From Tubulanus polymorphus (Eukaryota > Animalia > Nemertea), in assembly GCF_964204645.1 (NCBI RefSeq), contig NC_134025.1, positions 16,777,101 through 16,841,100 of the forward strand: a stretch of 64,000 bases of DNA. The letters are read 5' to 3'. Positions 1 through 64,000 of this stretch are shown here, piece after piece. Made by a program: the position numbers and the translations under genes. Position 1 is the stretch's first letter. Every line of letters starts with the position of its first letter. The notes under the pieces were generated by a model, which was not told the DNA's origin, searched no databases, and worked only from the letters and a program-made list of their open reading frames with translations.

Positions 1-331
1 AAGTTAAAATAGATTAGGAATAATTGAAAGGATAATTGATTTAAATCAAATTATTATTAAATTAAGTTAAATGATATTTAAATTAGGAATAAGCTTGGAC
101 ATTTTAACTAACTTGTACAACAAATTCTATGGTCACACCAAAATAAACATTGAACCATGCTCTTTATTTTCTTGATTTGAAGTGAAGATAGGCTGAATGA
201 AACATATGTGATTAGATCAAAATCGACCTGCTTCTCAAATTTTTGAAAACGCACAACAGTTCGATTGCCAACATGTTGTTAACGAACAGTGAGTCCATTG
301 AGACTTGAATTGTATTAACTTCAACTTTTTT

Positions 332-477
332 TTAAATGTGCAGTCTGAGGGAAATGCAATGTCTGTCTGATTTATCACTACTGCACGTGCTGGTACCACT
401 AGGTTGTTTCAGATAGGAAATGCGTTTACTCCGGTGGAGTATCGGTTTTGAAGCTATTCCGAGGAAAGCGGTGTTTG
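332..477 (-). CDS. Candidate terminal exon of the Dmrt gene
   Basis: Acceptor ctatactacAG|CA, phase-1 compatible, reads ANTAFLGIASKP...RLHI-stop; no homology support. Confidence 0.4.
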
Positions 478-1241
478 CTGTAGTATAGATGAATAGAAAC
501 CTAAAGACAAATCTGAAACAATAGAAATGTACCAATTTAGTTTCTGCCTAATCAAAACACAAATAAAAAGTATTCAATACACTGTCAGGGCTTGTCAAGT
601 TAGGATATCTATAAGCCGGCCATGGAAAACCCCATGATCTAGTTACCATTTGCGCTGGTTGCGAAAAGTCAAGACCTAAGAAAAATTTGGGCACAAGCTC
701 CTGGCCAAGCCATTTTTATTCACCCCCCCCCAACCCCATGCAAATCTACGACAACTGTCGCAATAACTTGCCCCCGTCCCATATTGAAATGACAAATACT
801 GAAAAAAAAACTCACCTAAGCAGGAATCTTGAAGCAGAGAATGAGAACAATGAATCTAAAAAAATGGAAATATTTTACTAATCTTATGGTTACAAAGGCC
901 CATAAGCGGCTGAAAGCAGATCTTCTCCCCAGCCGAAATAAATTGAAATGAAATTTGAATTTGATAATTAATAATTATTAGAAGGGCACACGTATGCGGT
1001 TGAAAATAAATCACATGCAACTAAAAATTTAGCTGCAAATCTTGATATTGATGCAATGTAGCTCCGTCAGGAGTCAGAATTCCATCAACATTAGACCCAG
1101 CATTGCCATATTTAACTGGATTCTTACACATTAGATAATTCCATCATATTCAGCAAAAAATATGAACTTCACTTACCCAAGACGTCAAAATGGCGGGTAT
1201 CCCTTGTGCAATTTCTTGTTTAGCTAAATTGGTTATTTGGG

Positions 1242-1455
1242 GAATACCCCAGCTGCTGACGGTATTCCCTGATATTCCCTCAACAACCAATCAGAGCGCA
1301 GCTTTCTCACAATAACGTCACAAACGTGATCACGCATGCCGCGGCCTACCCGGTTGAAGAACAGTGATTAGCTGAAAGAGCCCACGTGATCTCCACAGAA
1401 TGAAGGTATTCATTTTCCGGATGGAATTCGCGAAAGAAATACCGAACTTTTGAGA
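1242..1455. repeat. Dispersed repeat; second copy at ~6390-6840 is interrupted by a ~250-bp palindromic insert
   Basis: cccagctgctga..caaccaatcagag..gtgattagctgaaagagcccacgt shared between both sites. Confidence 0.65.
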
Positions 1456-2002
1456 TCGGTATTGTCTTACATCGTTATATAAAATGTTACACACGGGGAC
1501 TGGGAATCAGAATGATTTTATTGTAGACCCGGACCAAGTTAGTGCAAGCTTTTGGAGAGTTGTTATTTGAATATTGCAGTGTCTTAAGAGGATCTATCAT
1601 CATGTTGATAATTGCTAGATTACTTATCGGATTGTGTGGAAATGATTCTAAATAGAAAAATTAACAGCTGAAAGAAGTGACTAACTCGAGTGACTTCAGG
1701 TGAAGAGAAGCAAACACGAAAATAGATAAGAGCCACGATTCCTCTTTTTAAAATAATTAAGCAAGATTAAGTTACATTTCCTTCAAATGACAATCCACTA
1801 CGATCATCCGATAAAGTTTATTGCCACCATAGGCTACCGCCCCCTGGCTCTTTGAAGAGACAGGGAACCAGTCTACAATTCAATTCAGAATTTATTTTAC
1901 AGAAAAGTGGTTTTAAGTTTTATTAGATATTAAAACTGAAAAATATAAATGTTAATACAGAGATTTTTCAAATGGCCACTAACGCAAGCACCCAATGAAA
2001 GT

Positions 2003-2565
2003 AAAAGAATATTAAAAGAATTTTTTTAAAACGTGTAATTAAATGTTTTATTGTGAAATTTTAATTGTGTCAATAAAGAATGAATTGAATTGTCGGCAGC
2101 ACTATGCTGCGCATGAATACCAATTTCAAGACTGATCACACACGGTCAACCAAGGTTGGTATGCGCTGCTGAAATAACAAAAACGATTAAACAAAATCAT
2201 AAAACAATGAAAACGACAACCGTTATAGCCAATATGAAAGGAACCTAGTTACTGCATTAAATGTGTGTATCAGAGCCCAAAAAAGGTTCTAACGAAAGTA
2301 ATCAACTCCCCAAGCAAGTAATCAATCCATGGGATAGCAGTATGGGCTTGCTAACTATTAAATATTATAAAAGAAAATTAAAAGAATTTTTTTAAACATG
2401 TAAGTAAATGTTTTATTGTGAAATTTTAATTGTGTCAATAAAGAATGAATTGAATTGTCGGCAGCACTATGCCGCGCATGAATACCAATTTCAAGACTGA
2501 TCACACACGCTCAACCAAGGTTGGTATGCGCTGCTGAAATAACAAAAACGATTAAACAAAATCAT
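2003..2565. repeat. Local ~200-bp direct duplication (2003-2200 / 2369-2565); segment 2209-2350 recurs at 5605-5758
   Basis: Near-identical blocks visible directly. Confidence 0.8.
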
Positions 2566-2773
2566 GAAACTAGAAAGAAACTTTTTAATAGGACTACGAC
2601 AGAGAATAGAAATTAAAAGTGGAATTCAGGGTGAATAGGTTGGTTGCTAAGGCTTACACACTGTAGTGCTAGTGATCAACAAAATCGTTGTCGGTATTGA
2701 TTGATATTGCCTTACATACAATTAGAGGGGTTGAGAAACGAAGGTATCATTTTAGCCATCGGTGCATGTTTAA

Positions 2774-3761
2774 CCCTTACAATACCAATACCGTATGGCA
2801 TACGGTACAAATTGATAAGCTACCATACCCGTACCGTATGTGCTACGGTATCACTTAACCCTTCTTCTAGAAGGGCATATCTATCAGTATCAGCCGGTGC
2901 TGCCATCTGCATAAAATCCAAGATGGCAACAGCCATGAAAAAACAATTTGGCTGGATGAAACGGTTCAGCAGCTCGTATATGATGCTGAGTGATGCTGGT
3001 GACTTGGAATTTGGTAGTGAACAAATTGAGGGTGACAACGAATATGACAGCAGCAGTTCAGATGATGAGACTTAGTCAGAAAATAGGTTTATAAAGCCGG
3101 CTATGATTTTGATGATGAAAATGAAATCAGTGACAATTTTTTTAGACCCTGTTGATAGGGTTGTCATGGCAACGGACAGCAATAAAAAATGAAGAACCAG
3201 AAACTGTCCATCCTCAAGGTCACATATATCCAAATAAGTTGTCTTATTTGTAAGCCCAATGGTTATCAACACCATGGTATACAATGTACCAGTGTCAAAT
3301 ACATAGGTAACAATTTTCTGAGGCCGGAAATTATACCCCAATGAAACCCCTTACATCTGGCCTTCCGACATATCATGGTAAATGAGTGGAAAAATAAATT
3401 TTTTAGTTGTACCATTGCTTTGAAATTTTTACAACAAAAAGTAAGGATGTATGGCATACAATTTCAGTTGGAATTGAATAGATCAGTGCATTTTGCTGGG
3501 AGACAGAGCAGTTTATCTGAAACTTTATCGTGAATTTTTTTCATGGCGACCATCTTGGAGTATGTGACCTTGACCTCAAGTTGACTTATATGCGAATTAT
3601 TTATGTCTACATTGTTGACCCAAAAGTTATCAACAACATGCTATATAAATTTTCTGTGTCAGATACCTTGGTAACTATTCTATGAAGTTTCAAATATACC
3701 CATATAAACCCCTAAATTCCCTCCGGTACAGCAGCGGAGACACTATGTGGTTTTGAAAGGG
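2774..3761 (+). mobile_element. Non-autonomous piggyBac element
   Basis: TTAA|CCCTT...AAGGG|TTAA; acidic transposase N-terminal remnant (EGDNEYDSSSSDDET); inverted copy at 33005-34014. Confidence 0.88.
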
Positions 3762-4703
3762 TTAATCAAAGTTATACTTACCATGACCACAGGATACAGT
3801 CTGCCCTCGGCACAGTCGCCAAGAACCCATGACATAGGCCAATGACCATGCAGTCCATGGGGTACAAGCTTCACATCCATCTGTTAACAGTTATTTGAAG
3901 CTGTTCACAGACTGAACCAAAGGCAACTGCTAACTGTACCCTTAGGCCCTGGAGCTAATCAAACGATCGACCAAGTGGAACAGAATGAATATTTACCAGC
4001 AGTCTCATTAGAATTCTTACATGATATCTTAAAGATCGGATGGAATATTTGTGAAAATATCCGAACGTGAAACTAATATGGCTACAGTCGAAATTAAAAC
4101 TAGTTACTGACGAAATTAAGTTACCAACTTAAAGGTTTTAATGGTTTCACAAAAGGAATTTTTTCTAGTAAAAGTTATCGTGAATAGTATTTCTTCTGCT
4201 AATTCAGGACCTTTTTTATATAATGAGCGTGTGGATTGTAGCCTACGGGCGACCCGCTCCGTAACGCGCATTATCTATTACTGATACATACACGGTGATC
4301 GCTGCGTATATAAGGCGATATTGCTTACGGGACTGTAATTAATGTTATCGACGCGCGCTCTCATCACTGTGCCGCAAACTAGATACACATAATCGGGCTA
4401 TAAAAACAGATCGCTGACGCGAAAGTCCAAAAGAATTAATGACGATAAATCATTTTACTAGTAATAGTAAGATAGTTTTCAGCGTTGCTCGACGTACGAG
4501 TATCGATTCAACAGCAGCTAATGTTGAATCGATGTAGCACGTGTACTCGCCGAGTCCATATCACCAATGCGTAAACATTTAATTAATCCACTGACACACA
4601 CACACACAAGAAAATACGGAAATTTCGGGCAATAAAGGACAAAATAAATCTCCCGATATCTTTATACGGAAATAAACAACTAAATCATGGAATAGGCCTA
4701 TGT

Positions 4704-5308
4704 ACCGTATTTTCCGGCCAATAAGCCGAGGGCAGTTTTTTAGCCTAAAATACATAGATTTCATAAAGCTTCGCCCAATAAGCCGAGGCCCTTCATCAGA
4801 GATTTTAATTCACTGATTTGTCAATAAGTTCGTCTTCATTGACGATTTAAGAGGCTGACAGTAGCGCCCGCCGATGTGTGAGAGTGCTGTGTATACTATC
4901 ATCGCCGAGTGACTGTGCTTTATATAGACTCACTCAGCTGATTACTATACACACAGCCATACACGCAGTATGCGGCTCACTGCTGATTTGCATATATACT
5001 AATGTATGAACTGACACGTGGTAGTACGATGAACTCGCGCGTTATATAAATGTATACCATTGCCGCTGTGCGGTGATAGAACAAAGTAAAAATAAAATAG
5101 TTCAAAATAGATTATAATTAGTAGTAAATAATGACTTCAAATAAATATCGACCACTTTTCTTGATTTTGACGATCATTGAGAGCATTAGAGTGGCATAGA
5201 TCAGGAAGTGATTTTTTATGTCAGATCGTATCCGCCCAATAAGCCGATCACGATATTTTGGGTAAAAATCTGAGGCTAGAAAATCGGCTTATTGGCCGGA
5301 AAATACGG
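4704..5308. mobile_element. Tc1/mariner-pogo-type MITE
   Basis: TA|ccgtattttccggccaataagccga ... tcggcttattggccggaaaatacgg|TA. Confidence 0.9.
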
Positions 5309-7266
5309 TAAGTGCTTTTTAAAAAATGTATGCGTGGCACTATTTTAAGCGCGGACTAATACAGTTTTACTTCTAGATAGGGGTGGCGCAACTTCAGAAT
5401 TTCAATTTTTTTATTTCGGCAATATTTAATTAACCGAGCAACAAAAATTCATCATATACAAACTCAACCTTCCTTTTTTCATATTTAAGCGACTGTGAAA
5501 GTTTCAGACGCGTACGTGGCGTTAAACGGACATAATCGTTTGACGTGACGGATTTCACGATAACAATAGGACGACGTGTACTACGTACCGTCATCCTAAC
5601 AAGGAAAACAACAACCGTTATAGCCAATATACGAAAGGAACCTAGATTCCATTACTGCATTAAATGTGTGTAAATATCAGAGCCCAAGAAAGTTTCTAAC
5701 GAAAGTTATCGACTCCCCAAGCAAGTTATCAATCCGTGTGATAGCAATATGGGCTTGCCCATGAAAACATATGTTTTGTGTATCGAAGTTTAGGATGTGT
5801 CCTCATATTTGCGAGAACCCTTCTTTAAAATGCGAAGCTAGTTTACACTAGGCCGGATGTTCCTCTTGCCTTCTTACGGTCCGTCGAGAACATCTAAGAG
5901 GGCCTAATCTGTGGTTTGGCCACTAAAATTTGTCGCTGCCTTTATGTGGGAACAGTTCATAGCTACACACAGCCAAGGTATTCAAAAGACGGTAAAATTA
6001 GCGCGATATTCGACGAAATATGAGCATTGTATTATAACGCTTATGTGTGCTGCAGGCGATGTGTTCTCACAATGAAGTCATCAACATCACCGCGCAAACG
6101 TGAGCGTCCCGTTGCCAGAGCTGTTGCTACGGGTTTTTCTCCAGTTCGGATAATGATATTGGAAAAATTTTTCACGTGGCTACTATAGATGCATACGGTC
6201 AAAGTTTTATACAAAAAAAATTAGATTTAAAAATTTTTTCAAAGCCTTCATGACCCCTTCAACGCTTTTATATTAAAAAGTTTGATTATTTTAGGACAAA
6301 AGCAAAAAAAGATTAATTAATATTTTTATATTCTTGAACTTATTGCTATTTTTTGATTTGCTGATATTTTTTTGTCATTTCGTAATTACTCCCAGCTGCT
6401 GAGGTTATTCCCTAAACAACCAATCAGAGTACAGCTTTCTCATAATGATGTAAAAAAGCTTATGATTATGTAGGGCAAACTTCGGTCATCGGAGTTAGTT
6501 GACTATAGTCGAACTAAATGAAACAAAATGTCCATTAGTCGGAACAATGGTCCGGAAATGGTCGACCACACAATTGAGCACAGTTGCTATGGTATAGTTC
6601 ACTATAATATAGGTTCAAGATGGCCGACACTGTAAAATACGTTCAAACCGGAATATAGTGTGCTCGGTTATTAGTTCCGACAACTAGTCGACTAGCAACG
6701 AAAATCTAGTTGGCCTCGGCTGCGGCCTGAACGGTTGAGGAGTCGTGATTAGCTGAAAGAGCCCACGTAATCTTCGCAGAATTAAGGTATTAATTTTTCA
6801 GATGGAACATATATTCGCGAAAAAATACCAAACTTTGAATGCTAATTACTGCGTAACTGGAACACTAACAGTTTCATCTCCTCACCGTTTTATCTTTTGT
6901 TTGGTACCGTTTTGAATGGCACTAATCGCATAACGAAAGTGTACGGTACAAAATACGAGTTTACGTGCACGGCATTTTGTGGGCAATTTATTTCCAGAAA
7001 GGTCTCCACAGTCATTATGACGACTCCGTCGACATAACCTTTTAGCTGAATGTTAAGATGGAGAACACAGCTGTTTTCTTAGAAATATATGAATGCCAAT
7101 AAGAAATTGAGATAGTATTCACTAATTGACTACATGGACAGAGAATCGGTGGTCTTTGTCTGCCCAGAGTCGCACTGCTATATAATCCAACACTGCAAAA
7201 AACTGGCAAAGATAACTGAATATATGGGCAATTTTTAAGCTTAAACTGTTGCTCTTACAATTGGAG

Positions 7267-8656
7267 ACAAGGCAATTCGATACTACGTATCTATGTCCCC
7301 CGCGATAGCCAGTAGGGAATGAATGACCCCCGAAGACACTAATCTTTGGTATAGAAAAATGATGAGTGTATCCAGGGGTAACCATACTATGAAATATCAT
7401 TTTCCCGCTATGAATGGTTATTTAAGAATTGAGTTTACAGGGTTTTAGGCAAAAGACGTCTACCAACCTGGACCTATGACCCTAGAACTCCAAAATCACT
7501 AATGCACATCCTCTCCCAAGGAGTAATCATACTATGAAATAGCATTGTTCTGTTATCAATGGTTCTTCTTGGATCGTGTTTACAAGGTTTCATATGAATG
7601 ACATCTAGTGACCTTGACCTTTTTCCCCAAAATCAATAGAGCACATCCACTCCCTAGGGGTAATCATGCAATGTAATATCATTGTATTGCTATCAACAGT
7701 TCTTTCAGAATCACATTCACGACACAAGGTTTCACATGAATGACCTGAAGTGACCTTGACCTTTGATCCTTGGAGCCCAGAATCAATAGGGCACATCCTC
7801 TCCCTAGGGGTAATCATACTACATAATATCATGGTCCTGCCATCAACGGTTCTTCTGGAATGACGTTCACAAGGTTTCACATGAATGACCTGTAGTGACC
7901 TTGAACTTTGGTACTTGGACCCCAAAATCAATAGGGCACATCCTCTCCCTAGGGCTAATCATACTACATAATATCATGGTCCTGCTATCGACGGTTCTTC
8001 TTGAATCACATTCACAAGGTTTTACATGAATGACCTGTAGTGACCTAGACCTTTGATCCTTGGACCCCAGAATCAATAGGGCACATTCTCTCCCTAGGGG
8101 TATTCATACTACGTAATATCATGGTCCTGCTATCAACGGTTCTTCTTGAATGACGTTCACAAGGTTTCACATGAATGACCTGTAGTGACCTTGACCTTTG
8201 GTCCTTGGACCCCAAAATCAATAGGGCACATCCTCTCCCTAGGGGCAATCATACTACGTAATATCATGGTCCTGCTATCAACGGTTCGTCTTGAATGACG
8301 TTCACAAGCTTTCACATGAATGACCTGTAGTGACCTTGACCTTTGGTACTTGGACCCAAAAATCAATAGGGCACATCCTCTCCCTAGGGGTAATCATACT
8401 ACGTAATATCATGGTCCTGCTATCAGCGGTTCTTCTTGAATCACGTTCACAAGGTTTTACATGAATGACCTGTAGTGACCTTGACCTTTGGTCCTTGGAC
8501 CCCAAAATCAATAGGGCACATCCTCTCCCTAGGGGTAATCATACTGTGTAATATCATAGTCCTGCGATCAACAGTTCTTGAATCGCGTTCACAAGCTCAT
8601 TCGGATGGACAGACGGACGGACGGAGGCGGATACCAAGTCCGCCGCGCGGGGGACA
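7267..8656 (+). mobile_element. HINE/Helentron-like element with ~8 tandem 145-bp units
   Basis: ACAAG start; subterminal IR tgtcccccgcg (7294)/cgcgggggaca (8646); 145-bp period (atagggcaca at 8221, 8366, 8511); gacg microsatellite near 3' end. Confidence 0.8.
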
Positions 8657-9254
8657 AAAATGGTTTTTCATAATTATCAATCATTTCCTTAAAAATCTTT
8701 TGATCAAAAGTAAGATTCTATCACTTGTTCCATGAGTCATGCTGGAATTCATTGTGTGAAATCAAGATAATTCATCAACGTATTTTCATAATCTAATTAG
8801 AAAACATCACAAATGTGTAAAAAGTCCTGATTTAGTCGAACAACATTGGCCGCCAGTTAGTCATCTTTATTTTGATCGGACCAGTTTTCGGGCAGGTGTA
8901 TCTTTGGTGTATACATATACAAACCACAGATCAAGACAATTCATAGAGGCGTCTTCAAAACTTCCCAAAATAACTGGATTCCATCTATGGATGGGTGGAC
9001 AGACAACAGACAGAAAAAAGGACGCAATGGAGTACTGGCATAGCCTAATCAATGTCTAAGAGAGCAAGAATCGGCTTTTATAAGCCTACAAATGTGAAAA
9101 ACACCAGATAAGAGAAAACCTCCAAAAATGTTAAGGTGAGCCAAGTCTTCCCTAAATACAAATCACAAAACATGAGCTGGAAACAGATAAGAAATATGAA
9201 ACGCTCTTCTGATTTTCAAGTCAGTAATCTTAGCAGTAAAGAAAATTTACTTAC

Positions 9255-9542
9255 CAAATGGATGCCCACCAGAATCAATGAACATATATGAATGGTGAGT
9301 ATTTGGCGTGATAGGATAACTGTTGAAACCATGAGTAAAATTAAACTGATCGACGTACTGTGGTGGTAAATGACTACCATAACTTGATATTGGTAACTGG
9401 GCAATAGGCTTTTGAATTTGATTTGTCCATGAAACTGATGTTGTTGAATCACTGTGTGGATTATAGCGTATTTCACAGTTCAGCGGCCCTGATTCAACAT
9501 GATCTGAGGCATGCACCTTTGAAATAGGTGGGCTATCCACAA
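9255..9542 (-). CDS. Dmrt: Probable internal exon of the Dmrt gene (Ser/Pro/His-rich)
   Basis: Acceptor ttcattttAG|TT and donor G|GTAAGT; phase 1 joins in frame with the DM exon (EEEI-V-VDSPPISK...GGHPF); open for 96 codons. Confidence 0.7.
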
Positions 9543-10575
9543 CTAAAATGAAAATTAGAAATAATACCATGATAAAGGGTCCACAGACTACACTGTAAGT
9601 TGCTGTGTTATATATAGTCAGATTTGTTATCAAGCAATGTTTGAGGTGTAACACTTCATGAGCAAAATGATTCTTGGGTGATATTTGTGCCTTATCTGAC
9701 ACCTTGTATAGAAGAAATATCGCTACCCGTACAACATAGATTCACTTCATTTCCTAAATTCTATTGTGTATATTCATTATCAAGATGAGTCCATTCTCAA
9801 ATTGATTATGATAACATTGATGATTTAGAAGCATTTCTAGTAACTATTGATCAAATTGAACTTTCGTCCGCATTGACTGGCAGTATGTGGCAGATTTTAC
9901 AATAATGGGAACCAAAATCTAACAATATGTGCCAATTTTCAAATATGCTTCTTGCAGATGAAATCTTTGAGAAGTTGATTTACATCCAAACTTTGAGTGC
10001 TCTGATTTTTAGAATCAAATTCTCGCATTACACGCAGGTACACACATTACGCATTTCACTTAGTTTACAGACGCTCAAAGGTTGTAATAAGTAAAATTTT
10101 AAAATAAAAGCCCTACACCTGGGTGCTCTTTCTGGAACTAATTTTTGGCAGTTTTTACTGATGACAAGAGCATGTAACCAGGGCCTTGCTTGTTACACGA
10201 AGGTACGTCTTAAGGTAAATGCGACAAAGTCGAACAATATGACGAAGTGCGTGCCTATTGGCTCATTCAATTGTTATGCTAAAAATAACCGCGCCCGTGC
10301 ACAGTGTTACTTACTGCATGCTGGCTGAATACAGAATGTTACCAGGACTTATGTCAAGGTTTTACAACATTTTGATTTTCAATTTTACTCCTATAGAATT
10401 GATAAATCAAGCAAATCAGTCGATTTGTCAACTGACTTGACATGGATAGATAAGATGGCAGAAAAGAATCTCCCACTGGTTACAAAAACTCCCACTGGTG
10501 GAAAAATCAAAAACCCCTCTTCATCTCCTCAACAAACAGCTCGTTTACACCTACAATAATAAACTTTGTCATAAC

Positions 10576-12460
10576 CTAACACACAATTCTAGCAAAACGG
10601 CCGAACCATTGAATATCGGTGTATATAAAACGCCACTTCACACACATTGAATCCGGTATGGGATCATCCCAATCACACTTTTCTGACCAAATGTTCTGTA
10701 TAAAGTTCTTAACAGTTACTATAATCAGACCTGCAATTCCGAGTGGATCGTAGATTTTCAATGCGTCGCTCAGTACTTGTCGTTTTGTAATCATATCGGT
10801 ACGTACGGATTTCAATTCAACGGTCGCGAACTTCAACCTATCACCTCCTAAATGCCATTTAAGTCCTAAGACTCCATCTATCGATTTACCACTGGACACG
10901 TTGTCTTCAATACATTTCCCTGCTACCGTCGGATCATTCGTGGTCCAACTACGTAAGTTGAAACCACCCTGTCGCATAACACTTCTAGCTGTATCATAGA
11001 ATTGTCGAGCTTGGCCAGCAGGGATGCTGACTATCAGATTATCGACATATAGATTATCGTTCATCATGAGAGTGTACGGACTTTCAACCACCTTCAGGTG
11101 ATGCCATAACGTCACATTTAAAATAAACGGCGAGCTTTTAGCTCCAAAGAGAATCACTTTGAATCGCTTTACCACAAGGTCACTTGTGGCGTCCTCAGGA
11201 TCACTGAGCCATAAGAAACGTGTATAGTCTCTGTCATCTGGATGTAACGAAATCTGAAGGAATGCTTTGTCAATATGAAGTATCATTGCAATATCGAACA
11301 AACGTAATCTTAGCAAAATCGACGATATGCTATTTTGCAGCGCTGGACCGCTCTCCAGACAATCATTTAAACTCGGAGTATATGACGACGCGCGACTACT
11401 ACAATTAAACACGATTATGAGCGGAGTCGTAACAGAACCAGTGCGATATACCGGATGATGGGGCAAGTAGTGTAACCGGGACCTCGCAGCGTTATTAACA
11501 TCATACACCCTTTCAATAAATCCGCGGTTGAATTGGTCTTGCATGACGTCCAAGTAATATTTCAACTCACCGCGCTTCATTAAACGCTTAACTGTTGACT
11601 CGGTTGTACGTAAAGCTTGCATATAGTTCGTCGGTAACGGGGGATGGTTGCTTTTCCAAGGTAAGCGTGCCTCGTACCTTTCGCCGTTGAACGAAATTGA
11701 ATTTCGACAATACCCTTCTAAGTCAAATAAGTCAGTATCCCCATGGGGCTCTGAAATACCCATTGACTCAAGTTCCCAGAACTTTTTCACATTGGCGGTG
11801 AGCGAATCACTCGACTCAAAAACGCACTGTGCGGTGACGCATGAACTGGTAGGTAGGGACGATGGTATCGGTAGCACTGGCTTCAGTTTAATGGGTCCAG
11901 ATAACAAATACCCGAACTTTGACTGAACAGCTGTAGGGCCGTCACCCTTAATTACTGGACCTTCAACCATGCCCCAATAATTGTCGGCGCCTATGAGTAG
12001 ATCAATATTATGAAGTTCTCCATCAGTGATCGGTTTAGCTAACTTCAGCCCACTCAAATGGGGAGCCGACTCGATCACTTTGTGCCAAGCGTAATTTCTC
12101 AACATGCCTGTCACGCATTGCACCACATACTCCTGAATAGGAATATGTCCCGAATTTGTTATACATACACTCTCACAATGTCCGCGAGTATTTGTACAGT
12201 TTTACTGCCAAAGCCACTAATAGATTTAATGTCGGGACCCAGTGATTGTTCCGCCATAGTTCACAAAATTTTAATAGGTAATCCTTAGGTCGCTGGTTCA
12301 TATCCTGCTCGAGGGACCATTCTGTCAGCGTTTGCACGACAGAAAGTAGAAGACATACAGTATCTACAACAGTTTATTTACAAATCACAACATAATTCAT
12401 TACACAGATTGAAACACGAGATGAGCGGCGGGCAGCTTGCGTGCCGTCTAACATACAACA
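10576..12460 (-). mobile_element. BEL/Pao LTR retrotransposon remnant (5' LTR, PBS, partial pol; gag deleted)
   Basis: 516-aa ORF with IDLLIGADNYW, YLPHHPV, SLNDCLESGP, YVDN, GFNLRSW, IYDPLG; short TG..CA LTR 12323-12460; PBS tggtccctcgagcagga (tRNA-Tyr-like) 12303-12319. Confidence 0.92.
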
Positions 12461-12519
12461 ACCATTTAAGCGGCGGACTCGCCGACAAGGCCTATCAAGA
12501 TACAGAGGCATCTTTGCAA

Positions 12520-12830
12520 TCATCCCCCTGGGGGTAGAGTTTCTATTTCTTCAAATCGCTGCTAGTCCTACAGTTTTAATCAGATCAATTCCAAATTTAG
12601 TATGAATGTTCTATGCATCTAGGCCTATGAAGTAACAGAGGCATTTTTTGGATTCGTCCCCCAGTTTCTATTTCTTCAAATTGCTATAAGTCCTACAGTT
12701 TTAATCACCTCAAGTCCAAATTTAGTATGAATGTTCTATGGGCCAATACCTACAAAATACAGGGCCTTTTTGGATTTGGCCACAAGGGAGCACCCCTAGG
12801 TATGCAGCTTCTATTTCTTCAAATCACACA
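12520..12830. repeat. Degenerate ~125-bp tandem repeat
   Basis: tttctatttcttcaaat..agtcctacagttttaatc..ccaaatttagtatgaatgttctatg repeated. Confidence 0.7.
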
Positions 12831-13124
12831 GCGGAGCTATATAAGCTGATAGGCTCCTAGTGGTAATTTTTGAAGACACGTCTGTCAATTGTCTCTATAT
12901 TTTTGGTTTTTTCACATATCTACCCTAGACAAATAATGAAGCTAGAAGGTGAATATATCATTGAGGAAAGCCTTGGTAGCAGCATTATTACTAACTTTAG
13001 TGAGATCAATGTTAAAGTCACCTAGTATCTAAAAGTTGTTTTGGGGAATTTTGGATAGTGACATTTATTTCATGAATAAAGTGATGAATAGGGTCACCTG
13101 ATTGTTTGTACATTACGCCAATTG

Positions 13125-13560
13125 TTACTTTTTCTCTAGCAGACAAATTAACTTCGCAAAAGAGAAGTTCAAAACATGTTGATCGAATTGATAGGTCTTC
13201 ACGGATTTTGTACTAGAAACGATTATCAATATAAAGTGCCATACCCCCAGAATGATTGAAGTATCTATTGAAAAATATACTATTGTAACCATCCGAGTTA
13301 TAACAAGTATGATAAGCATTTCATCAGATGCCCACGTTTCGGGAACGCAAACAATGCTAGGTAAATTAACAAATGCATCGAGGGTGTCTCTTAAAGACTT
13401 AAAAATACTTATTAAAGCGTCTGATGTTGGAATGGTAGATCCACGTCCCGTGCTTTTGCGATGGAACGTTGAGAAGCTGGTTAAGCTGATATATTGAGTA
13501 GCATGAATCATCAACGTTATCCTCATCGCAGGCTTGATTGAAATTGAAGTCATTTAACAT
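13125..13560 (-). pseudogene. CR1/L2-type LINE ORF2 endonuclease N-terminal fragment
   Basis: Across frameshifts reads YHSNIRR..FKSLRDTLDAFVNLPSIVCVPETW..GYNSIFFNR..GGMALYI (APE motifs). Confidence 0.75.
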
Positions 13561-13876
13561 GCCAATTCATGCTTTCAGAATTAGGAGGAACAAGCATTGC
13601 GTGCCATAAAATGATTAATTGATAATAGTTTACCACAATTGGCAATATATTATAGAAGATATCATGTCTATATCCGATACTATTAACATGGAAATCAAAA
13701 CATACATTTATAATGCATGTGCGTAATTGATTAACGAGCAAAAGAATAAACTATAGGCCTCTTATGATACTAGGTTACTATTAATACAATAGGTCCTATC
13801 GAATGAACTTCTGTTATTTCCTGCGTTAGAATCTTGAAATAGGTCTTAAGCTATGCTGTTCAACTATATCATTTAC

Positions 13877-14151
13877 CGATTTCCTCTTCATCTGTTGAAC
13901 TTGGTTGTTCATTATGATTCAATGCCAAATAACCTGCAGCTGACTTGGGCTCCCTTAACCTTTCGTTATCGCATGCCCGCTTTAATGCTATTTGAGCAGC
14001 CACAATTCGTTTTCTTTCCGTCAAAAGTAGGCATTTGTAACAGTTGCAGTAGCGAAATTTACAGAAATGTTTATGTCCTTTTACATCTAACATAAAGCCA
14101 TGGTTTCGACATCTTGCACATTTTGGAGAAGTTCGTCTCAGTACATTCCCA
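13877..14151 (-). CDS. Dmrt: Dmrt-family transcription factor, DM-domain exon
   Basis: [51 protein letters not shown] has all DM zinc ligands plus the recognition helix; acceptor tcttttcAG (14152-3) and donor G|GTAAAT (13875-6); 5' exon/start not resolved. Confidence 0.93.
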
Positions 14152-14481
14152 CTGAAAAGAGAAGCAAAAATTAACAAGGTGCCCATGGGCACTGTTAGAT
14201 TCAGGGCAAAAGTTAGTGAATTGAAGGAGTTAATCATATCCACCATACTAGACCATACAATGGTTTAGTAAGGTGCTCTAATCTGCTTATACTTGACATA
14301 AAAGGAAATGTATGATATAAAAGTATAATGTAATTAGATTTTAAATGACAAACAGTTGTTTATACAAGGAAGAGAAGGTAAATACATAACACATTTTAAG
14401 TAGGCCTAATAGATTTTGAAATGAAATACATATAAGCATTATAAATCAATAGCCTCCTAATAAATTATAAGGTTTCCTTAA

Positions 14482-15087
14482 CCCTTTTAAGTTCATGCTC
14501 GACCCTAGGTCGTGAGGGAAAAACATTGGCTTTACGTTCATGCTCCGGCGTGCGCTGTAAAAGTGTAAATAATCGTCGTTTCACCTACAGGTTTTCATCA
14601 TAGCACATCATTAGTCGGTAGATGGCGTTTCTGTCGATTATTCACCGTAAAAACTTTTGATGGTTGCAATTCATTGTTTTTGAGCAATTTTGAATCAAAT
14701 TTGTCATTTTTTCGAAATAAAAAAGGTAAAATCATGAATACAGATCAAGTTTTATTACAAATCTTTGCTTATGATGAGTTTGGAGACGATGATTTAGAGC
14801 TAATAGACAGTGAATCCAGTGACTTTATAAAACAGTTTAGATGATATTTATGATATAGACGACTCTGATGAATCTGACCAATGCTATCTAACTAAAATAC
14901 TCAAACCTGGTATCATATGAAAGGTCATAATATTGTCTACAAATTTTCTTTTTCATTGCTAAGCTATGGGACCGATAGTTTTTGAACTTTATGGCTTCAA
15001 ATATGAGTTTTCGAAAAGCGCAACAATGGCCGAAAATAATTGAATTTCTAGGGTAGTCACAGATTAAAAAACTTGAACTTAAAAGGG
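14482..15087 (+). mobile_element. Second piggyBac-type MITE family
   Basis: TTAA|cccttttaagttca ... tgaacttaaaaggg|TTAA; acidic N-terminal remnant (DEFGDDDLELIDSES). Confidence 0.88.
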
Positions 15088-16482
15088 TTAAATCAACAGC
15101 ATCTCAGATCAAATATTTATATTTTTGTTGCTGAAGCTCTTATTAAATCTAATTTACTAATCTATAATAAATCTAGGCAACATATCTACCTTGTACATTA
15201 CTTTTTTAAACAATGATCAATGATATTTTACTATAACAGACCCGGCAGTTTTAGAAATGAATCGATAAACATTTAACAACTAAAAAGTTTCTTTCTGTGT
15301 GGTTGGGTTAGTAACAAGTTCGACATTCTAATGAATTCTCTATCTATTCTTAAATTACAGTTCGACATGAACAATGTGTACGTGTGAGCGATATTTATTA
15401 GGCGGACAGAAGCGACAATCCAAGTTCCCTCATAGTATCATTCTAACAGCAATGCAGTTTAAACCACGCCATATGAGAAAGCATGCGGATCGTGGCCACC
15501 CTACTACGTACCGCACCAGTCTCATCATAAACCTTAGCTTCAAGGAGTAGCGCATAAGAGACGCAGAGGTCAACAAGACGAATCAAACGCAGCGGCAGGG
15601 TCGTAACCAGTAAGCTGCAGCTCATGCAGCGTTCGACTCCTACTATATACTACACAATATTGGTCAAACCGTATGGTGTTTCTTAATGTGAATTAGCATT
15701 GTTTAAAATTCATCTGCATATCGATATAAACATTTTTATCAAGATAATCCCGGGCGTATGCATAATTAATTTCAGTTCAAATATATCCAAACAAATCTTT
15801 TTTTAATTAAGAGAATATCCTTTATCTAAGATTAACGGCTCCGTTGATTTTGGTGAGCTTCATGTGTTGCGAAAACGAGGGCGCTATCATCACAGCTCCT
15901 CAGTAAACACTGCAAACTACGCCGCGCATCGACATGCAATTTTCAGCACAGTACAAGAAAAATTAAAAATCCTCGTCAATTTTATTTCTTCTTGTATAGT
16001 TTTCTTATTGAAGAATTTTATATGTTGTATCAGTAATATATAAAAAGCCTACTTGTAAATTCGACAGCAAATGATTTACAATTCCGCTCATGTGTTTACA
16101 AGTGTAGGAAAAATAACTACAAGTGTAGGAAAAATAACTTCGAGAATAACGAAGATACACTATGTATCAAAGCTCCAATGCTCATTTTTTAATAAGATTT
16201 GCAGTAAGTATTTCAGTGGAATTCTTCAGTCAAACATAAACAATTATAATTTAAATGTAGTTACATTAATAATTTGAGTTTTAGAAACATTCTCCGAGGG
16301 CCTGAGTAAAACTGTTTTTTTATCATAGTGAATCCAACGTTATATATTATATTTCTTACTGTTTCAAAAGGTCATTCAAAACGTATACTCAATTTTAGCA
16401 GTTTGTAATTTTGTATTTTATAGAAATAGAAAGAAACACATACGCACGCACGCACGCACACATGCACGCACACACACACATT

Positions 16483-16958
16483 CTCGATCCTTGGGCCCCA
16501 AAATCAATGGGGCACCTCCCCTCCTTAGGGGTAATCATAATACGTAATATCATAGTCCTGTGATCAACGGTTCTTCTTGAATCGCGTTCACAAGGTTCCA
16601 CATGAATGACCTGTAGTGACCTTGACCTTTTCTTCATGGACCCCAAAATCAATAGGGCACATTCTCTCCCTAGGGGTAATCATAATACGTAATATCATGG
16701 TCTTGCTATCAACGGTTCTTCTTGAATCGCGTTCATGTTTTACATGAATGACCTGTAGTGACCTTGACATTTGGACCATGGACCCCAAAATCAATAGGGC
16801 TCATCCACTCCCAAGGGGTAAACATACTGTGTAATATCAAAGTTCTGCGATCAACGGCTCTTCTTGAATCGCGTTCACAAGGTGATGCGGACAGACAGAC
16901 AGACGAACAGAGGCGGATACCAAGTCCCCCGCCCGCGGCCTACGCCGTGCGGGGAACA
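16483..16958 (+). mobile_element. 5'-truncated copy of the 145-bp HINE-like family
   Basis: Three units matching 7460-8595 and the same 3' end with GC hairpin. Confidence 0.8.
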
Positions 16959-17335
16959 AAAAATATATCAAAAAGGACTTAATTTTGGTCAATGATAACT
17001 GACTTTTTAACGAGAATGAAATCTCTGAAAAATTGATCATGGGAATTTTTGTCATAATTTTCTTTCAAATGTTCATAATTTTGATACATTCATAGAATGA
17101 CATATAAAACAACTAAAACCATGAGTGACCCGGCAAAGTGAGAGCCTGGGTTTCATCAGAGGTTTTTCTTTACCATACGGCCCAATTAGGACAGAAATTT
17201 GAGGCCAGTGCTTTATTAAACTTTATTCTGACAGAATGAAGTTTATTTATTTTCTTATTATATGTATTATAACCCCATACCCCTTTTATTTTAACATCAA
17301 ATCTTTATCGATCTCAGAGACCATAAAAATCTTTA

Positions 17336-18576
17336 ACTAGGGGTCCAGGGACACCATGCCCACTTGGGAAGTGATTTCAAATGCTCAACAATCTAACAAT
17401 TTCAATATTCAACGTCCCCTGGTGACCATATACAAAAACCAATGACCTTAAAATTCACCACAATCACAAAATATGTCAGCAGATAAGATTTTGTATTTGA
17501 TTGTGATAACAAAATATGCCTTGTTACCAATCTAATATAGAAATAATAAGTTATTCTACTATTAAACGCCCCCTGGTGACGTTGAAACTCACCACAATCA
17601 TAGAACATGTAATGAACTACAACTTTGCAATTGATCATGGTAACAAAATATGCCAAGGTACCAACCTAATAAGAAAAATACGAAGTTATTCTACTATTCA
17701 AAGCCCCCTGGTGACCATATAGAATAACTAATGTCCTTAAAACTCACCACAATCATAGACCATGTCATGTGCTACAATTTTGCAATTGATTGTGGTAACA
17801 AAATATGCATAGGTACAAATATAATATAGAAATATTATGTTATTGTATTATTCAACGCCCCCTGGTGGCCATATACAAAAACCAATGACCTTGAAAGTCA
17901 CCAAAATCATAGAACACGTAACGGGCTACAACTTTCCAATTGATTATAGTAACACAATATGCTTAGGTATCAATATAATGTGGATAAACTTTTTCCCATC
18001 TACAAATGAGTACTGATGACACCAAGATGGCAGCCAATTGCGTCATAATTGGCTGATAAAAATACCTGTCTCAGGTATAAAACATCCCTTTAAAAAGAAT
18101 ACCCATCACAAATTGCAATGAGAAATGGCAAACCAGTAGCAAGCTACAGGGCCCAGAATTCCGGACAAAATTGACGTTTTTGGCCACTAAAAAGGTCATA
18201 GGACGGCCATCTTAAATCGGATTGACCTAACTTTCTTATGCTGATTGGCCCTTGGGGGATTCAAATATTTACGAAAGATCTAGGTAATTGATCAAAGCGT
18301 CTTCAAAATTTCCCTCAAAAACTTCAAAAATGTGTAAAAAGTGCTGATTTTGGCGAAAAACAATGGCTGCCAGTCTGCCATCTTGATTCTGACAGGGCCA
18401 GCTTTTGGGTTGAAGATGTGTCTAGGGTAGATACATGTGTAACCCAAATATCAAGACATAACATCGAAGTGCCTTCAAAACTACCCAAAATAACTGGACC
18501 AACGGATGGATGACGGACGAAAAGTGAACGCAATAGACGTTATGGGACTGCTGGGACTAAAGTCCAAAGTGGGCTT
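17336..18576 (+). mobile_element. HINE-like family 2 (135-155-bp internal repeats); other copies 23576-23633+28428-28565, 30131-30703, 51341-52049
   Basis: Start actaggggtccagggacaccatgcccacttggg; subterminal IR gcccactt/aagtgggc; repeated caacgccccctggtgaccatat units. Confidence 0.8.
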
Positions 18577-18624
18577 AAAAGTCGGAATTCCGATTAAAGT
18601 CGGAAGATTGGGATCCCTGTACAT

Positions 18625-19247
18625 AACAGCTTCTAGTAACCTTGACCTTAAACCAACACGACCTGAAATCCACGGTCCCTAGGATAACCCATCCATAGAA
18701 TTTCAGTAAGTTATCTTAAACCATTTATGAGTTAGAGCCAGGAAATGAAATTCACAAAATGGCTTCCTGTGACCTTGACCTTGAACCTACAGGACCCAAA
18801 ATCTTATCAGATACCCATGGCCCCTAGGGTAACCCATCCATAGAATTTCAGTAAGTTATCTTCAACCGTTTATGACTTAGAGCCAGAAAATGAAATTCAC
18901 AAAATGGCTTCCTGCGACCTTGACCTTAGACCTACCAGACCCAAAATCTTATCAGATACCCACGGCCCCTAGGGTAACCCATCCATAGAATTTCAGTAAG
19001 TTATCTTCAACCGTTTATGAGTTAGAGCCAGGAAATGAGATTCACAAAATGGCTTCCTGCGACCTTGACCTTGGATGTACAGTACCCAAAATCTTATCAG
19101 TTACTAACCTCATATAGTACAACACAACTGTTGAATTTGAAGAAAATCTGTCGAAGGGTTTTAGCTGCTAGGGCATGGAAACCACTGCGGACACACGGAC
19201 GGACAGACAGACGACGAAGTGAATACAGTACACGTTGTGGGGGCATA
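18625..19247 (+). repeat. HINE-like family 3 with ~3.5 tandem 144-145-bp units; partial copy at 29095-29330
   Basis: taacccatccatagaatttcag at 18686, 18830, 18975; gacg/gaca microsatellite tail. Confidence 0.75.
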
Positions 19248-19708
19248 AAAACAATATTCGAAAGAGGAAGAGAAGGTAAATACGTAACACTAATTTAAAG
19301 TAGGCCTAACAGATTTTGAAATGAAATATATTCAAAATACATGCAAAAGGTCAACAAGATGAATTCCACGCAGAGGCAGGATCATAGCGAGAAATCCACA
19401 TCAAATGTTGTGATCGAATGCAACTATATATATACTACGCAATATTGGTCGACCTGTATGGTGTTTTTAATGCGAATTAGAATTGTTTAAAATTCATCTG
19501 CATATCGATACAAACGATATGCAGATATTCTTTTTGTCAAAATAACCCCCGGGCTATCATCACAGCTCCGCAGTAAATACTGCAAAGTACGCCACGCATC
19601 GACATGCAATTTTCAGCACAGTACAAGAAAAATGAAAAATCCTTGGCAGTTTTATTTCTCTTTTTATAGTTTTCTTATTGAAGAATTTTATATGTTGTGT
19701 CATATATG

Positions 19709-21781
19709 AATGGCTGAATCCAAGAACATGTCTATCGCACTTTTGAGCCCAAACATCTACTCTTACTTAGTAGCCACTTGAGAACAATAAGCAATTAACG
19801 ATATCAGCTACTTTTCCAGTAGTATACATTTCAAAACAGTCACTCTGAAATAGTATTCCTTTCAATTCGGTTGGTTTTTTATAATGGCCGTTTCGAAAAG
19901 TCTACTATTGAAAAGTGACCATTTTAAAACATCTGGTTTCGATAGTGCACACTAGGAGTAGAAGTGAGTGCAAAACCACCCGCCCACAAACAGTGACTTT
20001 GTGATAGTAACCCCTCCCATAACAGGTTCTCTCATAACACATCGTTTCTTGAAGTCAACTATTGAAAAGTGACCATTTTGAGATGGCGTGGTATTTCCTA
20101 TTCAAAATAGCAGCAACGGTTAAAGATTTGCAGTGATAAGTGACAGCTTCAAAGGTACCGTTAAACCCCATATGCTTTGTATACAGAACTCTGTATGCTT
20201 TGAATACAGTTCTGTGAATAGAAAATCTAAGTTTTTGAGTTGCTAAGAATCCCCTTAATTATATTAAGCTCAACAAAACGGCAATATTCAATAGGAAACT
20301 ATTTTTTAAGATTTTTGTTTTACATTTGCGATTATAAAAAATTCTGGATGCGTTCATAAATCTTTGATTTTGTAGAAAAGACAAAAAATAAATTGGTCTT
20401 TTCGGCTTAATTTGTCTTTAAGGATATATGAGAGGAATATCCAAATAATATCATATGTTCATATAAAATATATAAAATCATATGTCCTATTTATCTCATT
20501 ATCTGGATGAAGACTACAAAAAATATTCCGAAAAAATGTATCTCACATACTTAGAATTAACCTTGAATTCATTGTTCATTTCGATACTAACGATTTTTAA
20601 GTAATCCATGATGTAATGTTCACTTTGTCACGCTGTTCTCTGCTTGTTCGTTAATTAATATTGAATCCTTTTATTGCATGCTAGAAGTGATACCCTAATC
20701 AAAATCTTATTTCATATACAGTTTGGTTGAAATGAAATTACCAACTTATTATAAAAGATCACACGCTTAGCGTATAAAAGTGCAGTGTTGAGATGTTCAT
20801 CAGCAATTTCATTTGATAGAGAAAACTTCTTTTGGCTTAAGATGTAAAAGAAATGCAATAGGCTGTAATTTTAGTTTCACATACTTTCCTCCTTTGTTGA
20901 GTAAATTGTTTATATAGGTTATCAAAAACCCAGCAGCAGCTAAGGGAAAATTCAAAACACTCTGAAATGCACATCTTAATTTAAGATGCAAAGACAACCA
21001 GGCCCCTGCTGAAAATAAACCACCATTTCAATAATGAGAGGTTAGCCTGAATTTATGATGGCGCTTTTTATCTAAGAATTTAAATCAAAAATAAATGCAG
21101 ACCTATGCTTGAAAATAGACGCATTTGTTCAAATTGAATTCTTCACTAAACTATATCGCCATGAAAAGAAGTAAATTCGATTTATCTTAAAACTACATAA
21201 CTATTGACAATTTGTAAACAAATTTAACTCCAATGTCGACTTTTATTGGTTAGACTTGGGAATCGCTCATTACATTTCACATCCTCAAATAGTATCTACA
21301 ATATCTTCAGATCGTAACTGAGTATCTCTAAATGGAACTATACCCCAAACTATAGCGTGAGTAGAGTTTTCAGATTGTTTATATTGTCACGCATCACTGC
21401 AAATCTGAAGCATATGTTGCTACAGTGTATTTATAACATGTACGTAATCAAACAAGCGATCTCAAAATGGTCACTTTTCAATAGTTGACTTTTAGAGACG
21501 ATGTGTTTTGAGAGTAGCTGTTAATGTAGGAGTTACTTTCACAAAGTCACTGTTTACAGGCGGGTGGTTTTACAGTCACCTCTACTGCCAGTGTGCACTA
21601 TCAAAACCAGATGTTTAAAAATGGTAACACTTTTCAATAGTAGACTCTTCAAAACAGCCACTATAAAAAACCAACTGAATTGAAAGGTAGACAATTTCAG
21701 AGTGAAATGAATACTACTGGAAAAGTAGCTGATATCGTTAATTGCTTATTTACGATAGACATGTTATTGGATTCAGCCTTT
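19709..21781. mobile_element. Non-autonomous long-TIR (Mutator/foldback-like) element; partial copy 31125-31730
   Basis: ~400-bp TIRs ggctgaatccaagaacatgtctatcg / cgatagacatgttattggattcagcc; atatatg(aa) duplicated on both flanks. Confidence 0.8.
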
Positions 21782-21865
21782 TATATATGAAGCCTACTTG
21801 TAAATTAAACAGCAAATGTTGTACAAATGCGCTCATATTGTGTAAGTAGATGCGTTATTCGTGCT

Positions 21866-22135
21866 GTGCAATAGTTCGTGTGGCTTTTATATCAAGAAAA
21901 CCTCTTCCCCGCAACAAAACCGCATATTTGGTTTTGACAGCAATTAGGCCTAAACAATCCATATACTGCTTCAATAGGCTCTTAGGCATGCCCGTAAAGT
22001 TGATAGGCCTAATTTCTTATGAGACATTTCTTCTCGTGCAATAGTTCGTGTGGCTATTACATCGAGAAAACCTTTTCCTCACAACAAAACCGCATGATAT
22101 TTTGTTTTGACAGCAATTAGGCCTAAACAATCCAT
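21866..22135. repeat. Tandem duplication, ~171-bp period
   Basis: gtgcaatagttcgtgtggct...ggcctaaacaatccat occurs twice. Confidence 0.8.
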
Positions 22136-24196
22136 GTGCCTATGCCTAGTCAGTTGAAAATTCCTACCCACTGCACCGATAAAGAATGATTGCAGCAGCA
22201 GTGATAGTAAGTGATGGTACCGTTCATGATTTTGTTTTTATGATAGTTATTGGACGTCAAGTTAATTGAACTGAAATGAAGTTTCCATTTTGTGACTTGC
22301 TGGACCAACTTTTCACTCATTGGCCTTCTTCCCTCCTGCATAGTTAACGCTATTAGTTCGGATTGGTTATTTTACGGAGATGCCATTTTGAATCTGTCGA
22401 TTCCAAACAGTGCCTAAACTGTTTTTAAAAAGGTTTTAAAATAGTTAAGATGGTATAGGCTATGTGGCGATAATGTTCATTTTCTGTTAATATATCCTTA
22501 CATGAAAAGACAAGCCCATTTTAGCTGCCCAGAAGATCATGCTACATGAAAAAATGCATGAAGAATTGGTGTAGGCATCGTGCTGAAAAGAAATCCAAGA
22601 TGGAAAGCAACCCTGGTGGCCATACTTGAACTCAATTTTCAATAAGAGGTAGAAATTTCACCTACCAAAATTCTTACACCTAGTATCATGAAAATGCATC
22701 TAGAATTGCAGGCCGTTTTGTGCTAGAAATTCAAGATGGCTGACCTAGCGGCCATATTTGAAGGCCGATGACCTCCATATACAAAAGGCATGGACAGCTT
22801 ACCTACCCTGATCCCTTACTTACCCACACACCAAATTTTGTGATAATCCATCAAGAATTGCCGGCTGCATTGGCAAACAAGAAATTCAAGATGGCCACCC
22901 CAATGGCAGCCATATTTGATCACTAATGACATTTTTTACAATAGGTGACTTTCAGTAGAATGTCAGAAACTAGGTTCCTTTCTTTAAAGGTTTATTTGTT
23001 GCATGTCATTCATAGACAATCAGTTTTATAATACTTTATTCATAGCTTTGAAGCGGCGCCCCGGCATCGAACACTCAAGCAAGATCAGCCAGTTTAGGCC
23101 AACGATAACAGAAAACAGACCCCGTTTTTGCCGGTTAAGAGCGTCTCTCCATATAAATTAGAGGGACTGTAATGGACCAATTGTTGACACTAACCTTAAT
23201 AAACTTTGTATGGATACAATCAAGTTAATTCCACCCTATAATTCCACTATTTAATGATCGACGTGCAGCTTATACATGGCGCGGCCATTCAATACGCTAA
23301 TCACGATGTATCTCTACACACATCAAAATCACACTTGAATTACAAGTGTTGACTTATGAGAAACAATTGAAATCTAGCAATTTGATTGGGAAAATAGCAG
23401 CACTATAGTTGAAAAAAGTTGATAAACCACCGACTCCCTAATCCTTTAAAAGCTTTACCTTCACATGGAACTATTTCACAGGTGCACTCTGCCGCCGTGA
23501 TTCACCCATTCAACGATAAAAACTTTCCCACAGTCTTACTATCGGCATTTTCTAATAAGTTAGGGAAATATTCAAACTAGGGGTCCAGGGACACCATGCC
23601 CACTTGGGCAGTGGTTTCAAATGCTCAACAATCCAGGGGTTAGATTTCAAGGCGCGCCTATGAGCACGTAAAATATCTCGTAGAAGTGCTACTCACAGCA
23701 CACCTAAGTCTTATTCAATAGCGTAAATTGTAGAAAGTTTATTGATTTCCCAAAACCTTGGTGCAAAGTAGAAAGTTTATTGATTTCCCAAAACCTTGGT
23801 GCAAAGTAGAAAGTTTATTGATTTCCCAATAACTTGTAAAATAGAAAGTAAGTATCCTTGGAGTAATCATTTGACTACTCCAATTCAAAATGCCGGTGCA
23901 ACTGGCCACTTTCCTTAGTTGCGGCGTCTGTGACGTAATAGGCCAGAGAACCTCTACTGATGCTAATGGAGCAAAGGTGATGGTAACAGAGGTAAGTGTA
24001 TGTTTATTTCAAATGAATAAAATATATTTCATTAAAAAGAATATTAGTTAGTTATCATCTTCTACAATTCGTTGTCTCCCCTGGCCCTGCCTCCAATGAA
24101 TAGTCTCTCTTATCCAGTGACTAATTGATCTGTTTCGTCAAAAGCATGTTGTCATTGGTGAAATGCGAGCTGATAACAGGCCCAGCGAAAGAAAAG

Positions 24197-24470
24197 GCTG
24201 GCTTATGTCGACAAGCGAGACGCGACGCCCTCTGATGCAACTGGCAGACACCGCGATCGCAGCCCAGTATGTCGACTGGCTCCGATTCCCTGCAACTGGA
24301 GCCCGACTAGCGGAATATGGGATCCACCCAGTCGCAAGCGGGCTAATCTGAAACAGACAGGGCTACAGCCGCAACTGGCAGCCTATCGTAGGCTGCTCAG
24401 TTGCCACTACCTTCGGCGATAAACCCAGTTGCGTCGGTAGGCGTCGCGTCGCTTGTCGACATAAGCCAGC
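24197..24470. mobile_element. MITE nested in the hAT element
   Basis: TIR gctggcttatgtcgacaagcga..cgcgacgcc / ggcgtcgcgtcgcttgtcgacataagccagc. Confidence 0.8.
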
Positions 24471-24947
24471 AATGAGACAATCACTAAACAGTAAGGAATT
24501 TGCATTCAGAATTAAAATGATTTTTCCTTAAGTTGTTTTCATTCATCAGCGATAGTTTACTCAGCATAGACTCGCGTAATGCTTAAAAAACGACCGCTCC
24601 GCGGACACTCGGAACGTTAGTGACGTCATCACTGTTCATTAAAACGTTGTAGGTGGCGCCACGTTACGGGCTGCGAAAGCCATTTTCCAACATTACACGA
24701 GCCGTATGATGGGGAAACAATCGCTGATACATGTATATAAAAACTCAAAACGAATTTAATTCATAATTTATTTCTGAATGCAAAATCCTAACTGAACGAA
24801 TCGATGCATAATATTCAGATCAACTGATTATTAACGAAATTACGGATCAAAACGTCGCACGTCTCTCTATCCGGCCTTTGATTATGTGAAATGAGATAAA
24901 CTCAATTCACTATCACATAATCGAAGCTCCTGTCAATAAACTTTACT

Positions 24948-27446
24948 TTGTGTTTTACTAATATGTGTTATAGCCTAATGTGTATTAATGTGTATGTGGA
25001 CAAATACGTTATTGGTACCAATTTTGTTTCAAAACACACGGTGACTCGGCATTTGTCATCCCTTGCACACAGGATCGCCCAAGACGTCGAAAAACTGAGC
25101 CAAGATCAAATGTCCATCCGTTCAACTGACGACGTCCAGTCAACAAGTGCCGCTATTGCTAAAGTAGTTACTCAGCAACCTCAAATTGACTGGGCAATTA
25201 ATAGCGTAGCCGAAGACGCTTATTACAAGTTGTTTAAAACAGCGTACCTCTTGGCAGTCGATGGTTTGCCGCTGAAATCTTTCAAAACCCTTGTGAAAGT
25301 ACAGAAAGGTAATGGTGTTAGACTCATTACAGGAAATGATTGTAGGGAGAGGGAAAGAGAATTTATACATGAAATTGCCGACGCCATCCGCGAGAAACTT
25401 GCCATAATTATGTGTTCTGTAAATGCATTTACTATTTTGAGTGAAGGGTCCCAGCCACGAAAAACTGGCAAAGAAAAGGAACTTATCCTTGTACCGGTAG
25501 TTCGAGGAGGGGTGCCCCTTTATTTTTGTGTTTGTTTAATTGATGTCGATGCATATGGAACGGCCCTGGATGAGTGTTTCAGTTCAACAATCAAACTTCA
25601 ACCTCAAGACCAGTATACTTATAAACTGGTTTCTATGACATCCGCTGGGGCATCAGTAAATACTGGCGCCTACTCTGGGTTATTAACCAGAATGAAAAAT
25701 GATAATCGGCCCTGGTTGGTAGTCATGCATTGCGTCTCCCATCGCTTGGAATTAGCTCTAAAAGATTCACTCACGAGTAAAAAGGAATTTTCTGAGGTCA
25801 AAGAGTTTTTACAGACACTGTACTATTTTTGCCGTAATTCTGGAAAGATGAAACGACATTTCTTTAAATTGGGGGATATGTTAGATGTCCAGGTTTATGG
25901 AACAACAAAAGTTCATGGTGCACGCTTTGTAAACCATGTACGTACAGGTCTTGGTAACCTCCTTTGTAATTGGCTTGTTTTAATACAGGCCTTTGAAAAT
26001 TCGGAGGTCAAAGAGTTTTTACAGACACTGTACTATTTTTGCCGTAATTCTGGAAAGATGAAACGACATTTCTTTAAATTGGGGGATATGTTAGATGTCC
26101 AGGTTTATGGAACAACAAAAGTTCATGGTACACGCTTTGTAAACCATGTATGTACAGGTCTTGGTAACCTCCTTTGTAATTGGCTTGTTTTAATACAGGC
26201 CTTTGAAAATTCGTTAAATGGCAATAGCATGAGGAACATACATCCTAAGATTACAGGTTTATTGAAAAAGTTAAAAAACGTTAATTTTCTAGTAACGTGT
26301 GCATTCATGAAACAGATACTAGATAATGTATCGAAGTTCTCTCTCTTCATAGAGAAAGGAGAGTTGAACGCTTGGGATGTGCTTCCGGGTGTCGAAATGA
26401 CGAAGTCGAAAAATGATGATTTGTTTAGGGATGGCTTTGAAAGTACTACAGCCTACTTAAAAGATTACTACCGGATGGATCTAGATATTGAATCGTGTGA
26501 CCTCACGCACGACATACCCCGCAAAGGTCACTTGAGACGAAAAGCCGAAAACCGCGAATATACAACTTTGTCATGCAATTTGAATCCTGGTAGGCAGTTC
26601 ATGGTTACATGTTCAACTTTTGAAATCTGTCATACCAGAGATAAACATGAAAATTCAGACCCGGTTCAGCTCATTTTCTTCAGATTTATTTAAGCATATG
26701 TGTTGGATAGATCCCGCTAACTGGCATGACTCCTTGTCAGAACTTTCGTCCATTTCATTCCTCGCAAACCATTTTGCAGTTTCAATGGATAAATCTGGAT
26801 TAAATGAATCTAGAATCAAAACGGAATGGTATAATTTGAAAAGACTAGTGAACTTTTACTACCGTGGTGTAAAAGTTGGGAAATTGTGGCAAAAGATTTT
26901 CGATAATAGGAGGAAACAGTTCCCAAATATCTGATTGATTGTGGAGATAGTACTTTGCTTGGGACCAAGTAACAGCATAGTCGAAAAATGTTTCAGTTCC
27001 TTGACAGCCATGTTGTCTGACAGGCGCCTGAGTCTCCAGGGTGATACAATGGAAGATCTGCTGATCATTAAATGTAATCACCTAACGTGGTCTCAAGAAC
27101 GGGAAGATATACCAAAATCAGCTCTTTTAAGTTTTTGTCACGTGGTGGACGAAAGAGGCAGATCGATAAAGCTGATTTTGACTTATTTTGCATACAACCC
27201 CACGCTAAAAAGCAGAGTCGAGGACAAATCTGACACTAGCGACGACAATGACTTGCATGGGGGGGTTTGTGATGGACACCGATAGCTCACCGGCTGATAC
27301 TGATTCAGAAACAGACTACGAATTCGATGGACCAGACCTATTAGGAAGTATTGCTCAAGAAAATTCTGACGAGTTCGAAAACTATGAATATTTGTTTAAT
27401 GATGTGAACTTAAACCATTCCTCCGATAGTGACTCCTCATCCGCTT
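24948..27446 (+). pseudogene. hAT (ZNF862-like) transposase, frameshifted, 5'-deleted
   Basis: GASVNTG, HCVSHRLELALKD, C-terminal SNSIVEKCFS..RRLSL dimerisation motif; catalytic Asp positions altered (SEGS, TSAG); frameshift ~26620; stop 26932-4. Confidence 0.88.
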
Positions 27447-30400
27447 AAAATCAATAATATGGCGCTCACTTTATCAAAATTAATGCTTACTTGTTTGCAT
27501 ACTTGTTCTCTGCTTTTCGTCTCAAGTGACCTTTGCTGGGTAAGTTTGCCAGACTCCCCTGTAGTACAGATAAACTTTGCTTACGTCGGATCTTACCGGA
27601 CCGATAGATCTTCTCCTGAGTAATGCGAACTCCGGGGCCTGGTTCCACAGTTGTGAGTTAGAGTTAACTCTGAGTTAAAATTAGTTCATTTCATTTTAGT
27701 GTTTTAACTCTAGAGTCAAATCTTAACTTGGAACTGTGGAACTGGATTCGGGTTAGCCGGAATTGCGTTATGACGATCATTAAAATTTCATGAATCACAT
27801 TTCTTTAGAAATTTGAATTTCGATATTTAGGTTCATATAGTGTTTTGAATATTGTGTATGTAGAATATAATTATCTCATTTAATTGAATTCATTTGAATT
27901 TAATTGAATTCTCATTTAATGGACTTTGACGTTAACAAATTCTTTTAGGAGCCCTTGATAAAGTTCATTTTACTTGGTGTCTCCTTGATCATTCTTTGCA
28001 CAAAAAAGAATAAAAAATGAGAACTAAGATTAGAATATAATTTTTTATTGTCTATTTGAACGTAATGCTGTGTGGAGGTTCCAGCTAAAATCATCTTCTA
28101 TCATGTATCATCCTGTGTCAGATCTGGTGAGGAACCAGCTAGGGGATAACTTACCTGCTACATACTGAAAACTGGAAGATTTGCATGATCCACAATCTGC
28201 GATATTTTTTTCAACTGATTTGCATAAAAACTTTCCATCTTTTAGGTAATTTAATAAACAGCATTCAAAGATGAAAAATGCCTGGAAATAGCGTTTCCAA
28301 GCCCCCACGAGGGACTTCACGCCCACGGCGCTCGTTTCGTCAGATTAACAAAATTCCAGTTGAGCACCTTACCAAATCTATGTGCTCAATCAGTAGAACA
28401 CCTACAATTTTTAGAATCTAACCCCTGCAATCTAACAATTTCAATATTCAACGCCCCCCTGGTGACTATATACAAAAACCAATGACCTTGAAACTCACCA
28501 CAATCATAAAACATGTCAGCAGCTACGATTTTGTAATTGATTGTGATAACAAAGTATGCCTTGAAGGTTATAAGATGGTAGTGAGTCGATGACGTCATTT
28601 TCGTGTCGCCACTTATAACTTGTTGGTGGGAGTTCAGAGGAAGATTTGTCAAACAAATAAATACTCTAATCTTATTAATGCAGAGTGTCAAATTTCTAGA
28701 TGACCATGAAGGTAAAAATTGGGACCTGGGAAATTATACGATATAAGTGAATATATGGTAAATCCAACGACGTTACATCTGAGGTAGACTGTAGTATCTT
28801 TAATTCTTTTAATAAAGTTTACATTATTTTGCAATTGTTTACTCTACATTTATTATGCATATTTTTTATTAAAATTAAAATATTATATTTTGGATATTCA
28901 TTTTATATATTTAGGGTTTCTGCTGCTTCGCAAGAACCCTCTTGTAATACTCGAAATTATTACCTTTTCCACTTTCCAGACAAATTTTTTTAATCAAATG
29001 TAACTCAACTCAGATTAGACTACTAACAGCTAATAAACGTAATTTTCAATTCTGACAAGAAATATAACTCATTGTCTGACCATTTCGTTCAGTTACCTAC
29101 GGTCCCTAGGACAACCCATCTATAGAATTACAGTAAATTATCTTAAACAGTTTATGAGTTAGAGCCTGGAAATGAAATTTACAAAATGGCTTCCTGCGAC
29201 CTTGACCTTGGACTAACAGGACCCAAAATCTCTAATCTCTAATCAGTTACTAACCTCATATAGTATAACACAACTGTTGAAGAAAATCTGTCAAAGGGTT
29301 AAGGTACTAGGGCACTGAAATCACTGCGGACAGACGAAAAGTGAACGCAATAGCCCGCTGGAGTAAAGTCCCAAGTGGGCTAAAAAGCCTAAGATATCCC
29401 CCTTGATTGAATCTATTAGTTTTCATGAAAATCGATCCATTGATACGATCTCCATCACGCACAACTGCATCAATTCATCGTGAATATACATGGTAGCGGG
29501 TTTTCCCCACTGACTCAAATAGAAACTATCCACGTTCATGGTGTGACGATTTCTGAACACTGTGTAGGAAGTTTGTTAGACAATTTTTTTCATAAATTGA
29601 ACAATTTCCAAGTTCCCAATTTTACTGCTTTTCACGGCCAGCCGCGACGAACCCTGGCAGTTGAATCATTTGCAGTTTCCAGGAAAACTTTTAAAAGGCC
29701 ACGCGCGAGGCGTGCTTTTCATATACATATAGCACAGGGGTTTGGCGATGGGCTTGGATTTTATTTCCGTGCTGTTGATAATCTCGCGAGAATGGCGCTA
29801 ATTATGAACTGCGAATAAATTCAAATATCACGGAAATACCTTGTGTTTATATTGTTTATTTATCCGATAAAAAATTGGTTAAGGATCATCATCAGACAGT
29901 CGTGACGCTCTACTATATAAAATCACAAGGGATGAAAGGCCAGGCCTCCGCTGTACTCAGTCAGAAAGTTGGGACAGTCACGTGACATTCTGAAGATGTC
30001 TTCACATTTAAAACTTTAACATGAAAAGTTAACATATTCACAGACCGATACCAATTGTCAGATTATGATTCATATGAAATTAATAACTTATAAAGAATAA
30101 ATTATGATCAAATATATAATTCATAGACAAACTAGGGGTCCAGGGACACCATGCCCACTTGGGAAGTGGTTCCAAATGCTCAACAATCTAACAATTTCAA
30201 TATTCAACGCCCCCTGGTGACCATATACAAAAACCAATGACCTTGAAACTCACCACAATCATAGAACATGTCAGCAGCTACGATTTTGTAATTGATTGTG
30301 ATAACAAAATATGCCTCGTTACCAATTTAATATGGAAATACTAAGTTATTCTACTATTTAACATCCCCTGGTGACCATATTCAAAACCCAATGACCTCGA

Positions 30401-32945
30401 AACTTACCACAATCATAGAACATGTCATGAACTACAACTTTGCAATTGATCATGGTAACAAAATATGCCTAGGTACCAATATAATAAGGAAATATTAAGT
30501 TATTCTACTATTCAATGCCCCCTGGCGACCATATAGAGTAACTAATGTCCTTAAAACTCGCAACAATCATAGATGATGTCATGAGCTACAACTTTCCAAT
30601 TGATTGTGGTTACAAAATATGCATAGATACGAATATAATATAGAAATGCTAAGATATTGCATTATTCAACGCCCCCTGGTGGCCATATTCAAAATCCAAT
30701 GACAATCAACAACTTACTAGTATAAATGAGTATATCGATGAATCCCGTATGAAATTTACAGGTACTTGGGCGACAAAACTCGTTGCAATTTTATCTGATA
30801 TTGGTGCACTGGAATGTCAGATTCAAGGTTTTTGACCTCAGTTTACAAATTTATCAATTTATCTTTACAATTTCTTCACTTTTCAACTGAAGATTATCAC
30901 ACTGAAAGTACAATGCTTACAGCATGGCTATTATTGAGTGTATAAGCAATAGCTGAAGAAAAAAATTCAAATTCTTTGTGAGCGTAACAGTCCGTTATTG
31001 AATTAATGTTAATGAATTGTATTTGACAAAAGGTAGAGTTTGGATTAACCAAGTGTAATGTCTACATAGAAAATGTGGACTAGGTTATATTACAACAGCT
31101 TACGGATTAACTGTATCAGATTTGAAAGGCTGAATCCAAGAATATGTCTATCACACTATTGAGCCCAAACGTCTACTTTTACTTAGTAGCCAATTGAGAA
31201 CAATAAGCAATTAACGATATCGGCTACTTTTCCAGTAGTATACATTTCAAAACAGTCACTCTGAAATTGTATTCCTTTCAATTCGGTTGGTTTTATATAG
31301 TGGCTGTTTCGAAGAGTCTACTATTGAGTAGTAAAGTGACCATTTTAAAACATCTGGTTTCGATTGTGCACACTAGCAGTAGAGTTCAGTGTAAAACCAC
31401 CCGTCTGTAAACAGTGACTTTGTGATAGTAACTCCTACCATAACAGCTACTCTCAAAACACATCGTTCCTAAAAGTCAACTATATAAAAGTGACCATTTT
31501 GAGATGGCTTGGTAATTTCCTGTTCAAAATAGCAGCATCTGTTAAAGATTTGCAGTGATACGTGACAGGTTCAAAGGTACCGTTAAACCTCATATGCTTT
31601 GTATACAGAACTCTGTATGCTTTGAATACAGTTCTGTGAATAGAAAATCGAAGTTTTTGAGTTGCTAAGAATCCCCTAATTTATATTACGCTCAACAAAA
31701 TGGCAATATCCAATAGGAAAACTATTGATTTATATAACATCATCATGGATTAAATTCATTAATACTAATACATATTGTATAGTGCCAGTCCTAATTTCAG
31801 GGGCGGATCCAGGTACATGTTGTGACCATGTCGACCAATAAAAAGGGCATATATTCTTAATTCAGGGCGGAAAGGCATATCAGCAAACTTTTTTAAATTT
31901 TACTATCATTAGAGCTTTCTGGCCATCTCTGAGGGGCATTAAGTCAAAAAACATAGGTTAGGGGAGGGTGACCTAAATTCGGCATCGTATCCGAATTCGG
32001 CACAGTTATAAATATGTCAATTGACGAGATACCTAATATGGCAAATCGTATATCAATGGTTGAGGTCAAAGGCCATATTCTTGACACCTGAATGTTAAAG
32101 GAATTTGATTGGTTAGGGGGAGGAGTTTATGTTAATCGCGCTTTTTATGACAACGAAGAAATCGCTTCTGCTAGCTGCTGACCCGATGCTGTTTTTTCTA
32201 GGATTTGACCTAGTTTTGTATTATTTTTGGCGTTATCTACAATGGTAAATATAAATTGAAGGTACATAGCAAGTGATAAAAATTAGCTTTAATTATTGAC
32301 TCTAAGCTCAAAAGATTGATTAGCTGCCAAAAGTATACATGTTTTACTACTTGTACCCGAATTCGGCACTTGGTTTCAAAAATATACGGCAACTAGTACC
32401 TGATTTCGGCATGCCAAATTCAGGTACACTGACTGCTGAAATGATGTTCCTATCTCACTTACATACTGGTGGCATACTAAATTCAATAAATTTATCACAT
32501 ACCATGCATAAACACCATCTAAAATGACTATATATCCAATCCATTATCCTCAAATCAAGCAGACAGCATAAACTAACGATATACAGCCTAGTACAACATC
32601 AATGTTGAAAACTTTTTTTAATGAAACGATGAATAAATTCAATTCAATTTATACTTTATTGATCCAATTATGAGAAAACATTTTTTTTAATGTTTAAAAA
32701 TTAGTTAATCATCAATATAATTTTATTTATTGAAATGTGCATTTTAATTTCAAAGGCCTCCATCAATATTATTTGAAGCTATATAAAGTGACAATTTCTG
32801 CAAGGAATGGAAGTAGTTATCTATTGAGATCAAACTTTATTTTTCTAATGGAATATTTATTGCAACTAAAATGACACGACAATTATAAATGACAAAAGTT
32901 TTGAATAAATTTTCATTTCATCTAATTAAATGAAACAAATTTCAG

Positions 32946-35481
32946 ATGAATCGGTATCTTCAATATTCTGTTGATCAGAAAGCAAATGCTATCGATGCCA
33001 TTAACCCTTTCAATACAACATAGTGTCTCCACTGCTGTACCGGCGGGAATTAAGAGGTTTATAGGGTTATATTTGAAACTTCATAGGATAGTTACCAAGG
33101 TATCTGACACAGAAAATCTATATAGCATGTTTGTTGATAACTTTTGGGCCAACAATTTAGACATAAATAATTTGGATATAAGTGAACTTGAGGTCAAGGT
33201 CACATACTCTAAGATGGCCGCCATGAAAAAAATTCACGAAAAACTTTCAGATAAACTGCCCTGTCTCCCAGAAAAATGCACTGATCAATTCAATTCCAAC
33301 TGAAATTGTATGCCATATATCCTTACTTTATGTAGTAAAAATTTCAAAGCAATAGAACAACTAAAAAATTTATTTTTCCACTCATTTACCAACTTCTCCA
33401 CCGATAACCGATATGTCGGAAGGCCGGATGTAAGGGGTTTCATTGGGGTATAATTTCAGTCCTCATAAAATTTTACCTATGTATTTGACACTGATACATT
33501 GTATACCATGGTGTTGATAACCATTGGGCTTACAAATAAGACAAATTATTTGAATATATGTGACCTTGAGGATGGACAGTTTCTGGTTCTTCATTATTGT
33601 TATTGGTGTCCATTGCCATGACAACCGTATCAACAGGGTCTAAAAAAATTGTCACTGATTTCATTTTCATCATCAAAATCATTGCTGGCACTATAAACCT
33701 ACTGTCTGACTAAGTCACATCATCTGAACTGCTGCTGTCATCTTCGTTGTCACTCTCAATTTGTTCACTACCAAATTCCAAGTCACCAGCATCACTGTCA
33801 GCATCATATACGAGCTGCTGAACCGTTTCATCCAGCCAAATTGTTTTTTTCATGGCTGTTGCCATCTTTGATTTTATGCAGATGGCAGCACCGGCTGATA
33901 CTGATAGATATGCCCTTCTAGAAGAAGGGTTAAGTGATACCGTATCACATACGGTACGGGTATGCTAGCTTGTCAATTTGTACCGTATGCCATATGGTAG
34001 TGGTATTGTAAGGGTTAATGGTGGTATGCCTATAAAAAAAACTGCTGCCAAACTCGGTGTACCTCGGTCTACACTGCAAGATATAATCAAAGGAAGAATC
34101 GAAATGGGGGCAAAAATAGGAGGACAAACGACACTTAATCATGAAGAGGAGAGGGGGCTTTGCCTGCAATAGGTCACAGATGGACATGGGATTCAATAAA
34201 CAAACATTGTTGAGGTACACTGGAAAAATTGCAGATAAAAAAGGAAAGCCATTTTAGGTGGTAATCCTTTGGAGAAATGGTGGAGAGGTTTCAAGAAACG
34301 CCACCAAGACTTAGCACTGAGGACATCAGAGTCAACTGCTAGTGTAAGAATGGCAGGCATGCAACATGTTCCAGTTATGAAGTTTTTTCATTCACATCGC
34401 GGTGTCATCGATGGATATGATTTTCAGCCGCGCCATATTTGGAATATGGATGAGTCCGGGTTCCAAATGGATTTTTCTCCACCGCAAGTTGTTGCAGTTG
34501 CAAGTTAATAATATTAAGTAAGTCATAAGTCATAGTAAAAATTCAGCATGGAATCAAATGAAATGAAGGTTAAGGCCATTCAGTTTTGACATATCTCATG
34601 CAAATTGAAGATAATTAATTTCAGGCGTGGAGTGAAGACTGTACCTGCTTGATCGAGCAGAAATAAGGAGCTCGTTACAGTGATTGGCTGCGCATCAGCA
34701 GTCGGGCAAATCCCATTTCGTGGTGAAAGGAAAAACCCAGCTGGCTGTCACTGGATTTGATGTTGAGAGGGCGCCGAAGAATTGGAATATCAGTGCAAGT
34801 GACAGCGGTTGGACGAAACAAGTAGGTTTATATTTTCATGTACCAGTATAGGGCCTACCCCTGAAAAGAGAAATGTAGAGATCATGAGTGATGCCAAGAA
34901 TAGGTAATTACTGCACAAAAACTTCAATCAATATAACTTTTTCTTACAGGGTATTAGTCTACTTTGGTTTGAGGAAACATTCCTTAAAGCTATTGGGAGT
35001 GAACAGCCACAACTTCTTATCGTTGATGGTCACAATAGCCAAAATTTTGTTGAGTTAACAGAGAAAGCCAGAGAAAATAGAATAGTGATCGTTGAACTTC
35101 CGTCGCACACAAGCAATTGGCTCCAGCCTTTAGATAGGTGACAAACCATTTGTTATGGATTATCCATATAATTATTGTCTTTGTTTTATTATAATGGCAT
35201 ATAATTCTATCCATTAAAATATTTGCACTGTTTTTGGGCCACTAAAAAAGGCCTGGAACTCCACTTGCTCAACACTCATGGCAGATAATCATGGAGTCAT
35301 AGTTGGGAAAAGGAATTTTTTTGGACTTTTCAGTCAAGCATAGGAGGCTGGAGTGACACCGGGAAATGTCGTCAGTGGTTTCAGGGCGACTGGATTATAC
35401 CCATATAATCCTCTGGCAATTCCCACTGATGCGTACGTTCATTCAGCAACAGTTGATGAACTGAAATCATTGATCATGGAG
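32946..35481 (+). pseudogene. Intron-containing pogo-like transposase (psq HTH + DDE_1)
   Basis: AIDAI|NGGMPIKKTAAKLGVPRSTLQD (split by piggyBac at TTAA), [53 protein letters not shown] on segments separated by AT-rich GT..AG gaps. Confidence 0.85.
33005..34014 (-). mobile_element. piggyBac non-autonomous element, inverted copy of 2774-3761
   Basis: TTAA at 33001-4 and 34015-8; removing it restores the pogo HTH frame. Confidence 0.92.
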
Positions 35482-35971
35482 GTAATTATAATACTGGTAG
35501 GGACAGATAATCAACAACTAACCAAAACCTTCAATTACTACTTACATATTTTGTTTTTAGACTGCCGATAACAGTGAAATGCCCGAATTCCATCAACCTG
35601 AAAACATTAACAAGGAGGTAAAATCATGAATGTAGAAATGTTACCGTCCTCAAGTTTGGTTGCAATAAAATATTTTCATTTTCAGATGAATTCATGCAAC
35701 AGTATAGTTTGAGAAACTGAAATTAACCAGATAGTAGGACAAATTAACGATAACCAGACTGATATGACTGATGTAAGACTGAGATGAGAAATAATATCAT
35801 ATCAAAAGATTAAGATATTTCATAGGCCTTGAATATATTCAAAATCGGTTTACAGGATCTTGCAACCGGAGTGAGTATCACTAAAGCCTGTCCAGCTGAT
35901 AGAGCACTTTCTGTGATTGAGAGCACTCTCACAAAACAACAACTGGCCAAGTATGACAAAAGATATCAAGA

Positions 35972-37543
35972 GGGGTTTACGCGGTTCAGCTTGAGGGCAT
36001 TTTAGAATATCACTTAGTTTACTTTAAAAAGTGATGCGTTATATATGACATGGAAGTGGTTAAAAGAAAAATCATTGGTGAGTGACGAATGAATAGATTT
36101 GATAAAATAAATCCATCCGTCCTGACCTCGAAATCTTTATTTTGGAGCAAAATGACTATTTTCCATTTGATAACACCTCTTCAAGATCAAGTAAACTAAG
36201 TGATATTCTCAGGGATCCCAGAGGGCCCTCACCAAATCTGCCGAAGGTTCTTACGGCTACAGTATCATAGGCAGGCAACCACGTAGACTCGCGAGACTAA
36301 CGCGTTAGTCTCGCGAGTCAGAAAATGAGAAATGGTTCGAATCCCACTGAAGTGAGCAGGCTGAATGAAAACACTAGAGACCGAATCTATTATTAAGCCG
36401 GAGACGTCCGGATGCCTTAAATTTCACGCTTTTATCGATCACGTGATCATCCGGAGGTCTCCAATATCTGGCATGGTGGTTTAGTTGCGCATTGGAGCCA
36501 TGCGGCATAGCATTAACAGGCAACCAGTCTAGGATCAGAATTCCGACACGCAACCAGTCTATTAGTCCATTAAGTGATAGCACATCCGATCCATCTTAGT
36601 GGATAATCCGCACGTGATAATAGTCGGCCGAAAGAGAAAAGCTGTGAATTTTATCATTTAAAACACTTTTAATTAGAAATTTTTTGCAAAGTTTTATAAT
36701 CTTCTGCGCTGCCGGTGATTTTTCCATAGAGATTTTTATAAAGTCACACACAGACACATCTTTTTATCGGAATAACACATCGTTAATGGACGCTTTTACG
36801 ATCCCGGCGCTTTTACGGCCGTCCGATATGATCGACCGATAAATCTTACCTGCGCCTGGAAGTTTGAAATTTGTTCTTCGATCTTTTACAATTTATTTTG
36901 TGTTTATCAGTTTTAGCATGATCTTCCAGAGATACACGTCCTCGGGTACCATAAGCGAGTTCCTTGTCGCACCATATACATATTGCTTTCCCAGGGCTAT
37001 TAAGTTTCCTCGCCCAATCCGAACGTCGCACACCATCCACTTCAATTTCTAGCCAGTTCCATCTCCAGCTGTTTTTCACTTTCTCGTCGATAGCCCTCGG
37101 ATCCAACGATCCATATCTCTCAACTACTTTTTTAGACGACATACCAGACGCCCGTACTACGACTACTTCAATAGCCTGTACGTACTTGACTGTGTGTGAA
37201 TAAACTATTACAAACCGCTACCTAGCTACGTCTTACTGTTGGGAGTATTTCTATAGTGGACTATTGATTTTTTAGAATGTTAATTTTAGAACAACAAACG
37301 CGCTAGTGTAGCGGCGCGCACTGCGAGCACCGTCATTGCGTAGCCATCGTCGCTAAGAATGATGATGCTGTAATAGCGAATTGAAAGAGCTCATCCTACC
37401 CCCCCCCCCCCTCATTTTTACATCAAATTTACATCGATCTCGGAGACCACAAATTCGCGGCAAAACAGCGGATTTCCGCTGATCCGCGGAACTCTGGGAT
37501 CCCTGTATTCTAAAATACCCTCAAGCTGAACCGCCTAAACCCT
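35972..37543. mobile_element. Small MITE (~50-bp TIRs) whose right TIR is interrupted by a hAT-like insert
   Basis: gggtttacgcggttcagcttgagggcattttagaatatcacttagtttact pairs with agtaaactaagtgatattct[insert]aaaataccctcaagctgaaccgcctaaaccc. Confidence 0.75.
36210..37505 (-). mobile_element. Deleted hAT-like element with 6-bp TSD and BED-like zinc-finger exon (36846-37142)
   Basis: TIR cagggatcccagag / ctctgggatccctg; TSD tattct; WNWL..AICIWCDKELAY..LEDHAKTDKH. Confidence 0.82.
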
Positions 37544-40239
37544 GTCAACCAAAACCCTGTAGGCCGACTGCAAATTATTTCGTTATAACATCGGATGGAG
37601 CATACGTTGAAAAGTCTTTACGAGAAGAGAAAAAGTCACAAGAACCTCGAAATAAGAAATTAAAAACTATCACAAGGTAAGTTAAATTGCTATGATGTAT
37701 CCTAATGATTGATACCCAGCACTTACCATGCATATTTCTTCCATCATTACAGAAAACTTTACCTGCAAAATAACAAAAGACATGCCCAGCAATCGAAGTA
37801 ATGGAGAGTAGACTTGATGTACGTGAAACTTCTTTATTTCTAAAGATGTTTTGTATTTTTCTCATGTTTAATTAAGTGTTCTTACTTCCTCACCAGCACA
37901 ACAAGGCAGCTACATCCACAGATGTCTCAGCTGAAAAAAGCAGCCCTATACCATCATTAGAGGATACACACCAGGAACTAAGGTAACCTTTGCGAACTAG
38001 GTACTCTGTAAATAAACGATCAAAACAGATGATTAGTTAATAAAATCCAAATAACATTCTATGGTTCTGAAGCCCCGATCGAGTAGACCGTGATTGTGAT
38101 TCAACGGTACCAGGTTATTGATCTTTGAAGGATTTAAGTGAAGTCTCTAAATAATTCTTATTATTGAATTTACATCTTTAGAGCTGATTCTTATGTTGCA
38201 ATTGCTCAAAAGGGTGAACAAGCAAAAAATCACCTCTATTTTGGAATAGTAAGTACAAGAATGGATGGGCCTTAACAGAGCATTTGCTGATTCTGTAACA
38301 CTAGACTGCAATGTTCATTTCAGGTCGAAAAAATGTTACCGGAGAGCTCTTCGCTGCAGATCAAGTTTTGGAACAGCTCCAGCGAAGACGTCGAAGATCA
38401 CCCTTTATCAGGGGTCAATATGGTGCTGTCTCCGCCCCGCATCATCAATCAACGATGCCAGCTTTCATTTGAATGTAGAGAGTACAAAAACACCAATGAC
38501 ATTTTCTGTGCAATGACCTGATATGATTTGATAGTAGGCCTAGCCTAGTAATATTGATTTTAATATGATTTGTTATTTTGTCTGTTATTGAATGAAAAAT
38601 TGAATTTTCGTTTCTATCTATCTCTATGAATGAAATATTGCCTGCTGAGGCCTAGGCCATTCAAAATTTATTTGAATAATTGTTATTAAATATATTATTG
38701 TTACAACGGATAAAATTTGTTCACTTTTAGCAAACTTCAATCAATTTCAATGACACAATAGACATGATAGGCGGTTCCTGAACTACGCTGAAAAAGCTGA
38801 AACACTGAAAAGCTGAAATAAAAACGCTGAAATTTCAGGGAATTTCCGAAAAACGCCGAAATTTCAGGGAATTCCCGAAAAACGCTGAAATCGTGCTAGG
38901 TACCGACAATACACGTTTTGAAATATTTTCCGGGCCGGTGTCCGCTGACGAGTCCTGAACCGTGTTTTAGTCTCTACCTTCGGTTACAGAGACATGTATA
39001 TCGTGGACAGTATGTGTGGAGTATACTTCTAGAGGGCCACTTGTTGGACAAATTAATTCGCTTGAAATCCGGATTTTTAATGCATACAGGCAGCATAATG
39101 AGGAAAACCCATTCACAAACCGTGCAAGCCAACTTAAACACTATGCTCAATATTCCCTGCAAGACGCAAAATATCTTATTTGAACGTTCATGTATAAAAC
39201 ATGGAGCAACTTTTCTTTTGTCAACACGTTGATGGGCGACGGACTATGGTATTCTCTGAAGGAGGTAAATTAAATTTGACAGCTAGTTATATAAATGATG
39301 CAGCTTTTGGACAAAAGGGATCTAACTAAATTTCTTTTTAATTCACTGTGGAATGGAATGGATTGACGCCAATGGCATGCAGAAGGCCCCTACGTATGGG
39401 ACATACTGATTAGCGTCAACCAATTAATCTAAATCGGGCAAACCATTCAACAACTGTGAATAATTTATTTGCTGTGGTGTGATAATAATTAGTTTTTTTT
39501 GAAGAAATGACATACCAACTGTTAGAAAAATGTACCGATTCTTATTTTTAGACTACTACTGAATCTATAAAAGGAGGAGTCTTAGACAAAGTTGATTTGC
39601 TTAGTGTGTTTTGTAAGTTTAATTTCAGTATTTATTTACTAAGTGCTGTTCCCTCGGACCACAGTGCTTTCAAACTAGGCCCACCCCATAGGCTATATAG
39701 TCCAGGGTGTATTAGTGTGATGGACCGGTAAAGTCCGGTATCCGGCTTTTACCGAGTCCAAATCCGTATTCTAGTGACCCCGTATTGTGTGGGGATTCTT
39801 TTGTTCTCTTTTGGCGTGGAAATAAAAGAAAGAAGACGTTAGGTAAATCTCGGCGTGGTCTTTGATTAATTTAGAGGTTCTGTGGAAACGATTATTCCCC
39901 CTTTCTTGATTGAGCCAACGAAAGAGGAGATTTTACAAATGGTGGCAGCGTACTGGGATTTTTAGAACCTTAAAACTGTGGAAATATTGAGTTGAACCGA
40001 AGCGAACATATAGTCTGTGTTAATTCTCTCACGGAGAGACGGAAAGTTATCGGTTTATTCACAGCCACTGAGATTAATCTGGTGTCGGTTATTAGTTTGC
40101 CACAGTCTGTTGAGTTAACCTCCAGTGTTTTTACCTCAGATTGCTGACCCTTACCCACCTTACAGCCAGCAATTATCAGTGTAGGCCTAAATTTGGATAT
40201 TGTAGATTTTTATTTTTTCACTTTTCGTATCCAATAATA

Positions 40240-41352
40240 ATGTCGGTACCGCATAACGTAGATCATGGAGCTGAGGCTTACCTCAGTGACGATGAACTAA
40301 GCACATCGGGCGAGGGGTTGTTTTCAGACAACCTCAATAAACTCATCCAAAAGTCGTTAAAAGATCAGGAGAGTCGTCGATCAAGTGATAGCCGGTCAAG
40401 CATTCCGCCACCAAAACCCTACAATATTGGGCAAAATTTTAGAATTTGGTTGGAGCGGTTTAATGACTATGCAGATGAGGTTGGGATAAGCGCCATCAGG
40501 GATGGGGGTTCGTCCCGGAAGAAAAACCTTAAAATGCGGCTCGATCATGAGGCTTATCAAGCAGTGTCGAATTTACAGCTCCCAGTTGATATGTCATATA
40601 TGGATTTCTGCGACCGGCTGCATGACCGTTTTAAACAGTCTCGTACTGTGAGAGACTATAAAATGTTGCTGAAAGCACGGGTTCAGCGTGGAGGGGAGTC
40701 CCTTGAACATTACGGAGATGAATTACAAGAACTGGCCCGGAGCGCATATCCTACCACTTCAAGGGAAGTGCAGGACGAACTGGCTAGGGACCAGTTCCTG
40801 GCAGGGGTGAACCTACCGGATACCGCCAGGGAGTCGCTGATGATAGAGGACCCGCCCTCAATTTTGGACGCTGTACGACATGCCAGGAGTAGGCTCACTG
40901 CGAAAAAACTGACGGAAACCCTCTCCAGTTCGGCAGAAAGCCGCAAAAAGAAAGTTTCTGTGGTACAGCAGGGGGCTACCGAGGGCCAGATTGCAGCAGT
41001 CAGTGTCCCCCATAATGACATGACTAAAATCCTTCAAATGGTTGAGTCCTTAGCCACACGAATGGATAAGATGGAGCTGAGGATGAACCAACCGTCACAA
41101 CGGAGCGACGACATATGCTGGCGCTGTCGCGAGCCTGATCATCCTGGCAGTCAGTGCCCCCAGGTCCAGTGTTACAACTGCGGACAACGAGGACATTATT
41201 CCCGTCAATGCCAAGTCACCAAACCATCGTCATCGGGAAACGACAGGAGGGGCTCTCAGAGGGGCAGGAGAACCCCGACCCAGTTAGACTACCCTACCCT
41301 GGGCAGCCCCATGATGCGTCAAGAAAATATCAAATACCGCAAAGACGTATGA
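40240..41352 (+). CDS. gag: Gypsy Gag with two CCHC zinc knuckles
   Basis: RVQRGGESLEHY..ARDQFLAG; CWRCREPDHPGSQC and CYNCGQRGHYSRQC. Confidence 0.93.
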   Translation: MSVPHNVDHGAEAYLSDDELSTSGEGLFSDNLNKLIQKSLKDQESRRSSDSRSSIPPPKPYNIGQNFRIWLERFNDYADEVGISAIRDGGSSRKKNLKMRLDHEAYQAVSNLQLPVDMSYMDFCDRLHDRFKQSRTVRDYKMLLKARVQRGGESLEHYGDELQELARSAYPTTSREVQDELARDQFLAGVNLPDTARESLMIEDPPSILDAVRHARSRLTAKKLTETLSSSAESRKKKVSVVQQGATEGQIAAVSVPHNDMTKILQMVESLATRMDKMELRMNQPSQRSDDICWRCREPDHPGSQCPQVQCYNCGQRGHYSRQCQVTKPSSSGNDRRGSQRGRRTPTQLDYPTLGSPMMRQENIKYRKDV

Positions 41353-44300
41353 GGCAACAGATTTTGGGTGATGTGCCTGCAGGTGACTGACACCTAACCC
41401 AGATGGCTGGTATAATGGTATCACCTGAACTGGAACCACTCCCCCATACCTATGAATCAGAAATTGAAACTGAGATAGCCACACCACCAACAATGGCCGG
41501 GGAGGGTTCACCTCTCTCTACAACCAGCGGAGGGCGCTCAGGTGTTTACACCGTGGGCGATGTAATCGTTCATGACTCAGGACTTTATTGTACTGGCCAA
41601 ATAAATAGCCAAGATGAGGTCTGTATCCTTCTCGATACGGGCGCTGCAGTCACTGTCCTAAAGACCTCAGTCTGGGCAGCGTGTAACCCAACAAAGTCGG
41701 TAAGCGAGCTGCAAAAAGCCGAGGGATGCCTAAGTACAGCTAATGGACAGGATCTTCACCTCAGAAGGATAGAGATAGTGCGGCTTACATTAGGGGGTCG
41801 TGACTTTGATATCTCCATGGTTATTGTAGATGATATTACTCAAGATTGTCTACTTGGTAGTGATTTCTTTGAGTCCTTCAACTGCAAGATTGATTTTGAA
41901 TTAAAGGAGCTTACTTTTGGCACGGTTAGCATTCCACTTTGAAATCAAGAGAGTAAGGCCAGATGCTGCAGGATTTTCGCCAGTAAGACCTTGTGTATCC
42001 CGGCGGGAACAGAGATAGTCACTAGTGGTATAATGCGACGTAAATTTGTGGGTAATAACTCGACTTCAGGTACCATTGAGAACTTAAAGTCATCAGGTCT
42101 GATGGCTGCCAAAGTTGTAGCAACCCCATCGAAGAGTCACACACCGGTGCGACTAGCAAATTTCACCGATTCACCACAGTGGATAAAAAGGGGCCAACCC
42201 ATCGCCTGGTTTAGTCCAATTGAGTCCCTGACCTTGTCCCGGATTAATGAGGGCGATAAGAGTGACCATGACCGTTTAGTCTCACAGGGACCGATCCCTG
42301 AAGAAAAGGTCCAGTCCGTGCTAGATGACTTGCAGATTGCGGATATGGGGATTCCGGAGGAGACCAAAAAGGAATTGACCAGAGTAATTCGGAGCAACAT
42401 TGATGTGTTCTCAACAGGTGATTTCGATCTGGGGCGCACCAGCCTATTAGAACACGAAATTGACACCCAGGATACTCGTCCGATTAGGCAAAACCCTCGT
42501 CGAATACCACCTCATCAACAGAAATTTGTGTCGGACACGACTGATCAACTTCTAGAACAGGGTTTGATACGTGAGTCACATGGAGCTTGGTCAAGCCTGA
42601 TAGTTCTCGCAAAGAAAGCAGATGGCTCATTTAGATTCTGTGTGGACTACCGTAAACTTAATGAGGCCACGGTCAAAGACGCCCATCCATTACCGAGGGT
42701 TGACTCGACGCTTGAGACTCTTGCGGGATCAACGTGGTTTTCATCACTCGATCTTGCAAGTGGATACTGGCAGATGCCCGTGAGTGAGGCAGATAAAGCG
42801 AAAACAGCCTTCGCTACAGAAAGGGGCTTATTCGAATGGAACGTCATGCCATTCGGGCTAACCAATGCACCTGCCTCGTTTTCACGGCTGATGGCTCTGG
42901 TTTTGGATCCCGTAGCATGGAAAACATGTTTAGTGTATCTGGACGATGTTATTGTTTTCAGCCCTGACTTGGGAAGTCATCTTAATCGACTTGTCGAAGT
43001 TTTTGCCTGTTTCCGAGCAGCTAACTTGAAGCTGAAACCCAAGAAGTGCCACTTGTTTCGGAGGATGCTGAAATTCCTAGGTCATATAGTTAGCGGGGCT
43101 GGAATCCAGACCGATCCGGAGAAAGTACAGCGAGTGGTTGATTGGCCGGCCCCCTCCAACTTAACTGAACTTAGGAGTTTCATTGGCCTCGTTGCATATT
43201 ACTCTCGCTTCATTGAAGATTATGCATCGATTGCTCACCCGCTCTACATTCTTACCAAGAAAGGAACGCCGTTTCATTGGGGAGAGGCACAGGAGTCTGC
43301 ATTTCAGCGATTGAAAATGGCCCTTGCAAAACCACCAATTCTCAGATTCCCTGATTTCAGTACGTCGACAAAAACCTTCATTCTCGACACTGATGCCAGC
43401 AACTGGGCTATCGGCGGTGTCCTTTCACAAGAGGATAGCCAGGGGGTTGAGAGAGTTATTGCCTACAGTGGACGAACATTGAAAGGAGGTGAAGAAAATT
43501 ACTGCACGACACGTCGAGAGATGCTTGCTTTAGTAGACATGATCCATCATTTCAGACATTATCTGCTCGGCAAAAGGTTCCTGGTAAGGACGGACCACGA
43601 GGCCCTCAAGTGGTTAAGAAATTTTAAGGAGCAGGAGGGTCAGATTGCGCGCTGGAACGAGCGCCTTGAAGAGTACCAGTTCGATATTCAGCATCGGCTC
43701 GGAAGGCAACATGGGAATGCAGATGCCATGTCTCGTTTCCCAAAAAAGGTCAGACGTCATGGCAATTGCCCCAGTTGTGGACCGACTGAATCGAAACCGA
43801 TACGACGAATACAGGAACTGACAGGAACTGTTAAGCATGATTTGAACATGCGAGAAATTGAGAGTGCACAGAAAGCAGACCCACAAATCCGTACAATGGT
43901 GCTGAGTAATCAGCCAAAACCTACTACAAATGAGATGCGACAGTTCGGTCGTATAAGTAGGAGTCTGTTGGCTATTTATGAGCGGTTGTTAGTTGTGGAC
44001 AATGTGCTGTGTGTTACACCCATAACAGGGACTCGGTACACCAGGAACCGGATTGTACTTCCGAGTAAGTTAAATGAGACCGTCCTGAGGGAGTTACACG
44101 ATGGTTTTGCAGGGGAACACCTAGGTGAAAAGAAACTGACCAGAAAGTCAAAGAACGTTTTTGGTGCCCCGGCCTGAAAGGTATGGTGCGGAGATATGTC
44201 CAGAGCTGTAAGGCCTGCCAAACCAGCAAAAACCCACCTAGAAAGGCCAGGGCCCCACTCATCTCGACACCTATTGGCCGTGCAAACCAGCGTCTGCATA

Positions 44301-45473
44301 TCGACGTGATAGGGCCGATAAACCCTAGGACACGAAGAGGCAACCAGTATATACTAGTTGTGCAGGACGCTTTCACTAAGTGACCGGAAGCCTGGCCGAT
44401 GCGGAACCAGAAAGTGAAAACAGTGGCACGGTTACTCATCAATGAGTGGATCTGCAGATATGGTTGCCCGGAGAGCCTCCATTCAGATAAGGGCTCCAAT
44501 TTTACGTCGAGGGTGTTCAAGGAGATCAATCAGCTACTCGGCATCCATCGAACTTTAACCACCGCTTTCCACCCTCAAGGGAACGGACAAGTTGAAAATT
44601 TCAACAAATCGATCAAAGCGATGCTGACGGTGACAGTTGACGAGAATGGGAAAGACTGGGATGACCATCTCCCGGGATGCTTAATGGCATTCCGATCGAG
44701 TGTTCAGTCATCAACACAGGAGACCCCACCCTTTTTGACATTTGGACGTGAAATGAGCCTCCCGATTGATCTGATGGTGGGTAGCCCAGAGCTGGATCAG
44801 TCCACAACAGAATACGTCCGGTGTGTCGGGGCCCGACTTGAATCTGCCTATGATGGAGTCAGGGAGAGATTAACCGTTGCCCAACGGCGCCAGCGACAGT
44901 ATTATGACAGATTCACATCACGTGGTGGCTATCAAGTGGGTGACAGAGTCTGGCTATACAGTCACTATGTCAAGCCCGGGGAAGCCCCGAAATTCCATAA
45001 GAAATTATGGCCCGTTTGTAGTCACACAGCGCCTGACTGAGGTAAATTATCGCGTGGAGACTCTGTCAGGAAAGACCAAGACCAAAGTTGTCCACTTCAA
45101 CGACATGAAACCAGCCATAGTTAGGTTTGATGGTGGTGAAAACCCCCAGGTTCCCCGGAACAAACCTCCCTCCACTAGGCACGGCACCATGAAGCATGAC
45201 CCGGTCGCACGAGGACATAGTCCTTCAAGCTCGGAGGAGGAGGAGGAGGAAGAGGACCAGCTGATTCCGGTGGAACCGCACCCTCAGAATGGAAGGATTC
45301 GAGCCGAAACACCTGCTCGAGCTGAGCCACCGACTTCCGCTGGCTCAGAACAAGGTGAATCCGACGGAGAATCGGTAGATGAGGGACAACCTGCCAGGAG
45401 ACGGCTCCGACCGCGAGCTGCAATAAAGGCTCCTCCATGGCAGAAGGAGTTTGTGTTCAGTGGCTCCCAGTAA
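41235..45473 (+). pseudogene. pol: Gypsy Pol (PR-RT-RH-IN), -1 frame relative to gag, with stops and frameshifts
   Basis: LLDTGA, FCVDYRKLN, YLDD, LDTDAS, TDHEAL, HIDVIGP, HSDKG, GPF motif; TGA at 41388, 41940, 44381; frameshifts ~44140 and ~45005; slippery G GGA AAC at 41235. Confidence 0.93.
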
Positions 45474-45875
45474 CCAAGATGTCTGGATGGAAACTTGGGA
45501 CCGGATCCCGAAACAAAAGGGTAGAGAGATCTCAAGGGCCCTGAAAATGAATCGGTCGCCAGTCAAGTAGGCAAACAATGCTAACTCTAAGTGGTTTAGT
45601 AATGTTGGCTTGGGTTTGGGATTTCCCCTGTGCGGAAAGTTTGCTCAACTGGTTTCTCGAGTACCCTCAAATGGTTGTCGAGGTGCCGCATAGTTCAACT
45701 GTGATAGTTGGCACTTGCCCACTAGGGAAACTGATCACATACTTGAAGACTGGTGGATCAAATTTGGATATAGCCAAATGTATATACTCAAGATGTTTTT
45801 AGTCGATAGCCCACACATTTTATTAAACGAATTATTTGTTGTTTCTTCATAATAGTGAACCCTTGAGAAAGCAAA

Positions 45876-46691
45876 ATGGAAGCTGTCGAATTAGACCGAG
45901 TAAAATGTAGTTCTGCTGTAATCGGGAAGAAGCGAGCATTCAGTCGAGCCGTATGTGATTTTCTGCGACGCCCTGACACCGCACCACCACCAGACAGTCA
46001 TGAGTTAGTGGAAGCCGCAGAAGATGAACTTTTGAATCCTGCTTCATTGGTAACAGGAGCCGTGGTGATGGGTATTAAGACTGCCCTATCTAGGTCCCTG
46101 CCAAGGCTTACGCGGCCCAGATTCGACATGGCCACAATGTTAAAATCCTTGGTACACAAAGTCGGTGGTGATCCTGAGGACTTAAACGGGAAACTACAAA
46201 AGATTGAGTCTCGAGCAATCCGAACACGTCCGCCCGTGCTACTGCTGTCGGACTCCATGTTTAAGAATCTGAGAGCCGACTCCCTAGTGACTCCGATCAG
46301 CCATCCAGGGGAGCGAGTCAGCGGTCTACTGGACTATCTCAAGGGAGTCCAGGTGAACTGTTCAGCCGTCGTATTCAACCACGGTATGAACCACACGCGT
46401 GAGTTTGGGAGACACACTACTATGGATCTCCAGGAGCTCCGTAGTCTGTTGCGGAAGAGGTACCCCAAAGCTCCGCTGTATCACCTGGAAGTCCCTGTCC
46501 CTCCCTGCCTCGAAGGGAACGCAGGTGCTGTGCGGCGCATCGCCCGAATAAACCGCAAAGCGAAAGAGGTTGGCTTCATTGAGATACCACACCCGGAGCT
46601 GAAACCTACCAATTTTAATGGTATCCATTATAAGGGTCAGGTTCCGGAGTGGATCATGAGGCACATCCTGTGCTATATAACCCGCGGTTGA
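45876..46691 (+). CDS. Gypsy ORF3: SGNH/GDSL hydrolase-like protein
   Basis: Intact 271 aa; VLLLSDSM (block I), SHPG (II), VVFNHGMN (III), FNGIHY (V). Confidence 0.75.
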   Translation: MEAVELDRVKCSSAVIGKKRAFSRAVCDFLRRPDTAPPPDSHELVEAAEDELLNPASLVTGAVVMGIKTALSRSLPRLTRPRFDMATMLKSLVHKVGGDPEDLNGKLQKIESRAIRTRPPVLLLSDSMFKNLRADSLVTPISHPGERVSGLLDYLKGVQVNCSAVVFNHGMNHTREFGRHTTMDLQELRSLLRKRYPKAPLYHLEVPVPPCLEGNAGAVRRIARINRKAKEVGFIEIPHPELKPTNFNGIHYKGQVPEWIMRHILCYITRG

Positions 46692-49600
46692 TCCTGAATC
46701 ATGGTTCGGGAGTAGTACCTATCAATGGTTCACTACCCTCCCCACCCACTGCAAAGCGACATAACAACTAAAAGTTGTTGTTTACTCAAATCAACAGAGT
46801 ACTCTCCGTTTCTATCTTTTCTTGTTTTTCAGGTCATATGTATGCAACCTAGATGCCACACTAGCAACGAAACTGGACCTGGATACCACACTGGCTGTCA
46901 ACTACCACATAGACGTCCCACTGGCTGTCATACTCGCGTGTGAATGGTTTTGCGGTCCATCCTACTGGTTCGGATATTTTTGCAGATACACCCGCGGTTA
47001 AACAGCTGTGTTGACGTTGAAATGGTGGCCTGTTGTTCCTTGGGCGTTATGAGACAGGAAACCTACCAATGGTTGTTCTTGTCTGTAGCGTTCCATTCTC
47101 CTTTAATCTCAATGGGCTATGTATATATGTGAATAGACTATAATTGTTTGTTGTCGGATACAACCGACAAAATTTAGTGGGGGGTGGTGTGATGGACCGG
47201 TAAAGTCCGGTATCCGGCTTTTACCGAGTCCAAATCCGTATTCTAGTGACCCCGTATTGTGTGGGGATTCTTTTGTTCTCTTTTGGCGTGGAAATAAAAG
47301 AAAGAAGACGTGGTCTTTGATTAATTTAGAGGTTCTGTGGAAACGATTATTCCCCCTTTCTTGATTGAGCCAACGAAAGAGGAGATTTTACATTAGCCAC
47401 TATTCTTTTATTCCCTACTTAAATGCACCTTTTTCTATTTTTAGATTCAGGCTTAGAATGTGCAAATTTTTTGAGATACTGAGAAATCAGCTGGCACCAG
47501 TAAACTTCAACTGCAGATTTGCATCAGGATAGCTGAACGACACAATTTTTAAAAATAAAATGGCTATTCGAATGCTATTTCAATAATAACTTGATTCAAC
47601 CAGAGAGAAATAAGTCAATTGCGGATGTACAGTACACCCACTTTTCTTCCCTGTTTCCTGGTACCAAATTTTTAGTCTTAAGCTAAGCGATATTCTAAGG
47701 TATGCCAGTGGATTTCATTAGAATATGAAGCAATGGAACCAGAATTCTAGCCCGAGTTAAGCGAACTATTGATTCTGATATAATGTAAGAACTGGCCTTC
47801 ATCTACACTAAAGCCAAGCCTGTGTATGGGAAAATGTCGTTCGACTCCTATAGGCCAGACAAATCAAAGCATGCAATACATTGCAGATAGTAGTCTCCGG
47901 CAAGTTGAAAGAGAAAGTAAACCAGGTTTTTCCCCGTACCCTACCCGGGAACAAAGACACTTAAAGACTCCTTCCTCCTTTGTAGAAATATGGCACCCAA
48001 TCGTAGCAATGCTAAGTTCATTATACTATGACGGTTGAACCTTTATTAACGTATTTCAATGACACCGAAAATAGAATCAAAATAATCATTAGTTCCATGC
48101 TAGCACTTAATTTGGGTTATCAGGTTCAGCCTAACTGTACTTTCATTCGATTCAGCTACTACTTGTATGAGACTTGGCAATGATAAGTTGCAAGAAATCA
48201 CCAAACATAAGAAAAAATATTGTGAATTAATATTACTGTAATTAAGAATTTATTCAAATGAAGTGATAACTTCATTGTTAGATCGTACCGGTATATGCAC
48301 ATAAAACTAAGGCAAAAAACACATCTAACAATCCACGAAAATCCGCAATCGATCAAGTCGAACATGACAACGACATGTCTCTGTAACCAAAGGTAGAGCA
48401 TAAAACACGGTTCAGGACTCTTCAGCGGACACCGGCCCGGAAAACATTTCACAACGTGTATTGTCGGTACCTAGCACGATTTCAGCGTTTTTCAGGAATT
48501 CCCTGAAATTTCGGCTTTTTCGGAAATTCCCTGAAATTTCAGCGTTTTTATTTCAGCGTTTCAGCTTTTCAGTGTTTCAGCTTTTTCAGCAAAGTTCAGG
48601 AACCGCATGATAGGATGGAAACTCTCTGATTTTGTTGTACAAGTGTCGATGAAAAGCATCCGACTACTTACCATGAATTAACAGGTTGTAAAATACAAGC
48701 TTAAGTTTCATATCTCTTGCCGCGTTGTCTTTGACCATTCCTCCCCTAAGAAACTTTGCCTTACAGGCTCACATTACTTTCAAAATGCTGAACATTACCA
48801 ATTTAACACTGTGATGAGGCTTTCAAAGTTAGAATTTTAACACAGTGAAAACCAGTATGGAACAGCTGGCTGGCTAGCTAAGTGCCAATTTACATTGAAA
48901 ATTATACGCTGAAACATCACCGTTTCATCTGATTATGTATAAGTTTTCAATTCAACGCACCTCATTAATATGCACATAAACATAATACAGATTACGGAGC
49001 CTAACTTTTTCCAAGAAAAGCCGATACAGCGCTGTAATCTGTATAAAGATCAATTTTAAACACACTGCAGAAGTCAGGTACGCGGTGCCGAATTTAGGGA
49101 ATACAGTGCCGAATTCAGGTCAAAATTTTTTTTTAAATCGCCCGATTTTGTTGAATCCTCATAACTTTTTAAAAGCTTGACCCGGAGTAACAATATTTAG
49201 GCATTAAACTTATGTTACGGTCTCTAAATGATATGGTCATCCAGTAAGTGATTATCTATCATGAATTGCATATAATTCAGATAGAAAATTGCCGTAAAAA
49301 TTTACTGTGCCGAAATCAGGTCACCCTCCCCTATATATCTAGGAAAAATATCTATTGTGTATCTCGGGTGATTATAACAGCAAATTTTGATACAGAGAAA
49401 AAAATAATAATTTGCCACAGGCAAAGTGGTTTACCTTTCTACTATCTAGAAGAACATACAATTATACATGTATTCATTTTGATTTTCACTTGCGTGGCTG
49501 TTAGTTTTGGTTTAAATATGACCAGAAAACTATAAGGGCTCTAGGAAGCACGACACAAAATTTGATATTGGCTGTGTTTTAGCAATTCTTTGTATTTAGC

Positions 49601-52175
49601 ATTAAGTGCGATTAATTTCATAACTGGAAGGTGGTTTTATAACTGGTAAGGGAGGAGTTGTAGTGTTTGCTCTGTGAAGGTTATGTTCGGTAGCTAGCAA
49701 ACCGCAAGTGTGTCTGTACAATATGGCCGATAAATAAAGGTGTTATATTTTATTTCCTGATTCAATCCGTTGTCATCCTCTGGACTTGGCCCACTCATCC
49801 ACCACAGATACACCTAGGTTTTACTGCTTTTTAGCCCGATGAAAGTAGTAAATTCAGCATTAAAACTTATATATCTCCCAGAATTTCTATCCGATTAAAA
49901 CCAAACTTGCTCAGTATGTCGTCGGTAAAAAGAGTATTGAGATTCTAGAAGTATTTATGCAAATATGTAAATTAGGCTAATTTGCATACCTCCTAACTAA
50001 TTAATACACACTACAATTATACCATTAATACACTATAGGCCTATGAGTTTCTTTTTCAAGATAAATGTTACTGGAATACATCAAACATCAAATATTTTGA
50101 GGTAAATACAATGAAGACATCGAACATCTAGGTTATACCAGTTACCGTGGTAACCATAAGGTGAGTATTGAGGAGGCCATCTTGAATCTAACTAACTTCC
50201 ACTTAATTATAAATAACTCATTCGATATGGCCTTTTAGGCCTATATTTTTTGCAATAATTCCTCTTCTAGAATAGGCCTATCTCAATATTCCTAAGATCA
50301 TATTCCTGCATTTTGAGATGCTCAGATACTAATAATAGTCATTATATTTTCAGACCCTCACTCGCTGCAGAAGAATCAGACAAGCATTTGAAGAGATTTA
50401 TCAAGTTCAGAAAAAATGAATGTATTAAAATGAATGTGTAAAACCCTTGTTATTCTTTCAGAGATCCCTTAAAAGAGAACTGGAAAAAATATCTATATCA
50501 TGATATCTCAGATTGTGGTTCGCAAGAAGGCGGCCATCTTGGTTTATGTTGATATTTCATTGGAAGTGATTAATTTCAACAAAGTATGCCAAAAATTGAT
50601 CCCAGAAGATAAGATGTACAATCGTGAACATTAGGACATACGTATTCGCATCGATCATTTCACAACGTAGCCGATCAGTGAAAATAATCCTAACCAAAAA
50701 TGTTTCAGTCATCAGTATGACCACCCATGAAACATTAACACCTCATAGTCATTTAAGCTATATTGGTTTGCCTGATGGAGGGATACTGATGGAGGTTTCA
50801 GGAGTCGAAAGTCTTTTTTACTAAAACTCGAATTTTTACTAGAACTCGAAAGGCCTTAGTTGTAAAGTTTTTCTGATTTTGAGTAATACATTCAACAACA
50901 TCAAGGGGATAGACCTAGGTAGGCCTATAAGAGGTTAGATTTAGGTGACCAACCTCATTTAGCTCAAAAAACCATTGATTGGGTGTTTTAGGCCTACTGC
51001 ACTACTGGCGGCAGTTACATTGCAGTGGTAGGCCTAGGAGGCCTCGAGTCAAAAAAGGAAAGACAAATAAGTAAAAATTCATTTCAGGAGCTATCCTAGC
51101 TTTTCCTTTAATTGTGAAGATGAATATTTCAACTATTTAGGCAAAGGAGATTGGGAAAAGTAAGCTTTTGGTTGGGAAAAATTTTGAGCAAAACAAGGCC
51201 TGGACTCTTGTGGAAAATACTAAAAAATTTGCCATTCGATAACCATTATTTTGCTTATACTTGGCCGATTTCTTAATAAAGTATGAATTTATTGAGTAAC
51301 ATTGTCGTTTTAGTTGCTAAATTGCCATTTAGACAGTAGCAACTAGGAGTCCAGGGACACCATGCCCACTTGGGAAGTGGTTTCAAATGCTCAACAATCT
51401 AACAATTTCAATATTCAACGCCCCTGGACCCATAAACAAAAACCAATGACCTTGAAACCCACCAACAATCATAGATCATTTCAGCAGCTACGATTTTGTA
51501 ATTGATTGTGATAACAAAATATGCCACGTTACCAATCTAATATGGAAATACTAAGTTGCGTTACCATTCAACACCCCCTGGTGACCATATGCAAATCCCA
51601 ATGACCTTGAAACTCTCCACAATCATAGAACATGTCATGAATTACAACTTTGCAATTGATCATGGTAACAAAATATGCCTAGGTACCAATCTAATAAGGA
51701 AATTCTAAGTTATTCTACTATTCAATGCCCCCTGGTGACCATATAGAATAACTAATGTCCTTAAAACTCACCACAATCATATATGATGTCATGAGCTACA
51801 ACTTTGCAATTGATTGTGGTTACAAAATATTTATAGGTACAAATATAATATAGAAATACTAAGTTATTGTATTATTCAACGCCCCCTGGTGGCCATATAC
51901 AAAAACCAATGACCTGAAAACTCACCAAAATCATAGAACATGTTATGGGCTACAACTTTCCAATCGATGGTAGAAATACAATATGCTTAGGTATCAATAT
52001 AATGTCGAAAAACTTTTTCCCACCTACGAATCAGTACTGATGACACCAACAGACCTGCCAACCTTGTGTCTGACTAAATCAGAACAATTTAGTAATAGGA
52101 AGATGTGGGTTTCAGATCAGAGTACTAGAGTACTAGACACCACTCATCATCACAAGTAATTTTTTTTCCTAATAA

Positions 52176-55100
52176 ATGGGAGAGAGTGAGTACCAGACAG
52201 AAAACAATAATGTTAATAAAAATCAATATTATTGCCCATATTGTAAAAAATACATCGATAAATCTAATAAATCTAAACATGAAAAATCTTCAAATCATAT
52301 AAAAAATGTAATAGATTTTGAAACTCCAGAAAATTCCAATGAAAGAAAAGAAAGATTAGAAAATATGAATGTGGATGAAATAAAATGTGAAGTTTGTAAT
52401 GAATTTATAGTAAAAAGGAATTATAATAGACATCTCGAATCACAAAAACACCGCCAAAATTTGAGTAATAATGTTTTAGGAAAAGATTATTTTGATGATA
52501 AACCTCAACAAGTAAAAAAATCAACTTCAAAAACTAAATCCATTTCAAATAAACCCTACATGGAAAATGTTAGAAATTATATTGATTCACTAGAAATAAA
52601 AGATACAATTGAAATTTTAGAAACATTACGTAGTAAAATTGGTCCTGCAGCTATTATATTTAGATTTTTTAAAGGAACAACAATAGAAGATTATATTAAA
52701 TTTAATGAAATAATAGAAAAAATACTAGATTTGATAACAGATGTTGAATATCCAAAAATTAGTATCTCTGGGAAAGTAAGTTTTATTAAGTCAGAAGAAA
52801 AAATGAATTATAATATTCAAACACACTCTGATGAAATAATTTCAAAAACACAAATAAAAGAGAAGTTAGAAAAAATATTTAATGAATTTAAACGTCATAT
52901 TGAAGAAAGATATTTTGAGGGTTCTGGCTTAACATTGAATGAAATTATATATTTAGATTTAAATGTTTACAATACAAAACTATAAAAATGATACCCAAAA
53001 TAGAAAAAATTAATAATTTAAAAATAAATGTATTCGAATTAATGCAATTACCAAAGACAAAAGGTGAAAATATTAAAGATTATACATTGGAAGCTTTATA
53101 TTTAACAGAATATTATGATGATGAAAATGCTATAGATTTGTTATATTACAAAAAAGATGAAAATGAACATTATATGTGGTTAAAACGAATTGATTTATTC
53201 TTTAGAACAGAAAGTGATCATCATCGTAAAATTTATGTATGTAGAAAATGTTTATCTAAATTTATGACTGAGAATACATTATTAAAACATAAAGAATTAT
53301 GTGATAATAAAGATTTTTGTAAATTGATAATGCCAACAGAAAAAGATTATAAATTGAAATTTACTAATCATAAATTTAAGAATATTGTTCCATTTGTAAT
53401 TTATGAGGATTTTGAATCGTTGAATAAAGAATTAACTGATCAAGATAGAAAAGAAATATATAACAAAAAACAATTATTAAAATCAATGGATAAAGGAAAT
53501 GAATTAAATAAAGACACAATACAAGACCCACCAATTATAAATACAATTTAAAAAGTTCATCAAAGAGCTGCTGCTTATGGAATTTATATAAAATCAAATT
53601 ATCCTGAATTATATGAAAGTCAATATATTTCTTTTAGAGGTGAAAATGTAGTTAATGATTTTTGTGATAAAATGATTGAATTAGAAAGTGATTTTGCAAA
53701 ATTATTAAACAAAAATAAAAGAATAGTTATGACAAAAGAAGATGAAATTGATTTTAATTATGCAACTCATTGTTGTTATTGTGAAAAACGTTTTTATTCA
53801 TTTGATAAAAAAGTTAGAGATCATGATCATTTGAATTCAAAATATCGTGGAGCTGCTCATGAAGATTGCAATTTACAAGCTAAAAAAGTAAATTTCGTAC
53901 CAATATTATTTCATAATTTATCAGGATATGATACCCATCTATTTATAAAACAATTATCGGGAAAATTGGGCGCAATTAATCAAGAAATAGAAGAATATAA
54001 TGCTATGAATGAAGCAAATGTAAGAAAATATGATTTTAAACTATTAGCTAAAACATCTGAAAATTATATTTCATTTCAATTTGGTTGCATTAGATTTTAA
54101 GATTCTTATAGATTTCTAGCAAGTTCATTAGATAATTTATCAAAAAGTTTAGTTGATAATGATTTTGTTATAACTCGATATTATTATCCAAATGAACAAG
54201 ATTTTAAATTATTGAGATATAAAGGCGCAATTCTTATTCATTTTATAAAACACACAATGATTTTAATGTAACAGAATTATTAAAAGATCAATTTTATGAT
54301 CAATTAAAAGAGGAGTATGTGAAAGACGAAGTGTTTAATAGAACATTAAATATTTGGAACCATTTGAAGATGAAAAATCATGGCGAATTAGTTGATTTAT
54401 ATTTAAAATCAGATGTTATGATATTGGCTGACATATTTGAAAAATTTAGAGAAGTTAATTTGAACCTGGCAATGTGGTTTAAAATGTACAAATGTAGAAT
54501 TAGATTTATTAAAAGAACCAGACATGGTTTTATTATTTGAAAAATCAATTAGAGGTGGAATTAGTGGTGTTATGGGAGATAGGTATTTTAAAGCAAATGA
54601 TGAATATGAATTATTATATATAGACGCCAATAATTTATATGGTTGGGCAATGATGCAACCTCAACCATATAAAAATTTTATATTAACAGAAGTTGAAAGT
54701 GATGATAAAACTAATTGGGAAAGCGCAATTATGAGTTTAGAAGATGAAGCACCAATTGGTTATTTCTTTGTAGTTGATTTAGAATATCCTGAAAATATAA
54801 AGTTTAAAACAAGAAACTTACCTTATTGCCCAGAACATTTAACTATAGATGATAGTTATTTAAGTGAATACCAGAAGAAAATAAAACCGAAAGATCATGT
54901 TTTTACAGAAAAATTAATACTTACTCAAAATAATAAATACAATAATATTGTTCATAATAGAATGTTAAAATTTTATCTAAAACAAGGAATGAAATTAAAG
55001 AAAGTACATAGATATATTGAATTTAATCAATCGAAGTGGTTAGAAAAATATATAGATTTCAATACTCAACAGAGAACAATATCAAAAACAGATTTTGAAA

Positions 55101-56949
55101 AAGATTTCTTCAAATTAATGAATAATAGTTTTTATGGTAAAACATGTGAAAATATTAGAAATAGAAATGATATTGAATTAGTAAATAATTCTGAAAGATT
55201 AAGACATTTACAATCAAGTCCTAGACATTTAGGAAATAAAAGATTTGAAGATTATTTAACAGCAGTTAAATTAAAAAGAACATCAATGAAATTTAATAAA
55301 CCTATATTTATTGGTTCGACTGTTTTAGAAGTATCAAAATAATTAATGTATGATTTTTATTATAATGTTTTACAACCACTTTTTGGGGAAAAGCATATTG
55401 AAATATTATATTTTGATTCTGTAACAGCTGAGACCCCAATATTATTAAAATGTAATGATAAAATATTGATAAGAAGAATTTCAGAAATAATTCCAAGACA
55501 AAATGAATGTTATATTTCATATGGAGAAAAAGAATTAAAACAAATAAATGGTTTAATGGATGTTTGGACAAGAAATGGATGGAAAAAATTAAAGAATATT
55601 ATTAGGCATAAAACAAATAAGAAAATCTATAGAGTTAGAACTAAATTAGGATTTGTAGATGTTACAGAAGATCATAGTTTAATGAAACGAAATGGTGATG
55701 AAATAAAACCAACTGATATAAAAATTGGAGATGAATTATTACATAAAAGATTTTTCCAAAGAATGAATCATATGTCATTTGATGAAATTATTGATAATAT
55801 TTATAATATAGAACCCGAAACATTAGAAGAAAAAGAATATTTTATCAAAGGATTTTTCATGGGTGATGGCTCAGCAGGTGTGTATAATTATGTTTGGGGT
55901 AATAAATATTGTTGGTATTTATGCAAACTTATATGCAGACTTAAAATTATTAGAAAGAATTAAGAAATTCTGTGAAGAAGTTTATCCAAATAAAACATTT
56001 AAAATTATGGATGTTATGAAATCATCAGCAGTTTATAGAATACTTGTGAATAATCCTAAAGATTTTGCTATAAAATATAATGATGAATTCTATAATCATG
56101 CAATAGTGAAAAGTAATACTTCAACTAAAGAAAAGATAGTTGCAGATTATGTATTAAATGCAAAGAATAATTTAAGAAAATGGTTCTTCATTGGATTCTA
56201 TGCCGCAGATGGAACTAAAAAATTTACAAAGGATAAAAAGATAACCTTCGCGCAGAAAGAAAAAGTTGCTATATCAGGATTAAATATATTATGCAGTTCA
56301 TTAGGATTTAATATGAATATAGAATTAATTAAATCTAAACCAAATTGTTTTAATTTAAGGCATGTAGAAAAAGAATTAACAGAAGAAGTTAAAGATTTAT
56401 TTGAAATATATAACCCAACAGATTATGTTTATGATTTATCAACAGATGATGGAACATTCAATTCTGGGTTCCCATTAATCCAAAAAAATACCGATAGTTA
56501 CATACTAAAAATCAAGACAAATGACATAACAAAAGACTTAAAAACATTAAAACATCATTTTGATTTTAGCAATTATCCCAAAGATCATGAACTATTTAGC
56601 AATGATAATAAAAAGATTCCTGGTAAATTTAAAGATGAATTAGGGGGTGATGAAATGATTGAATTTGTTGGGATAAGAAGTAAAATGTATAGTTACAGAA
56701 CAAAAGATCATGAAGCTAAAAAGTTAAAAGGAATAACAAAACATGTAGTTGATAGACTTACATATAGAATTTCAAGATTATATAAAGTGTTTATATAAAT
56801 CAATTGTAATGAAACACAAAATGAATTGTTTAAGATCAGAAGATCACGAGATGTACATTAATGAAGTTGAAAAAACTGGTTTAAATCCATTTGATGATAA
56901 AAGGCATATTTTAGATGATGGTATAAAAACATTACCTTATGGTCATTAA
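52176..56949 (+). pseudogene. polB: Protein-primed family B DNA polymerase with N-terminal zinc fingers, endonuclease-VII-like insert and an intein
   Basis: FVIYEDFES (ExoI), VRDHDHLNSKYRGAAHEDCN, FHNLSGYD (ExoII), SIRGG, YIDANNLYGWAM, KLMNNSFYGK, YFD|TDS, GKFKDE, KMYS; several stops and frameshifts. Confidence 0.95.
55418..56489 (+). mobile_element. Intein with LAGLIDADG homing endonuclease at the PolB YxD/TDS site
   Basis: Starts SVTAETPILL, block B VDVTEDHSL, LAGLIDADG motifs FIKGFFMGDGS and FFIGFYAADGT, block F YVYDLST, ends IQKN followed by Thr; one frameshift ~55925-55935. Confidence 0.95.
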
Positions 56950-58260
56950 AACATAAAATCAATATCATCATACTCGAAATCACTATTGGCTTCTTCATTT
57001 TCATTTAATTGTTTAGGTTCTTCTTCCATTCCATTTTTCTCATTTAAATAAAGTTCTATCTTGTTCCACATTTCATCTCGCTCTCTTTGTTTCTTTTTGT
57101 TTGTTAATTCATCAAATGGAATTATAATATCGATGTTTAAATAATTTACAATCTTATTTAAAAAGAATTCATAATTAATTGAATCTGTTATTCTATTTTC
57201 CAAATGATACATTAATATTTGTTTGAATATTTTTTTTATATTTTCCGTATCTTCTTCTGTTAATTTAGGTTTTTCATAATAATCGTTAAATAATAAATAT
57301 AAATACATTTTCTTTTGTTTTGTGTTAAATGTTGACGGAATAATTGTTTTTATAATATCTTTTTTAGTTATTTCACCATTTTTATTTTCTATTATTTTCA
57401 TTTTTTCAAGCCATTGCATATATTCTGGTGTATGATCTTCTATAGAAAATATTTTAAAAATTTCATCAAGATAATTTAATTTTGGATCTATGAGAAAATT
57501 TCTAGTTTTTTCTTCACCCAATAAATTCTTTTGCTATCCACATTCATTACAAAATAACACAGTACCTTCTTGTCTTAAGGTCGCATAAATACATTGTGGG
57601 CATTTTTGTTTATAATTTATTGGTAATAGATCTTCATTAAGCTCTTGGTATTTTCTTACGTTTTCTTTATGTTTTATTGTTCTATTATGTAGATTTGAAT
57701 AACTTGTTGTAATAATCAATTTACAATATTTACAATATTGTTTTTCTTGTTAATTCATTATATTGTTTTTCTAACTTTTCAACTGTTTCTTTATTATCTG
57801 GTAAGGTTTTCTCATATTTTATTTTTTCTAATAAATTATCTTTTCTTTCATTGAATTCAGTTTCAAATTTATTAGAAATTGTATCTATATGTGCTTTACG
57901 AAATTGATGATTCTCCCAATCTTCTATATTTTCAGGGCTATATTTTATTCGACAAGGCTCGCAGAAATGATCTTTTATATTATCCTTATCATAGAATAAG
58001 AAAGGTCTTTTCCAAATAATTTCAGGTTCAACTTCAACAGAATTACTATTACTTTCATTACTATCAACATTAGCCGTTGCGCCATTAATTCTACACTTCT
58101 CTGAATGTTTTTTAACATAATTTCTTGAGAATAATTTATTACATTTTGGGCAGTTTATTTTAGGGGGTTTATAATTTTCATCATGTTTTTTCATATGTCG
58201 AGCCATATCACTTTTTCTTAAAAGTTCACCACAAATTTCGCATGCTATCTTCTCATCCAT
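56946..58260 (-). pseudogene. Multi-zinc-finger protein fused to a VLTF3 (poxvirus A2-like late transcription factor) domain
   Basis: C2H2 fingers (CEICG..H, CPKC..H, CEPC..H, CKYC..H..H), zinc ribbon CPQC..FCNECG, then KLNYLDEI..SINYEFFLNKI..KKKQRERDEMWNKI; one frameshift ~57745 and one stop 57534-6. Confidence 0.72.
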
Positions 58261-58328
58261 TTATTAAGGAAAAATTTTATTAAAATTAATTTTTAGTGAT
58301 GAGCGGTAATTGTTTTATGTTATAAATA

Positions 58329-59117
58329 ATGGTAGAATTAAAAGAATACAGAATATTTGTTGATTCTAGAAAACTAACAAATTATAAATCACATAATTTA
58401 CTAGTTCAATTAGATAGAGAATTTAAGAATTGTGTTGATTTAAAATTAGTAAATATAAGTTTATGTAACTCATTTTACAATATATCGGATAAAACTGATG
58501 AACATAGAATCCTTTTTATTTTTGATAAAATTAGAAATAAACGGTTTCAACTTTATCTAACACCAGGATTATATAATTTAGAAACATTAGCGCAAGAAAT
58601 TAATCGGAAAGCTCGGATTGTGTTAGGTAGTGATTCTAAATTTTCAATTAGATTTATAAAAAGTGATAGTTCTGATAAAATTAAAGTAAAGTTTGATGAT
58701 GAAAATATTAGTCCTGATTCATTGATGTTAAGAAGACATGCTTACGCGGTAAAAAAACCTTTTGCTTAACTGTTAGGAATTCCTCCAGATAAACTTATTG
58801 TTGGAAACATATACGGTATATCAAATTTAATACCTTTTACACATTTTTATATTTATTGTAATTTAATTGATCCTACAAAAACATTCGAAGCAGCTAAAGA
58901 TATAACTTGTAATTCTAGTATACTAAATATTTTACCATTGAAGAATGTTAAACAATTTGGAACGCAACTAAATTATAATTTAGCTGAATGTGATTTCAAA
59001 CCTTGTATTCCACATTTCAATAATTTTAAATTAGAAATAAGAAATCATAATGGATATTTAATTGATTTGAATAACTTTCCTGTAATTTATGAATTAGTTA
59101 TAAGATGTAAAGAGTAA
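58329..59117 (+). pseudogene. Polinton minor capsid protein (penton-like), one in-frame stop
   Basis: IFVDSR..NSFYNIS..PGLYNLETL..FYIYCNLID..ILNILPL..LIDLNNFPVIYELVI; TAA at 58767. Confidence 0.75.
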
Positions 59118-59133
59118 TTTTTTCATTATATAA

Positions 59134-59448
59134 ATGAATATAACTGTTGGACCGAGTATATGTTTTGGGTTTGTTTTTAAACGTGAGAAAGAAATGAAAT
59201 TTAACATTAATGATGTAATCACACAAATCAAAAATATTGCATTTTCTAATGAAACAACATTTAAGTATGAAAAAACAATAGATAAAGAAACTTTAAATGT
59301 AGAATAGATTACTAATTTAATTAGAGAATCTTTAAGATTTTATGAATTAGATGAAGATTTTATCATCGATGATATTAAAAAAATAATAATTGAAATATAT
59401 ACAAATGAAACTAGTAATGAAATAAATGTAGAATTAATCATAAGTTAA
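59134..59448 (+). pseudogene. Small Polinton ORF, unknown function, one internal stop
   Basis: Shared start motif TAAATG; frame open apart from TAG ~59305. Confidence 0.5.
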
Positions 59449-59486
59449 CTAAATATTTTGATGATAGTAATTTTTTTGATAAATAA

Positions 59487-60289
59487 ATGAGTGATAATAA
59501 GTGGATAATAACTGGATTACCGTAAAAACCGGCATATAAGTCAAGTTTTTAACCCTTGATTTTACCACTAAATTATTGACCTCGACTTATACGCCGAGTA
59601 CAGTTTTCTACGAAGTATTTTCAGGTCACAAGAAATATTGAATCTACCAGACAAAAAAGACTATAACAGTGCTATAACAGTTTGAATAATTATTCATGAT
59701 AAATAAAGTTATTTAATGAAAAAAACTTCTTTCATTTTGACACAGCTTCATTTAAAACGATGTATTCATATATGCGCGCTCATAGCAGCGCTTAATACAC
59801 TAGGCTATATATAGCATGTGACTCACACTACTGTATCACTGTATGGTAGTGTATTATACCTGAGTGTATGTAACAGTCTATTGATTAACACACAGCAGCA
59901 ATCAGGCTGACGCGTGGCGGCGTGCGTGAAGGCACACATCGTTATCAAAACAAACTATTCAATACAATGATACTAGTAATTATTCTTCTAAGAGAAGGGA
60001 CTCGACTTATAAGCCGGATATGTTAAAATCATAAAATGTAGGTCTAAAAATCGACCTCGACTTATACGCCGCGTAGACTTATACGCCGGTTTTTACGGTA
60101 TATAATGGAGCATTACTATCAGTTGGAACTGTTGGTTATTCAATGGTATTAAAAAAAGTATTTAAAATGGGAAGTGTTAATGTTGATAGATTTGATATAA
60201 ATGATATTTTAAAATTAACATTAGCAGTTACTTTATCTAATTTAACTATTGATTATTTGGAAAAACAAAAATATATTCCTCCCATATAA
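59487..60289 (+). pseudogene. Small hydrophobic Polinton protein split by a MITE
   Basis: MSDNKWIITGL|YNGALLSVGTVGYSMVLKK...YLEKQKYIPPI restored after removing 59520-60100. Confidence 0.75.
59520..60098. mobile_element. Tc1/mariner-pogo-type MITE
   Basis: TA|ccgtaaaaaccggcatataagtc ... gacttatacgccggtttttacgg|TA. Confidence 0.9.
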
Positions 60290-60313
60290 ATGCGTAATTA
60301 TTTTGCTAAATAA

Positions 60314-60733
60314 ATGGCTTCTGCAATTGTAACTATTATAGGATCGGCAAATGTTAACGCTTTGGCATTTACTGGTGGTGGTTATTTATTTAAACATATT
60401 GATAAAAATAGTTCATTAGGAGAACAAAGAAGACATAACTTAGCATTAGAAAAATATAATAAAGCAGCAGAAGAATATAGAGAAAAGAGGCAAAACTATA
60501 TGGATTATATTAACAAAGAATTATATGATCAGAAGATTTCACATAGAGATTTTCAATCAGTTGATGCAATGAGCTTATATAACGCAGTAACAAATACAGA
60601 AAAATTACATCTATACAAACCTAAATTATCAGATTATTATACCCCAAGTAAAGAACAACAGAAATATGAAATAATATGGATTTTAGGTGGAACTGTTATT
60701 GTTATATTTGTAGCATATAAATTTACTAATTAG
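60314..60733 (+). CDS. Polinton protein with hydrophobic termini and coiled coil
   Basis: Intact 139 aa; NALAFTGGGYLF..EQRRHNLALEKY; C-terminal TM segment; shared start motif. Confidence 0.75.
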   Translation: MASAIVTIIGSANVNALAFTGGGYLFKHIDKNSSLGEQRRHNLALEKYNKAAEEYREKRQNYMDYINKELYDQKISHRDFQSVDAMSLYNAVTNTEKLHLYKPKLSDYYTPSKEQQKYEIIWILGGTVIVIFVAYKFTN

Positions 60734-60753
60734 TAATTTTTTTTTCTAAATAA

Positions 60754-61188
60754 ATGGAAGATAAAGTTGATAGTATTGATATCATTCCTCATGATATAAA
60801 TAAAACTAAATTAAAAATATATTTAGAAAAACAAATATTAGAATTTGAAAGTGACTTAAAGATAAAAAAGAAAAAGTATTAAAAAAGTAAAATTATATAT
60901 TATTTGATTATTAGTGGTTCGGTTACAATTAGTTCTGTAATAACATTTCTAGCAATATTCAGTCCATTAACACCTTTAGCTATATCAATTGGTGTGTTAG
61001 GTTTAAGTTCAAGTGTATTAACTGGTATAAGTTCAAAATTAAATATAAAAAGTAATAAAGAAAAAATTAAAACTAATATAAAAGAGATTAATAAATCAAA
61101 GAATACACTAGATTATATAAAAAGTTTAAATGGCCATATAACAGTTGAAGAACAAGATAAATTATTAAAAGAATTAATAAATTATTAA
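60754..61188 (+). pseudogene. Two-TM Polinton protein, one premature stop
   Basis: ATG after shared motif; in frame with 60904-61188 hydrophobic ORF. Confidence 0.65.
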
Positions 61189-61204
61189 TTTTTTAATTAA
61201 ATAA

Positions 61205-62555
61205 ATGGTAGATAGTTTTCCAAAAGCTTTCCAATATAATAAATCAATTAAATATAATATTCCTGCAATAGATTTTAATAAAGATATTACATATAGAAAT
61301 GAAGTTTTAGATTCATTAACTAATTTAGAAATTTATGTTACTGAAACTAATAATTTTAATGCAAAGATGGAAAATATATTTCATGTATATTTAATTAATT
61401 TTAAAAAATTGAAAGATGAAAAACAATGGTTATTAAAATCTAATATGAAGTATTGGCAGAACCAATTCAATTTTGCTGTTTATTGTGCAACAACAGGAAG
61501 CGGAATTAGTTGGAATGATCATTTGAATAATTCTATAATATAAATTAATTCAAAGTTTATTTAGATTTTATACATACTTTCAAATCAGAATAATATTAAA
61601 TGAATTAGAGTGCGCTTTACCAGGATCTAGATATTTTAAAGAACTAGATAATAATATTAATTTATCAAAGTTTTATAAAATTTGTAATGAATTAAATATA
61701 GATATAAATAATTCTGATTTTAGAACAAAAATTGGAACGATAAGATCACTTCCTTGCCCTAAAAAGATTGCAGAATATTGTGCACTTCCCATACCATCTA
61801 ATAGTTTTTATAATATCTATAGTAATAAATTAGGTTACATTAAATTTCAATAAATTACCGACATTTTATGATAATTTAAAACAAGAAAACAATAATGGTT
61901 GGGTTTATTTCATTTTAGAAAATAATGAAGGTTTTACAAAATCAGGTATACAAAGAATAAATCAATCTATTAGAACTTATTTGATATGTATTCTAGGTGC
62001 ACAAGTTGAAACAAGATCACCGATAATTGGAAATTTGAATACATCATTCGGTACACAAAAACAATTTAAAGTTTTATTTGAAGATTCCATACATAATGAT
62101 AAAAATAGATCGATTCCAGAAAACATTGTAAGATATCAAAATTATTTAGATAAATCACATATTAGATTAAATTATTGTATAGGCCCTAATCTATTAATTA
62201 TTTCTAATGATTTAGTATTAAAGATGGGAAACATAATTGGTTATAATAATCTAATTAAAACTGCAACAATAAATAATTCATTTGGATTGAATTATATAAA
62301 TAAAAAGATTATTACTGCTCCAAAATTAATGGAAGGTGTAAAAAATAAAAAACACATTCAATCAACAGAAACTAAAACTAAGAATATTAAATTAAATAAT
62401 GATTCTAAAATAAAAGATTATAATACATCAGAAAATATAAAAACTGATATTATTCAACATGATATAATTAAAACTGATAATGATAATAAATCCCATGAAA
62501 ATACTAAACTTGTATAGGAATTGTAATCGGAGCAATATTATATTTTAAATTTTAA
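61205..62555 (+). pseudogene. Polinton conserved hypothetical protein, fragmented
   Basis: MKYWQNQFNFAVYCATTGSGISW; RINQSIRTYLICILGAQVETRS; stops and frameshifts. Confidence 0.65.
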
Positions 62556-62571
62556 TTTTTTTATTATATAA

Positions 62572-64000
62572 ATGGATGTAGGTGGAGAAGATATTGGAAT
62601 GGATAATTTTGCTGAACCTGGCATAACTGATGAACAACCACCTGATTTTGATGAAACAAGTTTTAATGATGGTAATGAGCCAGAATATAATAATAATTTG
62701 AATATGCCTGATTATATTAATAATGCAGAATCACAATTAAATCCTGAAAATTTAGACCCAGATTTAGTAAAACAAGATTTAGATAATTTAAACAAAATAC
62801 CTAAATTAGAAGATTTAATTGAAAAATCTAAACTTAACATAAATGATGAAGACGTTGGACTTTTAGCAGATCAATTAAAATTTTTAGATAATGGTAAATG
62901 TTATTATCGTTTGAAAGGTGATTATTATATTGATATCACTTATAAAAATAATAAAATAAAATATTATCAGATTCAACTTTAGAAAAATTAAAACCAGATA
63001 GAATTAAAATAATAAGTAATAGTAATGAAATAACTGATGTTACACAAAAAGAAATAGATGATAATATAGACGTATTTAAACAAAGAATTAATGAATTATT
63101 TGAAATAATCAAAAAGAAATCAGAAACAGAAACAACTTCTGAACAGAATATAACTTCCAAAAATAGTAAACTTAAATCAAATAAAGTTCCAATTGAAAAA
63201 CTTTTACCGAATGGATTACTTGATGCAACAGATCAAGAATTAGAAGATTTAGATATATTTTCTGATAAAGCAATTAGAGAAATTATTAGTATAAGACTTG
63301 CATCTGATAAAATTGCACATAATAAAAGTATAAGAGATCAAAAAATTATGTATTTGGAAAAAGAATTAACTGATAAAAATAAAGAAATAGAACAATTAAA
63401 ATTAGACAGAGATAATAAAGTTATTGAAGAAATCGAATTTAAAAAAAGAAATGCATATTTAGAAAAAGGAATTAATAATTTAAAGGATAATTTAGAAGTA
63501 CAAAAAGAAGAAATTAAATTATTATTAAAATCATATGATTATAATATAAAAAGATTAAAAGTTATTTTTAAAGATTTATTGATAAAACCAAATTCTGAAA
63601 TATCAATGAAAGATAGAATAAAGTTATTATTTAAATTAGAAGGAATAACAATTCTTTCAATTCTAACAGCTGTAACTATGTTATTTACAACAATTGGTTT
63701 AGCTATATCAAATGCTTTAAAATCTACACCTACTCCCAATAAACCGGATAAACCCCCGAATGATAATAATTCTATACAAGATAAAGTTAAGGATGGTTTA
63801 AAGAAATTAGCAAAATATTTATGGGAACTATCTAAAAAATCTGCTGCAGCATTGCCAGGAGTTATTGCATCAATTGTTGGTTTTATATTGAAATCTGCTG
63901 GGAATATTCTTAACTTTGCTGCTGAACATATTATTTTATTTTTAATTACAGTTGTAAGTGCTATTATTTTTGGGTTAGTAAATATGATATCAAAAAGATA
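62572..64000 (+). pseudogene. Large acidic/coiled-coil/membrane Polinton protein, frameshift ~62960, runs off window
   Basis: Second frame open to window end: RIKLLFKLEGITILSILTAV..ALPGVIASIVGFILK. Confidence 0.7.

Follow-up and report, generated by a model that had tools for sequence, protein, structure and literature searches.

An intein with a LAGLIDADG endonuclease domain at the catalytic motif of a multi-copy Polinton-type DNA polymerase in an animal genome

The window, that is, the whole stretch of 64,000 nucleotides that was analysed, carries an intein with a LAGLIDADG domain at the pol-c site of a protein-primed, Polinton-type DNA polymerase gene. We consider it very probable that the polymerase is a multi-copy one whose intein is predicted to be self-splicing when intact and is likely to home into empty copies. 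The copy in the window is itself dead, a decayed genomic fossil.

In the window sequence, motif C of the polymerase is interrupted and reads YFD/S...KN/TDS (slashes mark the junctions). The reading frame runs IEILYFD/SVTAETPILL across the 5′ junction at 55418, and the 3′ junction at 56489/56490 is YVYDLSTDDGTFNSGFPLIQKN/TDS, the frame there being GFPLIQKN/TDSYILK. The features of the intein, all on the + strand, are the following.

55418..56489, +, intein of class-1 type with a central LAGLIDADG endonuclease domain, frameshifted copy, 1,072 nt
55418..55441, +, block A, SVTAETPI, with the Ser1 nucleophile (from the sequence)
55658..55681, +, block B, DVTEDHSL, with its Thr and His (from the sequence; VDVTEDHSL with the preceding V included)
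55850..55873, +, first LAGLIDADG motif, GFFMGDGS (from the sequence)
55920..55940, +, frameshift of the window copy (from two overlapping frames and from reads)
56193..56213, +, second LAGLIDADG motif, GFYAADG (from the sequence)
56424..56489, +, blocks F and G, YVYDL...GFPLIQKN, with the block F Asp, the penultimate Lys and the terminal Asn

The intein also holds the motif MKSSAVYR, and the V-T-E-D-H-S-L positions of block B are invariant or nearly so in an alignment of 56 relatives. All the class-1 residues are present, namely Ser1, the block B Thr and His, the block F Asp, the terminal Asn and the +1 Thr. The penultimate His, common but not universal in inteins, is replaced by Lys, which is the norm for this allele family: among 137 related inteins, 105 end in K-N and 25 in H-N, a His-Asn end being found in P0004, P0324, P0328 and P0332. 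In profile searches, the N-terminal piece matched NCBIfam TIGR01445 (intein_Nterm) at 32.4 bits for a cut-off of 24.5 (E 1.4e-7), PI-PkoII (2cw7) with E 7.4e-5 and, under the cut-off, Pfam Intein_splicing (E 2.9e-4); the C-terminal piece matched Pfam LAGLIDADG_3, likewise under the cut-off (E 1.9e-3). The identification made in a sequence-only reading of the window, a pol-c-site intein with a LAGLIDADG domain, is thus confirmed by the split motif C, by blocks A, B, F and G and the two LAGLIDADG motifs and, for the Hint domain, by the TIGR01445 match.

The boundaries of the intein are fixed in two independent ways, by empty relatives and by empty-allele reads of the sequencing run X6 described below. 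The intact, intein-free relatives L002 and L003, whose exteins are 85% and 75% identical to that of the window, read IEIMYFDTDSYILK at the site, which gives YFDTDS in their proteins P0139 and P0140. When P0139 (from L002) is aligned to the window by tblastn, it covers the gene in six pieces at 61-85% identity and omits the insert exactly between its residues 1181 and 1182. The polymerase and the surroundings in which it lies comprise:

52176..56949, +, pPolB1-like Polinton-class protein-primed family B DNA polymerase, pseudogenised (tblastn with intact P0139)
53735..53878, +, Endonuclease VII-like (HNH-type) insert in the polymerase, without a Hint domain (PF02945, E 1.3e-3, under the cut-off)
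56946..57533, -, VLTF3-like gene fragment of the element (PF04947, E 3.7e-6, above the cut-off)
58326..59117, +, DUF5901-like ORF, split by a stop (lead match for 58326-58769)
52050..64000, no strand assigned, AT-rich Polinton-like element of 21-26% GC, multi-copy in the species and continuing past the window end
13869..14264, -, host exon with a DM (doublesex/Mab-3) domain (PF00751, E 3.3e-19)

Beyond the frameshift of the intein, the polymerase frame changes at least four times, near 52.98, 54.24, 54.46 and 56.75 kb, and three in-frame stops lie outside the intein, near 53.55, 54.10 and 55.34 kb, so that the window polymerase is a pseudogene. This state adds to the sequence-only reading, which had recognised the frameshift of the intein, seen as two overlapping frames near 55.92-55.94 kb, and had also named the host correctly as a protein-primed Polinton-type polymerase: its relatives P0001 and P0324 match PF03175. 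Polymerases 35-37% identical to it sit in the viral contigs L165 and L166, which also encode an rve integrase, an A32 ATPase and a double-jelly-roll capsid protein. The Endonuclease VII-like insert is found again in the relatives P0328 and P0201, where PF02945 is above the cut-off. A region that we take to be VSR-like was used in the pPolB class label. The labels pPolB1 and pPolB2 follow Jeong et al. 2023 (PMC10748475) by resemblance, not by tree placement.

The GC content is 33-50% upstream of the element as against 21-26% in the AT-rich block. Within the 12 kb of the element that lie in the window, no integrase, packaging ATPase, capsid protein or protease was recognised, and membership in the Polintons therefore rests on the polymerase. 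No element-scale inverted repeat was found in 50.5-64 kb, the right end of the element lying outside the window. The VLTF3-like and DUF5901-like genes belong to giant-virus-associated families. PHROGs, PDB, Atlas and pairwise comparisons gave the downstream ORFs no identity, bar the DUF5901-like lead; the latter ORF may, from its resemblance, be a minor capsid protein, for which further comparisons gave no confirmation.

Several other observations were made along the window. At 59518-60100 the Polinton-like block is interrupted by a 583-bp element whose 25-bp terminal inverted repeats are 96% complementary and which has no second copy within the window. A T-run followed by TAAATAAATG or ATATAAATG stands ahead of many ORFs of the element (52155-52191, 59108-59142, 59466-59502, 60723-60763, 61184-61220 and 62546-62580) and might be a shared promoter or start motif. 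A very high-copy host repeat of 154-bp tandem units (51341-52049) directly adjoins the left edge of the element. Further upstream, a nearly complete Gypsy-type LTR retrotransposon (gag, protease, RT/RNase H and integrase) occupies 40114-46691 and includes a further ORF at 45867-46691, and BEL/Pao remains are also present in the rest of the window.

DM domains are known only from animals. The DM-domain exon (E 3.3e-19) marks the window as animal DNA, as the sequence-only reading had held. The window stretch was detected in five of the 11 sequencing runs listed, four of which, from two studies, carry the same species label (X1, X2, X4 and X6); the marine metagenome X5 gave only short low-depth pieces and was set aside. 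X6 is a raw DNA run of the same species from the other study, about 12% of which was read. At 88% likeness, the polymerase was covered to a depth of about 270-375 and the flank next to it to 19-58; at 80% likeness, the depth was 127-265 over the intein and 395-746 over its flanks. A precise empty allele is given by 71 reads, starting at 45 different places, that jump over exactly 1,072 nt at the insertion point. The polymerase family is thus multi-copy in the species, with the intein in roughly half of the copies. Full and precise empty alleles coexist in it.

At the place of the frameshift, about 164 of the 172 covering X6 reads differ from the window, so the frameshift is not common to most copies. 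In a tally of 27 intein variants, which leaves 109 further rows outside and ignores transition bias, 11 of the 16 at intermediate frequency are synonymous for an expected 19% (p 1.6e-5); among the near-fixed differences from the window, 4 of 11 are (p 0.13). This pattern fits selection on the intein protein among subfamilies together with decay in the window copy.

It is highly improbable that the AT-rich block is a free virus or a contaminant mis-joined to the host sequence at 52 kb, which would take the intein out of animal nuclear DNA. GC falls sharply there, from about 35% to 24%, at a junction that adjoins the 154-bp repeat, whose depth in X6 reaches about 9,600; no read or contig bridging about 52.05 kb was found among those listed, and the close relatives L002 and L003 are short metagenome contigs. 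Against this stand the many stops and frameshifts and the inserted 583-bp element, as expected of a long-resident genomic copy, the divergent multi-copy family present in all four runs with that species label (X1, X2, X4 and X6) from the two studies, and the related intein-plus polymerases on contigs of up to 1 Mb.

At least six further clusters of protein-primed polymerases, several of them intact, have the same intein at this site. Intact intein-plus polymerases are P0001 (1693 aa), P0008 (1603 aa), P0324 (1537 aa), P0328 (1504 aa) and P0332 (1509 aa); P0004 is a C-terminal polymerase fragment with a complete intein, and P0009 a fragment whose cluster has 55 members. The P0324 cluster has 136 members, on contigs of up to 1 Mb, and one carrier cluster, that of P0008, belongs to the distant pPolB2 class. 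Among these carriers, an animal host is established for the window copy alone. Seven of the 198 sampled pPolB rows carry the intein. The window intein is 43-63% identical to the other Polinton inteins and at most 45-47% identical to any non-Polinton intein. PF14528 is above its cut-off in P0001, P0004, P0008, P0009, P0324, P0328 and P0332, and both LAGLIDADG motifs are kept in every full-length lineage across 43-66% divergence; no mini-intein was seen among the Polinton copies. An AF2 model of the relative P0009, built from a 56-row alignment, reached a pLDDT of 91. Its top Foldseek matches were all endonuclease-bearing inteins (TliVMA, E 8e-18; 2cw7; PI-PfuI; PI-SceI), and it also matched I-DmoI with a target TM of about 0.7. 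None of 22 viral contigs with related pPolBs held the intein, and scans of viral contigs with the window piece, P0001, P0008 and P0009 gave a single weak locus.

Two side observations concern the site itself. In P0001, YGD (residues 1181-1183) precedes the intein, as in giant-virus PolBs; this triplet is outside the 30 commonest site types of 191 empty pPolBs and is seen in P0553, an empty member of the P0324 cluster. Related inteins also occur in the type II topoisomerases P0065, P0066, P0079, P0114 and P0117, where the site TDQD/.../TDG mimics the PolB motif.

Inteins and exteins were placed in separate trees. Inteins without a LAGLIDADG-like motif (24 of 78 and 29 of 166), two near-duplicates and 79 of 276 candidate polymerases without the needed motifs were dropped beforehand. 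In each of the four trees, a single branch set the Polinton inteins apart (SH-aLRT 100; FastTree 100, 100/100; 100/99). Their exteins are not one clade: five changes are forced by starred branches in a set of 51 of the 198 rows, and extein monophyly was rejected by the AU test on 25 rows, both for all seven carriers (p 2.6e-48) and for the six pPolB1 rows (p 1.2e-5). Intein-free polymerases are near relatives of the window, of P0001, of P0008 and of the pair P0328/P0332 in each case, and the six pPolB1 carriers all fall within one 16-row clade (support 96). The P0008 extein shares 80-82% identity with intein-free members of a cluster named Mytilus, and matches P0001 at only 23% (E 0.06), with no significant likeness to pPolB1 exteins. 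Its intein is 48% identical to that of the window and was grouped with the window and P0001 inteins in two trees (96/83 and 83/66), a third tree giving no resolution.

Within pPolB1, intein and extein identities are near-equal (63/59, 50/47, 44/46, 66/67 and 77/78), a match that fits vertical descent with loss as well as it fits homing. A single recent capture by the window element, as the sequence-only reading would have it, is not supported: since intein and extein identities track each other within pPolB1, and since the window intein shares the GC (25% against 24-26%) and the GC3 of its host gene, the capture is old, and a recent one was rejected on base composition and on the depth of the Polinton clade (43-63%).

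The nearest non-Polinton inteins sit in RNA-primed PolBs (PF00136/PF03104). Many are on GVMAG giant-virus contigs, at up to 43% identity, and their carriers include a protein named Mimiviridae sp. ChoanoV1. In a set that lacks Mimivirus itself, metagenomic giant-virus-type PolB inteins are about 40-45% identical to the window intein and named archaeal pol-c inteins about 23-34%, in line with the giant-virus kinship put forward in the sequence-only reading. Identities of 39-41% are seen for two contigs of archaeal bins, of which L084, the one that was placed in a tree, fell with the viral inteins. A phage collection gave one distant match, at 27%. As candidate donors, L084, L086 and L087, all from prokaryotic bins, were rejected: they grouped with the virus-type inteins and were treated as virus-like. 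Separately, we note a 39% intein match at 3001-4026 of L085, a 63-kb contig of a Promethearchaeota (Asgard) bin.

With archaeal inteins as root, the best tree and every one of the 200 bootstrap trees counted place the Polinton clade within the virus-type inteins. The nesting branches have supports of 91/93, 80/93 and 88/54, long branches meet at the root, and the sister group of the Polinton clade differed between trees. In an AU test on 29 rows, virus-type inteins as a clade without the Polinton ones were not rejected (p 0.075). A giant-virus donor is likely from the nearest inteins and from the nesting, yet the branches are moderate and the AU value is as given. The direction proposed at the outset, from giant virus to Polinton, is accordingly favoured by these data and falls short of significance; co-infection as the route of transfer is pure inference. 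Alternatively, Polinton and giant-virus inteins may be sisters from an older pool, or the flow may have run from Polinton to giant virus, which would alter the origin of the element and not its nature. We hold this to be unlikely, if a serious contender: the AU result allows it and the placement is unstable across trees, but virus-type inteins stood together without the Polinton clade in 0 of 200 archaea-rooted bootstrap trees, and virus-type carriers are abundant (1,032 matches in one search, and an estimated 890 or so viral contigs in another) compared with the seven pPolB rows in 198.

Indirect signs of homing were found in the P0324 cluster. Full and empty copies were compared as proteins in 15 of its 136 members (seven intact intein-plus, six empty and two not covering the site), which may span more than one individual, species or assembly. 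Over 900 columns, full and empty copies show 10 fixed differences, every one of them between residues -6 and +44 relative to the site, and six of the 10 lie within -14..+15 (p 1.6e-7). The empty copies vary most at the site, with nine of 73 variable columns (p 3.3e-4), and the full copies do not (two of 24, p 0.19). Three site types occur among the empties: YTD/CDS, YFD/TDA and YGD/TDA. The full P0324 copies read YMD/TDSFVLSV, and the same sequence is found in the intein-plus P0004 lineage, the extein of which is only 67% identical. The 1,191-residue members of the cluster, tried as simple precise empties, are empty but differ at the site. As a separate observation, P0546 and P0548 are otherwise intact polymerases in which motif C reads D-C-D-S instead of D-T-D-S.

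The clustering of differences around the site fits homing with co-conversion and the survival of altered targets, as far as aligned proteins can indicate; recombination with foreign intein-free segments is the rival reading of the same pattern. Extended to the whole family, that rival would make the intein a passenger, which entered an ancestral pPolB1 once, was kept because splicing is essential and lost its homing, empty alleles arising when intein-free Polinton lineages swap the motif-C segment by recombination. The matched divergence of intein and extein within pPolB1 and the confinement of all six pPolB1 carriers to one 16-row clade (96) agree with this, the P0324 site tract could have arrived with an empty segment and not with the intein, and Polintons are reported to swap pPolB genes (PMC10748475). 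It nevertheless appears improbable to us, since both LAGLIDADG motifs are kept in all full-length lineages with no mini-intein among the Polinton copies seen, since the presence of the intein in pPolB2 (P0008) requires at least one lateral jump, and since selection against cutting is the simpler account of the three altered site types in the empty copies.

We incline, by a little more than an even judgement, to a still-active intein of giant-virus origin in animal Polintons, one that splices, homes across pPolB classes and drives an arms race over recoded sites. Under the main explanation, that of the opening paragraph, a single old capture from a giant-virus-type RNA-primed PolB, at the same motif-C site, would have been followed by inheritance in a single subclade of pPolB1, where the intein was repeatedly lost and gained anew, and by at least one jump into the distant pPolB2 class. 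In intact copies, Ser1, the block B Thr and His, the block F Asp, the terminal Asn and the +1 Thr would excise the intein and rejoin D/TDS, by an acyl shift at Ser1, transfer to the +1 Thr and cyclisation of the Asn, steps modelled on class-1 intein chemistry (PMC7765530); the polymerase would be functional only after splicing. The freed endonuclease may then cut sibling Polinton copies at their empty sites, and repair templated by an intein-plus copy would convert these copies together with flanking codons, as in the homing model (PMC10710043). Integrated germline copies or replicating extrachromosomal genomes could be the venue. Surviving empty copies would become enriched for altered target sites.

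Pol-c inteins are described from RNA-primed PolBs of archaea and large viruses. The pol-c inteins of Nucleocytoviricota PolB, that of Mimivirus among them, occupy the same site, after the first Asp of motif C, which reads YGD/TDS in the Mimivirus intein (Ogata et al. 2005) and YFD/TDS in the window (PMC549080). The Mimivirus intein has 351 aa and the intact Polinton copies 337-354; Ser1, the Asn end, the +1 Thr, the block B Thr and His and the LAGLIDADG domain are common to both (PMC549080). The window intein differs in that its host is a protein-primed Polinton-type polymerase, not the RNA-primed PolB of a large virus, and in that it lies in animal DNA, in many copies and in a clade of its own.

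The closest precedent comes from Gallot-Lavallee et al. 2023 (PMC10710043), who report inteins in viral-like DNA polymerases encoded on nuclear scaffolds of Klebsormidium nitens, Tetrabaena socialis and Honda fermentalgiana; there too, an endogenous viral DNA polymerase gene has brought an intein into the nuclear genome of a eukaryote. The hosts described there are two algae and one protist, whereas the window is from an animal and its intein sits in a multi-copy Polinton-type element that has both full and empty alleles. Nuclease domains inserted in Polinton polymerases, namely HNH and VSR endonucleases, have also been described (Jeong et al. 2023, PMC10748475; Krupovic et al. 2024, PMC11161782), and one sentence of the latter paper suggests that they result from intein invasions (PMC11161782). 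As presented in these reports they are nuclease domains only (PMC10748475, PMC11161782), while the window polymerase carries a complete Hint splicing domain at its catalytic motif and, elsewhere in the gene, the Endonuclease VII-like insert as well. The main text of Jeong et al. 2023 (PMC10748475) contains neither "intein" nor "LAGLIDADG", and that of Bellas and Sommaruga 2026 does not contain "intein". The fungal VMA1/PI-SceI and Prp8 inteins share the combination of Hint and LAGLIDADG folds and homing between full and empty alleles in a eukaryotic nucleus, but sit in single-copy host genes, unlike the intein described here (PMC5784728).

According to published surveys, metazoan genomes lack inteins (Green et al. 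2018, PMC5784728), and the sequence-only reading likewise treated such inteins as essentially unreported; in the main texts of freely accessible papers, with Repbase and InBase outside the scope, no Hint-type intein was found in a Polinton or other protein-primed polymerase, nor in an animal genome. Judged from sequence comparison, the intein in the window is of the known pol-c kind, for which both the class of host protein and the kingdom are new, and the evidence for its ongoing homing is indirect. The finding extends the range of complete inteins to animal DNA and to protein-primed polymerases, reveals a whole unreported clade, and gives the 2024 suggestion of intein invasions of Polinton polymerases (PMC11161782) a concrete case. 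The intein may serve as a sequence marker for asking if animal Polintons and giant viruses have occupied one cell together, and if recombination takes place between Polinton classes during co-replication. Multi-copy families in which both full and empty alleles are intact offer a natural system for homing, co-conversion and target-site resistance. Should the lineage prove active, metazoan nuclear DNA would have its first case of a working intein with a homing cycle, and the intein would be genetic evidence that Polintons have shared cells with giant viruses.
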